Of a stretch of DNA of 64,000 nt, positions 1 through 64,000 are shown one piece after another; position 1 is the first letter of the stretch; every line of letters begins with the position of its first letter. The position numbers were made by a program, and so were the translations under genes. The notes beneath the pieces were generated by a model. That model ran no database searches and was not told where the DNA came from. It saw only the letters and a list, made by a program, of their open reading frames with translations. Origin of the DNA: Dehalococcoidia bacterium. Its GTDB lineage: Bacteria > Chloroflexota > Dehalococcoidia > Lucifugimonadales > UBA1123. The DNA is taken from contig OY761144.1 in NCBI GenBank assembly GCA_963664365.1, positions 1,513,596-1,577,595 on the forward strand. Reading direction: 5' to 3'.

Positions 1-158
1 GACTTGTTGCCTGGCATGCCGCGAGGCTTCCCAAGCTTCGCGCTCCTCTCCAGTATTTCGATACGCCGATGTAACTGTGCATTGACAGCCTGCAATTCGG
101 CGATGACCGCCAACAGGGTCTCGCGGCTGGCGCTATTCAAGTCATGCTCAGGCTTCAT
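1..158 (-). CDS. partial ORF running off the left edge; coiled-coil N-terminus (MKPEHDLNSASRETLLAVIAELQAVNAQLHRRIEILERSAKLGKPRGMPGNK...)
   Basis: My own minus-strand translation from the ATG at 156-158. It is too short for the supplied track. The leucine-zipper-like N-terminus resembles the start of some transposase families, but no catalytic domain is visible. Confidence 0.3.
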   Translation of the reverse strand, partial: MKPEHDLNSASRETLLAVIAELQAVNAQLHRRIEILERSAKLGKPRGMPGNK

Positions 159-242
159 TACTCACTTATGACACAACTGCCCACAGAACCGCTAGCCATT
201 TTAAGTTCACCTCATCAACTCTGAACAGTTACCTCTGCTGGC

Positions 243-1694
243 TCACTGTCGATTGTACATGTCGTCGAAGCGTATTATATCGTCTTCCCCTAAGTAGCTT
301 CCGGACTGCACCTCGATGATCTCCAACGGACTGTCGCACGGATTCCCCAGCCTGTGCGTCTCGCCGACCTTCACGTATGTAGATTCATTCTCGTGCAGCA
401 GGAACTCCTTGTCGTCCTTGACCACCTTGGCGGTTCCTCTCACCACCACCCAGTGCTCAGACCTGTGGCGGTGCATCTGAAGAGAGAGAGCCTGTCCCGG
501 ATTCACGCTGATACGCTTTACCTGGAAGCGGTCGCCTGAGTCGATGGTCTCATACCATCCCCAGGGCCTGTGTACTCGCCTATGGTTCTCATGCTCCGGC
601 CTTGCCTGTTCCTTGAGTCGCTCCACCAGCGCCTTGACGTTCTCGGCGCTGTTCCGGTCGGCGGCGAGTACCGCGTCCGGCGTCTCCACCACGATCACGT
701 CTTCGAGCCCGACCGCCGCGACCAGCCGATGCCCTCCGAAAACCATCGAGTTTCGCATCTCATGAGTGTACACGTCGCCCCTGACCACGTTGCCCTCATC
801 GTCCTTGGGGATTATATCCATTATCGCGGCCCATGAGCCGACATCGGACCATCCGGCATCCATAGATGCTACCACTGCCTGTCGAGAAGAGACGCCGTTC
901 GCGCCTGTGATTCGCTCCATTACCGCGTAATCTATCGTGTCTTCAGGACACGCCGCGAAGAGGTCGGCGTCGGGCCGATAGAACAGGCCGTCATGTGACC
1001 CTCCGGCATGCGCCCGTCGGCAGGCCTCGGCGATGTCCGGCCTGAACCTCTCCAACTCTTCCAGCCAAGCCGAGACGCGCATCACGAACATACCGCTGTT
1101 CCACAGAAAATCTCCCGTGTCGATCATCTGCTCAGCCGTTGCCTCGTCCGGCTTCTCCACGAACTCCGCCAGTTCGTAAGCGCCGCCGGAGGTCGAGCCT
1201 GTGTACTCCGACCCTCGCCGGATGTAGCCATAGCCCGTCTTGGGAGAGTCGGGCGTTATTCCGAACGTTACGATGCAGTCCCCATCCGCCAGTTCCGCGG
1301 CGGTGGCGGCAGCGGCTTGGAAAGCGCCGACGTTGGCGACGACGTGGTCGGCGGGAAGCGCCATCATGATCGAGTCCCCTCCGTACTGGCCCGCGATAGT
1401 CAGCGCGGCCAAAGTGAGCGCCGGCGCCGTGTTGCGTCCCACAGGCTCAAGCAATACAGACTGCGGAACGCAGGCTACCTGGCGGGCATGTTCAGCAGCC
1501 AAGAAGCGATGCTCATCGTTGCAGACGATGATCGGCGCGGTGGCGTCTTTGATCCCCTCCAGCCTCAGGATAGTATCCTGAAGCAGCGATCGGTTGTTCA
1601 CGATCGTCAGGAACGGCTTCGGGTAGAACTCTCTCGAGAGTGGCCAGAGTCTGGAGCCGGAGCCTCCGGCGAGTATGACGGGGTGAAGGGTCAT
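243..1694 (-). CDS. manC: mannose-1-phosphate guanylyltransferase / mannose-6-phosphate isomerase (bifunctional, cupin C-terminus)
   Basis: 483 aa ORF. N-terminal ILAGGSGSRLWPLSREFYPKPF nucleotidyltransferase motif. C-terminal cupin region HRHRSEHWVVVRGTAKV...GETHRLGNP. Confidence 0.9.
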   Translation of the reverse strand: MTLHPVILAGGSGSRLWPLSREFYPKPFLTIVNNRSLLQDTILRLEGIKDATAPIIVCNDEHRFLAAEHARQVACVPQSVLLEPVGRNTAPALTLAALTIAGQYGGDSIMMALPADHVVANVGAFQAAAATAAELADGDCIVTFGITPDSPKTGYGYIRRGSEYTGSTSGGAYELAEFVEKPDEATAEQMIDTGDFLWNSGMFVMRVSAWLEELERFRPDIAEACRRAHAGGSHDGLFYRPDADLFAACPEDTIDYAVMERITGANGVSSRQAVVASMDAGWSDVGSWAAIMDIIPKDDEGNVVRGDVYTHEMRNSMVFGGHRLVAAVGLEDVIVVETPDAVLAADRNSAENVKALVERLKEQARPEHENHRRVHRPWGWYETIDSGDRFQVKRISVNPGQALSLQMHRHRSEHWVVVRGTAKVVKDDKEFLLHENESTYVKVGETHRLGNPCDSPLEIIEVQSGSYLGEDDIIRFDDMYNRQ

Positions 1695-1733
1695 CTGCTG
1701 CTCCGACGTGGCGGGTTGACCACAGCGCTGTCT

Positions 1734-1937
1734 CTAAGACAAGAGCCGGACGGTTACGACGGCCACGGTGTTGAGGAATCCAATACCCACCACGAGCGCC
1801 GTGAGGTTGTTCAACCTATCGTGGATGAGTTTGTTCGCGTTATCGAAGTCTTGCTTTGTGACGAGAATTGCATTCATCCGGTCGGCCCTCTGCTCTAGGC
1901 GGGCGACTCGGTCTTCGAGTGAACTCTGGTTGGTCAT
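1734..1937 (-). CDS. small hypothetical protein, coiled-coil plus C-terminal hydrophobic helix
   Basis: 67 aa ORF immediately upstream of manC on the same strand. LEDRVARLEQRADRM is followed by LTALVVGIGFLNTVAVVTV. Confidence 0.4.
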   Translation of the reverse strand: MTNQSSLEDRVARLEQRADRMNAILVTKQDFDNANKLIHDRLNNLTALVVGIGFLNTVAVVTVRLLS

Positions 1938-2044
1938 GCGATGCTATACTAACTCCGTGACTTCTCAGCAGGCGTCAATGCCTTGCTCTCGTACCAATAC
2001 TTTACCACGTCCTGGCCCCTAATGCGCCAGCCCGCCGAAATGCC

Positions 2045-2794
2045 TTATATCGCCGTGAGTCCCCCGTCGATGACGAGCTCGCTGCCCGTCATGTAGGAAG
2101 ACTCGTCCGACGCCAAGAACAGCGCCCCCTTGGCCACGTCTTCCATGGCGCCGAACATTCCCATAGGTATAAACGCTTCCCTCTGCGCGCGCAACTCCGA
2201 GTCCGGGTAGACCTCGTCGAGCATCACCGTTTCAATCGGCCCCGGGTGGATCGAGTTGCACCGGATGCCGTCCGCGGCATACTGGATAGCCGTGGACTTG
2301 GTGAGGAGTCGCACCGCGCCCTTGGACGTGTTGTACGAAGTGGCCTGAACGCTGCCGGTCAGCCCGGCGACGGACGATATGTTGACGATCGAACCGCCCC
2401 CCGCCTCCCGCATTGCCGGAATGACGGCCTTGGCGCCCAGGAAGACTCCCTTGGCGTTGATGCTCATGACCCGGTCCCAAGTTTCGATAGTCTGACTCTC
2501 CACGGTGGACCTGTCGAATATCCCCGCATTGTTGACCAGGATATCCAGATTGCCGAATCGCTGCGCCGCCGTTTCCACGGCCTGCCGCCAGTCCGATTCG
2601 ATGGTCACGTCCAGCTTGACGAAGACGGCCTCGCCTCCGGAAGCGACGATCTCTGCCTGAACCCGCTTACCCTGATCCTCCAGAACGTCCCCCAATACGA
2701 CTTTGGCTCCCTCAGACGCGAAGAGCCTAGCCTCCATCGCTCCCATGCTCCTGGCCCCGCCGCTAATGAGCGCTACCTTTCCTTTGAGCCGCAT
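2045..2794 (-). CDS. SDR-family oxidoreductase (classical short-chain dehydrogenase)
   Basis: 249 aa. GKVALISGGARSMG Rossmann motif, NNAG, and the S...YxxxK catalytic pattern (YNTSK). Confidence 0.9.
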   Translation of the reverse strand: MRLKGKVALISGGARSMGAMEARLFASEGAKVVLGDVLEDQGKRVQAEIVASGGEAVFVKLDVTIESDWRQAVETAAQRFGNLDILVNNAGIFDRSTVESQTIETWDRVMSINAKGVFLGAKAVIPAMREAGGGSIVNISSVAGLTGSVQATSYNTSKGAVRLLTKSTAIQYAADGIRCNSIHPGPIETVMLDEVYPDSELRAQREAFIPMGMFGAMEDVAKGALFLASDESSYMTGSELVIDGGLTAI

Positions 2795-2906
2795 GACTTC
2801 CCTCCGTCGCCCGAACTTAAAGAGATTGTACTACGCCCTGAATCCAATGGCTGACAAAAGACATCTTATATCGGTAAACTGTGAACTACAAATCGAGCGA
2901 GGCGCC

Positions 2907-3797
2907 ATGTTCAGACGCATTTCAGTATTCGGGCTTGCCGCCGGTATTGTGGGCCTGTCTGCCTGCGGGACCACTGACCCTGAGGCTCCGTCCCCAGAGC
3001 CTACGTCGCCGCCCGCGCTAGTCCAGGTTGTCCCGACAGCTACTCCGACCGTGCCGCCGCCTACGACACCGCCTGCCACGCCGACCAGCGCGCCCACACC
3101 CACGACACCACCTGCAACTGCTACCGGCGCACCCGCCCCGACAACACCGCCTGCAACTGCCACCGGCGCGCCCGCGCCCACGACACCGCCTGCCACTGCT
3201 ACCGGCGTACCTGCGCCCACGACACCGCCTGCCACGGCGACCGCAGTGCCCGCTCCGACGACACCACCGCCTACGGCGACCACAGCGCCCACTCCGACGA
3301 CGCCACCGCCCACGCCCACGACACCGCCTACGCCAACCGCTGTCGCCGTGAAAATCGGCAGCAATGTGGGCGAGCGTGTCCCTGACTTCGACATGGCCGT
3401 CACCGGCGGCGCGACTGTCACGGCGGTCAGCCTGATAGAGGTCGGTCGTCCGACGTTCCTGTTCTTCCACTCATCCACTTGACCGGTCTGTCGCTCTGAG
3501 TTGCAGAGCCTGAAGGGAATCTACCCCGAGTTCGCCGGCAGCGTCGACTTCTACGCCGTCAACGTCAACCCGATTGATGACCTCGACGACTTCACTGAAC
3601 ACGGCAAGCAGCGAGGATACCCTTGGCCGATGGCCCAGCCCGGCGAAGGGATGCTCAAGAGCTTCGATGTTACGTACCAATCTACAAAGGTGGCCTTCGG
3701 CGCGGACGGCGTAATTGTGTACCGGGCCGGGTTCAATGGAGGAAACGCCGAGGAGTGGCGGGAACTGTTCAGGCAGCTAGCGTCAGGGGCCAGCTAG
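2907..3797 (+). CDS. lipoprotein with Pro/Thr-rich linker and TlpA/ResA-like thioredoxin-fold domain; in-frame UGA (3480-3482) read as candidate selenocysteine (T-U-P-V-C)
   Basis: ATG at 2907 with GAGCGAGG upstream. Signal peptide plus lipobox VGLSAC. ORFs 2703..3482 and 3501..3797 share one frame. The junction FLFFHSST-U-PVCRSELQSLKGIYPEF matches the FWxTWCxPCrxE motif of thiol-disulfide oxidoreductases. Confidence 0.65.
3033..3340 (+). repeat. coding low-complexity tandem repeat (PTTPPATATGAPA-type Pro/Thr/Ala linker, units of about 33 nt)
   Basis: Near-identical units (ccgacaacaccgcctgcaactgccaccggcgc...) are visible in the sequence and the translation. Confidence 0.85.
3480..3510 (+). 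promoter_or_regulatory. UGA plus SECIS-like hairpin (stem 3493-3498/3504-3509, loop AGUUG)
   Basis: GCUCUG-AGUUG-CAGAGC begins 11 nt after the UGA. The apical loop starts 16 nt after the UGA and has G-U at loop positions 2-3. G3490-C3510 can pair across a 2-nt bulge. Confidence 0.5.
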
Positions 3798-5003
3798 TAG
3801 TGTGTCCACATAATTATGATGGGTAGATATGTTGGAGTTTAGTGCGAGCATCCTGGGTGGAGAACCGCCAGTCTATGACTGCGGCAGCATTGTTGCGCTC
3901 GCGTTCCAGCGCAGAGACCTCTCTTTTCAGTGCTGCTTCATCGCCGATCCGACAGCTCAGACACTGCCTGCTGAAGACGCTGAACTCGATCTCAGCCATG
4001 TTCAGCCAACTTCCATGATTCGGGGTGTAGTGAAACTCCAAGCGTTTGGCTATACGACGCGCTTCGGACGGCTCAAACGCTTCGTAGAGCGATCCGAGCT
4101 TGTGGGTGTTGAGATTGTCCAGCACCAGCCTGACCACCCCAGCGTGAGGGTATGCCTCATCAACCAGCCAGCGCATCTGATGAGCGAAGTCCACAGCAGT
4201 GCGACGCTCGGTCACTTCGACATGCCTCCACCCGCCCTTGGGTTCGCAGAACATGAACAGGTTGCGGGTGCCGTTTCGCTTATACTCGGTGTCATAGCGT
4301 TCCACTCGTCCGGGCCTCGCCTCAATTGCCGGTCTCACATCCTTGACCAACTGCTTGGATGTCTCATCGAAACAGACCACTGGATGGTCTGGGTCATAGT
4401 CTTCTTGGTAGAGGTCGAGCACGTCCTCCATCCGAGCCACGAACTCCCCACTCACTTTGGGAATGCACCACTCCTTCCTTTGCCACGGCTTGAGTTCGTT
4501 TTTTTCAGTATCCGGCGCACCGTCTCAGGCGAGATGCTCTCAGAGAACCCCATCTCCACCACCTTGCCCGCAAGCATCCGGAGAGACCATCGCGTGTGTC
4601 CTTCGGGCGCTGCGCTGCAGGTGATAGCTACAAGGTGCGCTTCCTGCTTACCGCTCAGCTTGCGCTTCTGTCCCGGTCGAGGTCGCTCATTGATTGCACT
4701 GTCGAGTCCCTCCTTCACAAACCGCGTGCGCACACGTCCCACCGTGGGTGCGCTTATCAATAGTCCGCTGGCGATATCACGGTCGGTCAGACCTTCATCT
4801 GCCTTCAGCAACACCAGCGCTCGCTTGACCTTACGCGCCGAAGTCTCGCCACGATTCGCTATCTCCTTGAGTTGTGTCCGCTCCGACTCGTTCAACTCCA
4901 CCTTGTACTTGAGAGCAGGCATGTCTTCGTATGTCCTCCTAATAGGATCATACACAATTCTAACCAATTTCTTATATTTGTAAAATACATGTGGACACGG
5001 TAC
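3797..5003 (-). mobile_element. IS630-family insertion sequence (1207 bp) flanked by TA
   Basis: Terminal inverted repeats GTAGTGTGTCCACAT (3797-3811) and the reverse complement of 4989-5003, GTACCGTGTCCACAT (13/15 identical). TA sits on both flanks (3795-3796 and 5004-5005). The element encodes an HTH plus DDE transposase. Confidence 0.8.
3814..4922 (-). CDS. IS630-family transposase, two overlapping frames joined by a -1 shift at an A7 run (4499-4505)
   Basis: The upstream frame (MPALKYKVELNESERTQL..., HTH domains) ends in ...RILKKTNSS. Shifting -1 on CUGAAAAAAAC gives ...RILKKNELKPWQRKEWCIPKVSGEF..., the conserved IS630 junction. The downstream frame carries DDE residues (FDETS, LDNLNTH, WLNMAEIEF). 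Confidence 0.8.
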
Positions 5004-5159
5004 TAGTCCTTCGATGGCGAAGTAGTTCAAAACCTCAGGATTCGGGCGGGGAGGGGACATGACCAAGGGGCGAGCGAGCCCGGTGAGTTTGAGGCGGTAT
5101 AGCGCTCCGTCTGCTAGGATATATCAGAAGTATTCCAACTCGAATGCTCGGAGACACTC

Positions 5160-5534
5160 GTGAACACTTATAGCGCCGTAGCCGAGGAGTTCGCCCGTAG
5201 GGTGGTAGCGAACCTGGGAGAGCAGGTCGAGTCCGTGATTCTGTACGGCTCGGTTGCCCGGGGCGATGCCGGCCCGGAGAGCGACATAGACATTCTGGTC
5301 GTCTGCCCTGGCGCCAAGTCTTGCTGGGACGCCGTCAGTGGCATTGCTGATGATATCGTTCACCAAAACGGGTACTCCTTGCTTGTCTCTGAGGTCTGCT
5401 ACAGTCGGGCAGATTTTCTGGAATTTAATCGCATCGGATCACCGTTCATCAAGAACGTACTGGATGAGGGCGTGCCGCTCCATGACAATGGAATCTTCTC
5501 AAGATCTCGCGACGAAATACTTGCAGTCGTCTGA
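5160..5534 (+). CDS. nucleotidyltransferase-domain protein (MNT-type antitoxin-like)
   Basis: 124 aa with a GTG start. ILYGSVARGDAGPESDIDILVV is a minimal nucleotidyltransferase motif. Confidence 0.8.
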   Translation: MNTYSAVAEEFARRVVANLGEQVESVILYGSVARGDAGPESDIDILVVCPGAKSCWDAVSGIADDIVHQNGYSLLVSEVCYSRADFLEFNRIGSPFIKNVLDEGVPLHDNGIFSRSRDEILAVV

Positions 5535-5880
5535 GCAAGCACTGAGCGACGCTGGCCTCCTTCTTCAGCATGACCGGCTCCAAGCCGCGGCGAATCGCGC
5601 CTACTACGCCATGTTCTATGCCGCGTTGGCGGCTCTGGCCCACATGGAAATTCAAAAACTCCCTCGAACCCATCGTGGCGCTCTCAGCCAGTTTGGGCAG
5701 CATTGCATCGTAAACGGGCCAATAGACCCCCGATTCGGGACATACTTGAGGCGAGCTCAAAACCTGCGACGGCAGAGCGATTACCAATTGAACGTGTCCT
5801 TTGCCGATGAGCAGGTTGCCGGTACAGTCCAAAACGCCCAGGCTTTCGTGGCGGAGATCAGGCGCGTAACTGGTCTATGA
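5482..5880 (+). CDS. HEPN-domain protein (toxin-like partner of the nucleotidyltransferase)
   Basis: AANRAYYAMFYAALAAL ... RRQSDYQ (the Rx4-6H region is degenerate). It overlaps the 3' end of the NT gene in another frame. The start was chosen at MTMESSQ and is uncertain. Confidence 0.7.
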   Translation: MTMESSQDLATKYLQSSEQALSDAGLLLQHDRLQAAANRAYYAMFYAALAALAHMEIQKLPRTHRGALSQFGQHCIVNGPIDPRFGTYLRRAQNLRRQSDYQLNVSFADEQVAGTVQNAQAFVAEIRRVTGL

Positions 5881-5895
5881 CCACGACTATTTAGC

Positions 5896-6693
5896 TCACC
5901 TCCGGCGGGTGCGGCCTTTTAGGGCCATCAGCGCGAGGGCGCCGCTGACGAGTCCGACGCCGGCTATGCAGACGAGGCCCCTCGCGAGAACCTCCGGCTC
6001 CCAGCCGACGCTGATCAGGGACCTGAGGGCTTCCAGCAGGTACGTTACCGGGTTGTAGGTCGCGACCGTCGATAGCCAGCCCGTCATGGCCTCCTTTGGG
6101 ACGAACACCGTGGTCATGAAGGCGAATGGGAAGAACAGCAGGAAGCTGGAGTTGACCGCCGCGGGGTTTCCGGTCTTGAGCGCGATCGCATAGGGAAATC
6201 CGGTGAACACGAGGCCCCACAGCCCGGACATCAGGATGAACACCAGCACGCCCAGCGGCCCCGACGCGAAGTTGACGCCCACGACGAATCCGAGTACTAC
6301 GACAGGAAGCGTCAGGGCAACGACAAGGGTAAAGTCCGCGACGGTCAGGCCGAGAAGCAGCGCTAGCCGATTGACGGGGGTCAGGGACAGCCGGTCAAAG
6401 TATCCTGTCTGGATGTCGGTCACGAGCGTCACGGCCCTGGAGATGCCGGTCACGGCGAATATGATCGCGACCGGAAGCTGGAACGCCTTGTAATCGACCC
6501 CCGGCATTCGCTCCGCCACGTCCTGCAGAGCGCCGACGTTTATGGCATAGAAGAAGACCGGGATCACCAGCGCCGGATAGACCGCTTCCGGATCTCGGGG
6601 GATACCGCGCAGCGCCCTTATAGCGACGGATATGACGTCGGTTATGAATCCGGCCTTTCGGGCTTTTATCTGTGCTGCCGCTATCTGAGTCAT
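5896..6693 (-). CDS. ABC-2 type transporter permease
   Basis: 265 aa with six predicted hydrophobic helices, directly downstream of an ABC ATPase. Confidence 0.8.
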   Translation of the reverse strand: MTQIAAAQIKARKAGFITDVISVAIRALRGIPRDPEAVYPALVIPVFFYAINVGALQDVAERMPGVDYKAFQLPVAIIFAVTGISRAVTLVTDIQTGYFDRLSLTPVNRLALLLGLTVADFTLVVALTLPVVVLGFVVGVNFASGPLGVLVFILMSGLWGLVFTGFPYAIALKTGNPAAVNSSFLLFFPFAFMTTVFVPKEAMTGWLSTVATYNPVTYLLEALRSLISVGWEPEVLARGLVCIAGVGLVSGALALMALKGRTRRR

Positions 6694-6738
6694 TGCTTCA
6701 CCGCCTCGTGAGATCTGAAGGGCCTCTCAGTTTCGATT

Positions 6739-7713
6739 TCAGGATTGGCCGGCTGTTGAGTCCTCGTCCTCTGCCTCTTCTTCCATGCGAGCGCCGGCGA
6801 CGCTGAGGAATACGTCGTCGAGCGTTGGGGTTCTGAGGGTTATCTCCCTGACGGCCACTCGACGCTCGTTGAGCGCCAGCGCGACGCTGCTTATGACAGC
6901 CGCGCCGTTGGACGCTTGGATTATCACGTCGCTGCCTGTGGCGTCGACGCCGAGCACTCCCTCCAGACCTTGTACGGCTTCCAGAGCCTCATCGGCGTGA
7001 TCGTCCACCTGCGCGATGATCACGTCGTTGCCGAGCGAGCGCTTCAACTCGGTCGGAGTGCCCTCGGCCATCAGCCGGCCCCGGTTGATGATTCCGACGC
7101 GGTCGGCCAACTCGTCCGCTTCCTCCAGGTACTGCGTGGTGAGGAAGATGGTAACGTCGAGGTCACGGTTGACCCGTCTGACCTCCTCCCAGACGCGGGC
7201 GCGGCTGATGGGGTCGAGTCCGGTGGTCGGCTCGTCGAGAAAGAGTATCTCAGGGTTGTGGATCAGCGAGGCGGCGAGGTCTAGGCGTCGCTTCATCCCG
7301 CCGGAGTAGGTGCCTATGAGCCGGTCGATGGCGTCGCCTATGTCTATGAGGTCCGCCAGATCGTTGAAGCGAGAGTCCACGTCTCGACGCGACAGGCCAT
7401 AAAACCGGCCCTGAAGCCTGAGCATCTCCCGGCCAGTCTGCTTCAGGTCGAGGGCGGCGTCTTGGAGCGCGGCGCCGATGCGGAGTCGGATGTCGTTCGC
7501 CTCGCGGACGATGTCGTACCCGGCGACGCTGGCGCTGCCGTCGCTTGGCATCAGCAGCGTAATGAGCATCCGAACCAGCGTGGTCTTCCCTGCACCGTTC
7601 GGACCGAGGAACCCGTAGATCTCTCCGCGCGGGATGCGCAGGTCTATCGAGTCCACGGCCTCGATGTCTCCGAATCTGCGGCTCAGCCCTTGGGTTGCTA
7701 CTGCGTGCTCCAT
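6739..7713 (-). CDS. ABC transporter ATP-binding protein (DrrA/ABC-2 subfamily)
   Basis: Walker A GPNGAGKTT, signature YSGGMKRRL, Walker B ILFLDEPTTGLD. Confidence 0.9.
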   Translation of the reverse strand: MEHAVATQGLSRRFGDIEAVDSIDLRIPRGEIYGFLGPNGAGKTTLVRMLITLLMPSDGSASVAGYDIVREANDIRLRIGAALQDAALDLKQTGREMLRLQGRFYGLSRRDVDSRFNDLADLIDIGDAIDRLIGTYSGGMKRRLDLAASLIHNPEILFLDEPTTGLDPISRARVWEEVRRVNRDLDVTIFLTTQYLEEADELADRVGIINRGRLMAEGTPTELKRSLGNDVIIAQVDDHADEALEAVQGLEGVLGVDATGSDVIIQASNGAAVISSVALALNERRVAVREITLRTPTLDDVFLSVAGARMEEEAEDEDSTAGQS

Positions 7714-7729
7714 GTGTGCGTCCTAGTCT

Positions 7730-8530
7730 TCAATTCAGTGTGGACTTTCGCGCTGCCCAAACCATCTCTTCGCTGTTCTCGTCAAAGTCGGAGTAGTCGA
7801 AGTCGCCGTATAGGGCTTCGACCTCCAACCCGTTAGACCTCAGCAGATGATACATCTCCCAGCGGTAAGAGTAGCGCAGTTGGTAGTCTCGGTACAGCTT
7901 ACGAGAGACCGCGCCGTCACCGTCAAGCTCTTCGATTATCATGCGGACGCTGATAATCTGGTTGTGGGTGTCATACGCGCTCTGATGGGATAGTACATAG
8001 GATGCGCCGGTTTCTGGATCGGTCACGTCGAAGAGATGCCGAGAGGTGTCGCCGGCTTCGACCACCATGCTAAGGTCCGGGACGAATATGTTGAACATCA
8101 GCTTGCCGTCCGGCAGCAGGTGCCGTCGGATGCTTTGGAGCGCGCGGACCTGGTCTTCGACCGTCAGCAGCGCAAGGAATCCCCTGAACGGGATAGTGAT
8201 AATCGGGAACCTGCGACGCTCTCCCGTGCAGTCCGTGAGGTCGAGGTCGCGCATGTCGGCGGTGACGAGCTCCACAGAGCAGGCGTCTGGGCCAAGTCGG
8301 TTGAGCTTACTCCGCGCGACGGCGAGCATGGCGTCGGAACTGTCTATGCCAACGACGTCTATTCCCATCCGCGCCGTTGGTATCGCCACGCGCCCGGTGC
8401 CCACGCCAAGTTCCAGAACGGGGCCGCCGGACTTTACGGCCTCTTGAGTGTAGAAAGGTATGTCGGCGCGGACATAGGAATAGACCGAGTCGTAGATTTC
8501 CGCCCAGGCATCGTAAGGGGACTGCTCCAT
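7730..8530 (-). CDS. class I SAM-dependent methyltransferase
   Basis: VLELGVGTGR motif. Start taken at MEQSPYDAW (ATG 8528-8530), just downstream of the ruvA stop codon (8532-8534). The longer track ORF overlaps ruvA. Confidence 0.8.
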   Translation of the reverse strand: MEQSPYDAWAEIYDSVYSYVRADIPFYTQEAVKSGGPVLELGVGTGRVAIPTARMGIDVVGIDSSDAMLAVARSKLNRLGPDACSVELVTADMRDLDLTDCTGERRRFPIITIPFRGFLALLTVEDQVRALQSIRRHLLPDGKLMFNIFVPDLSMVVEAGDTSRHLFDVTDPETGASYVLSHQSAYDTHNQIISVRMIIEELDGDGAVSRKLYRDYQLRYSYRWEMYHLLRSNGLEVEALYGDFDYSDFDENSEEMVWAARKSTLN

Positions 8531-8531
8531 A

Positions 8532-9113
8532 TCACTCCCCCGACAGGCGTTCGAGGGCGGCGCGGATTCGGTCTTCTTCGGACGCATCGGCGGCGGTTCG
8601 GGCGAGCGCCTCGCGGGCTTCGTTGTCGCCGTATCCGAGCGCGGTTAGCGCGTCCACGAGGTCGGAGTCCGGGCCGGCGACGCCTGCGTCGGCGAAATCG
8701 AGGTCGAGCTTGCCCTTCAACTCCAGTACGATGCGGCTGGCGGTGCGGCGTCCGATGCCGGGCACGGAGGACAGCGCCTTGGTGTCGCCGGACTCGACGG
8801 TTTGAGCCAGGGACTGCGGACTGAACCGGCCCAGCATGGCGAGGGCGAGGCGCGGGCCTATCCCGCTGACGTTGAGCAGGGTCTCGAAGGTCTGGCGTTC
8901 GTCGTCGGTCGGGAATCCGAACAGGGTCAGGCTGTCCTCCCGCACTTGGAGGGAGGTAAACAGGCGCACGGGCTCGCCGACGCGACCGACGCTGCCGACG
9001 GCGGTATCGGGCACGTGTACGCGCAGAGTGACGCCGCCCACGCCAACCTCAACCCAGTCGGCGCCCGTGCCTTCTAGGGTTCCGGCTACTGATGAGATCA
9101 ACGAGGAAACCAC
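8532..9113 (-). CDS. ruvA: Holliday junction branch migration complex subunit RuvA
   Basis: 193 aa. HhH motifs LLNVSGIGPRLALAML and LSSVPGIGRRTASRIVLEL. Adjacent to ruvC. Confidence 0.9.
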   Translation of the reverse strand: MVSSLISSVAGTLEGTGADWVEVGVGGVTLRVHVPDTAVGSVGRVGEPVRLFTSLQVREDSLTLFGFPTDDERQTFETLLNVSGIGPRLALAMLGRFSPQSLAQTVESGDTKALSSVPGIGRRTASRIVLELKGKLDLDFADAGVAGPDSDLVDALTALGYGDNEAREALARTAADASEEDRIRAALERLSGE

Positions 9114-9116
9114 TGG

Positions 9117-9641
9117 CTACTCCCACATCTCGATTTCGGCGCCGCGTGTGGACTGGATATGACATATCGCTACGGCCAGAGCGTCGGCCCTGTCGGGAGG
9201 GTCGAGTCGTTCGGACAGCCCGAGCATGGCTTGAACCATGTCCTGCACCTGCTCCTTGGAACTGCCTCCGTGATCGGTGACCGCCTTCTTGACCTCGCGG
9301 GGGGCGTAGGTGGCGACTGGCACTCCGTGAGAGGCGGCGGCGATCATGGCCACGGCCTGGGCCTGGCCGACGGCGACGGCGGCCTTGACGTTCCTGGCGA
9401 CGAACGGCGACTCGATGGCTACGACGTCGGGGCTGAGTTCGCCGACGATTGCGTTCAGACGGGCGTGAAGCCATGTCAGCCGCTCGGCGAGGTCGGCCTT
9501 GCGAGGCGCGGTGAGGGCGTCTGAGAGGGCGAGGGCGTATTCGTCGCCGTCAGTATCGACGGCGCCAATGCCCATGCGATAGGTTCCGGGGTCTATGCCG
9601 AGTATGAGCAGTTGAGGATGCTCCACGATGGTTTTGTCCAC
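9117..9641 (-). CDS. ruvC: crossover junction endodeoxyribonuclease RuvC
   Basis: ILGIDPGTYRMG N-terminal motif plus the ...DALAVAICH C-terminal motif. The true start may be the GTG at 9626, because the first codons overlap an intergenic repeat. Confidence 0.85.
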   Translation of the reverse strand: MDKTIVEHPQLLILGIDPGTYRMGIGAVDTDGDEYALALSDALTAPRKADLAERLTWLHARLNAIVGELSPDVVAIESPFVARNVKAAVAVGQAQAVAMIAAASHGVPVATYAPREVKKAVTDHGGSSKEQVQDMVQAMLGLSERLDPPDRADALAVAICHIQSTRGAEIEMWE

Positions 9642-9699
9642 GAAGGACGCGAAGGTCTCTAAGGGTATCGGGGAGATGGTAGCAGATAGGGGAGGTGTC

Positions 9700-9727
9700 T
9701 TGCCCTATTCGGCGTATTCCGTATAAT
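9700..9727 (+). promoter_or_regulatory. sigma70-like promoter (TTGCCC-16 nt-TATAAT) facing the 9781 operon
   Basis: Hexamers at 9700-9705 and 9722-9727. Confidence 0.45.
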
Positions 9728-9780
9728 GGGTGGTACCCAACCCGTGGGAAGGCGGTGCGTTTCATAGTGGTGAGAATTAA

Positions 9781-10299
9781 GTGCTTGACTTGAACCAGCT
9801 AGGAGATGGTCTCCCGGCCATAACGCCTAGCTTTGGTAAGGCGCTGGCGGAGGCAGCGGGAGTCTGCTTGGAGTCGCAAGGCCAAGCGCAGATGACTAGG
9901 CTCACCATCAGAGGTCACGTAAGCGTCGAGCGCCCTTTGGTGTGGCCGCAAGTCACTGAGCAAACCCGCAGGACTTGGAACGATACGGAAGAGGCCACCG
10001 AGTACGGCGCCACGGGTATCGCGGTCTTGATCGCTCGTCAAGAACTAGGATACTTCGCGGTAGAGCGTTCACCCAAGGGGACTGGCATTGACTACTGGTT
10101 GGGCGAAGAGTCCGATTCGATATCCTTGGAGCGCAAGGCAAGACTGGAGATTTCTGGCATTCGCAATGGCTCCAGCAACATGGTCAGGAACCGTGTGCGA
10201 GAGAAGCTTCGGCAAGCTACTCCGTCAGACGGCCCCCTACCGGCGTTTGTAATCGTAGTTGAATTCGGTACTCCACTCGCTGAGGTTCAGATGAAATGA
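9781..10299 (+). CDS. hypothetical protein, possible degenerate PD-(D/E)xK-like fold
   Basis: 172 aa with a GTG start. The pattern EEATEYG...GIDYWLG...ARLEISGI...VIVVEF resembles E / D / ExK-type nuclease core strands. No family recognised. Confidence 0.5.
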   Translation: MLDLNQLGDGLPAITPSFGKALAEAAGVCLESQGQAQMTRLTIRGHVSVERPLVWPQVTEQTRRTWNDTEEATEYGATGIAVLIARQELGYFAVERSPKGTGIDYWLGEESDSISLERKARLEISGIRNGSSNMVRNRVREKLRQATPSDGPLPAFVIVVEFGTPLAEVQMK

Positions 10300-10667
10300 G
10301 TACAGCCAAGGAACTGCACGATCAGGCCATGGATCTCGTGGAGACGGCGATCCTCGAACGGGTCAGAGGTAATACGAATCTAACTGTCAAACTCTATGCG
10401 GAAGCGCTGGAGCTAGAGCTTGCCGCTATCGCAGTACTGGACGAGTCTGGTCAGACAGCAGAGCCCACATGGTCAGTCCTCCACCGGGGCGCAGGTTGGA
10501 TGGCGTTCAATAGCAACCAATTTCGTCGGGCTGAAAAGCTCGCTTGCAAAGCTTTGGCTGCGGACCCTCACCCCGAAATCGCCAAAGAACTCCGCGACTT
10601 GCTCAGACAGGCCTACACTCGGTTGCGTCCACAAGTGGCGGAATCGACTCCGGCGGCGGATGACTAG
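10296..10667 (+). CDS. hypothetical all-helical (TPR-like) protein, translationally coupled to 9781..10299
   Basis: 123 aa. ATGA overlap with the upstream gene. Helical repeat-like sequence (LYAEALELELAAIAVL..., AEKLACKALAADP). Confidence 0.5.
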   Translation: MSTAKELHDQAMDLVETAILERVRGNTNLTVKLYAEALELELAAIAVLDESGQTAEPTWSVLHRGAGWMAFNSNQFRRAEKLACKALAADPHPEIAKELRDLLRQAYTRLRPQVAESTPAADD

Positions 10668-10888
10668 CTCGCGGTTGGCGTTGGCTGTGGACTGTCGTGC
10701 TTCGCGAGGAGTTCACTGACGGCGGGAACCAGATCCTTGGGAATCGCCATCATCGTGTACTCCGAACTCTCATAGGCTGCCTCGTCTTCTGCCACGGCTT
10801 CTTCTTCTGTCTGAGACTCGTAGTATTCGAGTACGCCGCGGACGCGCTCCGCGTCCCATCCGGGCGGGAAATGCGGCTCTCTCTTCAT
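10664..10888 (-). CDS. small acidic protein, antitoxin-like (no partner toxin visible)
   Basis: 74 aa. PPGWDAERVRGVLEYYESQTEEEAVAEDEAAYE...IPKDLVPAVSELL. Convergent with the 10296 gene, with a 4-nt overlap. Confidence 0.45.
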   Translation of the reverse strand: MKREPHFPPGWDAERVRGVLEYYESQTEEEAVAEDEAAYESSEYTMMAIPKDLVPAVSELLAKHDSPQPTPTAS

Positions 10889-11007
10889 CTTCGCCTCTTT
10901 CTCATAGATTTGTCCACGAAGGACACGAAGGTCTCTATGGGGCTGTAGCTTCTTGGTGAGATAGTGCCAGATAAGAGGAGCAAAGACTAACTCACCGAGA
11001 GGAGCTA

Positions 11008-12018
11008 TTATCGACCCTGCCTGCTCTCTTTTTCCTTAGCCCTAGTCAATTGGAAGAAATTATTGTCTTGGCGGTATCGATTGATGACCCAATCGATGAA
11101 GGCTTGGCTATACTGAACTGGTGAGCCTTGGATCTTGCCCTGGAAGAAGTACTCCCGGTTAGCCTTTACCTTGTAAACCCTATTGAGGCAGGTGACGTCA
11201 TATGCGTTTATTGCCTTATATCCTAACTCCCGGTTTACCTCCTCAATCAACTCTTTCTGCCTATACGGATGTGTTGTGGCGGGGTCCTTGGCAACCTCAA
11301 TAACTTGGGTCGGTTCACCATCTCCGGTTCCTGCTGAGAGTATGATGTCCCCATCATCGCGTCGTTTCGTAAGTACAAGTCGATACTCGATTCCGATTGC
11401 GAATTCCGTAGAGCGCTCAAGCTCGATGGACTCCCTCCTAAGGTCTGCACAGTATCGGCTGAGATACTCCGTAGTATCTCTTCCGAGTTGCATCCTCAAC
11501 TGAGCATCAGCCATATCAGACTGTTCTGGACTCAGATCATAGACTATGGTCATCATGCCGAGAGGATATTGGTCGGCAAGTGATTTACCAAACCAATTGT
11601 TCAATCGGTTGTGGTAGTTGATTGCTCCGGCTTGAAACAAGCCAATGACATCGCGGGGGATTCTGCTGATGACAAGGTGGACCGACTCATCTCTTAGGTC
11701 TTCAATGCGCTCTATGTTTCGCCGCATTGGGTCTCTCTTATTTGGCATGGCCTTCTTCAGACAGTCTCGCAAAGAGAGCGATCTAGCCTTATCTCCCGCC
11801 TTCCGCTTCTTGTAATATATTGATGCCTCTCGACCACTGTCATGGACAATTTTTGCTTTAAGCAGTAGTTCCCAAGCATTGCAGAACAAGTAACAAAATG
11901 ATTCCAAGCGATATTCAATAGTAAGTCGGTTAATAGTCTCCAATGAAAGTACATATGCTTCAATGCTCTTGTCTAGCAAGCGTTCTTTGAGATTGAAGTT
12001 ATTGAAGTCGTTCGCCAC
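11008..12018 (-). CDS. DUF3644-like protein (R-M-associated)
   Basis: 336 aa. The N-terminal SIEAYVLSLETINRLTIEYRLESFCYLFCNAWELLLKAKI matches my recollection of the DUF3644 signature (..AWElLLKA..). It lies directly downstream of hsdM-S and is visibly more AT-rich than its neighbours. Confidence 0.6.
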   Translation of the reverse strand: MANDFNNFNLKERLLDKSIEAYVLSLETINRLTIEYRLESFCYLFCNAWELLLKAKIVHDSGREASIYYKKRKAGDKARSLSLRDCLKKAMPNKRDPMRRNIERIEDLRDESVHLVISRIPRDVIGLFQAGAINYHNRLNNWFGKSLADQYPLGMMTIVYDLSPEQSDMADAQLRMQLGRDTTEYLSRYCADLRRESIELERSTEFAIGIEYRLVLTKRRDDGDIILSAGTGDGEPTQVIEVAKDPATTHPYRQKELIEEVNRELGYKAINAYDVTCLNRVYKVKANREYFFQGKIQGSPVQYSQAFIDWVINRYRQDNNFFQLTRAKEKESRQGR

Positions 12019-12027
12019 AGTTTTTAC

Positions 12028-14475
12028 TTAAGCTTCAGTACCCCACACCCGGTCAATCGCATCCTGAATCTTCTGCTCGAAGCGAGTGATTAGCTCGCGG
12101 TTGGCGTTAATGAGAGCTTGTTCGGCTTCGATCTCGGCGACGATGCCTTGTTGTATTTCAAGAGAAGGCAGAGGTACCTCATGATTCTCAACAACCGTCT
12201 TTCGCATCGACGGTGGATGTGCGTCACTAGCCCAGGTTGACAGATCAAATCCTGAAAGGTAAGAGTAGAGATATTGAGGCAGAAGTTTGTCTAGATTGGA
12301 CACTATACCCATCACGTTGTTATCGTATGTGGATTCTCGACTTAGAATGCGTTTCTTGTTTGTAGCTATTGCAGCGCCGATTTTCGGAAAAATGACCGTT
12401 CCTTTCGGGAATGACTTCGCTTTGAGTTCAGCAAGCGTATCGTGAGATATAGTATTGTTCCAAGACAGTATCTCTATTTCGTTTCCGTCCAAGTTCATGT
12501 CGCTGACCTTGAGAAATGGAATTGCTTGGCTGACGTCCCCCTGATACCTAGTTGGAAAGCCGAATCCACTCTGAACTGAAGATATTTGTTTCACAGGGAC
12601 CATCGGCCACCCTGGATCAATAGTAATCTGGGGGTGGTAGTTGTCGATCACGGTTCGCGCTCCGTCGATGATCTTCTGGTAGCCCTCAATCTCAGCCACG
12701 ATCTCTTTTTGCACTTCCAGCGGCGGCAGGGGAATCTGGATACCCCTGAGATTCCGTTGGTTGAGCTTAGGGACAGTGACACCGGTAACGTACGAAGCAA
12801 GGTCCATTTGATTCAGGACTTCAATCAGATATCGGTCAATCAGCCTGTCACGCATAGGACGGATAACGTGCGCGTGGTTGTTGACCCAAACTTTGCCGTC
12901 AACAGGGAATGAACTTCTCTCTCTTGGTCCCCACTTTGCTCCATCTTCCCCCACCAGCACCAACGGCTCATCGAAAATGTAGTCATCAACATAATCGAGA
13001 ACCCCCGTCGCGCCGTAGTAGGGAAATGGCCCTGACTTCCTGTCGCTCTTGGTTATGGGCCTTCGTTGTTTATCCAAAATCTCCACAAGAGTATCCAGTG
13101 ACTCAGAAGGAAACTGTGCCGTGCGAGCGCTAATTTCCCGATACCGCTCTCCACTCAGATTATACTCACCATCCTCAGCGATCTTCGCCTTCGTCACAAC
13201 AACCGTCACATCTTCGTGAACCTTCGTGTCCTTCGTGGATGAAACAGACCTCAGATACTCCCGCACCGCTAGCGCTGTCCGCGGCAGGTCGTTCTCTGAG
13301 ATGGGGCGGCGCTGGTCGCCGAGGTCGAATCCGTCGTTTTCGACCTTGAAGAAGGCGATGCTATCGGTCTTCCTGGCGAGCGCTCTGTCCAGTATGAGGA
13401 TCGAGGTCTTGACGCCGGAGTAAGGCTTGAACACTCCGGCGGGCAGCGAGACGATGGCGACGAGATAGTTCTCGACCAGCATCTTGCGTAGATGCCTGTG
13501 GGCGTTCTGGCTCTGGAAGATGATTCCCTCGGGCACGATGATTCCGGCGCGGCCCGCCGGGTTCAAATGCTCGGCCATGTAGTCCACGAACAGCGCCTCG
13601 CTGCGCCGGGACTGAACGGAGAAGCGGTTGTGCGGACGGATGCCGCCCTTCGGAGACATGAACGGCGGGTTGGCGAGTATCACGTCGGCGAAGTCGTTCC
13701 AGCGGTCTTCGCTGGTGAGGGTGTCGTACTCGAATATGTGCGGATCGACGAAACCGTGCAGGTACATGTTCACGAGGGAGAGCCGCACCATGTCGGGCGA
13801 AATGTCGTAGCCCTGGAAGTTGTCGGCCAGCCGAGTCATGTCGTCGGGAGTCAGGACGCTGTTTCCCTCCCCGTCCCTGTTGGCGGCGAGGATGTGCTTG
13901 TATGAGGAGATGAGGAACCCGGCGGTGCCGCAGGCTGGGTCGAGTATCACCTCGTCCTTCTTCGGGTCGATAATCGAGACGATGAAGTCGATGATGTGGC
14001 GCGGGGTGCGGAATTGCCCGGCGTCTCCCTGCGAGCCGAGTACCGAGAGCAGGTACTCGAAGGCGTCGCCCAGCCGCTCGGAGTGGTCGTAGGTGAACTC
14101 GTCGATTACCTTGAGGAACGCTCGCAGGGTCTCAGGGTCGCGGTACGGCAGGAAGGCGTTGTTGAAGATGTCTCGGAAGAGAGGAGGAATGCCGGGGTTC
14201 TCGGGCATCCGAGTGATGGCCTCGGCGTAGAGGTTCAGCATCTCGTGTCCGCCGATTCCAGGGCGCATCAGCCTGGCCCATCCGTAGCGGGCGAACTCGC
14301 CGGCGAAGAAGGTGCGCTCCCCGCCAAGCTCTTCGGCCTGCGCGTCGATGTCGTCCATGAACTTGTAGATCAGGGCGATGGTGATCTGCTCGACCTGTGA
14401 CTTTGGGTCGGGCACCTTGCCGACGAGGATGTCGCGGGCGGTGTCTATGCGGCGTTTCGTTTCGGTGTCGAGCAT
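12028..14475 (-). CDS. type I restriction-modification methyltransferase fused to the specificity subunit (HsdM-HsdS fusion)
   Basis: 815 aa. HsdM N-domain, the FRTPRH and DPACGTAGFL motifs, and the catalytic NPPF (LANPPFMSPKG). The HsdM C-terminal YNLSGERY is followed by two target-recognition domains, each ended by a conserved helix (LPPLEVQKEIVAEIEGYQKIIDG and LPSLEIQQGIVAEIEAEQALINANRELI). Confidence 0.85.
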   Translation of the reverse strand: MLDTETKRRIDTARDILVGKVPDPKSQVEQITIALIYKFMDDIDAQAEELGGERTFFAGEFARYGWARLMRPGIGGHEMLNLYAEAITRMPENPGIPPLFRDIFNNAFLPYRDPETLRAFLKVIDEFTYDHSERLGDAFEYLLSVLGSQGDAGQFRTPRHIIDFIVSIIDPKKDEVILDPACGTAGFLISSYKHILAANRDGEGNSVLTPDDMTRLADNFQGYDISPDMVRLSLVNMYLHGFVDPHIFEYDTLTSEDRWNDFADVILANPPFMSPKGGIRPHNRFSVQSRRSEALFVDYMAEHLNPAGRAGIIVPEGIIFQSQNAHRHLRKMLVENYLVAIVSLPAGVFKPYSGVKTSILILDRALARKTDSIAFFKVENDGFDLGDQRRPISENDLPRTALAVREYLRSVSSTKDTKVHEDVTVVVTKAKIAEDGEYNLSGERYREISARTAQFPSESLDTLVEILDKQRRPITKSDRKSGPFPYYGATGVLDYVDDYIFDEPLVLVGEDGAKWGPRERSSFPVDGKVWVNNHAHVIRPMRDRLIDRYLIEVLNQMDLASYVTGVTVPKLNQRNLRGIQIPLPPLEVQKEIVAEIEGYQKIIDGARTVIDNYHPQITIDPGWPMVPVKQISSVQSGFGFPTRYQGDVSQAIPFLKVSDMNLDGNEIEILSWNNTISHDTLAELKAKSFPKGTVIFPKIGAAIATNKKRILSRESTYDNNVMGIVSNLDKLLPQYLYSYLSGFDLSTWASDAHPPSMRKTVVENHEVPLPSLEIQQGIVAEIEAEQALINANRELITRFEQKIQDAIDRVWGTEA

Positions 14476-14490
14476 GTCTGAACTGTGATT
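14476..14490. repeat. inverted copy of the 15-nt motif AATCACAGTTCAGAC, abutting the hsdM-S start codon
   Basis: gtctgaactgtgatt at 14476-14490 is the exact reverse complement of 14600-14614 and 15046-15060. Confidence 0.9.
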
Positions 14491-14599
14491 CCTCTGATTT
14501 TGGGATTTTCATGATTACTTGGCTGAATTCAGGTAGTCTTCTAAAGCAGTCTCTGGCATGGAGTCTAGCACATAATCACCTCAATCATTGAGTCACACG

Positions 14600-15060
14600 A
14601 ATCACAGTTCAGACAGAGGGTCGAGTCGACTTCTCTGTCTGAACTTGTTGTTGGCCACTCTATTGAATTCGAGGCTCTTTGCGCCGAAGTTGATGAGCAA
14701 GCCGACTTCGAGGTCGAACGCCTCCAGGTAGTTGATAGCCTGCGCCAAGTGAAGGGCTTCAAGCTTGCTGATTGCCTTCAGTTCGACAGAAACGACTCCC
14801 TCAACCAGAAAGTCAACTCTGCGAGTACCGATTTGCTGTTCCTTGTAAAAGATGGGCATCTCATGTTCACGGCCGAAAGATATTCCTTGGTCTGCCAATT
14901 CAATTGCTAATGCGCGCTGATAGATTACTTCCTGAAAGCCGCTGCCCAAAGTGGAATGCACCGTCATGGCGCATCCGATAATCCTTCCCGTCAACTGGGA
15001 GTGCTTGTACTCTCTCCTAATCACAGTCCATCATTCCATCAGATAAATCACAGTTCAGAC
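14600..15060 (-). repeat. GxxExxY gene cassette bounded by perfect 15-bp direct repeats (14600-14614 and 15046-15060)
   Basis: AATCACAGTTCAGAC is exact at both ends, 446 bp apart. One copy follows the hsdR stop codon and the other contains the GxxExxY stop codon. Confidence 0.8.
14602..15024 (-). CDS. GxxExxY-family protein (PD-(D/E)xK-like)
   Basis: 140 aa with a GTG start. LGSGFQEVIYQRAL (the GxxExxY motif) ... RVDFLVEGVVSVELKA. Confidence 0.85.
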   Translation of the reverse strand: MIRREYKHSQLTGRIIGCAMTVHSTLGSGFQEVIYQRALAIELADQGISFGREHEMPIFYKEQQIGTRRVDFLVEGVVSVELKAISKLEALHLAQAINYLEAFDLEVGLLINFGAKSLEFNRVANNKFRQRSRLDPLSEL

Positions 15061-15062
15061 TA

Positions 15063-17603
15063 TCACGCGGCGAATTGGTTTAGGGAGACGTAGTCCATGA
15101 TGTACTCGCGGACGAGGCTACGGTACCGCTGGGGCACGGCGCGGTAGTCATTGATGGAGAATCCGGGGTTTGTCGCGAGGGAGGCAAACTGGCGGGTGTC
15201 TATGATTCTCCTGACTTCCTCACTGGTTACGTAGGCCTTGAAGTACGTCTTGACGGCAGTGACATCCCGGGGACTGGGCGGCGCGTGGTCGGTGACGAAC
15301 TTGGCGAACTCCTCTTCCAGAAGCTCGTCTTTGGACTTGAACCCGGTAATCAGCCCCAGCGCGCGCTCGACGAACTCGCGAATTGTCACGCGGCGATCGA
15401 CGGACGTCGCGCTCCGCAGCCTTTCCAGGTTGTAGAAATCCTCCGGCTTGTCGAATATCTCGCTCCTGACATGGTCGCTGACGATGCCCCATTGCCCGGC
15501 CTCGGCGGCCGCCTTGATAATCTCGTCGTCCCGTACTTGGTCTGCGAACCTGTCGAACAGCATCCGGTCAACCTTCATGCCGGACGCTCCAACCTGCTCC
15601 TCGCTGATTTCGGCGAGAACGTCCGGCCCCAGGTATTCGTAGCCATGGACGGTGACCGGGCCAAAATCGACGCCCCCGTTGCTCGGCTCTCGCCGCTTCC
15701 GCGGTGGCAGCTTCAGAACCTGGTCGTAGTCGAACTCTTCCTCGAAGTACTCGCAGTTGCCGAAGAAGTCGAACAGCTTGAAGGTCGTCTTCTCTGCTGC
15801 GTCCACGTCTATGTTGGCATCGCGTCCGCGGAACTGGTCGAGGAAGTTGTGCTTTCGGGTGCCGCGCCCCTTGATCTGAACGAAGTCGGTCGGCGAGAAG
15901 ATTGGGCAGAACAGGCCGAGGTTCAGAATGTCGGTGCAGTCGTAGCCGGTGGTCATCATGCCGACGGTCACGCAGACGCGGGCCTTGCTGGTGCGGTACT
16001 CAGGCGAGGCGTTGCCGGAGCCGAGCAGGTTGTTGTTGGCGAAGTTGACGGTGAAGCGCTGGGCGTCGGGGATATGCGACGTGACCTGCACGGCGAAGTC
16101 GGACTGGTACTTGCCGGGGAACTTGGCGTCCGCGATCTCGTTGAGAACCTGAGTCAGTTTGGCCGCGTGGTTCTGGCTGACGGCGAACACTATGGACTTT
16201 CCGATCTCCCCGCTTATCGGATCGCGCAGCGCGTTCTCAATGAACGTCCGGCAGAACAGCTTATTGGTAGCCTCTGAGAAGAAATCGCGCTCGAAGTCGC
16301 GCTTCTTAAACGCCTCCTCCTGGTACTCGCCCGCGTCGTCGGTGAACGACACGATGAAACCCTTGTCAGCAAGAAGCTGCGTTGTCACGTCAGTGCGTGC
16401 ATCGACGAGGGTTGGGCTGATGAGATACCCGTCTCGCACGCCATCGATGAGCGAGTACCGGTAGGTAGGTTCTCCGCTCTCGCACCCGAAGGTGCGGTAG
16501 GTATCGAGCATGAGCCTGCGCTCGATCTCTCGCGGGTCACGGACATTCGGGCCGAGCGTACCCGTGCCTCTTAGGTAGTCGCGGGGAGTCGCCGTCAAGC
16601 CGAGCTTGTAGCCGACGAAGTAGTCGAAGACGGAACGCGCGTTGCCGCTTATGGAACGGTGGGCCTCGTCGGAGATCACGAGATCGAAGTCCGTAGGCGA
16701 AAATAGGGACTGGTACTTGTTGTTGAACAGCAGAGACTGGACGGTGGTGACGACTATCTCTGCATGGCGCCAGTCGTCGCGCCTCTCCTTGTAGATGACG
16801 GTATCGAAATCGTTGGAGAGGTAGTCGTTGAAGGCGCGGTCCGCTTGGCCTTCCAGTTCCAGCCTATCCACGAGGAACAGCGCCCGGCTCGCGTTGCCGG
16901 TTCTAAGGAACAGCTTGATCACGGCGGCGGCTACCAGCGTCTTTCCGGCGCCGGTAGCCATCTCGAACAGGAACCTGTCTCCGCCGTCCTGCACGGCCCG
17001 TTGAAGACTGCGGACGGCGCGAATCTGATAGTCCCGCAGGAATCTGAGGCCGTTGGCCCGAATGAATACCGGACGCTCCGCATCGTTCTTCCAGGCGGCC
17101 TCAGAGGCGTAACCGGGCCTCTGTGTGAGCGCGATATAGTCGTCGCCAACTTGCTCGTTGATTAGCCGTAAAGGGTTGGGCTTGACCTTGTCGTACCCGG
17201 TGACCGAGTCGGGAGACGGAAAGACGCTGATAATGTGCGGGTTGCCGCGTTCGAGGTCCCAGAAGTAATGAAGGTTGCCATTGGACAGGATGACGAATCG
17301 GCAGTTCTGCGATCTGGCGTACCTTCTGGCCTGTTCCTTGCCGGTCAGCGGGTTGTGGTCCTCAGACTTGGCTTCGAGCACGACGAGGGGAAATCCCCTG
17401 GAGTCGAGCAGCAGAAAGTCGACGAATCCCCTACCTGTCTTCTCGAAGTCCTCTCCGAGGGCGTCGAGGTCGTTACTGCTTATCTCGACGTGCTGTTCGA
17501 GTCGGATGTTGGCGGGCCGATCTCCTTCCGGGAAGAAGCGCCAGCCGCTCTTTTCGAGCAGCCGGTTGATCTTGATGCGCGCCGTCGCCTCGTTCATGCG
17601 CAT
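15063..17603 (-). CDS. hsdR: type I restriction enzyme R subunit (HsdR) with EcoEI-R-like C-terminal domain
   Basis: 846 aa. N-terminal nuclease-like region (FVDFLLLD...VVLEAK), helicase motif I MATGAGKT, DEAH box VISDEAHRS, motif VI QIKGRGTR. Confidence 0.9.
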   Translation of the reverse strand: MRMNEATARIKINRLLEKSGWRFFPEGDRPANIRLEQHVEISSNDLDALGEDFEKTGRGFVDFLLLDSRGFPLVVLEAKSEDHNPLTGKEQARRYARSQNCRFVILSNGNLHYFWDLERGNPHIISVFPSPDSVTGYDKVKPNPLRLINEQVGDDYIALTQRPGYASEAAWKNDAERPVFIRANGLRFLRDYQIRAVRSLQRAVQDGGDRFLFEMATGAGKTLVAAAVIKLFLRTGNASRALFLVDRLELEGQADRAFNDYLSNDFDTVIYKERRDDWRHAEIVVTTVQSLLFNNKYQSLFSPTDFDLVISDEAHRSISGNARSVFDYFVGYKLGLTATPRDYLRGTGTLGPNVRDPREIERRLMLDTYRTFGCESGEPTYRYSLIDGVRDGYLISPTLVDARTDVTTQLLADKGFIVSFTDDAGEYQEEAFKKRDFERDFFSEATNKLFCRTFIENALRDPISGEIGKSIVFAVSQNHAAKLTQVLNEIADAKFPGKYQSDFAVQVTSHIPDAQRFTVNFANNNLLGSGNASPEYRTSKARVCVTVGMMTTGYDCTDILNLGLFCPIFSPTDFVQIKGRGTRKHNFLDQFRGRDANIDVDAAEKTTFKLFDFFGNCEYFEEEFDYDQVLKLPPRKRREPSNGGVDFGPVTVHGYEYLGPDVLAEISEEQVGASGMKVDRMLFDRFADQVRDDEIIKAAAEAGQWGIVSDHVRSEIFDKPEDFYNLERLRSATSVDRRVTIREFVERALGLITGFKSKDELLEEEFAKFVTDHAPPSPRDVTAVKTYFKAYVTSEEVRRIIDTRQFASLATNPGFSINDYRAVPQRYRSLVREYIMDYVSLNQFAA

Positions 17604-17607
17604 TCAG

Positions 17608-18363
17608 CTACCCGCCCTCATAATTCGCCAGCGCCTCGTCGGGGAAGTCGGCGTTGGAGTATATCTTCTGGACGTCGTCGAGCTCTTCTAGCTGGTCTAG
17701 CAGCCTGAGTATCTGCCCGGCGGCGCGGGTGTCGAGCGGCACGGTGTGGCTGGGTATCAGGGAGACCTCAGAGGAGCTTATGGAGGCGTCGTTCGACTCC
17801 AGCGCGCTGCGCACCTCTTCCAAGGTCTCGGGCGTCGAGAATAGCTGGAGCGTAGAATCGTAGGAGTCGAAGTCGTCGGCGCCGGCGTCGATAGCCACCA
17901 GCGCCAGGTCTTCAGCCTCGTCCTCCGACGCATCCACGGTGATGACGCCCTTCTTCTCGAACTGCCACGCCACCGCCCCGGACTCGGCGAGGTTGCCGCC
18001 CGCTCGGGTTAGCGTGGTGCGAACGTCGGAGACCGTGCGGTTGCGGTTGTCGGTGAGGGTTTCGAGCATTATGGCGACGCCGCCGGGTCCGTAGCCCTCG
18101 TAGATCGCCTCGATCATCTGGACGCCGTCGTCGGACTCGCCTGTGCCGCGCTTGATGGCGCGTTCGATGTTGTCGTTGGGCATGTTGGCGTCCTTGGCGC
18201 GCTGGACGGCCATCCTGAGCCTGAAGTTGGCGCCCGGGTCCCCGCCGCCCTGCCGCGCCGCCACGATGACCTCTCGCGCCAGCCTGGTGAACAGCTTGCC
18301 GCGCCGATGGTCGGTGACGGCCTTAGCGTGCTTGATCTGTGCCCACTTGGAATGTCCCGCCAT
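17608..18363 (-). CDS. yebC: YebC/PmpR-family DNA-binding transcriptional regulator
   Basis: 251 aa starting MAGHSKWAQIKHAKAVTDHRRGKLFTRL. Confidence 0.9.
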   Translation of the reverse strand: MAGHSKWAQIKHAKAVTDHRRGKLFTRLAREVIVAARQGGGDPGANFRLRMAVQRAKDANMPNDNIERAIKRGTGESDDGVQMIEAIYEGYGPGGVAIMLETLTDNRNRTVSDVRTTLTRAGGNLAESGAVAWQFEKKGVITVDASEDEAEDLALVAIDAGADDFDSYDSTLQLFSTPETLEEVRSALESNDASISSSEVSLIPSHTVPLDTRAAGQILRLLDQLEELDDVQKIYSNADFPDEALANYEGG

Positions 18364-18600
18364 GTCGAACCTCCGGGCGAGTCGCGCGCTGTGCTGGCGC
18401 AGATGGTAGTGGGGCAGATTCTAGCATGGGGTTAGAGGGCGGTCAAAAGCGCGGTTGGCTTTGTGCGTCAACAATGGTGGATAATGAACTTTCCGGCAAA
18501 AGGAAGGGAGACCCTAGATGACCACTCACAGGTTCGATGCCATATTGGAGCGCCCGGACATGAGAGGCGCAGGCTGAAGTCGTGAGCGGGGTCTCTTTCC

Positions 18601-19587
18601 ATGCCTCAGATCGTCGTTGAGAATCTGGTCAAACGCTTTAGGGTTGCGGAGCGCAGGCCCGGCATTTGGGGCGCGCTGCGCGGCGTGGCCCGCCGTCGCT
18701 ACCACACGGTCGATGCGCTGGACGGGGTCTCGTTCACGATAGAACCCGGCGAACTCGTGGGGTACATAGGCCCGAATGGAGCGGGTAAATCCACCACGGT
18801 CAAGATCATCTCCGGCATCCTAGTACCGGACTCGGGCAGGTGCGAGATACTGGGCCGCGTACCATGGAGAGAGCGGGAAGCGCACGTCGCCGACATCGGC
18901 GTGGTCTTTGGCCAGCGGACACAACTGTGGTGGGACCTGCCTGTCATCGAGTCGTTCGACCTCTTGCGGGACATCTACCGCGTTCCTCGAACGGAGTACG
19001 CATGCAACCGGGACGAACTAATCGACGCCCTAGACCTGCAATCGCTTCTGAACGTGCCCGTGCGCCAACTCAGCTTGGGTCAGCGCATGCGGTGCGATCT
19101 CGCGGCGGCGCTGCTGCACTCGCCCTCAATACTGTTCCTAGATGAGCCGACGATTGGGCTGGACGCGGTTTCCAAGTTGGCGTTCCGCGACTTCATCCGG
19201 CAGTTCAATGAGGAGCGAGGGGTCACGGTCATCCTGACGACGCACGATATGGACGACATCGAGGCGCTATGCGACAGGGTAATCGTAATAAGCAACGGCC
19301 GGATACTGTCGGACGGCACGCTGGAGGAACTCCGGGGCCGGATTGCGAGTGCGCGTAGGCTGATCGTAGATCTAGTGGACGCAAGCGCGGAGGTGGCGGA
19401 CCCGGATGCCGTAGTCACGTTCCGCGACGGCCCCCGTGTTCATCTGAGCTTCGACCCCGAGGAAGTATCGGCGGCAGATCTGATTGCGCGTGTGACCTCA
19501 GCCCACCCGGTGCGTGATCTATTCGTTGAGAATCCTCCGATCGAGGAGATAATCGCGCGGATCTACGAGATGGAGGAGCGGGAGTGA
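18601..19587 (+). CDS. ABC transporter ATP-binding protein
   Basis: GPNGAGKST, LSLGQRMRC, ILFLDEPTIGLD. Confidence 0.9.
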   Translation: MPQIVVENLVKRFRVAERRPGIWGALRGVARRRYHTVDALDGVSFTIEPGELVGYIGPNGAGKSTTVKIISGILVPDSGRCEILGRVPWREREAHVADIGVVFGQRTQLWWDLPVIESFDLLRDIYRVPRTEYACNRDELIDALDLQSLLNVPVRQLSLGQRMRCDLAAALLHSPSILFLDEPTIGLDAVSKLAFRDFIRQFNEERGVTVILTTHDMDDIEALCDRVIVISNGRILSDGTLEELRGRIASARRLIVDLVDASAEVADPDAVVTFRDGPRVHLSFDPEEVSAADLIARVTSAHPVRDLFVENPPIEEIIARIYEMEERE

Positions 19588-20375
19588 TCAGCTACTGGGC
19601 GGTTCTGAGCGCGCGGTTCAGGGCGCTGCTTCAGTATAGGGCAGCCGCGCTTGCGGGCCTCGGCACGCAGCTCTTCTGGGGCCTCATTCGGGTCATGATC
19701 TTCCAGGCGTTCTTTCGCTCAACGACCGCCGAGCAGCCGATGGCTCTCGACGACGTTCTCACCTACGTCTGGCTCGGGCAGGCGTTCCTCGCACTGCTGC
19801 CCTGGAATATCGACTCCGATTTGCGGACGCTGATCCGTACCGGTGGTGTGGGCTACGAGTTGCTGCGGCCCGTCGATCTGTATGGATTCTGGTATTTCCG
19901 CGCGCTGGCATGGCGCACCGCCCCGACGTTGATGCGTGGCGTGCCGCTGATCGCCTTCGCGGGCATATTCATGGGCATGGACGCTCCGGCGTCGTGGGCC
20001 GCGGCGGGAGCATTCGCGGTGGCGATGATCGGCGCCATCCTGCTCAGCAGCGCGATCACGACGCTGTTCAACATCACCATGATGTGGACTATATCTGGCG
20101 AAGGCGTATTCGCGCTTGTAGGCGGCGGTGTCAGTATCCTGTCTGGAATGATCATCCCGATTCCGCTGTTCCCGGAGTGGGCGCAGCCGGCGCTGAACAT
20201 CCTGCCATTCAGAGGCGTAGTCGATACGCCGTACCGCTTCTACCTCGGCCACGTCCCGGCCGCCGACCTTCCGCTGCACCTGGCGCACCAACTGGCGTGG
20301 GTCGTGGCGATCATACTGCTCGGACGCTGGCTGCTGTCGCGCGGGCTGCGGCGGCTGGTGGTCCAGGGGGGATGA
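19584..20375 (+). CDS. ABC-2 family transporter permease
   Basis: 263 aa multi-pass membrane protein with a 4-nt overlap with the ATPase gene. Confidence 0.75.
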   Translation: MISYWAVLSARFRALLQYRAAALAGLGTQLFWGLIRVMIFQAFFRSTTAEQPMALDDVLTYVWLGQAFLALLPWNIDSDLRTLIRTGGVGYELLRPVDLYGFWYFRALAWRTAPTLMRGVPLIAFAGIFMGMDAPASWAAAGAFAVAMIGAILLSSAITTLFNITMMWTISGEGVFALVGGGVSILSGMIIPIPLFPEWAQPALNILPFRGVVDTPYRFYLGHVPAADLPLHLAHQLAWVVAIILLGRWLLSRGLRRLVVQGG

Positions 20376-21184
20376 TAGCCATGCTCGACACGCTCTACTT
20401 GTACGGACGCTTTCTGTCGGTCTCGGTACGGAGCCAGATGCAGTACCGCGCGTCGTTCGCCATGCTCGCCGTGGGGCACACAATCACGACCGGGCTAGAG
20501 TTCGTGGCTATCCTCGTGCTGTTCGACAGGTTCGGAACTCTCGTCGGGTGGAGTCTGCGCGAGGTGGCGTTCATCTACGGAGTGGTCAACATCTCGTTCT
20601 CGTTTGCCGACGCCATGTCAAGGGGCTTCGACATGTTCGGCGCGATGGTCAAATCGGGCGACTTCGACCGTCTGCTCACGCGCCCACGATCAACTGCGCT
20701 CCAACTCGCCGGACAGGAGTTGACGCTGAGACGGGTCGGCAGGTTCGCGCAGGGTCTGGCGGCGCTGGTGTGGGCCTGTTTCGGGCTGGACATAGATTGG
20801 TCCGTGATCAAGGTCGGGCTGCTGCTCGGCGCGGTGGCGGGAGGGGCTTGCCTGTTCTCGGGCCTGATCGTGCTCCAGGCGACGCTGGCGTTCTGGACCA
20901 CCGAGACGCTGGAGATAATGAACACGGTGACCTACGGCGGCGTGGAGACGACCCAGTATCCAATGAACATCTATCGTCCGTGGTTCAGGGGGTTATTCAC
21001 CTTCGTCGTGCCGCTGGCGTGCGTGAGCTACTTCCCATCGCTTGCGATCATGGGTGTGGAGGATCCACTTGGGTCGCCCGTCTGGTTCCAGTACATAGCC
21101 CCGGCCATAGGCGTCGGCTTTCTGCTGGTCGCGCTACGGGTGTGGAACTTCGGAGTCCGCCACTATATGTCAACGGGGAGCTAG
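20372..21184 (+). CDS. ABC-2 family transporter permease (second subunit)
   Basis: Start at MIAMLDTLYLYGRF (ATGA overlap with the previous stop codon). The long track ORF from 19910 is an upstream extension inside the previous gene. Confidence 0.75.
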   Translation: MIAMLDTLYLYGRFLSVSVRSQMQYRASFAMLAVGHTITTGLEFVAILVLFDRFGTLVGWSLREVAFIYGVVNISFSFADAMSRGFDMFGAMVKSGDFDRLLTRPRSTALQLAGQELTLRRVGRFAQGLAALVWACFGLDIDWSVIKVGLLLGAVAGGACLFSGLIVLQATLAFWTTETLEIMNTVTYGGVETTQYPMNIYRPWFRGLFTFVVPLACVSYFPSLAIMGVEDPLGSPVWFQYIAPAIGVGFLLVALRVWNFGVRHYMSTGS

Positions 21185-21244
21185 GGGCGCTGTTTGGTTA
21201 TTCCACGTAATCGAAAACGGGTTACCGCCGGTTACACCATATGC

Positions 21245-21330
21245 TATAATGCAGATGTCCCGTTAGGGATACTTGAACTGCGCCCCCGTTGGGGGTAATT
21301 GACTCAGGGCCCCGTTGGGGCCCCTTTTTT
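21245..21330 (+). ncRNA. candidate small RNA or leader: extended -10 promoter followed by three CCC-GUU(A)-GGG hairpins, the last an intrinsic terminator
   Basis: TGcTATAAT at 21242-21250. Hairpins at 21257-21270, 21282-21296 and 21307-21323, followed by a T6 run. Confidence 0.35.
21307..21330 (+). terminator. rho-independent terminator (GGGCCCC-GTT-GGGGCCC + CTTTTTT)
   Basis: Perfect 7-bp GC stem followed by a T-run. Confidence 0.75.
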
Positions 21331-21352
21331 ATCAGCGAGGTGGTTGGTCGAG

Positions 21353-22030
21353 ATGTCTGGAGCGTATGCTGGATTTGTCGATGCAGCTTACTTGATCAGA
21401 GAAGGCGCAAGGTCTATCAGCAAGAGATCAAGGGACGTTCGCCCTGATGCTTCGGCTGTAAGCGGATGGTTCCAATGGCTACCCAGTTCACGCTGGGTTC
21501 TCCGGGATTTTCTTCGTATTTACTGGTACGACGGAGCATTCGACCCTTCGCACTCCATGTACGCGCGGCAAAGACTCTACTTCGACGCAATCGCCCATAT
21601 ACCAAGAATACAGCTTAGGCTCGGCCATGTGGTAGAGCACCGATCCAAACTGGAGGGACCAATTCGCAACGCCTTGAGAAGTACCGCGAACGGCCTTGGA
21701 ATCACGCCTGATGAATTGATCTCAGAGTTCGACAAGAACTGGAAGTTTTACCCCGACCGACAACAAAAGGGAGTCGACACTCTGATCACTCTCGATATGG
21801 TGCGTCTCGCAAGTCGCTCGGCGTTTGAGGTTGCAATTGTAATATCCGGCGACCGGGACCTTGCGGAGGTGATCCGAACTGTGCAGGACTACGGTATTCG
21901 AGTGTTGATTGCCACTCCGAACCGCGCGAGTGTTGCCAGTGAAGTCCTTCAGCTTGCTGACGATGTTATCGACATCACTGAAGACGACATCCGGAAGATG
22001 TTGCCCGACCGTCCAGAGCGGATCACATAA
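21353..22030 (+). CDS. NYN-domain (LabA/DUF88-like) protein
   Basis: KGVDTLITLDMVRLA...AIVISGDRDLAEVIRTVQDYGIRVLIAT. Start moved to the ATG at 21353 because the track start lies inside the upstream terminator. Confidence 0.7.
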   Translation: MSGAYAGFVDAAYLIREGARSISKRSRDVRPDASAVSGWFQWLPSSRWVLRDFLRIYWYDGAFDPSHSMYARQRLYFDAIAHIPRIQLRLGHVVEHRSKLEGPIRNALRSTANGLGITPDELISEFDKNWKFYPDRQQKGVDTLITLDMVRLASRSAFEVAIVISGDRDLAEVIRTVQDYGIRVLIATPNRASVASEVLQLADDVIDITEDDIRKMLPDRPERIT

Positions 22031-22063
22031 TCAGGGCCCTAGACCAAGTTCAGAACAAGCCCC

Positions 22064-23527
22064 CTACCCCCGCTTGTGGAAGAAGACTACGTCGTCGGCG
22101 AAGGGCTTGTCGTAGTCTTCCGACCCGGCGAGTCCTATCTGTCCCTTGCCGGTGACTTTGTTCTTCGTGCCGTCCATTCGGGGATCGACGTACCTGTCGT
22201 ACCATGTTTCCAGGTCGGCCCTTAGCGACGCGATGCGCTCCTCGTGATTGGGGTCGTCCACAAGGTTTCGGGTCTCGAATGGGTCGTTGGCTAGGTCGTA
22301 CAGTTCGTTGGGGCCGTTGGGGTAGCGGTGGACGTACTTCCAATTGTGGGTGCGGATCATGCGAGTGGGCCCGTATTCGTCGAGGACGAATACGGGCGTG
22401 TCGTCCGACATGGACTCGCCTCGCAGGACGGGGGAGAAGTCTCTGCCTGGGAGCGGTTGGTCGGAATTCGCCTCCAGGCCGACGTATCCGAGCAAGGTCG
22501 GCATGAAGTCGTACTGGCTGAGCAGCTTTTCGCAGACCAAGTCCTGGGGAACGTGGCCCGGCCTCGAGACCAGCATCGGAACCTTGACAGAGGTGTCGAA
22601 CATGTTGGGAGGGTAGGTGCCGTTGCCCTTGCCCCAGATTCCATGATGACCCATGTTCATGCCGTTGTCGGAGTTGAACACCACCAGCGTGTTCTCCCTG
22701 AGTCCGTTCTGCTCCAGCCAGTCCAGCATCCTGCCGATGTTGCGGTCCATCTCCTCGACGGCGGTGAAGTAGCCGCTCAGCGCCTCTCGGCGGTTCTCGG
22801 GGGTGTCGCCGAGCGATCCGGCGGACCCCTCCTTGGCCAACTGGTTGATGTGAATTTTCTCTTCAGATAGGGAGTGGAAAGCTGTGTTCGCGTAGTGGGC
22901 ATCGAATAAGTCTGCCGGGTGGTTTTCCCTGCTCCAGGGGGCGTGCGGCGCGGTGTAGTGGACATTTAGGGAGAACGGCGCGTCGGACTCAAGCTGCGTG
23001 TCCAGGAACTCAAGCGCGTGGTCCGTGATGATGTCGGTCACGTATCCGGCCGGCTCATAAGGCTGACCGTTCTCGAACATTAACGCTCGGTAGTAGAGTC
23101 CGCCGCCCCTGGCATGGACGTTCCAGTAGTCGAATCCGAGCTGGGGGAGGCCGGAGCTGCCCAGGTGCCACTTGCCGCTAAGTCCGCAGTCGTAGCCGTT
23201 CTCGGCGAGCGCGTGGACATAAGACCTGCGTCCGGCGAGATACTCGATCTCGAGGTCGTCCTCGGGCAGGAGCTTAGAATTGCCGGCTCGCAGAAAGTCT
23301 TGGACGCCGTGCTGGGACGGGATCTGGCCCGTGAGGATCGAGGCCCTGGCCGGAGAGCAAACGGGCGAGGCGCAGAAGAAGTTTTCAAAGCGGATGCCCG
23401 TTGCGGCGAGACGGTCGAGATTGGGTGTAGTTAGCTCGTCGTTGCCGGCGCAGCCCATGGCCCAGGCGCCCTGGTCGTCGCTGAGAATGAAGAGTATGTT
23501 GGGTGTTCGGGTGTCTCTGCTTGCCAT
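22064..23527 (-). CDS. sulfatase (Cys-type, formylglycine-dependent)
   Basis: 487 aa. NILFILSDDQG and the CSPARASILTG (CxPxR) motif. Confidence 0.9.
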   Translation of the reverse strand: MASRDTRTPNILFILSDDQGAWAMGCAGNDELTTPNLDRLAATGIRFENFFCASPVCSPARASILTGQIPSQHGVQDFLRAGNSKLLPEDDLEIEYLAGRRSYVHALAENGYDCGLSGKWHLGSSGLPQLGFDYWNVHARGGGLYYRALMFENGQPYEPAGYVTDIITDHALEFLDTQLESDAPFSLNVHYTAPHAPWSRENHPADLFDAHYANTAFHSLSEEKIHINQLAKEGSAGSLGDTPENRREALSGYFTAVEEMDRNIGRMLDWLEQNGLRENTLVVFNSDNGMNMGHHGIWGKGNGTYPPNMFDTSVKVPMLVSRPGHVPQDLVCEKLLSQYDFMPTLLGYVGLEANSDQPLPGRDFSPVLRGESMSDDTPVFVLDEYGPTRMIRTHNWKYVHRYPNGPNELYDLANDPFETRNLVDDPNHEERIASLRADLETWYDRYVDPRMDGTKNKVTGKGQIGLAGSEDYDKPFADDVVFFHKRG

Positions 23528-23549
23528 GATGCCTCCGTGTCAGTCGTCT

Positions 23550-23762
23550 CTACGCTTGGTTGAAATCCCGCCAGTCCAGTCCGAGATTTCGGATTGCGGA
23601 ACTAAGGGTGCCGATCTTCAGGTCTCTTCTTCCCCAATCTGGAAGCGGTGAACTCTGACTTGTATGCGGGTTGACCCACATCCTATGTGACCCTCGTCTT
23701 CGTTTTGTATCTTCGTAGCAGCCGAAACGGACCAGCCTTCGGGCGACCTCACGGTATCTCAA
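23550..23762 (-). CDS. hicA: HicA-family mRNA interferase toxin
   Basis: 70 aa. ...RRGSHRMWVNP... and a 4-nt overlap with the upstream HicB-like gene. Confidence 0.8.
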   Translation of the reverse strand: MRYREVARRLVRFGCYEDTKRRRGSHRMWVNPHTSQSSPLPDWGRRDLKIGTLSSAIRNLGLDWRDFNQA

Positions 23763-24016
23763 GAAACTGTAACTGCCGGTTCAAGGGATACGGCGGGCTC
23801 TTCGGCGAACAGACCGCGCGGCAGCGGACGCTCATCTTCCACGTAGTCCTCAATGAGCATTTCGAAGACCTCCTGGATGTTTCTCAGGACTTCCTCGATT
23901 GTATTCCCTTCAGTTACCATTTCAGGGAATAGCGGGGAGGTGACGGTGAATCCGCCCTCCGGCTGCTCGTCGATGAATACGGGCACTTTTGCCGTTAGAG
24001 GTATTCTAGCGATCAT
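23759..24016 (-). CDS. hicB: HicB-family antitoxin (N-terminal HicB fold only)
   Basis: 85 aa. GGFTVTSPLFPEMVTEGNTIEEVLRNIQEVFEMLIED. Confidence 0.75.
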   Translation of the reverse strand: MIARIPLTAKVPVFIDEQPEGGFTVTSPLFPEMVTEGNTIEEVLRNIQEVFEMLIEDYVEDERPLPRGLFAEEPAVSLEPAVTVS

Positions 24017-24052
24017 TTGTCAACTCCCTGTGGTTGGCTCTCCCGTTGAGCC

Positions 24053-25150
24053 TTAGTCCTTGGTCAACCAGTATACTACGGGCCTGACGTGGCCGCTACG
24101 GAATGGGACTTGGACCGTGATTCGACGCTTGAGATTCAGTCTTGGACAGGCGGACTCATAGGCTGACTCGAATGCGCGGCGACGGGTGGTTACCATTACC
24201 AGACTCCCGCCCGGACGGACTACCCTCGCCGCTTCCCCAAGAGTGCGGATGTATAGGTCCTGAAGGTCTTCTGAGCCGCCGACCAACATGCCATAGGGAA
24301 GGTCGGCGGCGATGACATCCATCGAGCCGTCCGGCAATGGCGCTCTTCGGGCATCTGCGGCCAGCAGGGTAGAGTAGGGCAGCGTTCCCGCCTGCCGCAG
24401 GTTCGCCTCGGCGCAGCGAAGGGCCTCGGCGCTTGAGTCGAGACCGACGATGTGCATCGCGGCGCCGGAATGCAGGCGCTCCACCATCAAGGTGCCCGAG
24501 CCGCAGCAGAGGTTGAGAAATCGATCACCGGCAGTTGTGCCTGGCATGTTGACCATCACGCTGGCTATGGTGGCGTTCAGGGCGCCGGGGTAGTTGCAGA
24601 CCCTCCAGTCTCGCGCTGAGAGTGGCCTGGGTGTGGTGCGGACGAGGACGCGCCACGGATGCTCTTCCTCGTTGGACCTTCTGACGGCTATCTGAAGATC
24701 GGCGGGGCCGTCTGTTTCCTCCAAGCCGGTCTCTTTGGAAATATGGTTCTTGATTCGGGTCATGACAGCTGAACCGCTTCCTGCTGCGCTGAGACGGAAG
24801 CTCTCGAAAGGGTTCTCTCGATTCGACGCGAGTACAAGCCGCACTGCCGACAGCAGCCGCGTCATGTTCTGGTGACCCAAGAGGGCGCGGGGGCGGGCGA
24901 CCTGGAATCTTTCGACAAGGTGGACAGCCACGACTGTCTTGAGTCCTTGCAGTTTGCGCGGGCCGACGGTCGTCTTCATAGAGACGCGGCCTGGAGAGAT
25001 TATGCGGCAGTCCGCGGCTGAATTGTCGAGAACCCCGCGAGCTTCGGCGAGGGCGAATTCTTCCAGCCCTTCGAGGACCTCGAACTCGTACTCCTTCTCA
25101 CTAAGGCCGGCTCGGGGGCGAGGTCGGGAGGGCTTTGGACGCGACTTCAT
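24053..25150 (-). CDS. THUMP-domain class I SAM-dependent RNA methyltransferase
   Basis: 365 aa. N-terminal THUMP-like region, LNLCCGSGTL SAM motif, and DLPYG catalytic motif. Confidence 0.75.
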   Translation of the reverse strand: MKSRPKPSRPRPRAGLSEKEYEFEVLEGLEEFALAEARGVLDNSAADCRIISPGRVSMKTTVGPRKLQGLKTVVAVHLVERFQVARPRALLGHQNMTRLLSAVRLVLASNRENPFESFRLSAAGSGSAVMTRIKNHISKETGLEETDGPADLQIAVRRSNEEEHPWRVLVRTTPRPLSARDWRVCNYPGALNATIASVMVNMPGTTAGDRFLNLCCGSGTLMVERLHSGAAMHIVGLDSSAEALRCAEANLRQAGTLPYSTLLAADARRAPLPDGSMDVIAADLPYGMLVGGSEDLQDLYIRTLGEAARVVRPGGSLVMVTTRRRAFESAYESACPRLNLKRRITVQVPFRSGHVRPVVYWLTKD

Positions 25151-25162
25151 GGGCCGGCAGGC

Positions 25163-26368
25163 TCACATCTCCACCCCGAGCGCGCCGGCGACGGTGTCCA
25201 TGTCCTTGTCGCCTCGGCCGCTGAGCCCCAGCAGGATGATCTGCTCTCTGTCCAAGCTGGGCGCTAACTGTGACACATGGTACACAGCATGGGACGGTTC
25301 CAGCGCCGGAATGATGCCCTCCGAGCGACAAAGAAGCTGGAAGCCTTCCAAGGCCTGGTCGTCGGTTACGCTGACGTACTCCGCCCTCCCGGAGTCCTTG
25401 AGCCAGCTATGCTCAGGGCCGACGCCGGGGTAGTCGAGTCCCGCCGATATGCTGTGGGCTTCGTGTACCTGCCCGTCGTCATCCTGAAGTAGGTAAGACA
25501 TGCTTCCGTGCAGAACACCGATCTCTCCGGCTGCGAGAGTCGAAGAGTGCTCTCCCGTCTCGATGCCGTGGCCTCCGGCCTCGACTCCGATCAGCTTTAC
25601 GTCCTCATCTCGGACGAATTCGTAGAATAGTCCCATCGCGTTCGAGCCGCCGCCGACGCAGGCGACAGCGTAGTCCGGGAGCCTGCCGACCGTGGATAGT
25701 AGCTGCTCGCGCGCCTCGCGCCCGATCACCGCTTGGAAGTCGCGTACCATCATCGGGTACGGGTGCGGACCGACGACGCTGCCGATCAGGTAGTGGGTGG
25801 TCTCGACGTTTGTCACCCAGTCGCGGATCGCCTCGTTGATGGCGTCCTTGAGCGTCCGGCTGCCGCTGGTTACGGGTCTGACCTCGGCCCCGAGCAGCCT
25901 CATTCTGAAGACGTTGAGCGCCTGGCGCCTGATGTCTTCCTCGCCCATGTACACGATGCACTCTTGACCCAGCATTGAGCATACGGTGGCGGTCGCGACG
26001 CCATGCTGTCCCGCTCCGGTTTCGGCGATGATCCTGTGCTTGCCCATGCGCTGCGCAAGCAGCCCCTGGCCGAGCGCGTTGTTGATTTTGTGAGCGCCGG
26101 TGTGGGCGAGGTCCTCGCGCTTGACGTAGATTCGCGCGCCGCCCAGCTCGCGGGTCAGGTTCTCGGCGTAGTAGAGCGTCGTGGGTCTGCCGACGTAGTC
26201 GCGGGACAGCAACTGAAGCTGAGACTGGAACTCCTCGTCGGCCTTGGCCGCCTCGTATTCGACCTGAAGTTCATGGACCGCGCCCATCAGCGTTTCGGGG
26301 ATGAACATCCCGCCGAACTGACCGAAGCGGCCTCTTTCGTCTGGCAGTGCTTGTGTGTGGCGCATCAT
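25163..26368 (-). CDS. trpB: tryptophan synthase beta chain
   Basis: 401 aa. [31 protein letters not shown]. No trpA is adjacent. Confidence 0.95.
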
Positions 26369-26437
26369 CTATTCCTGAGTTTGGGTATTATCATTGAGTG
26401 TACTACAAGACGGGAGACGGCGAGAGCGTCCGGCCGG

Positions 26438-26466
26438 TTGACCCTGCGCCGATCCGAACTTAGAAT
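26438..26466 (+). promoter_or_regulatory. sigma70-like promoter TTGACC-17 nt-TAGAAT
   Basis: Hexamers at 26438-26443 and 26461-26466, 32 nt upstream of the 26499 start codon. Confidence 0.5.
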
Positions 26467-26498
26467 GTGAACAGATTCGCCCGAAGAGGGAAGCAAGT

Positions 26499-26735
26499 AT
26501 GCCCATTTACGAATACGTCTGCGATACGTGCAGTCACAGGTTCGAGAGGCTGAGGCCGATCAGCCGCATGGATGACGAGGCGTCCTGCCCGATCTGCGAA
26601 GGAGACTCCAAGCGCGCCCTGTCCGTGTTCGCGGCGTTCACGTCAGATGACGCAGGGGCAATGAGTTCAGTCGCAGGCGCCGGCGGATGCGGCGGATGCG
26701 GACCCGGCGGATGCGCCTGCGCCATGGGGGCCTGA
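26499..26735 (+). CDS. FmdB-family zinc-ribbon protein
   Basis: MPIYEYVCDTCSHRFE...CPICEG followed by a Gly/Cys-rich tail. Confidence 0.85.
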   Translation: MPIYEYVCDTCSHRFERLRPISRMDDEASCPICEGDSKRALSVFAAFTSDDAGAMSSVAGAGGCGGCGPGGCACAMGA

Positions 26736-26738
26736 GCG

Positions 26739-27197
26739 ATGACCACTGTTCAGATTCTGCTGACCGTGCATATTCTGGCCTCGCTCGTCGCGGTGGGAGC
26801 GACGGTGTCTTACTTCTTCTGGCTCCGGCGCGCCGTTCTGGTTCCCGAGTCACGGTCGTTCACGCTCGAAACCATCAGGCTGTTGGAACAGCGACTGGTG
26901 ACGCCCGCATACATCATCGTCCTGCTAACTGGACTCGGCCTAATCGACCGCGCTTCTTGGGGATGGTCCACGCCCTGGCTGGAGATGTCGATCCTACTGT
27001 TCGTCGTACTCATGGGCCTCGTGGGTGTTCACGCGCGGGTCATAAAGCGGCAGATCGCGCTGTCGGAGGAAGGCGCGGGAGATTCCGCAGACTATGACCG
27101 ATCTCACGCGCGGGGGCGTATGCTGATGGCGGCCAAAGTCGTAGTGGTGATCGCGCTCGTCTATCTGATGGTGTTCAAGCCGCCACTCTGGGGATGA
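26739..27197 (+). CDS. integral membrane protein (DUF2269-like)
   Basis: 152 aa with four hydrophobic helices. The family call is from memory only. Confidence 0.5.
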   Translation: MTTVQILLTVHILASLVAVGATVSYFFWLRRAVLVPESRSFTLETIRLLEQRLVTPAYIIVLLTGLGLIDRASWGWSTPWLEMSILLFVVLMGLVGVHARVIKRQIALSEEGAGDSADYDRSHARGRMLMAAKVVVVIALVYLMVFKPPLWG

Positions 27198-27201
27198 AAC
27201 T

Positions 27202-28023
27202 TCATCCACGCACTGCCACAATGTCGAGCCAGTTGCGGGGGACGTGCGTTATCTTCATCTCCTCGAAGGTCTGGTGGACGCCCTTCTGAAGTGACGCGCT
27301 CGCCTCTTTGAGAGGTACGCCCGGCATCGTGCCGGTGATGAAGTCCTCGAATGTGCTGATGTCCAGCCAACCCTCGATGGGCACCTGGACCGTGTCCTCC
27401 ACCTGACGCACGATTCGGAAGTCGTGGCGTTCCAGCAACTCCCGGTACTCGTCCGCCGTCAGGTGTTTGCGGGATTCGACCTTCTCGGCCCTCTGAGGCG
27501 AGAGGCCGTAATCTCTGCGGAGCGTTCGCGCCGACTTGAACATCCACTTCCGGTAGAACTGGAGGGATTCGGGCACCTGGCCGCCCTCGTAGAACGACGT
27601 GTTGAACGCGAACTTGCCGCCCGGATTCAGCGCGCGAGAGATCTCGATGACCAATCCGTCCTTGTCTGGGATGTAGTGGATAGCGTTGCAGAAGATGATC
27701 GTGTCGGCCCGCTCTTTGAGCGATTCGGACACCTGCTCGACCTGGCTCTGCACAAACTGGACGGCGTTGTCCCTATGCGCCTTGAGGTCGTCCATCGCCT
27801 GCTTCAGCGCGCCCGCGGAGTGGTCCATCGCGATGATGACCGAGTCCCTAGCGCCGCGAAGTTGCTCCAGGATGAGTTTGGTGACTCCTCCGGTGCCGCA
27901 AGCGAGATCGACGATCCGCTGCCCGGATGTCGGCTCGGCCATCGCCACCAGCCTGGCATTGAGGTTTTCGTAGAACGGATTCTGGGAAAATGTGGCAAAC
28001 GAGAATTGGTCGGCTGTCGTCAT
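27202..28023 (-). CDS. class I SAM-dependent methyltransferase
   Basis: IVDLACGTGGVT motif; 273 aa. Confidence 0.8.
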   Translation of the reverse strand: MTTADQFSFATFSQNPFYENLNARLVAMAEPTSGQRIVDLACGTGGVTKLILEQLRGARDSVIIAMDHSAGALKQAMDDLKAHRDNAVQFVQSQVEQVSESLKERADTIIFCNAIHYIPDKDGLVIEISRALNPGGKFAFNTSFYEGGQVPESLQFYRKWMFKSARTLRRDYGLSPQRAEKVESRKHLTADEYRELLERHDFRIVRQVEDTVQVPIEGWLDISTFEDFITGTMPGVPLKEASASLQKGVHQTFEEMKITHVPRNWLDIVAVRG

Positions 28024-28293
28024 GACGTTACTCCTGCCATCAAGCGCTCTCTGCGGCTCTCAACACACTGTATCACAGGCCGGCGGGCGATGCTGGCTCA
28101 CCGGCAAAGCCATTATAGCGCTTGTGGGCAAGTAAACTAAACGACCCCAGATCCATGATATTCTCGACACACGCTGATATTAGATCAAACTCTCCCTGTG
28201 CGGCGCTTTCGACAGCGGCCCCACCAGCGAATGTCGTCCTGAGTCTCCCGCGCTACACCCTTCCCCAATCAACCTGCCTGCGTACAATCGCCC

Positions 28294-29082
28294 TCAGCCC
28301 AGCATCACCCTGACCGCGCTCACGAACTCCAGCGCCCGTTCAACAGCCGCCGCGACCTCGTCCTGCGAGAACGAAACGTACAGTTGGTAGTCGCTCTGTC
28401 GGCGCAGTTCGTAAGTCTCCTTCAACTTCTCCGCCAACGACGCATCGAACAATCCGGTAGTGACGTAGCGTAGCCCAAACTGGTTTGCGACGCCCCCGTG
28501 CGTTCTTGGTGGAGCGCTGTCCGTACGCGCAAGAGCAGCCGAAGCGGCATAGAACATTGCATAGTAAGCGCGGTTCACGGCAGCCCTGAGGAGTCCTTGA
28601 TCTAAGTTGACCTTGGCAGTTGCGAGCGCTTCATCAGCTAATTCCAGATGTCGGACCACATGTCTCTCTTTCATGACCTCGATCTCCGCGTCGGGCAGTT
28701 GAGCGCTTTCGGCGCGCGCCTTCGAAAAGATACCCGTGTCATAAAGGACCACCCCATCTTCCAGAATATTCATGACCAGAGGCGACCCCAGACTGTGGAA
28801 CTCCAGAAACTCGCTCCTGTCATAGGCGGTCGTCTCCACGAAGAACCGGAACCCGGTCTCGCGCGCCTGGTCATACTCGACTTTCGTGAGCGCCTTGCCG
28901 ATGCCGTCATCCCCCGACCCAACTACCAGCACATCTACATCACTATCTGGCCCGGCGTCGCCCCTAGCCACCGAGCCATACAGCACGATCGAATCGACCC
29001 GGTCACCAAGCGTAGCCCGAACCCGCCGAGCAAAATCCTCAGCAGCCGCCCTGAGTTCGGATTGGCGCGTTGTCGTAGTCAT
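28294..29082 (-). CDS. fused nucleotidyltransferase-HEPN protein
   Basis: 262 aa. LYGSVARGDAGPDSDVDVLVV at the N-terminus and AVNRAYYAMFYAASAAL...RRQSDYQ at the C-terminus. It is a paralogue of the split pair at 5160-5880. Confidence 0.8.
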   Translation of the reverse strand: MTTTTRQSELRAAAEDFARRVRATLGDRVDSIVLYGSVARGDAGPDSDVDVLVVGSGDDGIGKALTKVEYDQARETGFRFFVETTAYDRSEFLEFHSLGSPLVMNILEDGVVLYDTGIFSKARAESAQLPDAEIEVMKERHVVRHLELADEALATAKVNLDQGLLRAAVNRAYYAMFYAASAALARTDSAPPRTHGGVANQFGLRYVTTGLFDASLAEKLKETYELRRQSDYQLYVSFSQDEVAAAVERALEFVSAVRVMLG

Positions 29083-29238
29083 TGGTCGTTCACGAACGTC
29101 TCCGGCTGTCCGTCTATTTGGCCTGAGCGCAGTTATATCTTATCACGGAGAGGGGCGAAACCCTTGAGACGTAGCCATGGAAAAGGGCAGACCCCAATTG
29201 GCTCGCCTCTTAGTTGAAGGTTCTATGTAGGATCCCGC

Positions 29239-30237
29239 CTAAGTCGTAAACAGTATGCTATTCCGAGGCCTCGGCATGATCTCCGACTCCGACAGCTCGT
29301 ATGCCTCTTTCTTGTATATCTGGATTCGGTGCTGGCCGAAGTCGCAGATGAACAGGCGGAACTCCGAATCGACCCGGACCGCGCAAGGGGAGTGCAGGCG
29401 CTTGGTGGGTTCCAAGTCCGTCATCTCGCGCAGACGCAGGGTCGTGGGGTTGGCCAGTATGTACTGGCGGCCCGACCTCGACAGGTTCGCGTCGCCGAAG
29501 AACTGCTCGACGAACCGTCCTTCCGGGCTGAACATCTGGACGCGGTTGTTGAGCCAATCGGCGACGTAGATGTCGCCGTGCGCATCGACGGCGACGGCGG
29601 CGGGCCTGTTGAACTCGCCCTTCCGGTCGCCGGACGAGCCGAAGTCGAGCAGGTAGTCTCCGTCGGCGGTGTACTTCTGCACGCGGTCGTTGCGCCAGTC
29701 GGCGACGTAGATGTCCCCAAGCTCATCGACTGCGACGCCCCACGGCATATTCAACTCGCCGTCTCCGTCTCCGTGCCCGCGGTCTATCGTCTGAAGATGC
29801 TTGCCGTCGCGCGTGAACCTCTGAATTCGGTGGTTCAGCGTGTCCGACATCACGATATTGCCGTCCGGGTCGAAGTCCATGAACGACGGCCGGTTCACCT
29901 GGCCCTCGTCGGAGCCGGACTCCCCCCAGGTGTCCAGAGTCTCGCCGTCCTTGTCCATGATCGTGACGGTGTTCTTCGCTTCGTCCAGGACGTAGAGGTT
30001 CTCGTCCTCGTCAACCAGAAGCGACGTGGGCCAGGTGAAGTTCCCGACGCCGCGCAGTCCGAGGTTCTCGTCCTCCCAGTTGATGACCCGGATCTCATTG
30101 CCGATGCCGCCCCGGGTCAAGACGTAGATGTTCTCCTCTCCGAACCCGATGTCCACCGGATCGGACGTGACGCGGCGCTGTCCCAGCGTCATGTAGTACG
30201 GAAAACCGGACCTTAGCAGCGCGTGTGGACGTCCCAT
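29239..30237 (-). CDS. NHL-repeat beta-propeller protein
   Basis: Repeated motifs such as DIYVADWxNxRVQ and NRPxxVAVD. Confidence 0.8.
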   Translation of the reverse strand: MGRPHALLRSGFPYYMTLGQRRVTSDPVDIGFGEENIYVLTRGGIGNEIRVINWEDENLGLRGVGNFTWPTSLLVDEDENLYVLDEAKNTVTIMDKDGETLDTWGESGSDEGQVNRPSFMDFDPDGNIVMSDTLNHRIQRFTRDGKHLQTIDRGHGDGDGELNMPWGVAVDELGDIYVADWRNDRVQKYTADGDYLLDFGSSGDRKGEFNRPAAVAVDAHGDIYVADWLNNRVQMFSPEGRFVEQFFGDANLSRSGRQYILANPTTLRLREMTDLEPTKRLHSPCAVRVDSEFRLFICDFGQHRIQIYKKEAYELSESEIMPRPRNSILFTT

Positions 30238-30255
30238 CTGCTCACCTCTGCCTGA

Positions 30256-31404
30256 CTACGACTGCTTGAATGGGTGTATTTGCTCGTAGTTGCCGAGGAC
30301 TATCGGAGCGGCTTCGACTCCGAGCCACTGCTCGAGGACCGTGCCGTATATCCCGCGATAGTCGATGGTGTGCGGCAGGTCTTCGCCGCTGTTCACCCAG
30401 TCCTTGGGGTTCAGGGAGGGGTACTCGGCATAGAGTCCGCCCTCGACCGGCTTGCCGACGATGAACGCGCCGCCCCCTGACCCGTGGTCCGTGCCGGAGC
30501 CGTTGTCATAGACCCGACGCCCGAACTCGGTGAACACCAGCATCACCACGTTGTCGTCCGCGCCGTGCTCTTCGAGGTCGGCGAAGAAGTCCGAAATCGC
30601 CCCTGAGAGGTCTCCGACCAGCTTGGGATGCGTCGGAACCTCGTTCGCGTGAGTGTCGTATCCGCCGTGCGACGTGTAGAAGATGCGCGTACCGAGGTCG
30701 GCCGTATGAACGCGGGCCACGTCGCGCAGGCTCTGGGCGATGGGATTGCCGGCGTATTCGACCGTGGACTCGTACCGCTCCGGCGCGACATTGATCATGT
30801 CCGCGCCCGTCAGGACGTCCTGTCCGGTTCGGGACAGGTACTCCATGACCGGGCCGGTTCCGATGGCGGGGCCGTACATCTGCTTGAAGATGTCCAGGGC
30901 CTGTTCGCGCTGATCGTCGCCGTCTATTCCCGTCATCAGGCCGTAGCTGTCGAGGTTCGACACGCTGGTAACGGGAACGCCGGGCATGGCCATCGCGCGC
31001 GGCAGTCCGACGCCGAAGTTGACTCCGGTCAGCGGGTTTTCGCCCTCCGGATCTAGCTCCTTGAGCGTCCGGCCGACCCACCCGACCGTCGATACCTCGT
31101 GCGGCGTGCAGGTATGCCAGATGTCCATGCCTCGGAAGTGGGAGCGGTTGGAGTTGGGGTATCCGATACCCTGCACTATGCTCACCATGCCGCGGTCATA
31201 CAACTCCTTGAACGCGCCCATCTCCGGGTGGAACGCGAGCGTGTCGTCTATCGGCAGCGCCTGGCCCTGTGGGATGCCGACCAGGGGCCTGTTGTCGTAA
31301 TAGACCTCGCTGTTGTACGGGATGATCGTGTTCATGAAGTCGTTCCCGCCCGAGAGCTGAACGATAACGAAGACAGGGTCCTTTCCGTTTCCGTTGCCTG
31401 CCAT
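30256..31404 (-). CDS. DUF1501-domain protein (sulfatase-fold)
   Basis: 382 aa. ...SHGGYDTHANE..., FTEFGRR. Paired with an upstream DUF1800 gene, the usual arrangement for these two families. Confidence 0.8.
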   Translation of the reverse strand: MAGNGNGKDPVFVIVQLSGGNDFMNTIIPYNSEVYYDNRPLVGIPQGQALPIDDTLAFHPEMGAFKELYDRGMVSIVQGIGYPNSNRSHFRGMDIWHTCTPHEVSTVGWVGRTLKELDPEGENPLTGVNFGVGLPRAMAMPGVPVTSVSNLDSYGLMTGIDGDDQREQALDIFKQMYGPAIGTGPVMEYLSRTGQDVLTGADMINVAPERYESTVEYAGNPIAQSLRDVARVHTADLGTRIFYTSHGGYDTHANEVPTHPKLVGDLSGAISDFFADLEEHGADDNVVMLVFTEFGRRVYDNGSGTDHGSGGGAFIVGKPVEGGLYAEYPSLNPKDWVNSGEDLPHTIDYRGIYGTVLEQWLGVEAAPIVLGNYEQIHPFKQS

Positions 31405-31434
31405 GTCTTGTACTACCTCCCTCTTGGAGTGAAT

Positions 31435-32844
31435 CTAGGCGAACTGGTACTCGCGCGACGCTACGATAAGCTGAAGCATCCGCGCCACTTTGCCGGCGTT
31501 TTCTGTGCGGGACTCTTTGGCGCTCAGGTCCACGTCTCCCACGCTGTCGGCGTAGTTGGACAACGCGGCCTGGGTCCTCTCTCCGACCTCCATCGGGCCG
31601 ATAAGGTCCAGGCATCGGTCCACAAGCTGATCCGGCGAGAGCGTTCCGTCCTCCGACAGCCGCGATATGATGTCCTGCACGCCGGGAGCGGACGTGTCGT
31701 TGAACTGGTTGACGGCGAAGTTGACCCGCTCGTTCAGCGTCCCGCCGTCTATCCACTCGTGGCCCGTGTGCCAGCCCTCCACCGTAGGCGGATTCATCAA
31801 GGCCTGTCCCATAAGCCCCGCCGCTCCACTCAGCGCGCCCACGCTCTGGCCCGGCGCGGGCATCATTCCGTAGCTGCCCACCAGCTTGATCGTGCCCGCC
31901 ACGAGCTCCGCCGGGTTCTTGACCTTCTTGAACCGCGCCCGCTTGAACGACTCCGAGTTGAACAGCGTCCGCAGCACGGCCCTGATCCGGCCGTCGTTGT
32001 CCTTGAATGCCTGGACCAGAGCGTCGATCGCCTCGGGGTCGTTGGGAGGCTCGATGTCCCATGCCGGAACCTGGGGCTCGTCAGCCACGAAGAAGTTATA
32101 CAGGTGCCGCGAAATGAACCTGAACGTCGGCTCCTGTTGCACGACTATGTCTATGATGTCCTCGCCGTTGAAGTTTCCTGTGTGTCCCAGGAACGTCTTG
32201 GGAGTCTCGTCGTGGTCTTCCGGCAGGTACTGGAATTCAGAGGGGTTGTGCCCGTGCGGGTATAGAGGCCCCGGCTGCGTGAAAGTCCAGCCCGTGAAGG
32301 CGCGCGCCGCGTTCTTGATGTCGTCCTCGGTGTAGTTGCCGACGCCCATGCTGAACAGTTCGAGCAGTTCGCGCCCCCAGTTCTCGTTCGGCTGGTCTGC
32401 GTGGTTCTCGCAGTTGTCGAGCCAGTAGTTCATCGCCGGGTCGCGCGACAGGGCGAGAAGGATAGTTCGGAGGTCGGACATCCCGACCTCGCGGAACATC
32501 TCGATCTGCGTGATCATGCTCGGGCTGTGCTCGCTCTTGTACCACGCGGTGGCGAAGACGTGGTGCCAGAACAGAGCCATCTTCTCTTCCAGCGGTCGCT
32601 TCGAATTTATCATCCGCCACACCCACCGCCCGGCCCACACTCCATACGCGTCGTTGTACGACAACTCCCGGTTGTATCGCTTCAGCACGTCCTCTTCCAG
32701 GTCGTCCAGTCGTTCGGGATGGATCAGCCTCTCCACGACCTCCTCGTATGCCATCTCGGACAGTTCTTCAAGCTCTGACCTGGTGGCGCCGAATCCCGCC
32801 CGCCGCATCAGGTGAGACAGAGTGGCAAGGTCTTCTCTCGACAT
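31435..32844 (-). CDS. DUF1800-domain protein
   Basis: 469 aa. HLMRRAGFGATRSELE, WHHVFAT. Confidence 0.8.
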   Translation of the reverse strand: MSREDLATLSHLMRRAGFGATRSELEELSEMAYEEVVERLIHPERLDDLEEDVLKRYNRELSYNDAYGVWAGRWVWRMINSKRPLEEKMALFWHHVFATAWYKSEHSPSMITQIEMFREVGMSDLRTILLALSRDPAMNYWLDNCENHADQPNENWGRELLELFSMGVGNYTEDDIKNAARAFTGWTFTQPGPLYPHGHNPSEFQYLPEDHDETPKTFLGHTGNFNGEDIIDIVVQQEPTFRFISRHLYNFFVADEPQVPAWDIEPPNDPEAIDALVQAFKDNDGRIRAVLRTLFNSESFKRARFKKVKNPAELVAGTIKLVGSYGMMPAPGQSVGALSGAAGLMGQALMNPPTVEGWHTGHEWIDGGTLNERVNFAVNQFNDTSAPGVQDIISRLSEDGTLSPDQLVDRCLDLIGPMEVGERTQAALSNYADSVGDVDLSAKESRTENAGKVARMLQLIVASREYQFA

Positions 32845-33020
32845 TTCTCAACCCCCGTGTGTATCGGTTCCGCCTATACTATTCCCCGACCATTTGGCTC
32901 GGACGCGAACGAAGACCGACGGCCTCCAACCCGCCTCCGACTCGCCGCTATTGTACCCCAGCCAAGCCATCCGTTCAACGCTCCTGCACAATCCAGAGCC
33001 TGTGTCAGTTCTGTGGGTCC

Positions 33021-33214
33021 CCCTGGGAGCGCGGGCGTCCCGCCTGCATCCAACCCCCTCCCTCTGTCATCCCGACCGCCCCCTACTGTCATTTCGAGCG
33101 CAGCGAGAAATCTAAAATCCCCGAACATCCTCCAACCCAATCAGCGAAATCACCCCATCCCCAAACTCCCACTTCATACAACCCTTAGCGCCCCTTAGTG
33201 CCCCGTGGACAACC
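33021..33214 (+). repeat. composite structured intergenic repeat, copy 1 (GGGAGCGCGGGCGTCC ... TGTCATTTCGAGCGCAGCGAGAAATCTAAAATCC ... CCAACCCAATCAGCGAAATCACCCCA ... CCCTTAGCG..GTGGAC)
   Basis: Long blocks identical with 34474-34634. Confidence 0.8.
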
Positions 33215-33276
33215 TATATCCACCAACCAACCCCATCCTGAATATCCCCCAATCCCGTAAATCCTGCTTCTACCCC

Positions 33277-33322
33277 TTGACACCAGCCCAAAGACCATGT
33301 ATTCTAAACAGAACTGTCGTAC
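33277..33322 (+). promoter_or_regulatory. promoter TTGACA-17 nt-TATTCT followed by a LexA-like box GAACTGTCGTAC
   Basis: Hexamers at 33277-33282 and 33300-33305. The box at 33311-33322 has one mismatch to GAAC-N4-GTTC. Confidence 0.45.
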
Positions 33323-33358
33323 ACCCACTATCCACTAACCACTAACCACTATCCACCA

Positions 33359-34255
33359 ATGACCACCACAACACAACAGACACCATCTAACCCGGCCCTC
33401 GACTTCGCCAACGCCATCCGCGAGGAAACCGACAACGGTCTCGAACTCATCGAGATCCTACACGACATCGCCCAAGGCAACGACCCGAAGGCCACCGCCA
33501 ACGACCGCATCACTGCCGCCAACATCCTCGCCGACAGAGGATTCGGCAAATGCCCCAGGCAAATCGACCCCAATCCGGCCCCAACCCCCAAATCCGACGC
33601 CAACGACGTAGGGGCGATTCGCGAATCGCCCTCGGTGCCCGCCGCCAACCCCAGGCCCGTAACCCAAATCAAAGACTCCCTAGACCAGGCCCTCGGCCCG
33701 GCCCCAACTACCCACTCGCCACAATCTACTAACCACTATTCACAATCCACCATCCACTTCACCATCCAACAACACATCATCGAAATCACCAACAACGGAC
33801 AGACCATCCGAGACACCCTAAAAGAAATAGCCCGGGCCAAAGACGACCCGAAAGTCACGCCCTACCACCGCGCAAGAGCCGCGCGTATCCTGCTCGACCG
33901 TCTCCTCGGAACCGACAGTGCCCTCGAAAAGAGGACCAAACCCTACGTCCGCCCGGTCAGACACATCGACCCCGACGACCTGGCCGAATTCCGCGCCAAG
34001 CTCCAGCGAATGGAGGACGAGGGCACACTCACACCCTACCCGGACGGTCGCAGAGACAACATAACCGTGCCTGAGATACCCGAATGGTTCGACCCGACCC
34101 CCTACCTGGACGAAGCTTCCGAAAAGTTCGAGGCCGACATCAAGATGCGGCTCGAACGACAGAAGGCATGGCCCGCCATCGAAGAACGAAGGCGGAAGAA
34201 ACTCGCCAAAATCTACCCCTCTCACTCCGAAGACGGCAAACCGCCGGACCCATAA
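33359..34255 (+). CDS. hypothetical protein with an internally duplicated helical motif (...DR(I/A)xAAxILxDRxxG...)
   Basis: 298 aa. The repeats NGLELIEILHDIAQGNDPKATANDRITAANILADRGFGK and NGQTIRDTLKEIARAKDDPKVTPYHRARAARILLDRLLGT are separated by a Pro-rich linker. The motif is reminiscent of small phage DNA-binding or terminase-small-subunit-like proteins. Confidence 0.55.
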   Translation: MTTTTQQTPSNPALDFANAIREETDNGLELIEILHDIAQGNDPKATANDRITAANILADRGFGKCPRQIDPNPAPTPKSDANDVGAIRESPSVPAANPRPVTQIKDSLDQALGPAPTTHSPQSTNHYSQSTIHFTIQQHIIEITNNGQTIRDTLKEIARAKDDPKVTPYHRARAARILLDRLLGTDSALEKRTKPYVRPVRHIDPDDLAEFRAKLQRMEDEGTLTPYPDGRRDNITVPEIPEWFDPTPYLDEASEKFEADIKMRLERQKAWPAIEERRRKKLAKIYPSHSEDGKPPDP

Positions 34256-34257
34256 CC

Positions 34258-34467
34258 ATGACGACCTCCGAAAACATCCTATCCGAAATCATCGACGAGT
34301 TGAGGCCACTCCCGCACGCCCAGCGTGCGGCCCTTGCTCGCGTCTATCGCCGGACACTCGACGAAGATGATTGCCTCAGGCTCCTACACGCATGGGAACT
34401 CCACGCCCTAGTCCACGCCGTCACAGAGCTTATGATCCGCCGAATCCCCCTAAAAATCTGGGTCTAA
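34258..34467 (+). CDS. small hypothetical protein
   Basis: 69 aa (MTTSENILSEIIDELRPLPHAQRAAL...). The ATG lies 2 nt after the upstream stop codon. Confidence 0.4.
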   Translation: MTTSENILSEIIDELRPLPHAQRAALARVYRRTLDEDDCLRLLHAWELHALVHAVTELMIRRIPLKIWV

Positions 34468-34473
34468 CCACCC

Positions 34474-34634
34474 TTGGGAGCGCGGGCGTCCCACCGGCGC
34501 CCCCTGTCATTTCGAGCGCAGCGAGAAATCTAAAATCCCTGAACATCCTCCAACCCAATCAGCGAAATCACCCCAATCACAAAAATCACAGTCAGACAAC
34601 CCTTAGCGCTCCTTCGTGTCCTTCGTGGATAGCG
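34474..34634 (+). repeat. composite structured intergenic repeat, copy 2
   Basis: Same blocks as 33021-33214. It ends in CCTTCGTGTCCTTCGTGGAT. Confidence 0.8.
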
Positions 34635-34702
34635 CCTCTACGCTAAAAACCGAAAACTAGAAACTAAAAACCATCCACTAACCACTATCCACTGCCCACC
34701 CC

Positions 34703-34757
34703 TTGACAAGCGTTCTCTCAATGTGTGAACATGAGTTCACGCGAAGAACGAGAGTTC
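34703..34757 (+). promoter_or_regulatory. promoter -35 TTGACA plus two Gram-positive-type LexA boxes (GAACATGAGTTC and GAACGAGAGTTC)
   Basis: TTGACA at 34703-34708. Perfect GAAC-N4-GTTC palindromes at 34727-34738 and 34746-34757. The SD AGGAGA and the ATG at 34777 follow. Confidence 0.7.
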
Positions 34758-34776
34758 CCGAATTAGGAGAGACAAC

Positions 34777-36123
34777 ATGCTCATCAAGAAATCGCCCGAC
34801 GCCTACGACAAGCTAAGGATACTCGGAGGAATGGCCTCCGACGACATTCTATCGCCCCCCGAAAGGCCCGGCGACCGAGGCGGCCCATATCCCGCCGCCA
34901 AGAAGAATCCCAACTACGGCGTCTATCGAGCCTCCATGCCCAACGGCAAGTTCATAAACCTGATGCGCGTCATGTTCACCGACTTCTGCAAGATGGACTG
35001 CGCCTACTGCCCAAACAGCCACTGGGTCCCTAGAAAGCGATACGCCTTCAAGGTGGACGAACTCGCCCAGACCTTCATGGAACTTCACAGAAGGCAGACC
35101 GTCAGCGGACTGTTCCTCAGTTCGGGCATAGCGGGCGACGGCTCCAAGACCACCGAACGACTCGTCAAGGTCGTGGACGCCATCCGAAACAAGCACGGAT
35201 TCAAGGGATACATCCACATGAAGGTGATGCCCGGCGCGGAGTACCAGTACGTTGAAGCCGCGCACCGACTCGGCACGCGCCTATCGGTCAACATCGAGAC
35301 ACCGACCAAACTCCACATGGACAAGCTCAGCGCCATGAAGGACTTCCAGAAGGACATCCTCGACCCCATGGCGTGGATTCACAAGCTCACCGAGGAGAGC
35401 AGCGGCGGCGCCGTCGGACAGGCCACGCAGCTTGTCGTCGGCGCGGCTGACGAGACCGACCGCGACATCTTCGGACGCATGGACCAACTCTACTCCGAGT
35501 GGAAGCTCAAGCGGGTCTATTACGCGCCCTTCCGCCCCGTCCGGTACACGCCCCTCGAAGAGCATCCCGCGACCCCCATGACAAGGAGCCACAGGCTCTA
35601 CCAGATGGACTGGCTCAAGCGAGTGTACAGGTTCTCGAACGATGAACTCGATCTCGCTTTCGGCGCGGACGACCATCTACCCCTCGACCTCGACCCCAAG
35701 ACCTCCATCGCCGTCGAAAACCTCGACGCCTTCCCAATGGACATAAACGGCGTCTCCTACGAGACGCTGCTCAGAATCCCCGGCGTCGGCCCCAAGTCCG
35801 CGCAGCGAATCGTCCGAAACAGGCGCGCCCACGCCATAGACACCTGGAGAGACCTCCAGACCATGGGCGTCGTCCGAAAGCGAGCATGGCCCTTCATCGC
35901 CTTCCCCGGACACCGACCTCCCAGGGCCAAGCAGCTAAGGCTCGACCTCTTCGGCCAAGACGCCAGAGAGCGCCGACTCGCCCAAGCCCCCGAACCCGCC
36001 GCGCAGACGGCCCCATGCGGCGAAGAAAGATCCTGCGTCGGATGCCCGATGTTCGGTATGCCCGGCCATCCCGGCGACCCCAATGCCGGACTCGGCGCAA
36101 CCCCGTTGCCGCCCGCCGCGTGA
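34777..36123 (+). CDS. putative DNA modification/repair radical SAM protein (TIGR03916-like) with C-terminal helix-hairpin-helix
   Basis: 448 aa. CKMDCAYC (Cx3Cx2C), GLFLSSG, GYIHMKVMPGA, RLSVNIETP, and LLRIPGVGPKSAQRIV. Confidence 0.85.
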   Translation: MLIKKSPDAYDKLRILGGMASDDILSPPERPGDRGGPYPAAKKNPNYGVYRASMPNGKFINLMRVMFTDFCKMDCAYCPNSHWVPRKRYAFKVDELAQTFMELHRRQTVSGLFLSSGIAGDGSKTTERLVKVVDAIRNKHGFKGYIHMKVMPGAEYQYVEAAHRLGTRLSVNIETPTKLHMDKLSAMKDFQKDILDPMAWIHKLTEESSGGAVGQATQLVVGAADETDRDIFGRMDQLYSEWKLKRVYYAPFRPVRYTPLEEHPATPMTRSHRLYQMDWLKRVYRFSNDELDLAFGADDHLPLDLDPKTSIAVENLDAFPMDINGVSYETLLRIPGVGPKSAQRIVRNRRAHAIDTWRDLQTMGVVRKRAWPFIAFPGHRPPRAKQLRLDLFGQDARERRLAQAPEPAAQTAPCGEERSCVGCPMFGMPGHPGDPNAGLGATPLPPAA

Positions 36124-36340
36124 ACTCGACACGCCAACTACCGTCACTCCGGCGAAGAGCCTGCCCCGTACCCGATACGGGGCCGGAGTCCAGAAGGGCA
36201 GGGGGATGGAGGCTCGGCCGCCGCGTGAACTCGACACGCCAACTACCGTCACTCCGGCGAAGAGCCTGCCCCGTACCCGATACGGGGCCGGAGTCCAGAA
36301 GGGCAGGGGGATGGAGGCTCGGCCGCCGCGTGAACTCCGC
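36113..36340 (+). repeat. 105-bp tandem repeat, 2.2 copies, with nested hairpins
   Basis: CGCGTGAAC recurs at 36117, 36222 and 36327. The unit contains ACTCCGGC...GCCGGAGT enclosing CCCCGTA-CCCGA-TACGGGG. Confidence 0.9.
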
Positions 36341-36375
36341 GCCCCTGATGCTGTATCATTGACAAGGCAAAAGCC

Positions 36376-36411
36376 CCCTCTCCCTCAAGGGAGAGGGCTA
36401 GGGTGAGGGTG
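36376..36411 (+). repeat. hairpin CCCTCTCCCT/AGGGAGAGGG followed by CTAGGGTGAGGGTG (repeat family, copy 1)
   Basis: The same element occurs at 48708-48748 (+) and 46142-46180 (-). Confidence 0.8.
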
Positions 36412-36512
36412 AAAACTCGCCGTACCGATCTCTGACACTGGACGCCGGATCACAACCTTGGCGAATCCTTAGCGTCCTTCGTGGACACACAACCGACAAA
36501 GGACAAAACCCA

Positions 36513-36866
36513 ATGACAACCACAGCCGACACCCTCCAATTCCGAGGCGTCCTCGCCATCCCCGGCGAGAACGACCGCCGCGACGTCACCCTCACCCTCG
36601 CCGACGGCTCCCACTCAGCCACCCTTCACTTCGACGAGCCCGTCGCAGGCTCCGACGAGTGGCGAGGACAAAACGTCATAGTCTTGGACAGGCCCAAGTA
36701 CCAAGAGATCCAGTTCGCCACGTTCGACCTGCCCAAAGACACCGTCCAACTAACCTGGAAACTCAACAGGTCCAAGCTGGACAACACCATCGCCGGAGTA
36801 GTCGTCGCCCGCCCCAACGCCGTCAGAGTCAGAGGCGAAAAAGGCTTCATCCTGACCCAAGTCTAA
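36513..36866 (+). CDS. hypothetical protein
   Basis: 117 aa with a beta-rich composition. No motif recognised. Confidence 0.5.
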   Translation: MTTTADTLQFRGVLAIPGENDRRDVTLTLADGSHSATLHFDEPVAGSDEWRGQNVIVLDRPKYQEIQFATFDLPKDTVQLTWKLNRSKLDNTIAGVVVARPNAVRVRGEKGFILTQV

Positions 36867-36880
36867 AGACCCCGTCCCGC

Positions 36881-37351
36881 TCAGGACCGCTGTTGCTTCT
36901 CGAAGTTCTCCACGATCCTCCGCGCGACGCTGATGAAAACCTCCATGTCATCCTCGCTGATGCCCTCAGTCAGCTCTTCCTCGATCTCCGCCCTGATCTG
37001 CTCCAGCTTGGGCACCAGGTCCAATCCGTCTTCGGTCAGTGTCAACCGGACTATGCGCCGGTCGCTGGACAGCCGCTGCCTCTGGAGCAGGCCCTTCGTC
37101 ACCAGTTGGTCCACCTGCCGGCTCATAGAGGGCCCGCCGATCGGGATAATCTGCGCCAGGTCGGTCACCGTATCCGCCTCGCCGATGAAGCAACGGTGAA
37201 GGATTGCGAACTGGACCGGAGTGATCTCGTAGCCCGAAATCCTCTTGTTTAGATCGAACGTAGAGGCGTTGGCAAGATTGGTTCCCCAATGCCCTAGGGA
37301 GCGATCGACAGCCTCAGCAGATGGACGGAATCGAGTCTGGGGTTCTTCCAT
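36881..37351 (-). CDS. MarR-family transcriptional regulator
   Basis: Winged-helix region ITPVQFAILHRC...TDLAQIIPIGGPSMSRQVDQLVTKGLLQRQRLSSDRRIVRLTLTEDG. Start set at the ATG at 37349-37351, after GAGAGGGG. The 246-aa track ORF is an upstream extension. Confidence 0.8.
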   Translation of the reverse strand: MEEPQTRFRPSAEAVDRSLGHWGTNLANASTFDLNKRISGYEITPVQFAILHRCFIGEADTVTDLAQIIPIGGPSMSRQVDQLVTKGLLQRQRLSSDRRIVRLTLTEDGLDLVPKLEQIRAEIEEELTEGISEDDMEVFISVARRIVENFEKQQRS

Positions 37352-37447
37352 GATCATCACCCCTCTCTCTATATGAGAACTAAGGACAACAAGGACAAGC
37401 CGATGTGCTTCGCCATGAGAAAGCCCCCTTACGGTCAGGTCGCGTTT

Positions 37448-37561
37448 GCCAATCACGCATCCTTCCCTGCATAGGGCCGCTCGGGGGCGCAGAACGCGCC
37501 CCGAAACCCCGTCCCCAGCGCTCGCGCTGAGGCCGAGTCCCATGCAGAGGTGGTGATTGGC
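37448..37561. other. 114-nt nested stem structure closed by a 9-bp inverted repeat (GCCAATCAC / GTGATTGGC)
   Basis: Closing stem 37448-37456 / 37553-37561. Inner stem CTGCAT/ATGCAG. Hairpins GGGGCGC-AGAAC-GCGCCCC (37484-37502) and CAGCG-CTCG-CGCTG (37516-37529). Confidence 0.35.
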
Positions 37562-37795
37562 GAGACATACAAAACCATAATCGAAACTATTTGTCAACGG
37601 CATCAACCTCCCTAAATCCACCGCCTAATTGCCGGGCGCCCGCGCTCCCGGCTTTCACGCCCACCCAATCCTGAAAATCCTCCAATCCCATAAATCCTGC
37701 TTCTGACCTCTTGACATCCGCACAAACATTCCTTACACTAACTAACGTACATCCGTCTGCCAACCACTAAAAACCAAAAACTAAAAACTAACAAA

Positions 37796-37825
37796 TTGAC
37801 ACCCCCGAAAGCGGCGCCCTAGAAT
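37796..37825 (+). promoter_or_regulatory. promoter TTGACA-18 nt-TAGAAT with an A-rich UP-like tract, facing alaS
   Basis: Hexamers at 37796-37801 and 37820-37825, preceded by AAAAACCAAAAACTAAAAACTAACAAA. A second TTGACA-17 nt-TACACT lies at 37711-37739. Confidence 0.5.
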
Positions 37826-38048
37826 CTGGCTATGCGGATCGTCTTCCACACGAGCGTGGCGCGCTCTTCATCGCCACACAGTCTTTCCCAATGGGAGGAG
37901 CGCTTGCGGGCGGGTTCGTCTATGACGAACTCCCGCCTTGTGGCGGCGTGATCTCCCAGATATGCAGCCGGGCCGACGCCCGCTGTCCCCCGTTTACTCA
38001 CATCGTTCCCTTGGCGCATTGCGTCACCGATACCCATGAAACCGAGAG

Positions 38049-40724
38049 ATGGATTGCCCAATGACATCAGAAAACTGGACAAGCGAAAATTTACGAGAGA
38101 AGTTCCTGAGCTACTTCGAGTCGAAGGGTCACAGCCGCATGGCGAGCTCGTCGCTCATTCCGGTCGGAGACCCCACTCTGCTGCTGACGAGCGCGGGTAT
38201 GGTGCAGTTCAAGCCCTACTTCACCGGCGAGGCCGAGCCGCCGAACCGCAGGCTCACCACGTCGCAGAAGTGCTTCCGAACGCCGGACATCGAGGAGGTC
38301 GGCGACGCCACCCACAACACCCTCTTCGAGATGCTGGGCAACTTCAGCATCGGCGACTACTTCAAGCGCGAGGCCGTGGACTTCGCCGTCGAGCTTATGA
38401 CCGAGGGCTACGGAATCCCGCTGGAGAAGTTCGCCGCCGCCGTCCACGTCACCGACGACGAGACCCGCGCCCTCTGGGAGGCGAAGGGCATCCCCGCCGA
38501 CCGCGTGTACAGCTACGGCGACGACGAGAACTGGTGGGGCCCCGCCGGCGACGAGGGGCCGTGTGGCCCGTGCTCCGAACTCCACTACGACTTCGGCCCG
38601 GGACACGGCTGCCTGCGCGACGACTGCGCTCCGAACTGCAAGAACATCATGCCAATCGGCGACGTCTGCGACCGCTACGTCGAACTCTGGAACCTCGTCT
38701 TCATGCAGTTCTACCACCACCTGAACGGAACGCGGACCAACCTCCCCGCGCCGAGCGTGGACACGGGCATGGGCCTAGAACGGCTCGCGCGGATCATGCA
38801 GCGCGTGGACACCAGTTACGACACGGACCTGTTCACGTCCATCGTCGCCAGAGTCGAGGAGATCTGCGGCAAGACCTACGGCAAGGACGCCGAGGAGAGC
38901 TACGCCATACGGGTCGTCGCCGAGCACGGTCGGAGCGTGACGTTCCTCGTGGCCGACGGCGTCGTGCCCGGCAACGAGGGACGGGGCTACGTCCTCCGCA
39001 GAGTGATACGCCGCGCTATCCGGTACGCCCGGCGCATCGGCATCGAGGGAAACTTCCTGGGCCGCATCTCCGACGTGACGATAGAGAAGATGGGCGCGAT
39101 CTATCCTGAACTCGTGAACAACCGCGACTTCATCCTGACCGTGCTGAAGCTGGAGGAGGACCGCTTCCAGCAGGCGTTCCAGAACGGCTACGCCATCCTT
39201 ACGGACGCGCTTCAATCGGCGCAGGTTCTGCCCGGCGAAACGGTGTTCATGCTGTGGGACACGCACGGGTTCCCTGTTGAGATGACGCAGGAAATCGCCC
39301 GCGAGCAGGGCGTCGAGGTCGATATGGAAGGATTCGAGCGCGAGATGGCCGCCCAGAGGGAGCGGTCCCGCGCCGGCGCTCAGTTCGGAGAAGACAGGGC
39401 GAAGATCCGGGTCTATGAGAGCCTCGGTATCGGTGGCACGGCGTTCTTGGGATACGAGTCCATCAGGGCATCATCTGTCGTGGTCGGGCTGATTTCCGGC
39501 GACGAGGCGGTTGATGAGGTGAGCGAGGGCCAAGATGTTGAAGTCGCGCTCGTGCAGACCCCGTTCTACGCCGAAGGCGGCGGCCAAGTCGGCGACTCAG
39601 GAGAAATCTCCGGCGGAGGTGGACGTATCATCGTCACCGATACCCAGGAGGTGATGCCGGGCCTCATTATGCACTTCGGCAAGGTGGCGCAGGGTACGGT
39701 GAGCATGGGCGAGACGGTCGATGCGTTTGTGGACCCGATACGTCGGGAGGACACGGCGCGCAATCACACGGCCACGCACATGCTGCACGCCGCGCTGCGA
39801 CAGGTGCTCGGCCCGCACGTCCGACAGGCGGGATCGCTGGTGGCCCCGGACCGTCTGCGCTTCGACTTCACGCACGTCCAGCAGGTCACGGACGATGAGA
39901 TGTGGCAGGTGCAGCTTCTGGTCAACGAGAAGGTGCGGCAGAACGCGCGGGTTCTGAAGGACGAGGACACCTACCAAGAGGCGATCCGGCGCGGCGCGCT
40001 GGCATTCTTCGGCGACCGCTACGACGAGCGCGTCCGGCTGGTCGAGATAGCCAACGGCGACACGTTCAGCTTCGAGGTGTGCGGCGGCACGCACGTAGGC
40101 CGGACCGGCGAGGTCGGCGCCGTGTACGTGCTCGGCGAGTCGAGCATCGGTGCCGGGATGAGACGAATCGAGGCGATCAGCGGACGGGCGGCGGAGCGGC
40201 TGGTGTGGGAGAGATTCAACAGGGAAAAGCGAGTGGGTTCCAAGCTCGTGGCCCCGGTCGATGACATCGAGAACCGCGTGCAGCGTCTCCTTGACGAGCG
40301 AGACGGTCTTCAACGGGAGAACGAGACGCTCCAACGTCGTCTCTCGCTCCAGTCCGCCGACATGCTTCTGGACTCCGTACATGACGTTGAAGGCGTGACC
40401 TTACTATCGGCCCGCGTAGCCGTGTCGAACGCCGACTCCCTGCGCGAGATGGGTGACTACCTGCGCGACAAGCTCGGCAGCGGCGTTGTCGTGCTGGGTT
40501 CGGTCATCAACGACAGGCCAATGCTCGTCGCGATGGTCACCAGCGACCTTATCGAACAACACGGCCTGAACGCCGCCGACATCGCCCGAGGCGCCGCCAG
40601 AGCCGTCGGTGGAGGCGGAGGAGGCAGAGCAGAGGTCGCCCAGGCCGGAGGTCGTGACGCAAGCAAGCTGAACGACGCGCTGACCCTCGTGCAGAAACTG
40701 GTACAGGAGGCGATGTCCGGGTGA
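38049..40724 (+). CDS. alaS: alanine--tRNA ligase
   Basis: 891 aa. FLSYFESKGH, FTNAGM-like TSAGMVQFKP, editing-domain HTATHMLH, and C-terminal DHHA1-like GGGGG. The start could be the ATG at 38061. Confidence 0.95.
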   Translation: MDCPMTSENWTSENLREKFLSYFESKGHSRMASSSLIPVGDPTLLLTSAGMVQFKPYFTGEAEPPNRRLTTSQKCFRTPDIEEVGDATHNTLFEMLGNFSIGDYFKREAVDFAVELMTEGYGIPLEKFAAAVHVTDDETRALWEAKGIPADRVYSYGDDENWWGPAGDEGPCGPCSELHYDFGPGHGCLRDDCAPNCKNIMPIGDVCDRYVELWNLVFMQFYHHLNGTRTNLPAPSVDTGMGLERLARIMQRVDTSYDTDLFTSIVARVEEICGKTYGKDAEESYAIRVVAEHGRSVTFLVADGVVPGNEGRGYVLRRVIRRAIRYARRIGIEGNFLGRISDVTIEKMGAIYPELVNNRDFILTVLKLEEDRFQQAFQNGYAILTDALQSAQVLPGETVFMLWDTHGFPVEMTQEIAREQGVEVDMEGFEREMAAQRERSRAGAQFGEDRAKIRVYESLGIGGTAFLGYESIRASSVVVGLISGDEAVDEVSEGQDVEVALVQTPFYAEGGGQVGDSGEISGGGGRIIVTDTQEVMPGLIMHFGKVAQGTVSMGETVDAFVDPIRREDTARNHTATHMLHAALRQVLGPHVRQAGSLVAPDRLRFDFTHVQQVTDDEMWQVQLLVNEKVRQNARVLKDEDTYQEAIRRGALAFFGDRYDERVRLVEIANGDTFSFEVCGGTHVGRTGEVGAVYVLGESSIGAGMRRIEAISGRAAERLVWERFNREKRVGSKLVAPVDDIENRVQRLLDERDGLQRENETLQRRLSLQSADMLLDSVHDVEGVTLLSARVAVSNADSLREMGDYLRDKLGSGVVVLGSVINDRPMLVAMVTSDLIEQHGLNAADIARGAARAVGGGGGGRAEVAQAGGRDASKLNDALTLVQKLVQEAMSG

Positions 40725-41128
40725 CGCTACTCGCCCTCGACGTTGGAGACCGGCGCATCGGCCTCGCGCTAAGCGACCCCACCGGTCTCCTAGCGTCGCC
40801 GCTAGGCAGCGTAGAGCGCGGCCCGTCCGACGTCGAAGACGTCCTCCGCGTGGCCAAAGACAACGGCGCGACGGAAATAATCGTCGGCCTGCCGCTCACC
40901 CTATCAGGCGAGAGCGGAGCGCAGGCGGCCAAAGTACGCAGTTTCGTCCAAGACCTGCGATCCAAGACCGACCTCCCCGTCACGCTAGTCGATGAGCGGC
41001 TCTCGACAGTCCAAGCCCAACGGATGCTCCACGAATCAAGCCGCCGCCGCCGAAATAGAGACAGAGGCCGGCTCGACTCAGCCGCCGCCGCAGTCATTCT
41101 GCAGGCATACCTAGATTCGCGTGGCTAA
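40721..41128 (+). CDS. ruvX: Holliday junction resolvase-like protein RuvX/YqgF (pre-16S rRNA nuclease)
   Basis: 135 aa starting LLALDVGDRRIGLALSD. GTG start overlapping the alaS stop codon. Confidence 0.9.
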   Translation: MTLLALDVGDRRIGLALSDPTGLLASPLGSVERGPSDVEDVLRVAKDNGATEIIVGLPLTLSGESGAQAAKVRSFVQDLRSKTDLPVTLVDERLSTVQAQRMLHESSRRRRNRDRGRLDSAAAAVILQAYLDSRG

Positions 41129-41185
41129 AGTATCGTGGATTTGCTATACTAGTGTTCTGAGTTGAGAGACATAGGGAGAACCAGA

Positions 41186-41584
41186 GTGGGAAGATACATA
41201 GAAGACGCTTGGGCGCTGTACGGCCACGCTGTTGGTGAGTTGGAAGAGTGGCGCAGGACGGGCGACTCTGTACTCCTGAGAGACGCGGCTGAGAAGGCTT
41301 GGGGCGCGGTGACTCTGGCCGCGAACGAGCTTCTGGAGTCGCAGGGGCGAGTCGTGCCTGAGGGAACCAACGCCAGGCGAGACGGCCTCAGGGCGGTGGA
41401 AAAAAACAGCAGGCAAGTACGGAGTCTCAGACTGCAGGCGCGGTTCTTGGCTGCCAAGAACATCCTGCATCAAGACTGCTTCTATGACGGGCAGTGCCCT
41501 ACGGAGTTGGTCGCCGAAATGGTCACCGACGATGTGCGCGAGTATCTGGGCGACATCGTCAGCGTCACGAATGGTACGGGCTAA
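41186..41584 (+). CDS. PaREP1/HEPN-like helical protein
   Basis: AAEKAWGAVTLAANELL ... LHQDCFYDG pattern. GTG at 41186 after AGGGAGAA. The track start is the TTG at 41162. Confidence 0.5.
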   Translation: MGRYIEDAWALYGHAVGELEEWRRTGDSVLLRDAAEKAWGAVTLAANELLESQGRVVPEGTNARRDGLRAVEKNSRQVRSLRLQARFLAAKNILHQDCFYDGQCPTELVAEMVTDDVREYLGDIVSVTNGTG

Positions 41585-41720
41585 ACAGAGGCCGGTCAAC
41601 AGAAGTCAGCCGAGTCCGGCCTTACCCCATCTTCAGCCAACAGGCGGGTACAACAGCCTCCCCTGTCGTTCGGTGAAAGCCCTGAGCAGGTGACCTTGGC
41701 CGGTGGTGACGACGTCGCGG

Positions 41721-41855
41721 CTACCCCCCCGACCGCAGTCTCCGTACCTCCGCCTCCAGTTCGCGCACCCTCTCCTCCGCTGCCTGTCGAGCCTCGGCTT
41801 CAGCGTCACGTTGGGTCTTGGCCTCGGTGATGTCCGGCAGATACTCACCGGTCAA
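41721..41855 (-). pseudogene. C-terminal remnant of a Uma2/DUF820-type endonuclease gene
   Basis: My translation is LTGEYLPDITEAKTQRDAEAEARQAAEERVRELEAEVRRLRSGG*, preceded directly by a stop codon. It resembles only the coiled-coil tail of that family. Confidence 0.3.
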
Positions 41856-41883
41856 TCACCCCCGGGCTCCGCCGGGGCAGGCT

Positions 41884-42786
41884 CTACGATTCGCCGCCCC
41901 TGAGCCTGGGGTCGAGGAGGTCCCGCATGGCGTCGCCGAACATGTTTAGACAGTAAACGACAGTGGTCAGGCAAAGGCCGGGCCACAGAGCCAGGTGTGG
42001 GGCGACCTCCATGTACTGACGCCCTTCCCGGCTGAGCATAGCGCCCCAGCTAGGAACCTCGATGGGCAGTCCAAATCCGAGAAAGCTCAGGGAGGCCTCG
42101 GTGATGATCACTCCCCCGATGTTGATGGTGAATATGATGATGACCGGAGCCATGATATTGGGCAGGACATGTCGGACAAGTGTTGCGGCGCCTGTGCTCC
42201 CAATTGCCCGCGCCGCCAGGAAATAGTCGTTCTCTTTAATACCGATCACGGCGCCTCGGACGACTCTTGAGCCGCCGATGCCTCCTGCTATCCCCAGGAC
42301 CACGATGATCTGTAATAGACCCTGCCCCGCGATGGACATGATCGTCAGCAACAGGAGCAGACCCGGGAAAGCCATCCAGGCATCGACGAATCTCTGCACA
42401 CCCAGGTCCAGTTTACCGCCGATGAATCCTGAAGCGCCGCCCACCAGGACCGCGACGACAACATTGAGAGCAGTCGCGGCCAGACCGACCGTTAGCGAAA
42501 TTCGAGCCCCGACGATCAGGCGGCTCAGGAGGTCTCGCCCTATGTGGTCGGTACCCAGGAGATACCGGGCTGATGGGCCAGTCAGCCTGTCTGCCAGGTG
42601 TCGCTCACTATATCCATAGGGAGCTAAAACATCGGCAAAGATAGCGACAAAAATCAAGATCAATATGATTATCCCGCTGATAGTACCCAGCGGCTTCTCC
42701 CTGACCAGCCTGACAAAGAAATCAGCCAGCCGGCTACGCCTTTTAGGCTCACTTACTGCTGATGGTATCCCTATGGCATCACTCAT
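41884..42786 (-). CDS. ABC transporter permease (peptide/nickel family, DppC/OppC-like)
   Basis: 300 aa. EAARAIG-like LAARAIGSTG motif. Confidence 0.85.
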   Translation of the reverse strand: MSDAIGIPSAVSEPKRRSRLADFFVRLVREKPLGTISGIIILILIFVAIFADVLAPYGYSERHLADRLTGPSARYLLGTDHIGRDLLSRLIVGARISLTVGLAATALNVVVAVLVGGASGFIGGKLDLGVQRFVDAWMAFPGLLLLLTIMSIAGQGLLQIIVVLGIAGGIGGSRVVRGAVIGIKENDYFLAARAIGSTGAATLVRHVLPNIMAPVIIIFTINIGGVIITEASLSFLGFGLPIEVPSWGAMLSREGRQYMEVAPHLALWPGLCLTTVVYCLNMFGDAMRDLLDPRLRGGES

Positions 42787-42804
42787 ATTCCTGATTTCCC
42801 CCCT

Positions 42805-43767
42805 TTAGCTATATCGGACCCTGGGATCCAAGAACGGATAAATCAGGTCGATCATTAGATTAATCCCCACAACCGCCGTGGCGAAAACCAGGTTTACTCC
42901 GGAGACCACCGGGTAGTCTCTGTCATTGAGTGCATCTAGCAAGAGACGACCCAACCCCGGCAGGTTGAATATGTTCTCCATGATAACGGCGCCGCCCACC
43001 AGCAGCGGCAACTGCAGTCCGATCAGGGACACGACCGGGATGAGGGCATTCTTGACGGCGTGTCTCATAATAACTACCCTCTCATTGAGACCCTTGGACC
43101 AGGCGGTGCGGATGTAGTCCTGCCTGAGCGCCTCCAGCATCATGGTGCGGGTCATGCGCATGGTGGCTGCAGCCGAGGCCGTTCCCAGAATCAGGCTGGG
43201 GATGAGAAACATGCCAAGATTCCCCAGCGGGTCTTCGGTGAAAGGAATCAGCCGCATCGGTGGCGACCAGCCCCACCAGATGGCGGGGTAGATCATGACC
43301 ATAATTCCCAGCCAGAAGTTGGGCGTTGCCAGGCCGAGGATGGCGACTGAGCGCCCCAGGTAGTCGACGGCTGTATCCTGGCGAATTGCCGAGTAGATGC
43401 CGACCGGCAGGGCTATCAACAGCCCAATTACGATTGCCATGACACCAAGCTCAATGGTGACCGGCAATCTACCGAGAATCTTCTCCTCTACCGCCCAATC
43501 CCCCATCAGGGAGTTGCCAAGGGTGCCGTGCAGCAAGATATCCCCCAACCAGCGACCGTACTGCACATAGACCGGCTGGTCCAATCCCAGCATCTGCTCG
43601 AGCGCTGCACGGTCCACCTGCCCCAGGCCTGCCAACCGACCTTGCATGGCGTCGATGACATCGCCCGGGATGAAGCGCACCGAGAGAAAGACGAGGATGC
43701 TCAGGATAAACAGGGTGGGGAGTACCAGCAATAATCGTCTGATGAGATAGGCTCTCATGTGACACAC
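42805..43767 (-). CDS. ABC transporter permease (peptide/nickel family, DppB/OppB-like)
   Basis: 320 aa. N-terminal YLIRRLLLVLPTLFILSILVF and the motif YIRTAWSKGL. Confidence 0.85.
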   Translation of the reverse strand: MCHMRAYLIRRLLLVLPTLFILSILVFLSVRFIPGDVIDAMQGRLAGLGQVDRAALEQMLGLDQPVYVQYGRWLGDILLHGTLGNSLMGDWAVEEKILGRLPVTIELGVMAIVIGLLIALPVGIYSAIRQDTAVDYLGRSVAILGLATPNFWLGIMVMIYPAIWWGWSPPMRLIPFTEDPLGNLGMFLIPSLILGTASAAATMRMTRTMMLEALRQDYIRTAWSKGLNERVVIMRHAVKNALIPVVSLIGLQLPLLVGGAVIMENIFNLPGLGRLLLDALNDRDYPVVSGVNLVFATAVVGINLMIDLIYPFLDPRVRYS

Positions 43768-43927
43768 CTTGTCTTTCTACAAGCTGTCATTGGTAGGAGG
43801 GATAGGGGATAAGGTATAAGGATAGTGGAAGGGGTTCTCGCCCCCTTATGGGGTATCCGGGCAACTCAGAAGAGATGGGGTGAGACCCTCGCTTGAGACC
43901 GTCAACCGGTCCCTGAAACATACTAAG

Positions 43928-43967
43928 AGTCCCTCCTGCCCACCCAGTTGGGTGGGCAGGAGGGACT
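43928..43967. repeat. perfect 19-bp palindromic hairpin between the binding-protein and permease genes
   Basis: AGTCCCTCCTGCCCACCCA-GT-TGGGTGGGCAGGAGGGACT. Confidence 0.85.
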
Positions 43968-43989
43968 AAGACGGCCAGTTCTTGATCGC

Positions 43990-46116
43990 CTAATGACCCA
44001 TTTCTGCCTTTAACGCACTGTCAATCCAGAGGCGGTGTAAAACACCACGCTCCATAAATCCGAGCCAGTTTTCACCGTTAAAGCCGATGACCCACGGCTG
44101 GTGTGCCATGTACTTTCCAGCTTTAGGACCCCATATCCACCAGTGGTTCTCCATGGTGTACATATCCACCTCTTTAACCAGTTTCTGCCGTTCCTCTTCG
44201 GAAGTGGTGGCTTGGGCGGCGTCGAGAAGGGAGTCCAACTCAGGGTACCTGATTCCGTGTAAGTCTTCGTAGCTGCTCGAGTGTACCATCTGGCGTACAA
44301 AACCCAACGGCTCAGTATTGTTGCCCAGCGTGTGAAATATCAGACCTTCCCAAGTACGGTTGGTGCGAGTAGGGCCAGCGCCAGCTTCATCCAATACGTT
44401 GATCTCTACATCAACGCCAATATCAGCCCAGTAGCTGGCCGCTAATTCACTGAAACCCAATGGAAACCGATAGAGATGGTTCAACACGGTCTTGAATCGA
44501 GTGCCGTCCGCGCCGCGGGTAAGCCCAGCCTCATCCAGCAAAGCTTCCGCCCCTGCCGGATCGTACCGATAGCCTTTCTTGACCTCTTCGGGCCACTCGT
44601 CGAAGGGGGTGAAATACCCGCTGACTCCTTCCCCTATGATACCCTGAGGCTGCCAGGCTGAAGTGCCCTTGTAGACGCTGCGGTGAATGCCCTCGAGGTC
44701 GATGGCCATCTGCATGGCCCGGCGCACCCTGACGTCGTCAAAGGGCGGCTTGCTCGCGTCCAGAACATAGGAGTTTTCGGAACGGTCCCACCAGGGCTGC
44801 AGCACGATTTCGGGGTTGCTCTTCTGGAGGCTCTCGAGCACTTCGACCGAGTTGATGTCAGCCCAAGCGGCAGGGGCACCCATGAAATCAATCTTACCAG
44901 AACGCAGTCCCGCCAGACGGGTCTCTTCCTCTGCGATGAAAAGGCCCTGTATCTCGTCGATATAGGGCAGACGATTCCCCGGGTACTTCTCGTCGTCTTT
45001 CCAGTAGTCAGGATTCTTCTGCAAGGTAATGGAGCTGCCGTCGATCCAGTCAGAAAGGAAATAGGGCCCGGTACCGACCAGGTTCCTCCAGTCCTTCACG
45101 TCACCGTGCTGCTGGATAACCTCGGGCGCGTTCATATAGGTCAGTCCGATGCCGAGATACTGTCCAAGAGCTGCACTGCTAGGCTCCGCCAGCTTGATAA
45201 CAACCGTGTATCGGTCGGTGGCCGTTACCGACTCGCCAGGTGGCCGCTGATACGTAAAAGGGCTCGGTCCGGCGTCGGCAAAGTCGCCCAGGCCCAGCAT
45301 GCGGTGAAAGTTGAATACGACATCATCAGCAGTAAACTCTCTCCCGTTCATCGGTGCCTTGTTTTGCCATTTAACCCCTTTGCGGATGTTGAAGATGATC
45401 GTGAGTGGGTCGGGGGTGTCCCAGCTCTCAGCCAGATGTGGTCTATAGAGGGATAGTGGTATGTACGAGTTTCTGAACGAAAATATGTCCCTATCTATTG
45501 CCCAGTCCATGATTCCCAGTTTCTCTACAGTGTGGCCGGAGACAATCGCTACGACATGTACGAAATGAGTGTCGGCATGTGCTGGCTCGTTGTTTGTGGC
45601 AAAGGTCAATGTCCCGCCATACTCTGGCGCGCTCACCACCTTGCCGGTGGAGGGGTCGGTCACGTACTTCTTACCCGCTACCTCTTGCACGACCACTTTC
45701 TCCACCACCACGGTCTGGCCGGGCACCTCGACGGTCTTGACGACCTCTTTCTCCACCACCACGGTCTCGCCGGGCACCTGAACCTCTTTGACCACCTCTA
45801 CGGTGACGGTCTCACCGGGGACCTCGACGGTCTTGACGACCTCTTTCTCAACCACGACGGTCTCGCCGGGCACCTCGACGGTCTCAGTTACCACTTCCTT
45901 CACCACGACGGTCTCGCCGGGGACTTGTACCTCTTTGACGACCTCCTTGACGACGGTCTCACCAGGGACCTCGACGGTTCTGACGACCTCTTTCTCGACT
46001 ACTACGGTCTCACCGGGGACCTCTACGGTCTCTCCGGCGCAGGCCGCGGCGAACGCCAACAGCATTGCTACTCCTGCTACTACGACCAGCCAACGAAGTG
46101 GATTGGATGTACGCAT
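43990..46116 (-). CDS. ABC transporter substrate-binding lipoprotein (family 5, peptide/nickel) with repetitive N-terminal linker
   Basis: 708 aa. Lipobox AFAAAC. The family 5 SBP body starts around GTLTFATNNEP. Confidence 0.85.
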   Translation of the reverse strand: MRTSNPLRWLVVVAGVAMLLAFAAACAGETVEVPGETVVVEKEVVRTVEVPGETVVKEVVKEVQVPGETVVVKEVVTETVEVPGETVVVEKEVVKTVEVPGETVTVEVVKEVQVPGETVVVEKEVVKTVEVPGQTVVVEKVVVQEVAGKKYVTDPSTGKVVSAPEYGGTLTFATNNEPAHADTHFVHVVAIVSGHTVEKLGIMDWAIDRDIFSFRNSYIPLSLYRPHLAESWDTPDPLTIIFNIRKGVKWQNKAPMNGREFTADDVVFNFHRMLGLGDFADAGPSPFTYQRPPGESVTATDRYTVVIKLAEPSSAALGQYLGIGLTYMNAPEVIQQHGDVKDWRNLVGTGPYFLSDWIDGSSITLQKNPDYWKDDEKYPGNRLPYIDEIQGLFIAEEETRLAGLRSGKIDFMGAPAAWADINSVEVLESLQKSNPEIVLQPWWDRSENSYVLDASKPPFDDVRVRRAMQMAIDLEGIHRSVYKGTSAWQPQGIIGEGVSGYFTPFDEWPEEVKKGYRYDPAGAEALLDEAGLTRGADGTRFKTVLNHLYRFPLGFSELAASYWADIGVDVEINVLDEAGAGPTRTNRTWEGLIFHTLGNNTEPLGFVRQMVHSSSYEDLHGIRYPELDSLLDAAQATTSEEERQKLVKEVDMYTMENHWWIWGPKAGKYMAHQPWVIGFNGENWLGFMERGVLHRLWIDSALKAEMGH
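45666..46032 (-). repeat. coding tandem repeat, about seven units of VEVPGETVVVEKEVVKT
   Basis: Visible in the translation and as repeats of about 48 nt in the DNA. Confidence 0.85.
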
Positions 46117-46141
46117 GTCGATGCCTCCTTGTTTGGTGAGT

Positions 46142-46180
46142 CACCCTCACCCTAGCCCTATCCCATCAAGGGAGAGGGGA
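46142..46180 (-). repeat. hairpin + TAGGGTGAGGGTG repeat, copy in the 5' UTR of the binding-protein gene
   Basis: The reverse complement reads CCCCTCTCCCTTGATGGGATAGGG-CTAGGGTGAGGGTG, immediately before the SD AAGGAGG. Confidence 0.75.
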
Positions 46181-46227
46181 TCTGGTCCGCAATGGCGCGG
46201 AACCTGTCCCCATGACGGGATGTGAGA

Positions 46228-46255
46228 GTTATACCACTTTCTCCCCCCCCGTCAA
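46228..46255 (-). promoter_or_regulatory. promoter TTGACG-16 nt-TATAAC for the peptide ABC operon
   Basis: The reverse complement of 46250-46255 and 46228-46233 gives the two hexamers. Confidence 0.45.
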
Positions 46256-46484
46256 GCGTTGAGATATCGAGGGTGTAGGGGTGAGGAATAAGGGGTAAGG
46301 AATGAGGGGGTCTGAAGCAGGATTTTGGGGATTGTGGGGATGGGGGAGTTGGGCAAACTGAATTTTGCAGTTGCCTATGCGGGATTGACGGAGTATATGC
46401 GGCTTCCGGACAATCGAAAGGTCCTGCGGGCGTGCTTCAGACACGACCAGCCCGTCGATGGATTTATAAGCTAGGCATGTATAA

Positions 46485-47261
46485 TTGTGCCTGGCGGGAG
46501 GTTTGACGCTGCGCGCGCGATACACTTCAGACGACACGTTCGACCACGGCGACTACGCCGTCAGCATCAGGGGTTTGGCGAAGTCCTTTGGACGGACGCC
46601 GGCGCTTCGAGGCATCGACCTTGACGTGCCGGCCGGCCGGGCTCTCAGCCTGCTCGGACCGAACGGCTCCGGCAAGACCACGCTAATCAACATCCTCGCC
46701 ACTCTGACCAAACCCGACGCCGGACAGGTGCGGGTGGGAGGCATCGCCCTCGATAAGGAAGGCTCCCGCATCCGCCGAGAAATCGGCGTCGTCACCCACG
46801 ACCCGCTGCTGTACGACGACCTCACCGCGCGCGAGAACCTCAGATTCACCTGTCGTATGTTTAACCTCGACCGCATCGACGAGCGTGTCGAGCATGTCAC
46901 CGACCTCGTCGGCATGTCCAACAGGCTCGACCAGAGATGCGGTGCCATGTCTCACGGGATGAAGAAGCGGTTCAGCATCGCCCGCTCGCTGCTGCACGAT
47001 CCTTCCGTCCTGCTCATGGACGAGCCGGACAGCGGCCTCGACCAAGAAGCGCTGGGCCTGCTGGACGCCCTCATATCCGACCGCTCCAACGCTCGGCGCA
47101 CGGTCATCATGACAACCCACAACCTCGACAGGGCAATCGCGCTTGGGGACCGTGTCGCCATCCTCTCAAACGGCCGAGTGGTGTACCACGAGCCCGCTTC
47201 CGACGTGGACGAAAAGTCGGCGCGCGAGGCGTACTCGCGGCACACGGGCGGCGCGCGATGA
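46485..47261 (+). CDS. ccmA: ABC transporter ATP-binding protein, CcmA-like
   Basis: GPNGSGKTT, MSHGMKKRF, LLMDEPDSGLD. Followed by a CcmB-like gene. The exact start is uncertain. Confidence 0.7.
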   Translation: MCLAGGLTLRARYTSDDTFDHGDYAVSIRGLAKSFGRTPALRGIDLDVPAGRALSLLGPNGSGKTTLINILATLTKPDAGQVRVGGIALDKEGSRIRREIGVVTHDPLLYDDLTARENLRFTCRMFNLDRIDERVEHVTDLVGMSNRLDQRCGAMSHGMKKRFSIARSLLHDPSVLLMDEPDSGLDQEALGLLDALISDRSNARRTVIMTTHNLDRAIALGDRVAILSNGRVVYHEPASDVDEKSAREAYSRHTGGAR

Positions 47262-47932
47262 AAGCCTACCTCACACCCATACTCGCCATCCTGGCCAAAG
47301 ACCTGCTGCTCGAACGGCGGACCAAGGACATCCTCGTCTCCATGCTGGTATTCGGGCTGCTTGTCATCGTCGTCTTCAACTTCGCTATCGACCCCACGCC
47401 CGGAATGGTCGCCATGGTCGCGCCCGGAATACTTTGGGTGGCCATCACGTTCGGCGGCGTGCTCGGTCTGAACCGTTCCTTCGGCGTCGAAAAAGAGCGC
47501 GGCAACCTGCGCGGACTCATGCTCGCCCCCGTCGGCAGAGACGCCATATACTTCGGAAAGTTCCTCGCCAACTTCATCTTCATGCTGGCGGTCGAGGCGG
47601 TCATCTACCCCGTGTTCGCCGTCATGTTCAACTTTTCTCTGGCTATACCCGGCCTCATTCCGGTCGCTCTGCTGGCTACGGCGGCGATAGCCGCGGTGGG
47701 AACCGTCTTCAGCGCGATGGCGGTCAACACCCGCTCCCGCGAGGTGATGCTGCCGATACTCTTCCTTCCCGTGGTCGTACCGGTCATAATAGGCGCAGTC
47801 TCGGCGACGGGCGCGCTGATCGGATCGGGCGACCCCGAAGACCTGACTCGCTGGATACCGTTCATGGCGGCTTTCGACGCCGTCTTCCTGGTCGTCTGTC
47901 CTGTTGCGTTCAGCTTCATAATCGAGGAGTAG
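47257..47932 (+). CDS. ccmB: heme exporter protein B (CcmB family) permease
   Basis: MKAYLTPILAILAKDLLLERRTKDIL..., six transmembrane helices, and an ATGA overlap with the ATPase gene. Confidence 0.7.
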
Positions 47933-47940
47933 CGAGGCCC

Positions 47941-48429
47941 TTGAGAGCCATCAAGATTCCGGACGCCGTCTTGCGCGAGGTCTATCGACACGCCCGCGAG
48001 GAGTTCCCCAACGAGTGTTGCGGCTGGCTCGTGGGCCCCAAGGACAGCGACGAAGTGACCCGCGTCTGCCGCGCCGTCAACGCCTACGACGTCGGATCGC
48101 ATCCCACCGCATCCGACAGGACCGCCGAGACAGCCTACGTCATCGACGGCGACGACCTGCTGGAGCTCAACCGCACGCTCGACGGCCCCGAACCGCCGCG
48201 CGTGATCTACCACTCCCACCCTAACGGCAAGGCATACTTCTCCGAGACCGACCGCAGGGTCGCCGTCGATCCGTGGGAAGGTGGCCCCGTCTATCCGGTG
48301 CAGCAGCTTGTCGTCGGAATCGACGCCCGCGAGGTGGTCGAGGCGCGGCTGTTCGCTTGGGACGAAGAATCGGGCGACTTCGTGGAGGTAAAGGATTTTC
48401 CGGGCAGTGGCGGCGCGGAACAGGAGTGA
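47941..48429 (+). CDS. JAB/MPN (JAMM) domain metalloprotease
   Basis: NECCGWLVG (catalytic Glu region) and HSHPNGKAYFSETD (the HxHx7Sx2D motif). TTG start inferred. Confidence 0.7.
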   Translation: MRAIKIPDAVLREVYRHAREEFPNECCGWLVGPKDSDEVTRVCRAVNAYDVGSHPTASDRTAETAYVIDGDDLLELNRTLDGPEPPRVIYHSHPNGKAYFSETDRRVAVDPWEGGPVYPVQQLVVGIDAREVVEARLFAWDEESGDFVEVKDFPGSGGAEQE

Positions 48430-48454
48430 ACCGGTTCCGAACGCGGGCGGTTTG

Positions 48455-48531
48455 TGGCAGGAGCGGCAGGATTCGAACCCGCGACCCTCGGTTTTGGAGA
48501 CCGATGCTCTACCAGCCTGAGCTACGCTCCT
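48455..48531 (-). tRNA. trnW: tRNA-Trp (anticodon CCA), 3' CCA encoded
   Basis: Hand-folded cloverleaf. Acceptor AGGAGCG/CGCTCCT, D stem GCTC/GAGC, anticodon stem TCGGT/ACCGA with loop CTCCAAA, T arm GCGGG-TTCGAAT-CCTGC. Confidence 0.95.
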
Positions 48532-48627
48532 GCAATGCCGGACAGGCCTGAAGGGTAGTGGAAGTGTCCGACGACATTCCAATTGTACTATGGCGGGGCC
48601 TGCCATGTACAACTACGAGATTCGCTC

Positions 48628-48868
48628 GAACCTGTCCCAAGTTCGCAGGCGGCAGGAGACTGTCCTAAGTTGGTAGGCGTTGCTCACCCGTCATTACCAT
48701 GAAAATCCCCTCTCCCAAGTCTGGGAGAGGGTTAGGGTGAGGGTTGTGAATGAGATGCTGCCCAATTTTCATCCCTCTTATGTGGCCTGACAAGGCCATG
48801 GTGATTCCGGCGAAGGCCGGAATCCAGCGGTGGGGAGTAGAGGTCGCCTACTAATATGGGACAGGTTC
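48628..48868. mobile_element. MITE-like element bounded by 12-bp perfect inverted repeats (GAACCTGTCCCA / TGGGACAGGTTC), carrying two structured repeats
   Basis: Inverted repeats at 48628-48639 and 48857-48868. Inside are the 10-bp hairpin 48708-48731 + TTAGGGTGAGGGT and the 8-bp hairpin ATTCCGGC-GAAG-GCCGGAAT (48804-48823). Confidence 0.4.
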
Positions 48869-49025
48869 GTCAGCAGCGTTGCCCTTGTTGTACACAGTGA
48901 ACGCCAATACAATGTACACTGACGGAAAGACGCCGAGAGGTATAGAACAACCATGTACCGACTAACGGACAAGATATACGGCTGCCTCATGGGCGGGCTG
49001 ATCGGCGACGCGATGGGCGCTCCCA

Positions 49026-50636
49026 TTGGCAATTGAGTTGACGAAGAGAGTTTACATACTGCCGACCTTGATCGCGCTCGTCGCGGTCTGGGTTTCCTGC
49101 GGCGGCGGAACGTCTGAGCAGCCGACTCCGACGGCCACGCCGCAGGTGATCGTCCGAGTTCCCGCAACTCCGACGCCGATGTTGGCGCTGGCGCCGATCC
49201 AAACTATGCCTCCGATTGAGACTCCGACGCCTATCCCAACGCCTACCGAAGTGCCGACGCCGGAGCCGACGCCCACTCCGCGCCCCTACGACTCGGCGAC
49301 TGTGATGTACGACCTGACGCCTCCGTTCGCCGCGGGGTCGGCCCAACTGCTGAGCGTTCTCCAAGAGATCCGGGACAACGACGACAAGTCGCTCGTGCCC
49401 GTGCTGGTGGAGATACTGCGCTTCGTGCCGACGCGTGAGCTGCTGGAGGGCACAGGCGAAACTCTCCGCGCCCTGAGCGGGCAATCCATCGAAGATTTCG
49501 CCTGGGACAAGTGGATGGAGTGGCTGGGCCGGAACCTCGCCGACTACCAGCCGCCGTCGGAGTACCCGGCGTGGAAGGCGGAGATGTACGGCAAGCTGCA
49601 TCCTCGGTTCGAGGTCTTCTTGGAGCCGGCGAGCGAGTATTCGAGAATCGACCCGACTGAAATCGTATGGGGCGGCGTCCCGCCCGACGGAATCCCCGAC
49701 CTGGCCAATCCGCAATTCCTCGCGCCGGACGAGGCGGACTACATGCTGCCGGACGACAGGGTATTTGGCGTGGAGGTCAACGGCGACGTCAGGGCGTACC
49801 CGCTGCGCATAGTCAACGCGCACGAGATGGTCAACGACACGGTCGGCGGCGAGCCGATCAGCCTGATGTGGTGAACGCTCTGCGGGACCGGAATCGTGTA
49901 TTCCGCCAAGATAGACGGGGAACCGACCACATTCGGGACGTCCGGCTTCCTCTATCGCTCCAACAAGCTGATGTACGACCGCAAGACGAATTCGCTTTGG
50001 AGTTCGCTCGTCGGCAGGCCGGTGATAGGCGAGTTGGCGCAGCGGGACGACCTGGTCCTCGACTTCTTCCCGGTGTCTCTGACGACGTGGGCGGAGTGGC
50101 TGGCAGAGCATCCGGATACGAGCGTTCTCTCGGACCGGACTCAATACTACCCACCCCAGTTCTACGGGCCGGAGTCCAGCCCGCAGTCGATCTACTTCGC
50201 GTACCGAGAACACCCGGGAACGATGTTCCCGGTGTGGAACCAGGATGACCGCCTGGAGGTCAAGGACGAGGTTTTGGGTGTAATAGTGGACGGCGTAAAG
50301 AAGGCTTATCCCGTGAAGCTGTTCCAAGAAGAGCGGCTGATCAACGACGCGGTCGGCGGCGCCAACATCGTTCTGGTCGCCTCCGGCGCTCTGTCCGACG
50401 GCCGCGTGTTCGATCGCGGCGACGTGACTTTCGAGAGCGTCGATGTCGGCTCAGACGGCGTCATCCAATCGGTGATAGACGCGGACGGCAACTCTTGGCA
50501 AATCGAGGAGGCGGGCCTGACCAACGCCGACAACGACACCGTCCTGCCCAGAATCCCGACGCTGATCTACTTCTGGTTCGGATGGTACGCCTTCCACCCG
50601 GACACTCTGCTGTACGAGGGCGAAAGCGCTCCCTAG
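49026..50636 (+). CDS. DUF3179-family lipoprotein with Pro/Thr linker; in-frame UGA (49872-49874) read as candidate selenocysteine (W-U-T-L-C)
   Basis: ORFs 49026..49874 and 49896..50636 share one frame. The joined sequence is VRAYPLRIVNAHEMVNDTVGGEPISLMW-U-TLCGTGIVYSAKIDGEPTTFGTSGFLYRSNKLMYDRKTNSLWSS. This matches the DUF3179 core as I recall it (..TYCPLCGSG..FGvSGlLy.SN.vMyDr.T.SlWsQ), with UGA at the first Cys. Lipobox VWVSC. The start codon (TTG) is uncertain. Confidence 0.65.
49872..49907 (+). promoter_or_regulatory. UGA plus SECIS-like hairpin (stem 49889-49894/49900-49905, loop CGUGU)
   Basis: CGGAAU-CGUGU-AUUCCG. G49885/G49886 can pair with C49907/C49906 across a 2-nt bulge. The architecture matches the hairpin at 3490-3510, and the loop starts 20 nt after the UGA. 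Confidence 0.5.
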
Positions 50637-51706
50637 TCCGCCGGCGCCGCCACGCGCGAGTCGGCCTGGTCATAGGCCCATTGGAGCAGCGTTTCGGTCT
50701 CGTCCCAGCCTATGCAGGCGTCGGTAATCGAAACGCCGTACTCTAGGGCGGACTTGTCGCCGGTGAGCTTCTGAGAGCCCGGATTTAGGTTGGACTCCAA
50801 CATGCAGCCGATGATGTGGTCGTTGCCGCCGGCCCGCTGGCCGACCACGTCCTTGAACGCGACCTGCTGGCGGCGGTGGTCCTTGTTGGAGTTGCCGTGC
50901 GAGCAGTCCACCAGAAGCTCGGATCGCACCTCCGCCTCGTTGAGCAGCCTGTGGGCCTCCGCGATGGACTCGGCGCCGAAGTTCGGACCCGCGCGACCGC
51001 CTCGCAGCACCAGGTGGCCGTCCGGGTTGCCCTTCGTGTGAATCACGGCGGTCTGGCCATGACTGTCTATGCCGAGAAAGGCATGAGACGACTTGGCGGA
51101 GATCATCGCGTCCACCGCGATCTGCGCGCTGCCGTCGGTGCCGTTCTTGAATCCGACGGGCATAGACAGGCCGCTGGCCATCTGCCTGTGCGTCTGGCTC
51201 TCGGTGGTGCGCGCTCCGATGGTGGACCAGCAGACGAGGTCGGCGAGATACTGAGGCACTATCGGGTCTAGGAACTCGGTGCCGGTATAGACGCCGAGCT
51301 CGGCTATCGAGTGCATGAGCCTGCGCGCCGTCCGCAGCCCCTCGTCTATGTCGAACGTGTCGTCCAGGTTGGGGTCGTAGATGAGGCCCTTCCAACCTAC
51401 GGTCGTCCTCGGCTTCTCGAAGTACACCCGCATCACGATCAGCAGACGGTCCTCGAGGCGGTCGCGGATATCGAGTATCCTTCGCGCGTAGTCAACCGCC
51501 TGCTCCTCGTCATGTATCGAGCAGGGTCCGACGACCATCATCATACGGTCGTCCTCCCGTTGTAATACTCTGCGGATCTGCTCGCGGCCTTCGAGGACCG
51601 TGCGCTCGGCGGCCGGGCTGACCGGAATCTGTCGCGCCAACTCGGCGGGGCTGATAAGTAAGTCTGTGCTAATCACGTTCACGTCCATTGTTGGCGATTG
51701 CTGCAT
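50633..51706 (-). CDS. aroG: 3-deoxy-7-phosphoheptulonate (DAHP) synthase, class I
   Basis: VVGPCSIHDEEQAVDYA, KPRTTVGWKG, CSHGNS. Start set at MQQSPT (ATG 51704-51706), after GGAGAG. The isozyme identity (F/G/H) is not determinable. Confidence 0.9.
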   Translation of the reverse strand: MQQSPTMDVNVISTDLLISPAELARQIPVSPAAERTVLEGREQIRRVLQREDDRMMMVVGPCSIHDEEQAVDYARRILDIRDRLEDRLLIVMRVYFEKPRTTVGWKGLIYDPNLDDTFDIDEGLRTARRLMHSIAELGVYTGTEFLDPIVPQYLADLVCWSTIGARTTESQTHRQMASGLSMPVGFKNGTDGSAQIAVDAMISAKSSHAFLGIDSHGQTAVIHTKGNPDGHLVLRGGRAGPNFGAESIAEAHRLLNEAEVRSELLVDCSHGNSNKDHRRQQVAFKDVVGQRAGGNDHIIGCMLESNLNPGSQKLTGDKSALEYGVSITDACIGWDETETLLQWAYDQADSRVAAPAD

Positions 51707-51745
51707 CCGGCTTCTCTCCTGCGCTGGGTCTTCTGTGTGGGACAA

Positions 51746-51774
51746 TCAAAAACCCCAGTCTCTGCCGACTGGGG
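51746..51774 (-). terminator. intrinsic terminator/attenuator CCCCAGUC-GGCAGA-GACUGGGG-UUUUUGA in the DAHP synthase leader
   Basis: 8-bp GC-rich stem and a U5 tract on the minus strand. No upstream minus-strand gene exists for it to terminate other than the leader ORF. Confidence 0.7.
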
Positions 51775-51817
51775 TTCGCTTTCCTGTTTGCGCGCCTTGC
51801 GCTCCGGGCATAACCTC

Positions 51818-51883
51818 TCAGCCGACAGCTTTGCTATCGGTAAAGTAGAAATACCCGTAGGTGGCGGCGGTTAGGATGATCAT
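51818..51883 (-). CDS. candidate leader peptide MIILTAATYGYFYFTDSKAVG (aromatic-codon run)
   Basis: My own translation. The ATG at 51881-51883 lies a few nt downstream of a TTGACA-18 nt-TAACTT promoter (51894-51923, minus strand). Five of six consecutive codons encode Tyr or Phe. The stop codon is 44 nt before the terminator stem. Confidence 0.55.
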   Translation of the reverse strand: MIILTAATYGYFYFTDSKAVG

Positions 51884-51999
51884 TTCGGCAAATAAGTTAG
51901 CAGGATTGTCGTAGCGGTGTCAATAGCATCGCGGCAAAGTTTGACACACCCCGCTCGTTGTGTTACCAATCCCATATCCACTGAGCGGGGAGTACCGAC

Positions 52000-52974
52000 G
52001 TGCCAAACGCCTGCTGTGCGCCCTCAGGCGGCCATGGTCGCCGTCGCTCGGCCTTCCGGTCGAGCCGAGCGGATTCGCGCGTCCCCATAGTCGGCGCCAA
52101 GAGACGGGACAGCCCTCCCAAGGGAATGGCGCACATCCCCGGCGGCAAGTTCCTAATGGGAACCGAAGACCGCTCCGGTTTTCCGGCGGACGGCGAGGGG
52201 CCTACGCGAGAGGTAGAGGTGTCGCCGTTCTTCATCGACGAGACGGCGGTGACTAACGCTGAATTCGGCAGATTCGTCAGGTCTACCCGATACAGGACGG
52301 AGGCCGAACGCTATGGCTGGTCTTTCGTCTTCCACCTGTTCATCTCCAAGAAGAACAGGCGCGAGGTTACTCAGGCAGTCGCGGAAGCGCCGTGGTGGCG
52401 GAGGGTGGAAGGCGCAAGCTGGCGGCGGCCCAACGGTCCGGGGTCCGGTATCGGGCGGCTGATGGACCATCCCGTCGTTCACGTGTCTTGGAACGACGCG
52501 ATGGCCTACTGCCGCTGGGCGGGCAGGCGGCTTCCCACCGAGGCCGAATGGGAGATGGCGGCTCGCGGCGGACTGGTCGGCATGACCTACCCCTGGGGCA
52601 ACGAACTAACCCCCGACGGCAGGCACATGTGCAATATCTGGCAGGGGGATTTCCCGGACGTCAACACTATGGAAGACGGGTTCGTGGGCACGGCGCCGGC
52701 AAGGCGCTTCGATCCGAACGGCTTCGGACTCTACAACGTCGCCGGGAACGTCTGGGAGTGGCAGGCCGACTGGTTCAGCCCCACGTTCCACCGCGACGGC
52801 CCCCGCGTGAACCCGGTCGGGCCGCCGTCGGGCGCCAGCCGCGTCATCAGGGGCGGGTCGTACCTCTGCCACCATTCGTACTGCAACCGATACCGCGTCG
52901 CCGCTCGCAGCGCGAACACGCCGGACAGTTCGACGGGGAACATGGGGTTCCGGTGCGTTGCGGACTTTGCCTGA
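52000..52974 (+). CDS. formylglycine-generating enzyme (FGE/SUMF1 family)
   Basis: IPGGKFLMGT..., FFIDETAVTNAEF, HPVVHVSWNDAMAYCRWAG, RVIRGGSYLCHHSYCNRYRVAARS. The start could be the GTG at 52000 or the ATG at 52126. Confidence 0.9.
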   Translation: MPNACCAPSGGHGRRRSAFRSSRADSRVPIVGAKRRDSPPKGMAHIPGGKFLMGTEDRSGFPADGEGPTREVEVSPFFIDETAVTNAEFGRFVRSTRYRTEAERYGWSFVFHLFISKKNRREVTQAVAEAPWWRRVEGASWRRPNGPGSGIGRLMDHPVVHVSWNDAMAYCRWAGRRLPTEAEWEMAARGGLVGMTYPWGNELTPDGRHMCNIWQGDFPDVNTMEDGFVGTAPARRFDPNGFGLYNVAGNVWEWQADWFSPTFHRDGPRVNPVGPPSGASRVIRGGSYLCHHSYCNRYRVAARSANTPDSSTGNMGFRCVADFA

Positions 52975-53007
52975 TTATCGTTTCAACACCCTTTCTAGGA
53001 GGAGACC

Positions 53008-54504
53008 ATGCCCGAACGACCGAACGTAGTCGTCATCCTGAGCGACCAGCAGCGCTGGGACACGTTGGCCTGCTACGGCAACGACTGGATACAGACCCCG
53101 CGCCTGAACCGACTCGCCGAAGATAGCGCGGTCTTCGAGGCCGCCTACGTTACGCAGCCGGTGTGCGTTCCGGCGCGCGCCTCGATAATGACCGGACTCT
53201 ATCCCCACTCGGCGGGGCCCGTGGTCAACAAGATGAACCTCGACCCCAGCATCCCGGTCCTGCCTGAGATGATCTCGGACGACTACACCTGCGGATACCT
53301 CGGCAAGTGGCACCTGGGCGACGACGTGATACGTCAGCGCGGCTACCACGAGTGGGTCAGCGCGGAGGACGGACACCGCGCGCAGTACACGCGCCGGGAG
53401 CATCTGCGCGTGATGAGCGACTACTGGCATTATCTGCGGGAGCAGGGCTACGAGCCCAAGACGCAAGCGAGCGGAGCGATGATATTCGACTCTTGGGAAC
53501 GGGCGCTGATGCCCGAGGAGTGCCAGATGGCGTCGTTCCTGGGACGTCGGGCGGCGGACTTCATCCGGCGCAACGCGGACGGGCCGTTCGTTATGTACGT
53601 CAGTACCTTCGAGCCTCACCCTCCGTTCTACGGACCTCTCAACGACCTGTACGATCCGGCCCAAATCCCCACAGGCCCGGCCTTCCTCCGGCGGCCTGAA
53701 GGGCACTCGCTCGTCAACCGCGTCCGCTCCGACTACTACACCAACTGGCTGGGGAGCGACGTTCCTCCGCCGGAGGGGGAGTACGTGACCTCGTCCGGCG
53801 CGGCCGCGCTCGGCAATGACGTCACGACCGAGGACGGCTGGCGCACGCTGCGCGCCCGATACATGGCAAACATAACCCTCGTGGACAGTATGGTCGGGAT
53901 GATCGTGGACGCGCTCGACGAGGCCGGCGTCTCGGACAACACCGCCATCGTATTCTCCAGCGAGCATGGGGACATGGCCGGCGATCACGGGATGCTGGAA
54001 AAGCGGGCTTTCTACGAGGAGGCTTCCCGCGTGCCGTTGCTGATGCGCGTCCCGTGGATTTCGGGGAGCGCCCGCGCGGTCGAGGGCAGCGTCGGTCACA
54101 TCGACCTAATACCGACGCTGCTGGACCTCATGGGCGAGGATTCGCCTGGGCGCCTGCAAGGCAAGAGCCTCGTTCCCGTGCTGAAGGGTGACGCAGACCT
54201 CAGCGACAACGAAGTTTTCATCCAGTGGAACGGCATCAGCCCGGACATGGAAGACCGCGCTCTCGGCTGGCCGCAGATCAACCGGATGCTCAACAACGCT
54301 TGGCGGTCAGTGGTGGTCGATAGGTGGAAGTTGAACCTGTGCGCGGGCGACCAGTGCGAATTGTTCGACCTGCACTCAGACCCGCACGAGATGATCAACC
54401 TGTTCGACGATCCCAAGCAGCGAGACCGCGTCCGAGACATGGCCGCCCGAATACGCTCCTGGCAGGTCCGAACCGGAGACACGGCGCCGCTGCCCAGCGT
54501 ATGA
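53008..54504 (+). CDS. sulfatase (Cys-type)
   Basis: 498 aa. [13 protein letters not shown] and the [11 protein letters not shown] (CxPxR) motif. Confidence 0.9.
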
Positions 54505-57500
54505 CGCGACTTCTTGACATACGGATTCTGACGCGGGCCGCGCTCGGCGCGATACTGGCGCTGTGCCTGCTGTCGGCGGCTTGTGATGATTCCCCGGAGC
54601 CGTCGCCTACGGCCACGCCGGCAGCGGTGGTCGTGGCGGTCCCGACAGCTACGTCCGAGCCGACCAATACGCCTACGCCAACTCCGACTGCCACAGCGAC
54701 GCCTGCGCCGACTCGCACGCCAACTCCTACGCCGACCGTCACGCCAACTCCTACGCCGACTGTCACACCCACTCCTACGCCAACTGTTACGCCTACGTCC
54801 GCGCCGACCGACACACCCACGCCTACGCCGACCATCACGCCTATACCGACGCCGACCATCACGCCAACGTCTGCGCCGACTGTCACGCCTACGCCTGTGC
54901 CGACCGACACACCTACGCCAACGCCGACTATCACGCCTACGCCTGTGCCGACCGATACACCCACGCCGACGCCGACTGTCACGCCTACGCCTACTCCCAC
55001 TTACACCGCGACGCCTACCGCCACTTACACGCCGACGCCTACTCCCACATACACCCCGACGCCTACCCCTACTTACACCCCGACGCCTACTCCCACTCAC
55101 ACCCCGACGCCCGTGCCGCCCCAGCCGGGGGAGTCGCTGTGGAGTTCAGCTATAACCATGGGGTGGAGCAGCAACCCCGTAGTCCGAGACGGAGTGGTGT
55201 ATCTGAGCGATTGGTGGGATGGCATCCTCCGCGCAATCGACTCTGAAACCGGCGCGGACCGGTGGACGTACCAATCCGCCGACCGCATCATACCCGGCGC
55301 CGCCGTTACGGAGAGCATTGTCGTCATCAGTGACACAAGCGGCAGCGTGACTGCTCTCGACTCCTCAACTGGGAAAACGGCGTGGAGCTTAGAAGGTTAT
55401 TCGGCTATCCAAACAGGAGTCTCTACCGACGGACTGCGGGCGTTCTTCGGAACCAGCGGCGGTCAGGTTTATGGTCTTGACCTGAGCGACGGCAGCGTCG
55501 TGTGGGAGATGGAGGTTGGCAGTTCGCCCTGGGCACGCGGAGTCGCCGTTGGGGACGGCATCGTCTATTTCGCTCACTCCGATGAACTGATTCGCGCGCT
55601 TAATGTCGAGACCGGAGAATCGATCTGGGAGTCAGCCTTAGACAGCGTGCCGTCCGGCCCAATGACGGTTCAGCACGGGATGGTCTTTGCCGGCTCTGTG
55701 TCTGGGATGGCCTATGCTTTCGACGCAGCGACCGGCGAGACGGTCTGGAGTTATAAGACGGACGGTTTCATAATGGGGCCTCCCGTCGCCTGGAACGACA
55801 CGGCATTCTTCGGATCCGACGACGGCTTCGTTTACGCGGTCGGACTGGACGACGGCGAATTGAAATGGCGCTTTCGCTCGGGCGGACACGTCCGCTCCAT
55901 GCTCGCCGCCGACGCGGGCGTGGTGTACTTCGGCGCCACGGACGGATTCGCCTACGCCTTGGACGCCGAGACCGGTTCGCTCGCGTGGAAATTCGGCGCC
56001 GGACAAGAAGTGGGCGGCAGAGTCGTCGTGGACGGCGGCATAGTGTACTTCCTGTCCTATACCAGCTACATCCACGCCCTCGTCGCGGGACTTCCCGAGG
56101 ATTTCGATCCGGACGCCCCCACTGTCTGCCCAACCGCCTCCGCCGGTCAACTACTGCTGGTGCTGACCGACAACAACCGCAGGGCCTCGGACACACCGGA
56201 AGCCGGCTCTCTCATCTGGAGTTTGGAGGGGAATCAGAACCTGCGGGAATGGATTCTCTTCGACGGCGACACAACATATCTCTCCGCCGGAGACGGCTCT
56301 CTCTACGCGGTTCACAGCTCCACCGAGCGCACGAAGTGGAGCTACGGCACGAGCGGACCGATTAACGCGGAACCCGCCATTTCGGGCGATCTGCTGGTGT
56401 TCGCCGACGCCGGCGGGTGCGTACACGCGGTGAACAGGGAGTCGGGGGAAGCAGTCTGGCAGACGGCGCTTGGGTCGCCTCCCAAAGGGAATGTCTCCGC
56501 AGACGGGGAGAGGGTGTACATGGCGCTCTCAAACGGAGACGTGCAGGCGCTCTATTTGGAAGACGGTTCCGCCGCATGGAACTTCGCGCCGAAAGGGTGG
56601 CCGCAAGGCGGCGTCACGCTTGCGGATGAGTCGGTGTACTTCGCCACAGACAGCGCGCTCGTTTACGCTCTCGAAGCTCCCACCGGCGATGAGTTATGGC
56701 AGGCGGAGACGCTGTATGGTTCAAGCACTGCGCCAATCATAACCGATGGTCTTGTGATTGCGGGGTCGCCGGACGAGCGCGTTTACGCCTTCGACGCCGA
56801 GACGGGGGCGCTGGCGTGGAACTACTGGGCATTGCAGCCCGTCAGGGCCTCCGTGGTCGAATCGGACGGAGACGTCTTCTTCGCGTCGGACAAGGGCTAC
56901 GCGTACTCGGTTGACGTCTTGACGGGGCGTTTGAACTGGCGGGCGACGACTACCAAAATGGTGTCTTCCGCGTCCGGCGCTACAGGCGGCCAGGAAGAGG
57001 TCTCGCCGGCGGTCGATGGCGGCTTGGCGTACGCCGTGTCGGACCAGGATGAGATTGTGGCGCTGGACGCCGAGAACGGGGCGGAAGTATGGAGGTTCGA
57101 CGCGCGCGCAGCCGTGACCTCGCTCGAAGCTGGTAACGAAAACGTGTATGCCTCTCTGTCCGACGGACGAATAATCGCGCTTGCGGGCGGATTCAGCGAG
57201 GATTACGAGCCTCCCGATCCACCTCTGCCATCCGAAGAGCCTGAGTTCGTCCCGCTCACGCCCCTGGAGATACGGGACGCCATCGAATTCCTAACCGAGG
57301 CGGACGAGAGACAGGTGCGGGTGGAAGCGCAAGTGACCACTACGGAGGGGAAATACTGGACGATCGTTGACCACTCCGACCAAGTCATCGGCGTCTTCGG
57401 CGCCGCATACTACCTCCTGACCGGAAGGAGCTACCAGCAGGACGGCATAGAGGCGCGGTATCCGACAAGGGCGGAAAACCTTGCACGGTACGGCGACAGG

Positions 57501-58148
57501 GCGCCGCACTACGGCGGCTTCTGCTGCGAGCAGACTGAGACGGGGCTCGTCTTCGTAGTGCGCGGCGAGTTCCCGCTCAAGTGGGCAGTCCGCGCTTCGG
57601 CCCACGAGGTCGGCCATGCGCTTCAACGGCTGCTCAACCCGGCGCAGATGCGCGCTGCCGGGCCGCTTGCAGGCGCGTTGTGGGAAGCTCAGGCAGGCTC
57701 ATTCGAAGGGGCCGTATTCCGCACCATAGGTGAGTACGCCGACCTAGAATCGGCGGCATTCCCCAACGATCAGTGGGCGCGGCAAGAGATCGACGCCCTT
57801 CGGCAGCGTATGCAAAACGCGCTCTCCGACGAGCCGCAAGGCCCGCAGGACAGGAGCAGCATCATAATCTGGCACGCGATTCTGCACGACCCGGACCTGG
57901 CCCACCTCAAGGAGGAACTCGACCGCGAGGGACGGCTGTCGGGCGCTTCATATCTCGAGCTGTACTACAAACTCGCCATGATCCCGCCGTCGCAGGTGAC
58001 CCCTTACGTGGAGGCGATTACGCCGGACACGCGCGCTGAGATCTCGAACGATCTGAACTACATCACCTCGATACTCATCAAGCGAATTGGGCGCGGACCT
58101 CATCCTGGATTCATCGCTCTCGTGGAGACGACGCTCCTCCTGCCGTGA
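54501..58148 (+). CDS. large lipoprotein: Pro/Thr linker, many PQQ-like (BamB-type) beta-propeller repeats, and a C-terminal domain with an HEVGH zinc-peptidase-like motif
   Basis: ATG at 54501 overlaps the sulfatase stop codon (ATGA). Lipobox LLSAAC. Repeated motifs of the G.VYA.D..TG...W type. [12 protein letters not shown] lies near residue 1030 of the mature ORF. Confidence 0.75.
54664..55120 (+). repeat. coding Pro/Thr low-complexity repeat ([10 protein letters not shown] / [10 protein letters not shown] units)
   Basis: Visible in the DNA and the translation. It generates long Arg-rich and Gly/Val-rich shadow ORFs on other frames. Confidence 0.9.
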
Positions 58149-58208
58149 GGCTGAATCTTGGACCACCCGCGACTGCGGACGCGGCGGTCAGAGGTTGGGA
58201 GAGGCGCG

Positions 58209-58964
58209 CTAGGGCCTAATGCCGGTCACGCCGCCGTCTATGACCAATTCTGAGCCGGTGACGAATGAGGATTCGTCCGACGCCAGGTAGAGGGCGCCGT
58301 AGGCGATGTCTTCGGGCTGTCCGAGCCTCCCCAGAGGAACGCTGAAGACCCTCTTATTCGGGTCGCCCGCTCCGAGTTCCCGGATCATGTCGGTGTCGAT
58401 GGGGCCGGGATGTATGGAGTTGGCCCTGATCTTGTCGGCGGCTAACCTCCCGGCAGTGGACTTGGTGAACGCGCGCGCGGCGCCCTTGGACGCCGCGTAA
58501 ACTGGCGAGGCCTGAGTCCGTCCCACCATGCCGGCTATGGAGGATATGTTGACAATCGAGCCGCCTCCGGCGCGCCGCATGGCCGGAACCGCGTACTTCG
58601 TGCCCAGGAAGACGCCCTTGGCGTTCACGTCCATAGTCAGGTCCCATTCTTCGGGAGGCGCGTCCACATCTCTGTGCCTCAGTGAAATGCCCGCGTTGTT
58701 GACCAAGATGTCCAGGCTGCCGTACTTGCTCTCGGCGAGGTCCACTGCCCGCTGCCAGTCGGCCTCGCTCGTCACGTCGAGGTGGATATACTCGACCTTG
58801 CCGCCGAGTTCGGCAACCCTGGCCTCGACCTTCTTGCCTTCGTCATCGAGCAGGTCTCCGAAGACGACCGTTGCCCCCTCGCCGGCGAAGAGTTCGACTT
58901 CGGCCGCGCCCTGACCCTTTGCGCCGCCGGTAATGATCGCAACTTTGCCTTCAAGTCTTCTCAC
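58209..58964 (-). CDS. SDR-family oxidoreductase (paralogue of 2045..2794)
   Basis: GKVAIITGGAKGQG, NNAG, YAASK. Confidence 0.9.
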   Translation of the reverse strand: MRRLEGKVAIITGGAKGQGAAEVELFAGEGATVVFGDLLDDEGKKVEARVAELGGKVEYIHLDVTSEADWQRAVDLAESKYGSLDILVNNAGISLRHRDVDAPPEEWDLTMDVNAKGVFLGTKYAVPAMRRAGGGSIVNISSIAGMVGRTQASPVYAASKGAARAFTKSTAGRLAADKIRANSIHPGPIDTDMIRELGAGDPNKRVFSVPLGRLGQPEDIAYGALYLASDESSFVTGSELVIDGGVTGIRP

Positions 58965-58991
58965 GCGATTCTCCCGTCCGTCCGGCTAATA

Positions 58992-61238
58992 TCAGCTTTC
59001 TCTCAGCGCTTCGACCACTGCCTGCGGGTTCATCGGCAGGCTGCGGAGGCGGACGCCGGCGGCGTTGTGTATGGCGTTGGCGACGGCGGCCAGGGGCGCG
59101 GCGATGTTGGCTTCGCCGACGCCTCGGACTCCGAAGGGGTGCCCGGGGTTGTTGACCTCGACGATTACGGCGTCGATCATGGGCAAGTCCAGGCTGGTGG
59201 GCATACGGTAGTCCAGCAGGCTGGTGTTCATCATGGCGCCGTCTTCGCCCATGTAGTACTCTTCGTTGAGCGCCCATCCGATGCCCTGGGCCGCGCCTCC
59301 CTGTATCTGCCCCTCGACGTAGGAAGGGTGGATGGCGAATCCGGCATCCTGGAAGGCGGTGTAGCGGAGGATGTCAACCTTGCCGGTGTCGGCGTCGAGT
59401 TCGAGGTCAACTAGGTTGGCGGCGTATGAGCCTCCCTGACCTCCGGGGTTGAGGTTGGCGCGTCCGACTACTGGGCCTCCGGTCTCGCCGAGGCGAGCGG
59501 CTATCTCTTTGAATGTGAATCTGAGTTCGGAGTCGGACTTGTGCTGAAGGGCGCCGTCCACGTACTCGACGTTATCCGGGTCGGTGTCCCACAGGAGGGA
59601 TGCGCGGACGATGAGTTGCTGCATGACGTCCATGGCGGCCTCGTGCGCTGCCCAGCCGGACTTGAACGCGACGCCGCTGCCGCCGGTGACGGAGGTGTAG
59701 CCTATCATGTCGGTGTCTCCGATGGTGGGGTTGACGTCCTCGACGGGGATTCCGAGTACTTCGGCGAACTGCTGGGCGATGGCGGTGCGGGTTCCGCCGA
59801 TGTCAACCGAACCCTCGACGAGGCTGACCGAGCCGTCGTCTAGGACATTTGCCACAACGCAAGCGGGGCCCGCGTTGTTTCGGCAGAAGCCCATGCTCCA
59901 GCCGCGTCCGCGGAGCTTGCCGTCTATCTGCTCCAATGGAGCGGAGAAGTGCGGGTGCTCTCTCACCGTGTGCATGACTTCCTCTGCGCCGATGCGTCCG
60001 TTCATGACGCCGTCCGCGCGGCGGTCGCCCTGTCGCGCGACGTTCAGGAGGCGGAGTTCGACCGAGTCGATTCCGAGCGCCTCGGCTATCTCGTCGATGA
60101 GCGTCTCGGTGGCGTACATGACGATGGGCGCGCCCGGCGCGCGGTATGCCTGTGTACGCGGCTTGTTGGAGACGACGTCGTAGCCGTCGATCTGAACGTT
60201 TTCGATCAGATAAGGCGCGAAGACGGCGGACGAGGCGCCGGCGAGCGGGGCTCCGGGGAATGCGCCGGCTTCGAGGGCCATCCAGCAGTGGGCGGCAGTG
60301 ATTCGTCCTTCGTTGGTGACGCCGATCTTGATGCGGACGAGGCTGCCGGAGGTGGGCCCGGTGGCCTGGAGCACCTCGGTACGGTCCATGACCATCTTGA
60401 CGGGGTTCCCGCTCTTCTTGGACATGACCGCGGCGACGGGTTCGAGGTAGGGCGGAATCTTGCCGCCGAATCCGCCGCCGATCTCTAGCGGGACGACTTT
60501 GACGTCGGAGACTGGCAGGCCGAGGATACGGGCGGTATTGTCTCGCACTCCAAAGTGGCCTTGGCTTGAGCACCAGACGGTCAGGCGTCCGTCGGGCGCC
60601 CACCATGCGGTGGCGTTCTGAGGCTCGATGTAGCCTTGGTGTACGGTGCTGGTGCGGTATTCGCGCTCGAAGACCCGGTCGGCCTCCGCGAAACCGGCTT
60701 CGGGGTCGCCGAAACGGTGCTGTTCGAGCCCGGCGACGTTGACGCCGCCGGGCAGGTCGGGGTTGTTGGGCCAGGTGTCGTGAAGCGGCAGGGCGTCGTC
60801 GGCCATGGACTCCTCGACGTTGGTGTAGGCGGGCAGGACTTCGTACTCGACCTCGATGAGAGACAGAATCTCCTCGGCGGCGTGAGGGCTGACGGCCGCG
60901 ACCGCGGCGATGGCGTGACCTTTGTACAGCGCCTTGTCGCGGGCGAGAATGTTGTCGCTGGGCATCTGGCCGAGGACCGCGATTGGGCCGATGGGGGCCG
61001 AAGGGGGAAAGTCGGCGTAGGTAGCGACGGCCCTGGCGTCGGGATGGGCCTCGGCCCTGGACGTGTCGATGCTCAGGATGCGTGCGTGCGCGTGAGGGGA
61101 GCGTAGCGCCTTTCCGTAGAGCATACCGGGCAGATTCATGTCTGCGCCGTACACGGCGCGTCCGGTGACCTTGTCCGCTCCGTCGTGCCTGATGGGTCTC
61201 GTGCCGACTACTTTGTACTCTTTGGTGGCTGTGGTCAT
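58992..61238 (-). CDS. xanthine dehydrogenase/aldehyde oxidase/CO dehydrogenase-family molybdopterin-binding large subunit
   Basis: VVGTRPIRHDGADKVTGRAVYGAD N-terminus, GGGFGGK, and a length of about 748 aa from the ATG at 61238 (after an SD). No small or medium subunit gene is adjacent. Confidence 0.85.
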   Translation of the reverse strand: MTTATKEYKVVGTRPIRHDGADKVTGRAVYGADMNLPGMLYGKALRSPHAHARILSIDTSRAEAHPDARAVATYADFPPSAPIGPIAVLGQMPSDNILARDKALYKGHAIAAVAAVSPHAAEEILSLIEVEYEVLPAYTNVEESMADDALPLHDTWPNNPDLPGGVNVAGLEQHRFGDPEAGFAEADRVFEREYRTSTVHQGYIEPQNATAWWAPDGRLTVWCSSQGHFGVRDNTARILGLPVSDVKVVPLEIGGGFGGKIPPYLEPVAAVMSKKSGNPVKMVMDRTEVLQATGPTSGSLVRIKIGVTNEGRITAAHCWMALEAGAFPGAPLAGASSAVFAPYLIENVQIDGYDVVSNKPRTQAYRAPGAPIVMYATETLIDEIAEALGIDSVELRLLNVARQGDRRADGVMNGRIGAEEVMHTVREHPHFSAPLEQIDGKLRGRGWSMGFCRNNAGPACVVANVLDDGSVSLVEGSVDIGGTRTAIAQQFAEVLGIPVEDVNPTIGDTDMIGYTSVTGGSGVAFKSGWAAHEAAMDVMQQLIVRASLLWDTDPDNVEYVDGALQHKSDSELRFTFKEIAARLGETGGPVVGRANLNPGGQGGSYAANLVDLELDADTGKVDILRYTAFQDAGFAIHPSYVEGQIQGGAAQGIGWALNEEYYMGEDGAMMNTSLLDYRMPTSLDLPMIDAVIVEVNNPGHPFGVRGVGEANIAAPLAAVANAIHNAAGVRLRSLPMNPQAVVEALRES

Positions 61239-61444
61239 GTCGTAGGACCTCTCGATCACTTCACGTCGGGAACCGTTGCGGCGGTTCAATCTATTCTGGA
61301 TTGACATTATAATCCAAGAAGGGCTACAATCACACATACTTCTTCCCCGTCCGCTGGACATGGGCTTGGCCCAGAGTTCCCCGGCCGGGGTTTTGTATTT
61401 CCCACAGACTACCGGCCCCGGCGACGGAACGCTTGACCCTCTGC

Positions 61445-63505
61445 CTATGGCCGCTCCTCGAACCCCAAATCATAGCCCGCGCTATGGCGGGTGTCGGGGG
61501 TGACAGGGGATACGACGACGACTGCTCGGTCGGCTCCGGTCAGGATCATCTCCGCCTGGTTTCGGTCGTCAAGGTCGAGCCTGGAGATCTGGAAGTCGCC
61601 ATCGGAGGACATCTCTATGACCTGCGCGATGAAGCGCTGAGGCAGCGGACTCCCGGCAAGCCTGAATCCGTCGGAACTCCAAGCGTCATCTTGAGAGCTC
61701 AGATCAAGGTCCAACTCCGGGATGGAAAGATCGTCTATGAGGAGTCCGTCGAGATAAACGGCGTCGTCGGTGACGTACTCGAACCTGACAAGTACGGGGC
61801 CGCCGGCGAAAGGGGTGAGGTCGATCGACTCTCGGAGCCACTCACCGCTCGACCCCGTATATCCGGGGCCGTATGCGTTGCCGCTGGGGTTGTCTGTGGT
61901 GGTGTGTCGGCCTTCGAGGATGTTCCAGGTCCGGCCGCCGTCGTCGGAAGCCTCGACGTAGGCGTAGTCCCAGCCCTCCTCGATCTCGTGCCAGACCATG
62001 AACTCCAAGGTCGCTTCGTCCAGGCCGGTCAGGTCTAACTCGCGGATCAGGGCGGTGTCGATGCCGTCGCCTCGTCCGCTCCACCAGCAGAGCGCTTCTT
62101 CCACGCAGTCGGCGCCGACCTGCCGGACGCCGGTCTCGCCCTTGAAGGTGAGAACGCCGCCCGCAGAGCCTGCGTCGATCTTGTGGTAGCGCGCCGAGAA
62201 CTGGGGCTGAGTTCGGTCGATCGTTTGCCCCGGCGTGAGCGTGAGCGAAGGTCGGACGCTGACCTCATGACTTGGGTATCCGAACCGTTCATCGTCGGCG
62301 TCTAAGTAGTTTGCGATTACCCAGTCGCCGAACACTTCCAGAAAGCTCAGGCCGTGGCCGCTCAGATAGGAGTCGATGCCCTCGATGCCGTCCAGAGGCT
62401 CGGTTATCAGATCGGTCAGGTTCTGGTGGCCGCCGACCCTCTGGGCGAGATACCTCATGAACAGGGCGGATGCGCCGTAGTGAGGATAGCGGTCATGGGG
62501 TTCGTCGGCCCAGAAGTTGAGTTGGGTATCGGGGCGTCGGAGGAATGACCGGGGCGACTGCGACTCGTATCCGGCGACCTCGGACGCAAGCTCGGACAGC
62601 CCTTCATTCACCCAGGACTCTTCGCCATTATCGTGGTTGAAGTGGATGGCGTGCTGAAACTCGTGGGCGATGACCGACATGTACACGTCGTCGCCCGGAC
62701 TCAGCGCCTCGCTGTCCATGTAGATTATCTCTCGCTCGTTGCTGTGCGGATGGACGCTGGCAGGGAAGGCGTCGGCGGAGCCGAAGTAGCCGGCCGCGCC
62801 GTTGAGCTTGGCGTGGAGCACGAAGAGACGCGGGTCGCCGTCGATGCCCGGTTTTCTAATGTCTCCGAACGTCTCGACCACGGCGGGCCTGACACTGGTC
62901 TCGAAGATACGGGCGGCTTCCTCCAGGCCCTGCTCGTCGAAATCTACGTCGTTTTCTACGAACCAGTAGGCGTTGTCGCTGACGACTTGGAGAGTGGCGG
63001 TGATGCTGTAGGCGGAGATGTCGTCGAGGTTGAGTATCCAAAATGTCTCCTGCGCGCCCCGCGAGAGTGGGGCGGCCTCGACGGGAGATATATCTGACGG
63101 AGCTACGCCCCGGAGTCGGATGGCGAGTTCCTCGAGATCTCTGTCGGGTGGGCGAGATTCAACGATCTTCGGCAAATCGGGAAGCTCAGGACTTGGAACG
63201 GGTGTCGGCTGTCTCACAGGCGCTATGGTTGGCGTTGGGGCGGGTTTCGGAACAGGCGTGAAGGTGGGGGGTAGTTCGGGCGTATGCGGTGTTGCAGTCG
63301 GGAGAGCGACGGTTGGAGACGGGTCCGGTATTTGCGGCGTCGGAGTTGCGGGAGCGGCTGTTGGAGACGGTTCTGACGGTGTGGGTATGCGCTCGGATTT
63401 GGGAGCGGTGTCGGAGCCGCAGGCAAAGGACAGGCAGACGGCTATGGCCATGGCGACGCCGGCCGTCCATCTCAGGCTGAGTCTGCTTTGCTGTGTCGTT
63501 GTCAT
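61445..63505 (-). CDS. secreted lipoprotein zinc metallopeptidase (HEFQH...NEGLSE; M6/immune-inhibitor-A-like) with Pro/Thr linker
   Basis: Lipobox LSFAC, a PT-rich linker, VIAHEFQHAIHF...WVNEGLSELAS, and a beta-rich C-terminal half. Confidence 0.65.
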   Translation of the reverse strand: MTTTQQSRLSLRWTAGVAMAIAVCLSFACGSDTAPKSERIPTPSEPSPTAAPATPTPQIPDPSPTVALPTATPHTPELPPTFTPVPKPAPTPTIAPVRQPTPVPSPELPDLPKIVESRPPDRDLEELAIRLRGVAPSDISPVEAAPLSRGAQETFWILNLDDISAYSITATLQVVSDNAYWFVENDVDFDEQGLEEAARIFETSVRPAVVETFGDIRKPGIDGDPRLFVLHAKLNGAAGYFGSADAFPASVHPHSNEREIIYMDSEALSPGDDVYMSVIAHEFQHAIHFNHDNGEESWVNEGLSELASEVAGYESQSPRSFLRRPDTQLNFWADEPHDRYPHYGASALFMRYLAQRVGGHQNLTDLITEPLDGIEGIDSYLSGHGLSFLEVFGDWVIANYLDADDERFGYPSHEVSVRPSLTLTPGQTIDRTQPQFSARYHKIDAGSAGGVLTFKGETGVRQVGADCVEEALCWWSGRGDGIDTALIRELDLTGLDEATLEFMVWHEIEEGWDYAYVEASDDGGRTWNILEGRHTTTDNPSGNAYGPGYTGSSGEWLRESIDLTPFAGGPVLVRFEYVTDDAVYLDGLLIDDLSIPELDLDLSSQDDAWSSDGFRLAGSPLPQRFIAQVIEMSSDGDFQISRLDLDDRNQAEMILTGADRAVVVVSPVTPDTRHSAGYDLGFEERP

Positions 63506-63569
63506 GAGGATGCTCACAGGATATAACGTCACAGGGCGCGTATGGGTTCTCTTTGGAATGTAACCGCTC

Positions 63570-64000
63570 CTAAAGCGACAGCGTCGCTTGTCTTACCGCC
63601 GGTTCGGGTAAGGATTCCGTGCCGTCCGGCCAGACCTTTACGACGCCGTACTGTCCGTCGAAGCCGGGCCGCACGTAGATGTCGCCGGTACGGACTTTGC
63701 TTATGCCCTCCGCGAGTCGTTCGCCGTATCCTGGAAGGGCGGCGGCGATGTCCGAGGCTGCGGCGTCGAGCAGGACGGCAAGCTCAGTTCCGAACGACTC
63801 GACGAGGCCCATGTAGGCGGTCCGCACCCGCTTGGTGTTGACCCCGACTCCGATCACTTCTGCTAGTATCTGTTGCAGCGAGACCATCGACCTGAACGGC
63901 GGTCTGCCGTCGGGGTGCCTGACCATACCGTCGTCGTCGGGCCTCGCGTCTATCTCCCGTCGAGCCAACTCCTCTACTCGCTGCCCCACTCCCAGAGTCA
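63570..64000 (-). CDS. C-terminal part of an endonuclease Q / TIGR00375-like PHP-associated protein (runs off the right edge)
   Basis: ...KVRTGDIYVRPGFDGQYGVVKVW... tail motif. The frame stays open to the window edge. Confidence 0.45.
   Translation of the reverse strand, partial: TLGVGQRVEELARREIDARPDDDGMVRHPDGRPPFRSMVSLQQILAEVIGVGVNTKRVRTAYMGLVESFGTELAVLLDAAASDIAAALPGYGERLAEGISKVRTGDIYVRPGFDGQYGVVKVWPDGTESLPEPAVRQATLSL

Follow-up and report, generated by a model that had tools for sequence, protein, structure and literature searches.

Positions 2907 to 3797 of the 64,000-nucleotide window, the whole stretch of DNA that was analysed, hold one gene interrupted by an in-frame TGA. We put the probability at roughly 0.9 that selenocysteine (Sec) is inserted at UGA 3480-3482 in a SECIS-dependent manner, and that the product is an exported, lipid-anchored thioredoxin enzyme of the TlpA/ResA type. 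The continuity of the gene over the TGA, the correspondence between Sec and Cys, the conserved covarying hairpin and the fold class are shown by the results below. Sequence signals support export, and SelA is encoded in genomes that bear the family. We infer Sec insertion in this organism and lipidation of the protein, together with the reductase direction, the substrate and the electron donor of the scheme proposed below. Selenoproteins of this kind are already known, as Prx-like or thiol-disulfide-isomerase-like UxxC proteins, and the gene in the window is a new, mis-annotated member that has some tandem, two-Sec relatives.

The two ORFs at 2703..3482 and 3501..3797 had been described as lying in one frame and separated only by TGA 3480-3482 and six sense codons, and these coordinates are correct; the offset between the ORFs is 798 nt, or 266 codons. 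From N- to C-terminus, the product of the single CDS (2907-3797, + strand) has a signal peptide of the lipoprotein kind, a Pro/Thr linker and a thioredoxin-fold domain of the TlpA/ResA type. It reads, in order, ATG 2907, MFRRISVFGLAAGIVGLSAC, the linker, GRPTFLFFHSST-TGA(3480-3482)-PVCRSELQSLKGIYPEF and TAG 3795-3797. A putative promoter is situated in the 112 nt that separate this gene from a divergently oriented SDR gene (2045-2794, - strand). Directly 3' of the gene is an IS630-like element, one inverted repeat of which overlaps the stop codon of the selenoprotein gene. This element is context and lies outside the gene. Most homologues also carry a lipobox that is recognizable as a pattern match (LAAACG, VACG and similar), which agrees with the extracytoplasmic location that the initial annotation had deduced from the lipobox of the window protein (LSAC) and its Pro/Thr linker.

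Features of the selenoprotein gene and its immediate surroundings (positions are those of the window)
Feature	Position	Strand	Details and basis
Weak sigma-70-like promoter match CTGACA-18-TAAACT	2851..2880	+	Putative; consensus match only, 9/12
Shine-Dalgarno-like motif GAGG	2899..2902	+	4 nt upstream of ATG 2907; read from sequence
Complete selenoprotein CDS	2907..3797	+	296 residues, Sec = codon 192, stop TAG 3795-3797; translation
Lipoprotein signal peptide MFRRISVFGLAAGIVGLSAC	2907..2966	+	Lipobox L-S-A-C, predicted lipidated Cys20; regular-expression match, no dedicated predictor
Pro/Thr/Ala-rich linker	2967..3341	+	~125 residues; sequence
Tandem repeat within linker	3058-3281	+	39 nt (13 residues), 5.7 copies; sequence
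TlpA/ResA-like thioredoxin-fold catalytic domain	3342..3794	+	Pfam, PDB sequence matches, AF2 model of homologue P0007
UGA almost certainly read as Sec, predicted N-terminal nucleophile of U-P-V-C	3480..3482	+	TGA in 70/70 family copies; aligns to Cys in relatives
TGT, resolving Cys of UxxC	3489..3491	+	Cys in 64/64 family members: 29 TGC, 35 TGT
Bacterial SECIS hairpin GCUCUG-AGUUG-CAGAGC	3493..3509	+	Folding, bSECIS criteria, covariation
Q-S-T-K motif, Ser259 at putative thioredoxin cis-Pro position	3678..3689	+	Family alignments; phmmer alignment to tryparedoxin
IS630-like insertion element	3794..5006	-	18-nt inverted repeats 3794-3811 and 4989-5006; HTH and DDE_3 transposase ORFs

We compared the gene with 70 related domain copies drawn from 43 Dehalococcoidia genome loci, seven metagenome loci and one contig, L055, that was reached via its selA gene. 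All 70 have TGA at the position of codon 192, and TAA, TAG or TGY occur there in none. The half downstream of the TGA continues in frame in every copy (70/70), so the simple truncation of homologues that the initial annotation had considered is not what the family looks like. The same TGA recurs across independent assemblies, down to approximately 40% protein identity, and thus the TGA at 3480 is no read error. Pairwise differences at codon positions 1, 2 and 3 were 0.35, 0.28 and 0.56 upstream of the TGA and 0.27, 0.26 and 0.49 downstream. Since the third position is the most variable on both sides, both halves are coding. The C-terminus of the window gene equals that of its orthologues in length, and the downstream half retains every residue that is invariant in the family.

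More distant homologues have TGT or TGC at the Sec codon. These include P0175, which reads ATW-C-PVCRSEL with TGT at this codon, and P0177, which has TGC. The profile search that found them rules out an 'obligate-Sec' family lacking Cys homologues. The Sec position also aligns with the nucleophilic Cys of solved TlpA, tryparedoxin, DsbE and ResA structures (WCGVCR, WCPPCR). The earlier proposal that the UGA occupies the place of the nucleophilic Cys is borne out by both sets of alignments. The active site is SST-U-PVC-R in the window and ATW-U-PxC-R in most relatives. UGA 3480-3482 is almost certainly decoded as Sec, which would yield a surface-anchored thioredoxin-like enzyme.

The hairpin downstream of the UGA has a 6-bp stem and a 5-nt loop, AGUUG, with G-U at loop positions 2-3. 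It is separated from the UGA by 10 nt, measured to the stem, or 16 nt, measured to the loop, and has a minimum free energy (MFE) of -8.8 kcal/mol. These values lie within all of the published bSECIS limits, which are a loop of 3-9 nt, a stem of 4-16 bp, G in the first two loop positions, a spacing of 16-37 nt and an MFE of at most -7.5 kcal/mol (PMC13188914). The loop departs from an optional detail of the consensus, the N1/N2 closing pair. Folded as a single sequence, the hairpin is of unremarkable stability (z = -1.7 for 25 nt, about 0 for 46-141 nt). Because thermodynamics alone cannot carry the hairpin, we used comparative tests, and the case for it is a comparative one.

In the alignment of the hairpin 92% of the cells are paired, and compensatory changes are found at three of the six pairs (U-A to G-C, C-G to U-A and C-G to G-C). 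The covariation score is 0.212 versus 0.089 in shuffled alignments, none of which (0/500) reaches it. The hairpin of the window is itself intact and contains one compensated pair, C-G to U-A, where a change of CGG to CAG is matched by TCC to TCT. RNAalifold recovers the inner four pairs. Synonymous differences occur at a rate of 0.06 within the hairpin versus 0.48 and 0.43 in its flanks, approximately eightfold lower. Codons +4 to +9 are nearly frozen at synonymous sites, with CGC in 62/63 sequences, TCC in 51/52, TTG or TTA in 63/63 (CTN in none) and CGG in 61/61. Among the Cys homologues, the hairpin is mismatched in L051 and L052 and absent from L053 and L054. According to these alignments, selection acts on the hairpin at the level of the RNA, and the hairpin goes together with the UGA; the SECIS-like element predicted in the initial annotation thus holds up. 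At Rfam gathering thresholds a scan of the window returned tRNA-Trp only, with SECIS families and tRNA-Sec unmatched.

A Pfam AhpC-TSA/Redoxin domain spans codon 192 unbroken (AhpC-TSA match at residues 154-256, E 2e-11, 44.4 bits, cut-off 26). Neither half of the gene is a thioredoxin fold by itself, in agreement with the earlier statement that neither would function alone. Sequence matches of the domain in the PDB are 2ls5, tryparedoxin, DsbE/CcmG, ResA and StoA. As a stand-in for the structure of the window protein we used the AF2 model of homologue P0007, which is 48% identical to it (overall pLDDT 73; 72-93 for the 10-residue blocks of the domain). The top Foldseek matches of this model are the extracytoplasmic proteins ResA, TlpA, CcmG, StoA, Etrx1/2 and SdbA, the first four at E-values of 1e-7 to 1e-10 and target TM-scores of up to 0.82. 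Judged by this model, the domain has a TlpA-type thioredoxin fold.

Despite the AhpC-TSA match, assignment to the peroxiredoxins is ruled out by the UxxC motif and the structural neighbours. Peroxiredoxins have their peroxidatic Cys or Sec in PxxxTxxC/U and lack CxxC, whereas the motif in the window is UxxC. No peroxiredoxin was found among the best 50 Foldseek matches of the P0007 model, and the sequence search gave a single BCP as a weak match (E 0.0085). The window protein reached the cut-off of no NCBIfam model. With 44.4 bits and a UxxC motif, it falls under the definition of Prx-like thiol:disulfide oxidoreductases in PMC13188914 (PF00578 plus UxxC).

Within the Q-S-T-K motif, the family shows little or no variation at S, T and K, and phmmer aligns QST with the IPT of tryparedoxin. 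This suggests that Ser259 is equivalent to the cis-Pro position. By this alignment, the conserved cis-Pro of TlpA/ResA-type enzymes is missing from the family, and an invariant Ser occupies its place. Since cis-Pro would be replaced by Ser, the chemistry may differ from that of ResA and TlpA.

We searched the window and the family loci for the Sec-insertion machinery. No selA, selB, selD or tRNA-Sec was found within the 64-kb window. A selA gene (TIGR00474, 568 bits, cut-off 268) lies approximately 2-4 kb from family genes in three loci (L022, L024 and L055). L055 lies on a contig of 2,006,147 bp, the same size as the chromosome from which L027 comes, and which bears a second family copy. In the family loci examined, selB, selD and tRNA-Sec were not seen; ARAGORN found no tRNA-Sec on the 43 loci and L055, and a SelB query sequence had no match in these loci. 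Two candidates were rejected: a 647-aa ORF beside selA in L024, considered as SelB, is a histidine kinase, and the L027 tblastn match to E. coli SelD is ThiL, followed by a small ORF that by eye is TsaE-like. Few bacteria are as rich in selenoproteins as Dehalococcoidia MAGs, for which 46-49 such genes are reported (PMC13326102).

The window contains a second gene of this sort. An in-frame TGA at 49872 lies at W-U-T-L-C of a DUF3179 gene, whose Pfam match (E 2.4e-74) runs across the TGA, and DUF3179 UxxC/T is among the listed families of selenoproteins. In a scan of the window for in-frame TGAs only 3480 and 49872 were credible, the rest being in antisense frames or at gene junctions.

Bacterial Sec insertion competes with RF2. 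The UGA could mostly terminate translation in this genome, the Sec trait having been lost or selenium being limiting, so that the product would be a 191-residue truncated lipoprotein and the downstream half a relic or separately expressed. The lack of sel genes within the window fits this reading. Yet the hairpin of the window is intact down to its compensated pair, the downstream half has kept all family-invariant residues, the DUF3179 gene likewise keeps its full family domain across its TGA, and neither half makes up a thioredoxin fold without the other. We consider predominant termination improbable.

It is very unlikely that a suppressor tRNA or an altered code instead assigns one of the standard amino acids (Trp, Cys or Gly) to the UGA, with no selenium involved. 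TGG is one step from TGA, the residue before Sec is often W, and one protein from the JGI pipeline renders the homologous TGA as W. However, TGA is the ordinary stop of 24 of the 56 ORFs in the window and also terminates many of the family genes themselves, so that it is not globally reassigned. An ordinary tRNA-Trp (anticodon CCA) is the sole tRNA of the window. The site is moreover the position of a redox-active Cys, the hairpin fits the model of a SelB-dependent SECIS and decays where the codon is TGT or TGC, and SelA is encoded near family members.

Least likely of all is a pseudogene, in which a thioredoxin-like lipoprotein gene with CxxC, beside an insertion element, was broken by a nonsense mutation or only seems so through an error of sequencing. 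The IS630-like element does abut the stop codon and public gene calls do give two ORFs at the locus, but the comparative data effectively refute this reading, with an identical TGA (never TAA or TAG) in all family copies, purifying selection on both of its sides, a conserved covarying hairpin after it and a C-terminus of orthologous length.

With Sec decoding as the preferred reading, we propose the following scheme. During translation, the hairpin at 3493-3509 would bind SelB carrying Sec-tRNA(Sec), and SelB would deliver Sec to UGA 3480-3482 in place of termination. The 296-residue product would be exported via its lipoprotein signal peptide and, as its sequence predicts, lipid-anchored at Cys20, with the long Pro/Thr linker keeping the domain clear of the membrane. 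By analogy with its fold family, Sec192 would be the nucleophile of the TlpA/ResA-type domain, and its attack on a substrate disulfide or oxidised thiol would yield a mixed selenenylsulfide. Cys195 would then resolve this intermediate, leaving an intramolecular Se-S bond, and a CcdA/DsbD-type membrane electron shuttle would re-reduce the enzyme. No partner of the CcdA/DsbD type was found in the approximately 47 window ORFs scanned, or when the 14 neighbour clusters with the widest distribution were inspected by eye, with no family scan. The commonest neighbour of the family genes is an SDR, at 27 loci.

We then asked how the protein relates to known systems. As a kind the protein is not novel: UxxC thioredoxin-fold selenoproteins like it have stood in catalogues since 2005 (PMC1088965, Sargasso Sea). 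The catalogued families are the Prx-like thiol:disulfide oxidoreductases (PF00578, UxxC/UxxU, one or two Sec) and the thiol-disulfide isomerase-like proteins (cd02966 TlpA-like, UxxC) (PMC1088965, PMC13188914). Like these, the window protein has a thioredoxin-fold domain that exceeds the PF00578 cut-off, Sec at the head of UxxC, Cys homologues, a SECIS immediately downstream and a marine or uncultured source. Its presumed kinship to the type members WP_010940744.1 and MGB1650493.1 goes by family definition. Unlike both catalogued families, the clade of the window protein has a lipobox and a Pro/Thr linker, Ser for cis-Pro and a near-invariant SECIS; it is confined to Dehalococcoidia within our sample and falls below NCBIfam cut-offs. 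The NCBIfam family NF053656 ('TUGYCR motif thioredoxin fold (seleno)protein', redoxin_TUGYCR) is also a thioredoxin-fold selenoprotein with a T-U...C-R context, but the window protein scores 19.2 bits against its cut-off of 100 and is thus outside the family.

Among Cys enzymes, ResA, TlpA, CcmG(DsbE) and StoA are the best neighbours in structure and sequence. They share the W-C-x-x-C-R context and an outward-facing membrane tether, which is predicted for the window protein. The window protein differs from them in having Sec as the nucleophile and Ser for cis-Pro, and its tether is a predicted lipid anchor with a long PT linker, where theirs is a transmembrane helix. A further difference is that its neighbourhood showed no genes for cytochrome c maturation, Sco or CcdA. 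Etrx1 and Etrx2 of Streptococcus pneumoniae (PDB 4hqs, 2yp6; Foldseek ranks 27 and 48) are TlpA-like thioredoxins anchored outside the cell as lipoproteins, as is predicted here. In contrast to the window protein, they are Cys enzymes with the known partners CcdA and MsrAB2, equivalents of which were not identified here.

Like the E. coli fdhF-type SECIS and the bSECISearch consensus, the hairpin lies in the CDS directly after the UGA, with a small G-U apical loop and a spacing within 16-37 nt. Unlike the fdhF-type element, its stem is short (6 bp) and its spacing, 16 nt, is the smallest allowed. A bulged U is missing from most family members, although L022-type variants have a 3' bulge.

Approximately 45 of the 51 protein-database matches are C-terminal fragments of 92-114 aa that start just past the Sec position, most of them 95-103 aa long. 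Public calls either split the family members into an N-terminal stub and a 'hypothetical protein' of 92-114 aa, or read the TGA as Trp. Together with the absence of an NCBIfam model at its cut-off, this makes a clade of Dehalococcoidia proteins with Sec in the active site invisible to routine pipelines. The clade adds a predicted lipid-anchored, outward-facing UxxC enzyme, and the two-Sec fusions of its relatives, to the selenoproteome of a Sec-rich class. Models of the bacterial SECIS could be refined with its minimal element (6 bp, loop NGUUG, 16-nt spacing), which is clean and covaries. Knowledge of the Sec decoding mechanism and of the roles of UxxC thioredoxin folds is unchanged.

The clade may constitute a distinct, uncurated selenoprotein subfamily of Dehalococcoidia surface lipoproteins, a suggestion to which we give slightly less than an even chance. 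It would be distinguished by Sec in every sampled copy, Ser for cis-Pro, a near-invariant SECIS, tandem or two-Sec forms and, in one clade, linkage to selA. If so, it would point to a redox function outside the cell that depends on selenium and is particular to these bacteria, which are abundant and marine or sponge-associated. L009, L012 and P0012-P0019 comprise tandem paralogues as well as single polypeptides that combine two UxxC domains and hence have two Sec. In P0176, a mixed fusion, a Cys domain comes first and the domain after it stops at the Sec position.

Two ORFs (2703..3482 and 3501..3797), which the initial annotation had joined into one gene by read-through, share a frame, with nothing between them but TGA 3480-3482 plus six sense codons. 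With Cys substituted for the stop, the Pfam profiles AhpC-TSA (E 2e-11, above the gathering score) and Redoxin matched residues 154-256/272, each in one continuous stretch over codon 192. Neither half is a domain by itself, in agreement with the proposal that the single halves would not function. The lipobox and Pro/Thr linker were both present as described.

Features of the selenoprotein gene, other window content and selA genes in related loci (window positions unless a locus is named)
Feature	Position	Strand	Remarks
Start codon ATG	2907	+	preceded by GAGG at 2899-2902
Lipobox, Cys20	N-terminus, MFRRISVFGLAAGIVGLSAC	+	read from translation
Pro/Thr/Ala linker, roughly 125 residues	after lipobox	+	contains 39-nt repeat x5.7 at 3058-3281
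Globular domain	...VGERVPDFDMAVTGGATVTAVSLIEVGRPTFLFFHSST-TGA-PVCRSELQSLKGIYPEF...QSTKVAFGADGVIVYR...	+	ends at TAG 3795-3797
In-frame TGA	3480-3482	+	codon 192
Hairpin GCUCUG-AGUUG-CAGAGC	3493-3509	+	read from sequence
Q-S-T-K motif	3678-3689	+	Ser at cis-Pro position
IS630-like element	3794-5006	ORFs on -	HTH 4452-5066 (-), DDE_3 3814-4455 (-)
Nucleotidyltransferase/HEPN (MNT-HEPN type) module	5160-5880		two ORFs, next to IS element
Type I restriction-modification cluster	11008-17603	- for both named genes	GC 0.51-0.57 vs about 0.61 elsewhere
Fused N6 methylase and specificity protein	12028-14475	-
ResIII/HsdR protein	15063-17603	-
Nucleotidyltransferase/HEPN (MNT-HEPN type) module	28294-29082		fused, single 262-aa protein
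Sulfatase, DUF1501/DUF1800 pair, formylglycine-generating enzyme (FGE-sulfatase)	22064-23527, 30256-32844, 52000-52974
selA	L022 6487-7845; L024 4251-5609; L055 10001-11359		upstream of family gene; TIGR00474 equivalog

A reassigned codon was rejected, since TGA terminates 24 of the 56 likely window genes as well as many of the family genes themselves. The sole tRNA within the window is a tRNA-Trp with anticodon CCA.

A protein search with the domain as query returned 51 matches, about 45 of which were fragments of 92-114 aa (most 95-103 aa), called from an artificial start codon (GTG or TTG) right after the TGA position. Protein P0051 is an N-terminal stub ending in ...FLFFYSST, while six others (P0012-P0016 and P0019) run from a C-half through a PT linker into an N-half that ends in ...FLFFFSST/ASF. 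The sole 'full-length' match, P0007 (JGI), has W at the Sec position, yet its DNA reads TGA. The public call on its locus L001 (JGI Ga0643534_0328822) translates the Sec-TGA at 459-461 as Trp, as in genetic code 4, and so puts a spurious 'WW' into P0007. An AT-rich organism's protein, P0222, also has W at the corresponding position (RYWGKC), which may be the same translation artefact.

We then considered the DNA of the relatives. Scans seeded on the peptide motif STKVA.., well 3' of the TGA, yielded 43 loci in species-representative genomes and six metagenome loci, one of which (L050) begins 3' of the TGA position and contributed no copy. All 43 genome loci belong to Dehalococcoidia or Chloroflexota MAGs, including several closed chromosomes. 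Together with L001, the window and locus L055, these loci hold 70 domain copies, and TGA occupies the codon in every one (TAA/TAG/TGC/TGT 0/70). A check for simple truncation in homologues found the downstream half in frame in 70/70. Third codon positions dominate the pairwise differences both upstream (0.56) and downstream (0.49) of the TGA, which shows that both halves are translated in that frame. A pseudogene or a read error is excluded by these observations.

As proposed, the UGA aligns to the first active-site Cys of solved thioredoxin-fold relatives (WCGVCR, WCPPCR, WCTVCK), which include 2ls5, tryparedoxins, DsbE/CcmG, ResA and StoA. With the post-TGA half alone as query, a profile search across 1.84 billion representatives recovered full-length Cys homologues such as P0175 (...FFFATWCPVCRSELRRMKDIYPEF...) and P0177, whose DNA reads TGT and TGC, respectively, at this codon. 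P0176 is a fusion with Cys in its first domain and a second domain ending in ...FAATW, at the Sec position. We consider it very likely (probability about 0.9) that UGA 3480-3482 is a genuine Sec-UGA.

The hairpin 3' of the UGA, suggested to be a bacterial SECIS, agrees with a published model (PMC13188914) in every required feature. The model requires an apical loop of 3-9 nt (observed: 5 nt, AGUUG), an upper stem of 4-16 bp (6 bp), a G within the first two loop positions (G at position 2, then U), a UGA-to-loop spacing of 16-37 nt (16 nt) and an MFE <= -7.5 kcal/mol (-8.8 kcal/mol). Its stability in single-sequence folding was unremarkable (z = -1.7 to +0.9). Comparative sequence evidence makes a strong case for this putative SECIS. 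Codons +4 to +9 are near-frozen synonymously (CGC 62/63, TCC 51/52, CGG 61/61), and the Leu codon in the hairpin is TTG or TTA in 63/63 and never CTN, despite a genome GC of about 60%; outside the hairpin, four-fold degenerate codons vary among 3-5 synonyms. The synonymous difference rate was 0.06 in the hairpin versus 0.48 and 0.43 in the flanks. Stem changes are compensated: C-G became U-A in the window and L001 (TCC to TCT, matched by CGG to CAG), U-A became G-C in L001, L019, L020 and L023, and C-G became G-C in L044. Across 32 distinct sequences, 92% of cells were paired and three of six pairs showed double changes. The covariation score was 0.212 versus 0.089 in shuffles (reached by 0/500), slid controls scored lower, and RNAalifold independently recovered the inner four pairs.

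The Cys homologue P0175 (TGT; L051/L052 around position 1270) still encodes the peptide RSELRR and has largely retained the SECIS sequence, with a U-C mismatch and one wobble pair in the stem. The pattern suggests that Sec was recently converted to Cys and that the SECIS is decaying. The hairpin is absent from P0177 (TGC).

A second window gene, at about 49026-50636 (+), is a candidate selenoprotein gene. It carries an in-frame TGA at 49872-49874 (GGEPISLMW-U-TLCGTG), which is spanned by a Pfam DUF3179 match (E 2.4e-74) covering profile positions 2-292 of 292. DUF3179 UxxC/T is on the published list of selenoprotein families (PMC13188914). The protein is a lipoprotein by sequence (lipobox VWVSCGG and a PT linker), and a weak hairpin (CGGAAU-CGUGU-AUUCCG, about -4.4 to -5 kcal/mol) starts 14 nt 3' of the TGA. 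The long antisense ORF 48987..50327 (-) was rejected as an artefact. Locus L019 (6168-7133 and 16387-16668) holds a DUF3179 orthologue in which both the TGA (LAY-U-TLCGTG) and the hairpin recur, the latter unchanged; the thioredoxin-like selenoprotein gene of that genome is 3 kb away, and a Cys paralogue (RCPLC) lies elsewhere in the locus.

The search of the 64-kb window revealed neither sel genes nor a tRNA-Sec. Among the family loci, tblastn with an E. coli SelA sequence matched L022 and L024, both selA equivalogs by NCBIfam TIGR00474 (567-568 bits vs cut-off 268), with the family gene following 1.8 and 4.1 kb downstream. L055, the locus of SelA homologue P0059, contains selA, HAD, the family gene (TGA at 13371) and recN; over the three loci the distance is about 2-4 kb. 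The order selA, HAD hydrolase, further genes, selenoprotein gene and recN is conserved in one Dehalococcoidia clade. Two Dehalococcoidia MAGs are among the ten most selenoprotein-rich bacteria in BSepDB, with 46-49 genes (PMC13326102).

[quoted passage not shown] By the operational definition of the review (PF00578 and UxxC; PMC13188914), the window protein belongs to the former. It is a mis-annotated further member of a known group, and its novelty is modest. No NCBIfam model reaches its cut-off (best MauD, 29 bits vs 189, and TUGYCR, 19 vs 100), which explains the split gene calls in the NCBI and ENA records.

The fold was examined on an AlphaFold2 model of the homologue P0007 (mean pLDDT 73; 72-93 per 10-residue block in the domain). 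Its best PDB matches were extracytoplasmic TlpA-type reductases (E 4e-10 to 6e-7, target TM-scores up to 0.82), including the Bacteroides lipoprotein disulfide isomerase 2ls5, ResA, CcmG, StoA, TlpA, SdbA and two surface lipoprotein thioredoxins of the pneumococcus, Etrx1 and Etrx2. No peroxiredoxins were among the best matches listed, and the protein has a UxxC motif, not TxxU.

Three features of the subfamily deserve note: the combination of lipoprotein and PT linker, the replacement of cis-Pro by Ser, and two-Sec tandem fusions in relatives. A lipobox pattern was matched in most family members. Unlike the usual thioredoxin fold, the whole family, including Cys homologues, aligns an invariant Ser at the cis-Pro position; in more distant relatives the motif reads T-T-T-K or Q-A-T-T (alignments A1/A3). 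In the fusions (L009, L012, P0012-P0019), a PT linker joins two TlpA-like domains in one polypeptide. Both domains contain a TGA and a SECIS of their own, hence two Sec per protein, and the TGAs lie in one reading frame (8605/9394 in L009; 8658/9429 in L012). Many genomes also carry two to three family paralogues in tandem.

In the mechanism we propose, SelB with GTP and Sec-tRNA(Sec) would be drawn to the UGA by the hairpin, and the full-length pre-protein would be exported, lipidated at Cys20 and held out on the PT linker. Sec192 would attack an oxidised substrate to form a selenenylsulfide, which Cys195 would resolve, and a membrane thiol-disulfide transporter may recycle the enzyme. Neither the window nor the most widely shared neighbour clusters yielded a CcdA/DsbD or a client pathway.

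The commonest family neighbour is a divergent SDR gene (27 of 48 loci; window copy 2045-2794, -), a pairing that may reflect simple synteny or a functional relationship. On the other side, the IS630-like element carries inverted repeats of 18 nt at its ends (3794-3811 and 4989-5006) and starts within the CTAG holding the selenoprotein stop codon; despite this, the C-terminus is as long as in orthologues. The type I restriction-modification cluster may be horizontally acquired. Sulfatase, DUF1501/DUF1800 and FGE-sulfatase content is probably associated with marine or sponge-associated Dehalococcoidia; the Pfam match of the DUF1501 ORF is confined to its C-terminal third.

Follow-up and report, generated by a model that had tools for sequence, protein, structure and literature searches.

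Introduction

Terminase genes are normally single-copy and form part of a virus or a gene transfer agent (GTA). The locus described here lies in a 64-kb stretch of a Dehalococcoidia genome (hereafter the window, meaning the whole stretch analysed) and is one degenerate copy of a family of cassettes through which the specificity subunit of a terminase has multiplied to about 70 copies in a small genome, selection having preserved it intact; the cassettes carry an SOS-type promoter, and some copies have demonstrably transposed. They resemble the terS-terL modules of pac-type tailed phages and GTAs in that a small DNA-binding subunit (TerS) precedes a Terminase_6N/6C subunit (TerL), with a 4-nt overlap in 10 of 12 pairs, in the sequence of TerL itself (about 50% identity to phage TerLs), and in the portal gene that follows the ancestral copy in relatives. 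Unlike those modules, the cassette occurs here dozens of times and away from any structural gene, its small subunit is enlarged by a duplicated module and a new C-terminal region, and its large subunit is usually deleted.

Phage satellites of the SaPI/PICI type keep a TerS of their own that redirects the TerL of the helper. The cassettes share with these satellites the retention of a TerS-like gene without TerL, a plausible SOS-linked control, and the principle that a specificity subunit makes use of a motor provided in trans, here by a putative helper. Unlike the satellites, they measure only 1.3-3.9 kb, carry no integrase, replication or capsid-remodelling genes, number about 70, and have TIRs or repeats, not att sites, as their boundaries.

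Mobile insertion cassettes (MICs), transporter ISs and MITEs, as defined in PMC3129680, are likewise TIR-bounded units without a recognisable transposase that carry passenger genes and generate target duplications of fixed length, and in the genome studied here short MITEs coexist with longer elements having the same ends. What sets the cassettes apart is their passenger, a phage packaging module that brings along an SOS-type promoter; moreover, no cognate transposase is identifiable in this genome, and many copies lack TIRs and have seemingly been spread or rearranged via mosaic repeats. Our literature searches turned up no account of transposons bearing a terminase, of terminase cassettes in multiple copies, or of GTAs in Dehalococcoidia.

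Organization of the window locus

The first-pass annotation had described an uncharacterised pair of genes behind a promoter with a LexA-like box, and all the sequence features that it named could be located, with small coordinate corrections only (Table 1). The promoter scores 10/12, with its -35 element at 33277-33282 and its -10 element at 33300-33305; 4.5 kb of sequence contain just one other promoter-like site. The exact 29-nt segment that it occupies is common to 16 cassette copies, and recA of the same genome is driven by this segment with one base changed. The box lies where it had been placed and departs from GAAC-N4-GTTC by one mismatch, and the leader is C/A-rich and free of a Shine-Dalgarno sequence as described; the number of its CCACTAW heptamers differs among cassette copies, and an Rfam search of the leader and the repeats returned no matches.

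Table 1. Features of the cassette copy in the window (window positions)
Feature	Position	Strand	Basis or remark
Left TIR of the element, GAGCCTGTGTCAGTTCTGTGGGT, diverged	32996..33018	+	TIR scan hit, genome position 1546595 = window 33000
Mosaic of short C-rich repeat modules GGGAGCGCGGGCG, CTGTCATTTCGAGCGCAGCGAGAAATC, AATCAGCGAAATCACC, CCCGTAAATCCTGCTTCT	33020..33271	+	
Sigma-70-type promoter, TTGACA-17-TATTCT	33277..33305	+	promoter scan and comparison among cassette copies
LexA-type box, GAACTGTCGTAC	33311..33322	+	5 nt 3' of the -10 element
C/A-rich 5' leader with CCACTAW heptamers, without Shine-Dalgarno	33323..33358	+	
ORF1, TerS-like, 298 aa, intact	33359..34255	+	duplicated N-terminal TerS module and conserved C-terminal helical region
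ORF2, large-terminase remnant, 69 aa	34258..34467	+	alignment of both ends to TerL paralogues
Second set of repeat modules and CCACTAW heptamers, reaching the -35 of the radical SAM promoter	34471..34702	+	

The upstream repeat architecture that the module had been said to share with the neighbouring radical SAM gene is borne out by the presence of the same blocks on both sides of the module: 33020-33047 matches 34471-34498, and 33072-33203 matches 34490-34621 at 85%. In other copies the C-rich modules are strung into tandem arrays, with a unit of ~150 nt, ahead of the promoter, as at C1:720347, where 8.4 such units stand at 98% identity. The TIRs of the family, defined from full-length copies, have the form GA-NN-CTGTGTCA-N-TTT-R-GTAGGC. 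At the window locus the diverged left TIR stands alone, and a right TIR matching it is absent from the copy, including its expected place within the second set of repeats. What the window copy has kept is the left repeat, an intact ORF1 and its promoter; most of TerL and the right end are lost.

ORF1 as a TerS-like gene and ORF2 as a TerL stump

The duplicated helical motif reported for the 298-aa product takes the form of two helix-loop-helix modules (approximately residues 12-61 and 130-182), separated by a Pro-rich low-complexity linker, the second motif reading HR..AARILLDRLLG with HR instead of DR. The suggested resemblance to small terminase subunits gains substance from the N-terminal module, which matches a gene of about 100 aa situated directly 5' of terL-portal in relatives: residues 20-64 of ORF1 are 41-47% identical to this ORF in the genomes G013 and G018, with the alignment pattern ...ETDDGL..V.FLV..M.....DRLAAARELLDRGFGKP. 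The position of ORF1 is that of a terS, immediately upstream of TerL in 12/12 intact pairs, with the start of TerL overlapping the end of ORF1 in the ten pairs mentioned above, and in the window copy the spacing between ORF1 and the TerL stump is the same as in the paralogous pairs. ORF1 is also a genuine coding sequence, with dN/dS of 0.14-0.36 against its nine closest paralogues indicating purifying selection, while in distant pairs the linker and C-terminal regions diverge fast (dN/dS 0.5-0.6). These lines of evidence point to ORF1 being a small-terminase-like (TerS-like) gene.

Profile matches are weak: phrog_7407 is matched by 45/47 members of the ORF1 family (best 1.9e-9), and phrog_10899, annotated as terminase small subunit, at 1e-3 by the window ORF1 and at 2.8e-5 by the best family member. 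Searches of ORF1 and ORF2 against Pfam and NCBIfam gave nothing significant, with no curated TerS family recovered for ORF1, and when the ORF1 alignment was run as a profile against PDB sequences, there were 0 hits at E <= 10. The AlphaFold model of ORF1 is of low confidence (mean pLDDT 58), and the top Foldseek match of this model among viral structures, with none better, is a TerS at E = 0.18. No similarity to ORF1 is seen in the ORF that precedes TerL in Microcystis phage Mae-JY09. In pattern scans for relatives of ORF1, genome_contigs yielded a single weak locus and the IMG/VR viral contigs yielded none, and the family has 922 members with E <= 1e-3 in metagenomic proteins.

The tightly spaced 69-aa ORF is present 2 nt past the ORF1 stop, with its start at 34258 and not at 34259, but its standing as the second gene of an operon of unknown function is contradicted by its composition. 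It consists of codons 3-52 of TerL fused in frame to codons 425-444, with codons 53-424 deleted at a junction marked by a 6-nt microhomology, ACGCCC. Its product matches TerL at residues 1-52 and 425-444 only, and both of its ends are 58-85% identical to TerL paralogues, which marks it as a descendant of a TerL gene. The deleted part includes the ATPase domain with Walker A (GRGFGKT, ~residue 72) and Walker B (WCDE, ~residue 164), and the RNase-H-like nuclease domain (Terminase_6C, residues 285-431 of the intact paralogue) is gone as well, only the last ~20 residues surviving. The intact paralogous TerL, by comparison, is a 444-aa protein with Terminase_6N (8e-23), Terminase_6C (1e-17) and both Walker motifs preserved; its identity is ~50% to annotated phage TerLs and 54-64% to its counterparts in other genomes of the genus, including portal-adjacent ones. 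ORF2 is the stump of a large-terminase gene and not a separate gene.

A multi-copy cassette family

The 3.4-Mb genome carries 46 intact close paralogues of ORF1 and approximately 20 intact distant ones, amounting to ~70 copies in all, and the cassette family takes up 1.9% of the genome. Among the 46 close copies, TerL is intact in 12, persists as a stub in 13 and has left no trace in 21. Reading frames are open at 46/46 subfamily-1 loci and at 20/22 loci of the distant paralogues, across identities of 25-98%; the ~20 intact distant paralogues are never accompanied by a TerL and end in a different C-terminal part, rich in Cys. Purifying selection acts on ORF1 and on the TerL copies that survive (median dN/dS 0.27), and three TerL copies are 99-100% identical, which indicates recent spread. 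Some of the other copies adjoin recA and stand near lexA. Multi-copy TerS-like and TerL cassettes recur in further species of the genus.

Phage ancestry

A phage origin of the module had been suspected, and both the homology of ORF1 to the gene in terS position and the intact TerL behind 12 of its paralogues agree with this view. TerL occurs in 30/30 genomes of the genus, and in 5/6 inspected genomes it is followed by a portal gene whose product is 68-73% identical to the portal of the present genome. At the portal locus of the latter, an IS110 element occupies the place expected of terS-terL and no TerL match is found there: this locus has lost its terS-terL. We also considered a kinship of this portal with those of the phages having the closest TerL, and rejected it at 21% identity over partial length. 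The cassette descends from a phage-derived terS-terL-portal cluster of the genus, as it survives in those 5/6 genomes.

Mobility

The family includes elements delimited by ~23-bp TIRs, both of which are present in 9/69 cassettes scanned (e.g., C1:718831-722753 and 1848035-1851133); both TIRs with a perfect 9-bp target duplication are found in only 2 of ~69, and most cassettes are without one or both TIRs. The two perfect duplications, TTCTTGCAT and TGGGAGGGT, flank C1:1848035-1851133 and 1446638-1448250, respectively. The flanks of the former adjoin each other directly in G017 (80% identity over 1.35 kb) and in G008, defining an empty site. In addition, there are 106-bp MITEs with the same TIRs and 9-bp duplications. 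Hence, the module between ~23-bp TIRs has moved by transposition in this lineage. As the cassettes of G008 have no TIRs of this kind and most of those in the present genome lack them, transposition accounts for only part of the spread of the family. For the window copy itself no empty site can be demonstrated, because its left neighbour, a DUF1800 gene, shows no synteny with the radical SAM gene in relatives.

Neither the genome nor the elements themselves yielded a cognate transposase that combines matching ends with a 9-bp duplication. The genome encodes IS630-like (7 copies), IS110 (6), IS66 (3) and IS1182/IS5-like (2 copies) transposases, and is devoid of Transposase_mut and IS1595. IS630, IS110 and IS66 are ruled out as the mobiliser by duplication length or ends; DDE_Tnp_1 is represented only by the IS1182/IS5-like element, which has similar termini but makes a 4-bp duplication. 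The near identity of the 12 terminal bases of this element, GAGGCTGTCTCA, to those of the cassette TIRs suggests that a conventional DDE transposase family, possibly now lost, was the mobiliser.

LexA-type operators of the cassette promoters

The box resembles the operators of the Gram-positive-type LexA regulon (GAAC-N4-GTTC) in its GAAC half-site, its 4-nt spacer, and its position over the transcription start; as in the promoter of lexA itself, the box is offset by 34 nt relative to the start of the -35 element. Unlike the Gram-positive-type operator, its second half-site is GTAC, a form common at the radical SAM orthologues of the genus, and its spacer is G+C-rich. Only three GAAC-N4-GTWC sites occur in the 64-kb window, the other two being the operators of the radical SAM gene (34727-34757), and their number is not above chance on its own (5 strand-matches against 3.8 expected); the informative aspect of GAACTGTCGTAC is its placement and not its count. 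Among the 45 subfamily-1 promoters, 24, belonging to two unrelated promoter types, bear GAAC-N4-GT[AGC]C at a constant distance from the start of the -35 element (34 nt in 18 copies and 30 nt in 6), as against 0.06 in shuffled sequences. About half of the paralogous promoters have no box.

Across the genus, the operators at the radical SAM orthologues, recA and lexA take the forms GAAC-N4-GTAC, GTAT and GTGC, with GTAT at recA. The canonical terS promoters of the ancestral cluster carry boxes after the -10 element in 3/4 relatives inspected, namely GAACAAATGTAC (G042), GAACATTAGTGC (G018) and AAACATATGTTC (G041). Because LexA-type boxes stand at the same place in the promoters of the ancestral cluster, the LexA control proposed in the first-pass annotation is plausible for the ORF1 promoter: placement, the variants of the genus and the ancestral terS boxes favour the operator, while the second half-site deviates from the consensus. 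By the same comparison, the SOS-type promoter was probably inherited from the phage-derived gene cluster.

Proposed role and alternatives

We propose, with a probability of roughly 60%, that the window module is a worn-down copy of a mobile terminase cassette whose TerS-like protein acts in SOS-linked initiation of packaging. The promoter would be of the ancestral terS type, with a putative LexA operator just past the -10 element, such that DNA damage would switch on ORF1, to be translated from the unstructured C/A-rich leader. The TerS-like protein, we infer, would bind DNA at or near its own cassette, perhaps at the repeat arrays, and recruit in trans a TerL whose source would be the 12 intact copies or a helper phage. 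Copies without TerL might thereby persist as non-autonomous specificity modules in the manner of TerS-only phage satellites, seeding cleavage and packaging of chromosomal DNA at many sites. Far more tentatively, and with the odds against it, the dispersed TerS-like genes and the TerL of the 12 intact copies may together form an SOS-triggered packaging-initiation network that presents the chromosome as substrate to the single-copy head genes conserved in the genus or to a helper phage. This would be a GTA-like or lateral-transduction system spread by transposons, with every cassette promoting the transfer of itself and its neighbourhood; a no less unprecedented alternative is that the terminase pair is the transposase of the TIR elements. 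If the proteins still recruit terminase, a mobile element would have found a new way to spread both itself and flanking host DNA from cell to cell, and the packaging model, if true, would provide a concrete route for gene flow in Dehalococcoidia, an abundant uncultivated lineage.

The last-mentioned alternative holds that the terminase pair is the transposition machinery, with the RNase-H-like nuclease of TerL, targeted by the TerS-like protein, cutting and joining the TIR ends; elements that carry TerL would on this view constitute a new kind of insertion sequence encoding a new transposase class, with the ORF1-only elements, the elements carrying a 95-aa gene, and the MITEs as its non-autonomous derivatives. 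Such a role would account for the 3.1-kb TIR- and TSD-bounded element with a proven empty site encoding ORF1 and TerL only, and is in keeping with the lack of a canonical transposase with matching ends and a 9-bp duplication, with intact TerLs under purifying selection (three of them 99-100% identical), and with the multi-copy cassettes in other species of the genus. Nevertheless, we consider it quite unlikely: TerL is ~50% identical to ordinary packaging TerLs of phages and 54-64% identical to those of the genus, portal-adjacent ones included, with no sign of a new activity; terminase nucleases are known as hydrolases and not as strand-transferases; the TIRs are missing from the cassettes of G008 and from most of those here; and the IS1182/IS5-like element has nearly the same 12 terminal bases. 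It is also unlikely, if a little less so, that the ORF1 paralogues are domesticated or selfish DNA-binding proteins with a role other than packaging, such as decoys or interference factors that, in defence, upset the packaging of infecting phages, or else repressors or architectural proteins working on the repeat arrays and promoters that the elements have spread over the genome. In this direction point the intactness of ORF1 at every locus while TerL decays, the ~20 distant paralogues with a Cys-rich C-terminal part and never a TerL, the fast divergence of the linker and C-terminal region in distant pairs, and the element-type promoters now at host genes such as recA; yet the two genes have kept their 4-nt overlap and TerL is under purifying selection in 12 copies, which argues for continued cooperation of the pair, and SOS-type control suits the timing of a phage or of packaging at least equally.

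That the cassettes are decaying junk, with a functionless ORF1 intact merely through recent amplification and gene conversion, would be in line with the decay of TerL in 34/46 copies and with promoter segments that are identical while the ORF1 proteins differ by up to 35%, a disparity that indicates gene conversion or mosaic recombination. The open frames at 46/46 subfamily-1 and 20/22 distant loci despite the range of identities given above, the dN/dS values well below 1, and the conservation of the family in hundreds of metagenomic proteins render this improbable. Most improbable of all is the notion that the locus is a chromosomal, LexA-controlled, repair-related operon of two genes partnered with the radical SAM gene of the TIGR03916 type, even though a LexA-type box lies on its promoter, the module adjoins this gene, which has two perfect LexA boxes, and other copies are found next to recA and near lexA. 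The second gene is a deletion remnant of TerL, and there are at least 46 paralogous copies at unrelated loci. Neither co-occurrence nor linkage supports the functional partnership that had been envisaged: the radical SAM gene occurs, as a single copy, in 29/30 genomes of the genus, and the patchily distributed ORF1 family is strongly represented in only 3; the upstream neighbour of the radical SAM gene in relatives is alaS or another gene, not this module. As alaS stands upstream of the radical SAM gene in relatives, the present adjacency has arisen by rearrangement.

Even under the most conservative reading, the elements have rewired host regulation, the recA promoter being of the element type. 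We also observed that element-type promoters drive host genes such as recA, and that the elements mark rearrangement breakpoints.

Identity of the two ORFs

Every sequence feature that the first-pass annotation named, namely the promoter, LexA-like box, leader, both ORFs and the repeats, is present in the window (see table). Repeat blocks lie on both sides of the ORF pair (33020-33047 resembles 34471-34498, and 33072-33203 resembles 34490-34621), and the coding strand of the module is enriched in C and A, with a GC skew to -0.5 and an AT skew to +0.4. A scan for terminal inverted repeats (TIRs) recovered no right-hand TIR for the window copy.

Features of the module in the window, of the head-gene locus on contig C1 of the source genome (G000), and of the TIR-bounded elements
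Feature	Position	Description
Left TIR of window copy	32996-33018	diverged
Promoter	33277-33305	TTGACA-17-TATTCT
Box	33311-33322	GAACTGTCGTAC, 5 nt past -10
Leader		36 nt, C/A-rich, CCACTAW heptamers, without Shine-Dalgarno sequence
ORF1	33359-34255	298 aa
ORF2	34258-34467	69 aa, start 2 nt behind ORF1
Prohead-protease-like gene	C1 172599-173216	
Major capsid gene	C1 173338-174855	
Connector-like gene	C1 174930-175745	
TIR-bounded element		ORF1 + TerL, 2.9-4.5 kb
TIR-bounded element		ORF1 alone, 1.3-1.8 kb
TIR-bounded element		95-aa gene, 0.75-0.87 kb
TIR-bounded element		MITE, ~106-130 bp

The reading of the locus as a two-gene module has to be abandoned, as ORF2 is not a separate gene but the remnant of a large terminase (TerL). 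In tblastn searches its residues 1-50 and 50-69 match regions ~1.1 kb apart in other copies, where both parts are spanned by a 444-aa gene with Terminase_6N and Terminase_6C domains and intact Walker A and B motifs, which matches terminase-large-subunit PHROGs and shares ~50% identity with large terminases annotated in phages. ORF2 corresponds to this gene without codons 53-424, lost in frame between two ACGCCC microhomologies. Intact TerL copies display a median dN/dS of 0.27.

ORF1 found no match among curated families, and its PHROG matches are weak, one family among them being annotated as terminase small subunit. Its assignment as a TerS-like (small-terminase-like) protein is positional and comparative. 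The TerL start lies 4 nt ahead of the ORF1 stop in 10 of 12 intact pairs, and ORF1 shares a module with an ORF found ahead of terL-portal in relatives; position and shared module both bear out the small-terminase resemblance and phage origin proposed earlier. That ORF, of ~100 aa, precedes the portal-linked TerL in the genus members G013, G018 and G042, and its core ETDDGL..V.FLV..M.....DRLAAARELLDRGFGKP matches ORF1 residues 20-66. The module occurs twice in ORF1 (~residues 12-61 and 130-182), each time as a predicted helical hairpin (pLDDT ~75-85, in an overall weak structure model), with low-complexity linkers between modules followed by a conserved helical C-terminal region.

Ancestry in a head-gene cluster

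TerL is present in 30/30 genomes of the genus searched. A portal gene, 68-73% identical to that of G000, lies behind one TerL copy in five of six genomes inspected, and this is the sole TerL copy in G041, G013, G018 and G042. The cassettes, i.e. ORF1-family genes with or without TerL repeated across G000, descend from this terS-terL-portal cluster. G000 retains a single portal gene (C1:159586-160770), and its head genes are single-copy, near gyrA, within C1:157413-175745; the portal is <10 kb from gyrA in G013 too, and G018 has matching capsid genes ~10 kb from its portal. The head-gene set recurs among relatives as its portal part in five of the six inspected and as its capsid part in G018. 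At the place held by terS-terL in relatives G000 carries an IS110 copy, and no TerL match was recovered at its portal locus. Should the head genes remain in use, the cassettes would be the sole source of TerL, which would explain the selection on it. A methyltransferase/restriction-like island splits the G000 head cluster, and an ImmA-like/HTH regulator pair lies within that of G018.

Copy number and mobility

Across the whole 3.396-Mb genome, tblastn recovered 46 intact close paralogues of ORF1 (39-98% identity; subfamily 1), a second, distant subfamily of ~20 intact genes (25-36% identity across the first 190 residues) and a few fragments besides. Beside the 46 close copies TerL is intact in 12, a stub in 13 and without trace in 21. 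Purifying selection acts on the ORF1 paralogues (dN/dS 0.14-0.36 in close pairs, ~0.55 in distant ones). The family is narrow, with 180 clusters at 50% identity in a search of 1.8 billion representatives; all 922 members in the 90% collection come from ENA metagenome assemblies.

The distant subfamily encodes proteins of 324-350 aa with a Cys-rich C-terminal part (e.g. G000:C1 32390-33382, 1163854-1164837 and 3062020-3062997), and TerL never adjoins them. Their start codon lies 8 nt past an extended -10 (TGCAATACT), so their mRNAs are probably leaderless. Other species of the genus (G001, G002, G005 and G008; loci L065-L068 and L082-L086) have their own multi-copy cassettes, with a divergent 375-418-aa TerS-like gene bearing two motif repeats and, behind several copies, a TerL that is either intact or truncated. 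Those of G008 are flanked by other repeats, such as a AAGATTCGTTCGTGGTGAGCCC tandem array, and lack CTGTGTCA-type TIRs.

Near-identical full-length copies share a block from GAGCCTGTGTCACTTTAGTAGGC to GCCTACCAAACTGACACAGCTTC, inverted repeats of ~23 bp, of which the scan found ~150 ends in the genome. Many TIR-bounded elements are flanked by 9-bp target duplications; two ORF1-bearing ones have both ends and a perfect duplication (C1:1848035-1851133, TTCTTGCAT; 1446638-1448250, TGGGAGGGT). In the closest relative, G017, the flanks of the former adjoin each other without the element (80% identity, 1.35 kb), as they do in G008; this represents its empty site. Some cassette copies were thus moved by transposition. 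At most cassettes one TIR or both are missing, and upstream of them short repeat modules form mosaics, often with ~150-nt units in tandem (8.4 units in one copy); the cassettes are not a simple IS family.

The transposase candidates were IS630-like, IS110, IS66 and IS1182/IS5-like elements, none combining matching ends with a 9-bp duplication. The IS1182/IS5-like element has very similar termini (GAGGCTGTCTCA), the first 12 bases almost agreeing with the cassette TIRs, but its duplication is 4 bp. This 1.77-kb IS encodes a 480-aa DDE_Tnp_1 transposase (G000:C1:2939522-2941295 and ~3196480-3198254; fragment 1928393-1928791) and sits inside a MITE hairpin with the duplication TGAG. MITEs with cassette TIRs and 9-bp duplications occur at, e.g., C1 2182252-2182358, 1415053-1415159 and 1729996-1730125, and MITE-type sequence in the window at 36376-36411. 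A sister type of MITE, with the end GAACCTGTCCCGGATTAGTAGGCG, carries the hairpin CCCTCTCCCTTGAGGGAGAGGG and then TTAGGGTGAGGGTGA.

The LexA-like box

The genome encodes LexA, just outside the window, and RecA. Perfect GAAC-N4-GTTC boxes are few, with 29 genome-wide, and are found on the promoters of rSAM (the TIGR03916-like radical SAM gene directly 3' of the module) and of a multi-copy 95-aa gene family. The second half-site of the ORF1 box is GTAC; across the genome GAAC-N4-GTAC shows no enrichment (84 observed against 86 expected), and 37 of the 84 sites follow a TTGACR hexamer within 48 nt. On this question comparative evidence carries more weight than such counts. Boxes GAACATATGTAC, GAACGTATGTAC or GAACATATGTAT accompany rSAM orthologues in the genus, GAACAAATGTAT lies across the -35 of recA in most species, and the G000 lexA promoter (TAAGAT-N5-GAACGTTAGTGC) has its box at an offset equal to that of ORF1. 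Just past the -10 of canonical terS promoters lie GAACAAATGTAC (G042), TATTCT-N8-GAACATTAGTGC (G018) and AAACATATGTTC (G041). GAAC-N4-GT[AGC]C stands at a fixed offset in 24/45 subfamily-1 promoters of two unrelated types, against a shuffled-sequence expectation of 0.06, the copies not being independent; the box is missing from the other half and from the leaderless distant subfamily. The ORF1 box is probably an inherited, putative LexA operator of moderate strength.

The 95-aa gene (MLDPEV/IKSLLSEFDK...; ~18 copies, e.g. C1 655825-656446, 2264604-2265443 and 2687492-2688359) has weak matches to RFX and Pox_D5-like DNA-binding domains and a perfect LexA box (CGAACCGCCGTTCC) between -35 and -10; cassette-family TIRs bound two or more of the copies, in elements of 0.84-0.87 kb. 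A small unit of ~8 copies (e.g. C1 1503689, 809216 and 2391758) combines the promoter CCCCTTGACACGAACATGGGTACTCGCTATCAT, whose GAAC-N4-GTAC box stands between -35 and -10, with a short ORF behind it (MSTQIDSTLNRS...).

Proposed function and alternatives

Beyond the observed identity of both ORFs, their copy number, selection and promoter type, we propose that ORF1 would be made after DNA damage, that its product may bind DNA in or close to the cassette encoding it, and that it could work with a TerL provided in trans. Copies without TerL, like that in the window, might then be maintained as non-autonomous specificity modules; the nearest parallel is a phage satellite in which TerS alone is retained. 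It is rather unlikely that ORF1-family proteins instead serve defence or regulation. That the terminase pair is itself the transposase of the elements, for which no canonical transposase with matching ends and duplication emerged, appears doubtful.

Decay of TerL in most copies is what one would see were the cassettes junk, a quite improbable reading given the dN/dS values of ORF1 and intact TerL. The co-regulated damage-response (repair) operon favoured by the first-pass annotation, to which the adjoining LexA-boxed rSAM lent appeal, is very improbable and contradicted by the data: ORF2 is a TerL remnant, ORF1 is multi-copy, and the adjacency to rSAM arose at a breakpoint. In relatives the upstream neighbour of rSAM is the divergently transcribed alaS, and their homology to the window sets in precisely at the rSAM promoter's -35; the module therefore lies at a rearrangement breakpoint. 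Set against G017 (L028) and G041 (L029), window 34703-38048 (rSAM, ORF 36513-36866 and marR) shows an inversion with respect to alaS, one inversion breakpoint being exactly that -35, adjoining cassette repeats.

Taken singly, the parts have precedents in terS-terL modules, in the transposase-less TIR-bounded cassettes called MICs (PMC3129680) and in LexA boxes of the Gram-positive type. We found no published description of their combination, in which a TIR element took up a packaging module that was amplified to ~70 intact TerS-like genes. These cassettes make up 1.9% of the 3.4-Mb genome, TerL is decaying in the majority of them, and host genes have come under the control of element-type promoters.

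The recA of G000 (C1:2666800-2667290; L002/L034) lies directly downstream of another cassette and has a cassette-type promoter (TTGACACCAGCCCAAAGACCATCTATTCT + GAACAACAGTCT) identical to that of ORF1 but for one base. The recA promoter of 26 of 28 other genus genomes inspected instead carries GAAC-N4-GTAT, or a sequence close to it, across the -35, so in G000 an element-type promoter has taken the place of the native one.

Follow-up and report, generated by a model that had tools for sequence, protein, structure and literature searches.

Organization of the radical SAM locus

The window analysed here, a 64-kb stretch of DNA, belongs to the genome (3,396,024 bp) of an uncultivated Dehalococcoidia (SAR202-type) bacterium. 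The locus under study (34703-36123) comprises a monocistronic gene for a radical SAM/helix-hairpin-helix (HhH) protein, referred to as P0001, and the promoter in front of it (Table 1). Coordinates follow the numbering of the window, and those that refer to the genome are marked as such. The initial annotation had reported two perfect GAAC-N4-GTTC palindromes, placed downstream of a TTGACA -35 hexamer and ahead of this gene's Shine-Dalgarno sequence; both palindromes are exact in the sequence and lie where they were said to lie.

Table 1. Features of the radical SAM locus (window coordinates)
Feature	Position	Strand	Basis and remarks
-35 hexamer TTGACA	34703..34708	+	read from sequence; promoter of the radical SAM gene
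Putative extended -10, TGT-GAACAT	34724..34732	+	-10 hexamer falls on the left half of box 1
LexA box 1, GAACATGAGTTC	34727..34738	+	GAAC-N4-GTTC with perfect palindromic half-sites
LexA box 2, GAACGAGAGTTC	34746..34757	+	perfect GAAC-N4-GTTC; 19 bp centre-to-centre from box 1
Shine-Dalgarno sequence AGGAG	34766..34770	+	6 nt ahead of the ATG at 34777
Gene for the 448-aa TIGR03916-like radical SAM/HhH protein (P0001), monocistronic	34777..36123	+	ORF, profile matches
Radical SAM cluster motif C71-x3-C75-x2-C78	34987..35010	+	alignment: C71 and C75 invariant, C78 at least 90% conserved
HhH DNA-binding module, residues 322-354	35740..35838	+	Pfam HHH_3, RecR_HhH, HHH
QLRLDLF, residues 386-392, candidate beta-sliding-clamp-binding motif	35932..35952	+	Q386 and L387 invariant, L391 at least 90% conserved
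Clade tail C414-x5-C420-x2-C423-x7-H431 (APCG..SCxGCPMxGMPGHPG)	36016..36069	+	invariant Cys3-His; presumed metal-binding

The spacer between the -35 hexamer and the putative -10 is 18 nt long, and box 2 would cover approximately +6 to +17 relative to the transcription start. A simple sigma-70 promoter/terminator scan called no promoter, because GAACAT agrees with TATAAT at just three of six positions; judged by consensus, the proposed extended -10 is weak.

P0001 consists of an N-terminal radical SAM core with the CX3CX2C motif and a C-terminal HhH module. It matches TIGR03916 with 303.3 bits (E 3e-90, profile positions 4-380 of 415; 302.4 bits in the whole-genome search), which falls short of the curated cut-off of 343.5 bits. 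Pfam places Radical_SAM at residues 66-204 and HHH_3/HHH at residues 322-354, with RecR_HhH matching too, and the wording "TIGR03916-like" of the initial annotation is therefore apt. Orthologues were found in 23 of the 24 genomes of the genus. The TIGR03916/COG4277 family as such is present in a large share of prokaryotes and appears in the gene list of a LUCA or minimal-genome reconstruction.

When P0001 was searched against the PDB sequences, the sole matches were the HhH modules of ComEA, RuvA and RecR. The AlphaFold2 model is poor (pLDDT 62.9, from a shallow alignment of 30 sequences), and its Foldseek matches are generic radical SAM barrels, i.e. lipoyl synthase, HydE, viperin and anSME, which show the radical SAM fold only and nothing on the substrate. 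No spore photoproduct lyase match stood out among them, and the protein is therefore not called SPL-like.

Conservation of the box at orthologous promoters

A box with at most one mismatch occupies the same promoter position at 72 of 80 orthologous Dehalococcoidia/SAR202 loci, as against 2.3% of control windows, and the box is perfect at 32 of the 80 loci versus 0.1% of control windows. Two boxes, each with at most one mismatch, occur at only nine of these loci, and box 2 may add little, since most orthologues have one box only. In the closest relative (92% aa identity) box 1 is identical and box 2 reads GAACTGGGGTTC, a compensated change with both half-sites kept and the N4 spacer altered.

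Such conservation might also be expected if GAAC...GTTC were kept mainly as a promoter -10/discriminator, its match to the LexA consensus being incidental. TTGACA or a near variant is present at nearly all 80 loci, and GAAC begins 17-18 nt after the end of the -35 in 51 of the 70 loci measured. Relative to GAAC, T at -3 and G at -2 are each found in 50 of 73 orthologous boxes. In the SAR202-type clade the left half-site, preceded by TG, is thereby placed exactly where a -10 is expected, and no other -10 is recognisable at the radical SAM promoter. However, GTTC, the right half-site, plays no part in a promoter and is conserved equally with the left one (G 63, T 72, T 64 and C 69 among the 73 boxes); positions G1, A2, A3, T10 and C12 of the box are near-invariant, while the flanks vary.

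Moreover, the position of the palindrome changes outside the clade. The start could be located for 13 distant homologues in Chloroflexota, and in 10 of these the box lies inside or overlaps a recognisable -35/-10 pair; the promoter of the rSAM-DUF4130 operon of Thermincola, a Firmicute, has the form TTGACG-TG-CGAACGTTTGTTCTG-TATAAT. In the Chloroflexota outside the clade, as in Thermincola, the palindrome occupies the spacer beside a separate, good TATAAT, and at lexA, recA and dinB the same palindrome is again placed elsewhere relative to the promoter. We therefore regard it as very unlikely that a promoter role accounts for the conserved palindrome.

lexA and the SOS regulon of the lineage

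The initial annotation had pointed to a lexA gene, and to boxes at lexA and recA, as the means of confirming the motif. A lexA gene is present at genome positions 1578562-1579197, approximately 1 kb past the end of the window, and its product passes the TIGR00498 cut-off with 182 bits. The translation has the motifs AAGEP, GTSM and LKRF, corresponding to the Ala-Gly cleavage site and to the Ser and Lys motifs.

The lexA promoters of all 30 genus genomes carry GyACAwATGGTC in the spacer and AGAACATTmGTmC after the -10, and a motif on lexA's own promoter is the classical mark of autoregulation. In about 25 of 28 genomes of the genus the recA promoter has TAGAACAAATGTAT overlapping the -35, and most dinB promoters of the genus have the arrangement TATAAT...TAGAACnnnTGTTC. 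The motif is conserved at the promoters of lexA, recA and dinB across the genus, and in this genome its copies at lexA and recA are imperfect, with one or two mismatches. The operator of the radical SAM gene matches the motif of the lexA promoter, of recA and of other SOS genes of the lineage, and a PWM scan of this genome finds lexA, recA, dinB, the radical SAM gene and a class II ribonucleotide reductase.

The consensus of the genus is (T)AGAAC-ATAT-GTTC(T), with an AT-rich centre. The N4 of box 2, GAGA, is not AT-rich, and for this reason the box scores below 8 bits by the PWM of the genus. The Cheo box, the Gram-positive LexA operator of Bacillus subtilis, is CGAAC-N4-GTTCG, and the boxes described here share its half-sites and spacing. 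They differ from it in that the right half-site in the genus is often GTAC, GTCC or GTAT, and in that the operator at the radical SAM promoter would double as the -10.

The boxes might be bound not by the chromosomal LexA but by another regulator with GAAC/GTTC half-sites, e.g. a second LexA/XRE-type repressor from a mobile element. Some relatives (G003, G008, G013 and G015) do have additional LexA-like or LexA-N-terminal-like proteins, and a large paralogous family in this genome has similar boxes. This genome, however, has a single TIGR00498 match, and the motif that is invariably present on the lexA promoter also marks recA and dinB. The LexA of Dehalococcoides ethenogenes reportedly binds GAAC-N4-GTTC, which also counts against a different regulator, and we consider such a regulator very improbable.

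Apart from the two boxes, a pattern search found no perfect GAAC-N4-GTTC site in the window; the whole genome has 29, these two included. Shuffled 64-kb sequences contain 1.14 perfect sites on average and at least two in 34 of 100 shuffles, so the number of perfect boxes per window, taken alone, is not significant. Their clustering is significant, as approximately 0.007 pairs of perfect sites lying up to 30 bp apart would be expected genome-wide (406 pairs x 60/3.4e6). Although the count alone fits a chance occurrence without regulatory meaning, the two sites stand 19 bp apart on a promoter and a box is kept in 90% of the orthologous loci, and chance, whose probability we put close to nil, is effectively refuted by the conservation at these loci and in the distant homologues. 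The predicted operators of the radical SAM gene are the best of this regulon.

Two further perfect boxes, at genome positions 1400215 and 1400321, were weighed as possible marks of another SOS gene. One of them lies within a coding region of an island with a low coding score, and the other is an 18-bp palindrome 5' of its -35.

Absence of the DUF4130 partner

The initial annotation had noted that a TIGR03915 partner is missing from the locus, and had raised the possibility of one encoded in the same operon just outside the window. The partner is indeed missing from the locus, none lies beyond the edge of the window, and profile searches with TIGR03915 and DUF4130 found none anywhere else in the genome. 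DUF4130 (PF13566) is likewise missing from this genome and its 40 relatives (0 of 41). In a sample of 301 Chloroflexota genomes, about 45 have a TIGR03916-like gene and none has a TIGR03915 match above the cut-off, which makes the partner-free state the norm of the phylum and not a local oddity. In the canonical family the partner is often fused to UDG. Geobacter, Thermincola and a Woesearchaeota-type contig served as positive controls, and in all three DUF4130 is encoded directly downstream of the radical SAM gene.

Clustering of all flanking ORFs, in 28 and then in 80 orthologous loci, gave no conserved neighbour; any one flanking gene is common to at most 14 of the 80 loci. A split operon with the UDG encoded elsewhere was also considered and rejected, as the single UDG gene of the genome has no box within two mismatches.

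C-terminal motifs of the radical SAM protein

The bacterial clamp-binding motifs QL[SD]LF and QLxLxL are known from Pol II, Pol IV, UmuC, MutS and Hda, and the archaeal/eukaryotic PIP box has the form Qxx[LIM]xx[FY][FY]. The C-terminal QLxLF-type motif of the bacterial family members looks like a beta-clamp-binding motif in both pattern and position. QLxLxLF is present in 102 of 119 members of the clade of P0001, and among 119 other bacterial members of the family 94 have Q[LM]x[LM][FW] within their last 45 aa, vs none of 875 background windows. In 98 of 117 archaeal members the C-terminus bears Qxx[LIMV]xx[FYW], which is PIP-box-like, i.e. of the type that docks on PCNA.

The family motif thus fits the clamp-binding pattern, stands at or near the C-terminus and switches type between bacterial and archaeal members. 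In this clade, unlike the usual clamp motifs, it is internal, approximately 55 residues before the end, because the Cys3-His tail has been added. In the poor model of P0001 the QLRLDLF region is predicted to be helical (pLDDT 50-68). Of 20 more distant homologues from Chloroflexota, 19 lack the Cys3-His tail and end at the QLxL[FW]-type region or a little beyond it; a homologue of the same class has a different Cys-rich tail. We found no earlier description of the tail motif in the literature on TIGR03916/COG4277 or on clamp- or PCNA-binding radical SAM proteins, and the clamp-like tail of the family is previously unreported.

Comparison with known systems

SOS control of the COG4277 radical SAM gene together with its UDG/DUF4130 partner (the COG1573-COG4277 operon) has been described in Verrucomicrobia, Alphaproteobacteria and Bacteroidetes (Sanchez-Osuna et al. 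2021, PMC8565304). As LexA control of COG4277 is already published for these other phyla, our core finding is largely expected. The locus studied here resembles that operon in encoding the same radical SAM/HhH family (COG4277 is TIGR03916-like), in carrying a LexA operator on its promoter and in being a conserved regulon member across a phylum. On the other hand, it has no UDG/DUF4130 gene alongside and the only UDG gene of the genome has no box; moreover, the gene is monocistronic, has a Gram-positive GAAC-N4-GTTC operator, and encodes the extra Cys3-His tail.

P0001 shares with the canonical TIGR03916 members the CX3CX2C core, the C-terminal HhH module and the conserved C-terminal tail of the Q-L-x-L-F type, and a GAAC-N4-GTTC box is also present in Thermincola, there in the promoter spacer. 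The canonical members examined differ in having DUF4130 directly downstream, either overlapping or 2 bp away, and their sources annotate them as the TIGR03916 equivalog, whereas P0001 scores below the cut-off of that profile and has no partner.

Radical SAM 'photolyase' genes of the SplB type (COG1533) have also been placed in SOS regulons (PMC3323433, PMC7739468). These resemble the gene studied here in encoding a radical SAM enzyme, in LexA control (predicted in our case) and in the presumed direct repair of DNA lesions, but they belong to a different protein family, and P0001 has no match to COG1533. PMC7739468 describes a Gram-positive 'core SOS radical SAM protein', and since B. subtilis, C. 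glutamicum and L. lactis have no match to TIGR03916, that protein probably does not belong to the TIGR03916 family either.

A probable stand-alone SOS radical SAM gene

Based on the sites and their conservation, on the motif common to lexA, recA and dinB, and on the missing partner, we consider it highly probable that the cell's own LexA uses the two palindromes as operators and that the radical SAM/HhH gene belongs to the SOS regulon as a stand-alone member. The mechanism that we infer extends to repression and induction, to the geometry of the promoter, to clamp docking and to the substrate. In an undamaged cell, a LexA dimer on box 1 would cover the -10 region, since the weak -10 hexamer of the extended -10 promoter TTGACA-N18-TGn-GAACAT would be provided by the left half-site, GAACAT. 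A second dimer could occupy box 2, just downstream of the transcription start, and the two together would block both the binding of RNA polymerase and its escape from the promoter. Upon DNA damage, RecA filaments would trigger the self-cleavage of LexA and the radical SAM gene would be expressed.

The product is predicted to be a radical enzyme of the [4Fe-4S]/SAM type whose HhH module serves to bind DNA. Its QLRLDLF tail would dock on the beta sliding clamp, most likely bringing the enzyme to damaged or stalled replication sites, where its radical chemistry would be directed at a DNA lesion or base. The enzyme would work without the DUF4130/UDG partner of the canonical TIGR03916 family and, in this clade, with an extra tail that presumably binds metal.

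More tentatively, and with somewhat less than even confidence, we suggest that the whole TIGR03916/COG4277 family may be a sliding-clamp-tethered radical enzyme, held by the bacterial QLxLF motif on the beta clamp and by the archaeal PIP-box-like motif on PCNA. In bacteria it would be made on demand under SOS control; in Chloroflexota it would be independent of DUF4130, with the Cys3-His site added instead in the SAR202-type clade.

The regulatory result is confirmatory and extends the link between LexA and the COG4277 radical SAM gene to Chloroflexota, where this gene is among the most constant SOS genes. More useful than the regulation are the partner-free form and the clamp-like motif, which give two handles on a widespread enzyme. 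The partner-free form is a minimal version provided by nature, which has to function by itself, and the clamp motif predicts a site of action, namely DNA loaded with the clamp, at damaged forks or at repair gaps. Either of these handles would narrow the search for the substrate.

Promoter and operators of the radical SAM gene

Two LexA-type palindromes (GAAC-N4-GTTC, hereafter boxes) precede the gene of P0001, a radical SAM (rSAM)/helix-hairpin-helix (HhH) protein. The sequence read bore out every position given in the initial annotation.

Features of the rSAM locus and of other genes discussed (window positions unless marked 'genome')
Feature	Position	Strand	Basis or remark
298-aa ORF immediately preceding the rSAM gene	33359-34255; promoter about 33250-33320 (region 33220-34255)	+	
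-35 hexamer TTGACA	34703-34708	+	sequence read 34400-36400
LexA box 1, GAACATGAGTTC	34727-34738	+	sequence read 34400-36400
LexA box 2, GAACGAGAGTTC	34746-34757	+	sequence read 34400-36400
Shine-Dalgarno AGGAG	34766-34770	+	sequence read
rSAM ORF, 448 codons	ATG at 34777, end 36123	+	sequence read, translation
lexA, passes TIGR00498	genome 1578562-1579197, about 1 kb past the window end		profile search
comEC/rec2 competence gene	genome 2702836-2705310	-	recA-type promoter, two boxes, GACCATGTATTC and TAGAACTAATATACAT
Class II ribonucleotide reductase	genome 1249503-1252052	-	GAGAACAATAATGC 23 bp upstream

A pattern search found no other perfect box in the window. The count of two is unremarkable in itself, as shuffled windows held 1.14 perfect sites on average and at least two in 34 of 100 shuffles. 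The genome, a single contig of 3,396,024 bp (60.5% G+C), contains 29 perfect sites, from which about 0.007 pairs spaced 30 bp or less apart would be expected genome-wide; the pair on the rSAM promoter, spaced 19 bp centre-to-centre, is therefore not a product of chance.

A simple sigma-70 scan called no promoter upstream of the rSAM gene. We suggest that TTGACA, a spacer of 17 or 18 nt and the TG one base ahead of GAACAT form a promoter of the extended -10 type in which the left half of box 1 would serve as the weak hexamer. LexA bound to box 1 would occlude the -10, and at box 2 (about +6 to +17) it would block escape; RecA-stimulated cleavage of LexA would lead to derepression and a monocistronic rSAM message. 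Among 80 named orthologous loci (65-92% amino-acid identity) no flanking gene is common to more than 14, and the downstream neighbours are mostly convergent.

The motif at lexA, recA and dinB

This operator type has reportedly been known in Dehalococcoides since 2002. The translated LexA of the genome studied here contains an AAGEP cleavage region and the catalytic motifs GTSM and LKRF. Upstream regions of lexA, recA and dinB were compared across up to 30 genus genomes. All lexA promoters share TTGACA, G(T/C)ACA(A/T)ATGGTC in the spacer, the -10 and then AGAACATT(A/C)GT(A/C)C; recA promoters carry TAGAACAAATGTAT, which overlaps a TTTACA -35, in about 25 of 28 cases, and most dinB promoters have TAGAACnnnTGTTCAAG after TATAAT. 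The organism's own lexA and recA both bear boxes, in imperfect form (GAACGTTAGTGC and GAACAACAGTCT); a lack of boxes at these genes, which would have refuted the initial reading, was thus not seen. Scanned over this genome, a weight matrix derived from lexA and rSAM sites retrieved lexA, recA, dinB (2921594-2922673), the rSAM gene, class II ribonucleotide reductase and comEC; the last two are possible further members of the SOS regulon.

Conservation of the operator

Of 24 genus genomes, 23 have an orthologue of the rSAM gene, as do five further families of the order. Upstream of these orthologues TTGACA is separated by about 17-18 nt from (T)G(A)GAACATATGT(T/A)C. In 72 of the 80 loci a box with no more than one mismatch lies 100 bp or less from the start codon, and in 32 a perfect one, versus 2.3% and 0.1% of control windows from the same loci (n=3827). 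Both half-sites are near-invariant and the flanks variable; the distance from the -35 to the box start is 17-18 nt in 51 of the 70 loci measured. The 72 boxed loci, together with the genus-wide motif at lexA, recA and dinB, support the initial reading of the palindromes as LexA-type operators on the rSAM promoter. Boxes with at most one mismatch also precede 11 of 13 evaluable distant Chloroflexota homologues, 10 of them within or overlapping a recognisable -35/-10 pair (e.g. CTTGACAAATAGAACCGATGTTCGTATAAT), and the Firmicute Thermincola ferriacetica has TTGACG-TG-CGAACGTTTGTTCTG-TATAAT ahead of its rSAM-DUF4130 operon.

In the closest relative (92% identity) box 1 is identical, and box 2 keeps both half-sites with a different centre (GAGA versus TGGG), the pattern that would be expected of a functional second operator. 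As only 9 of the 80 loci have two boxes, the doubled operator seems to be a local reinforcement.

Two genus genomes (G016 and G022; loci L029, L031/L033 and L138) have the rSAM gene broken into two frames, and in a third (G018) it was not found; it is therefore dispensable in some lineages. The broken copy of G016 stands tail-to-tail with dinB. A DnaE-like polymerase gene adjoins the rSAM gene in 7 of the 80 loci.

Absence of a DUF4130 partner

Profile searches gave no TIGR03915 match in this genome and no Pfam DUF4130 match in it or in 40 relatives, so that no partner lies just outside the window either. Among 301 sampled Chloroflexota genomes, about 45 have a TIGR03916-like gene (just 3 above the cut-off) and none has TIGR03915 above the cut-off. 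From these searches the rSAM gene is truly partner-free, and this state is the rule for the phylum; the orphan status claimed at first thus holds genome-wide but is not a quirk of the locus. Canonical members (Geobacter, Thermincola and a DPANN-type archaeal contig) show DUF4130 directly downstream, hence the method is able to detect the partner. The Thermus and Thermotoga controls fit the partner-free state: in both, TIGR03916 scored below cut-off and TIGR03915 was absent; DUF4130 was unmatched in the former and gave a weak sub-cut-off match in the latter. At the genome's single UDG (3291655-3292266) there is no box even when two mismatches are allowed.

Neighbouring repeats and other boxed loci

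The 298-aa ORF matches no Pfam or NCBIfam family. In this genome it has about 45 full-length paralogues (50-100% identity) besides about 10 more remote ones; of 40 relatives, just two other genus genomes contain the family (20 and 16 matches). An identical promoter module, TTGACACCAGCCCAAAGACCATGTATTCTAAACAGAACTGTCGTAC, precedes 19 copies, and GAAC-N4-GT[AG]C directly follows the -10 in 25 of 39. Given this shared module and these boxes, the family may be LexA-controlled, or may be a mobile or selfish element with an SOS-type promoter. One copy lies directly upstream of recA (locus L002), whose promoter in this genome (genome 2667190-2667290) is almost the same module, TTGACACCAGCCCAAAGACCATCTATTCTATATGGAACAACAGTCT, unlike the recA promoter seen across the genus, TAGAACAAATGTATTTACA-N17-TATGCT. 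It appears that the recA promoter was either replaced by the repeated module or was its seed.

A tandem repeat (36113-36340; 2.2 copies of a unit of about 105 bp) begins within the final codons of the rSAM gene, whose stop codon it provides, with a hairpin, CCCCGTACCCGATACGGGG, in each unit. Elsewhere (genome 1400212-1400332), a TTGACC -35 is immediately preceded by a perfect 18-bp palindrome, GCGGAACTTAAGTTCCGC, and another perfect box, GAACTTGAGTTC, falls within the beginning of an ORF for a P-loop-like protein (…WFGAGKTHTLYYF…). Both sites are within a low-coding-score island of about 3 kb, which could be a horizontally acquired gene, perhaps defence-related, with a LexA-like operator.

The protein and its C-terminal motifs

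The label 'TIGR03916-like' was checked by profile HMM: P0001 scores 303 bits, below the curated cut-off of 343.5 bits, over profile positions 4-380 of 415, and also matches Pfam Radical_SAM and several HhH families. Its relatives bear no annotation beyond 'radical SAM protein' or 'predicted DNA-binding helix-hairpin-helix protein'; they stem from metagenome-assembled genomes of Dehalococcoidia, SAR202 and Chloroflexota, and thereby show where the organism belongs. Across 30 aligned clade members C71 and C75 are invariant and C78 is conserved in at least 90%; an invariant C414-x5-C420-x2-C423-x7-H431 motif follows a variable linker. With a low-confidence AlphaFold2 model (pLDDT 62.9, pTM 0.51), Foldseek retrieved generic radical SAM partial barrels from the PDB (lipoyl synthase, HydE, viperin, anSME), a result that supports the fold class and nothing beyond.

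Distant Chloroflexota homologues are devoid of the Cys3-His tail, and most of them terminate with, or just after, Q-L-x-L-[FW] (e.g. QLSLW, QLSLF, QLAMF, QLGLF). The counterpart in P0001 is QLRLDLF (residues 386-392), and QLxLxLF occurs in 102 of 119 clade members. The pattern Q[LM]x[LM][FW] occurs within the C-terminal 45 residues of 94 of 119 other bacterial members (Geobacter, Thermincola, Tissierella, WOR-1, Margulisiibacteriota, Anaerolineae), versus 0 of 875 background windows from the same proteins. None of 117 archaeal members has this pattern; 98 of them carry Qxx[LIMV]xx[FYW] in the last 20 residues (14 of 1918 background windows), a PIP-box-like PCNA-docking pattern, whereas bacterial members have QLxLF at the equivalent position. 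The archaeal members (P0181 and its 117 archaeal relatives; locus L241) come from Woesearchaeota, Aenigmatarchaeota, Altiarchaeota and Asgard-type bins.

Bacterial beta-clamp-binding motifs take the form QL[SD]LF or QLxLxL, and the PCNA-interacting motif is the PIP box; the bacterial and archaeal tails match these two patterns, respectively. Between bacteria and archaea the motif type changes while its place in the protein stays the same, in paired and orphan members alike, and mainly on this argument we give about even chances to the family docking on sliding clamps. A literature search found no paper stating clamp or PCNA docking for this rSAM family.

Known and new elements

An SOS-controlled COG1573-COG4277 operon, combining a UDG with this rSAM family, has been described in Verrucomicrobia, Alphaproteobacteria and Bacteroidetes (PMC8565304), and Aravind's group tied DUF4130 to SplB-like radical SAM enzymes and UDGs in SOS contexts (PMC3765255). 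A 2026 preprint predicted a DUF4130-rSAM complex and suggested that DUF4130 guides substrate binding (10.64898/2026.08.19.745780). The regulatory link between LexA and the rSAM family and the operator type are thus already known. New are the constant presence of this SOS gene in Chloroflexota in a partner-free and monocistronic form, an operator probably doubling as the -10, a clade-specific Cys3-His tail and a putative family-wide clamp-type tail. The rSAM gene is supported as a sound, only moderately surprising SOS gene, and it is the clamp-tether hypothesis that merits a bench test.
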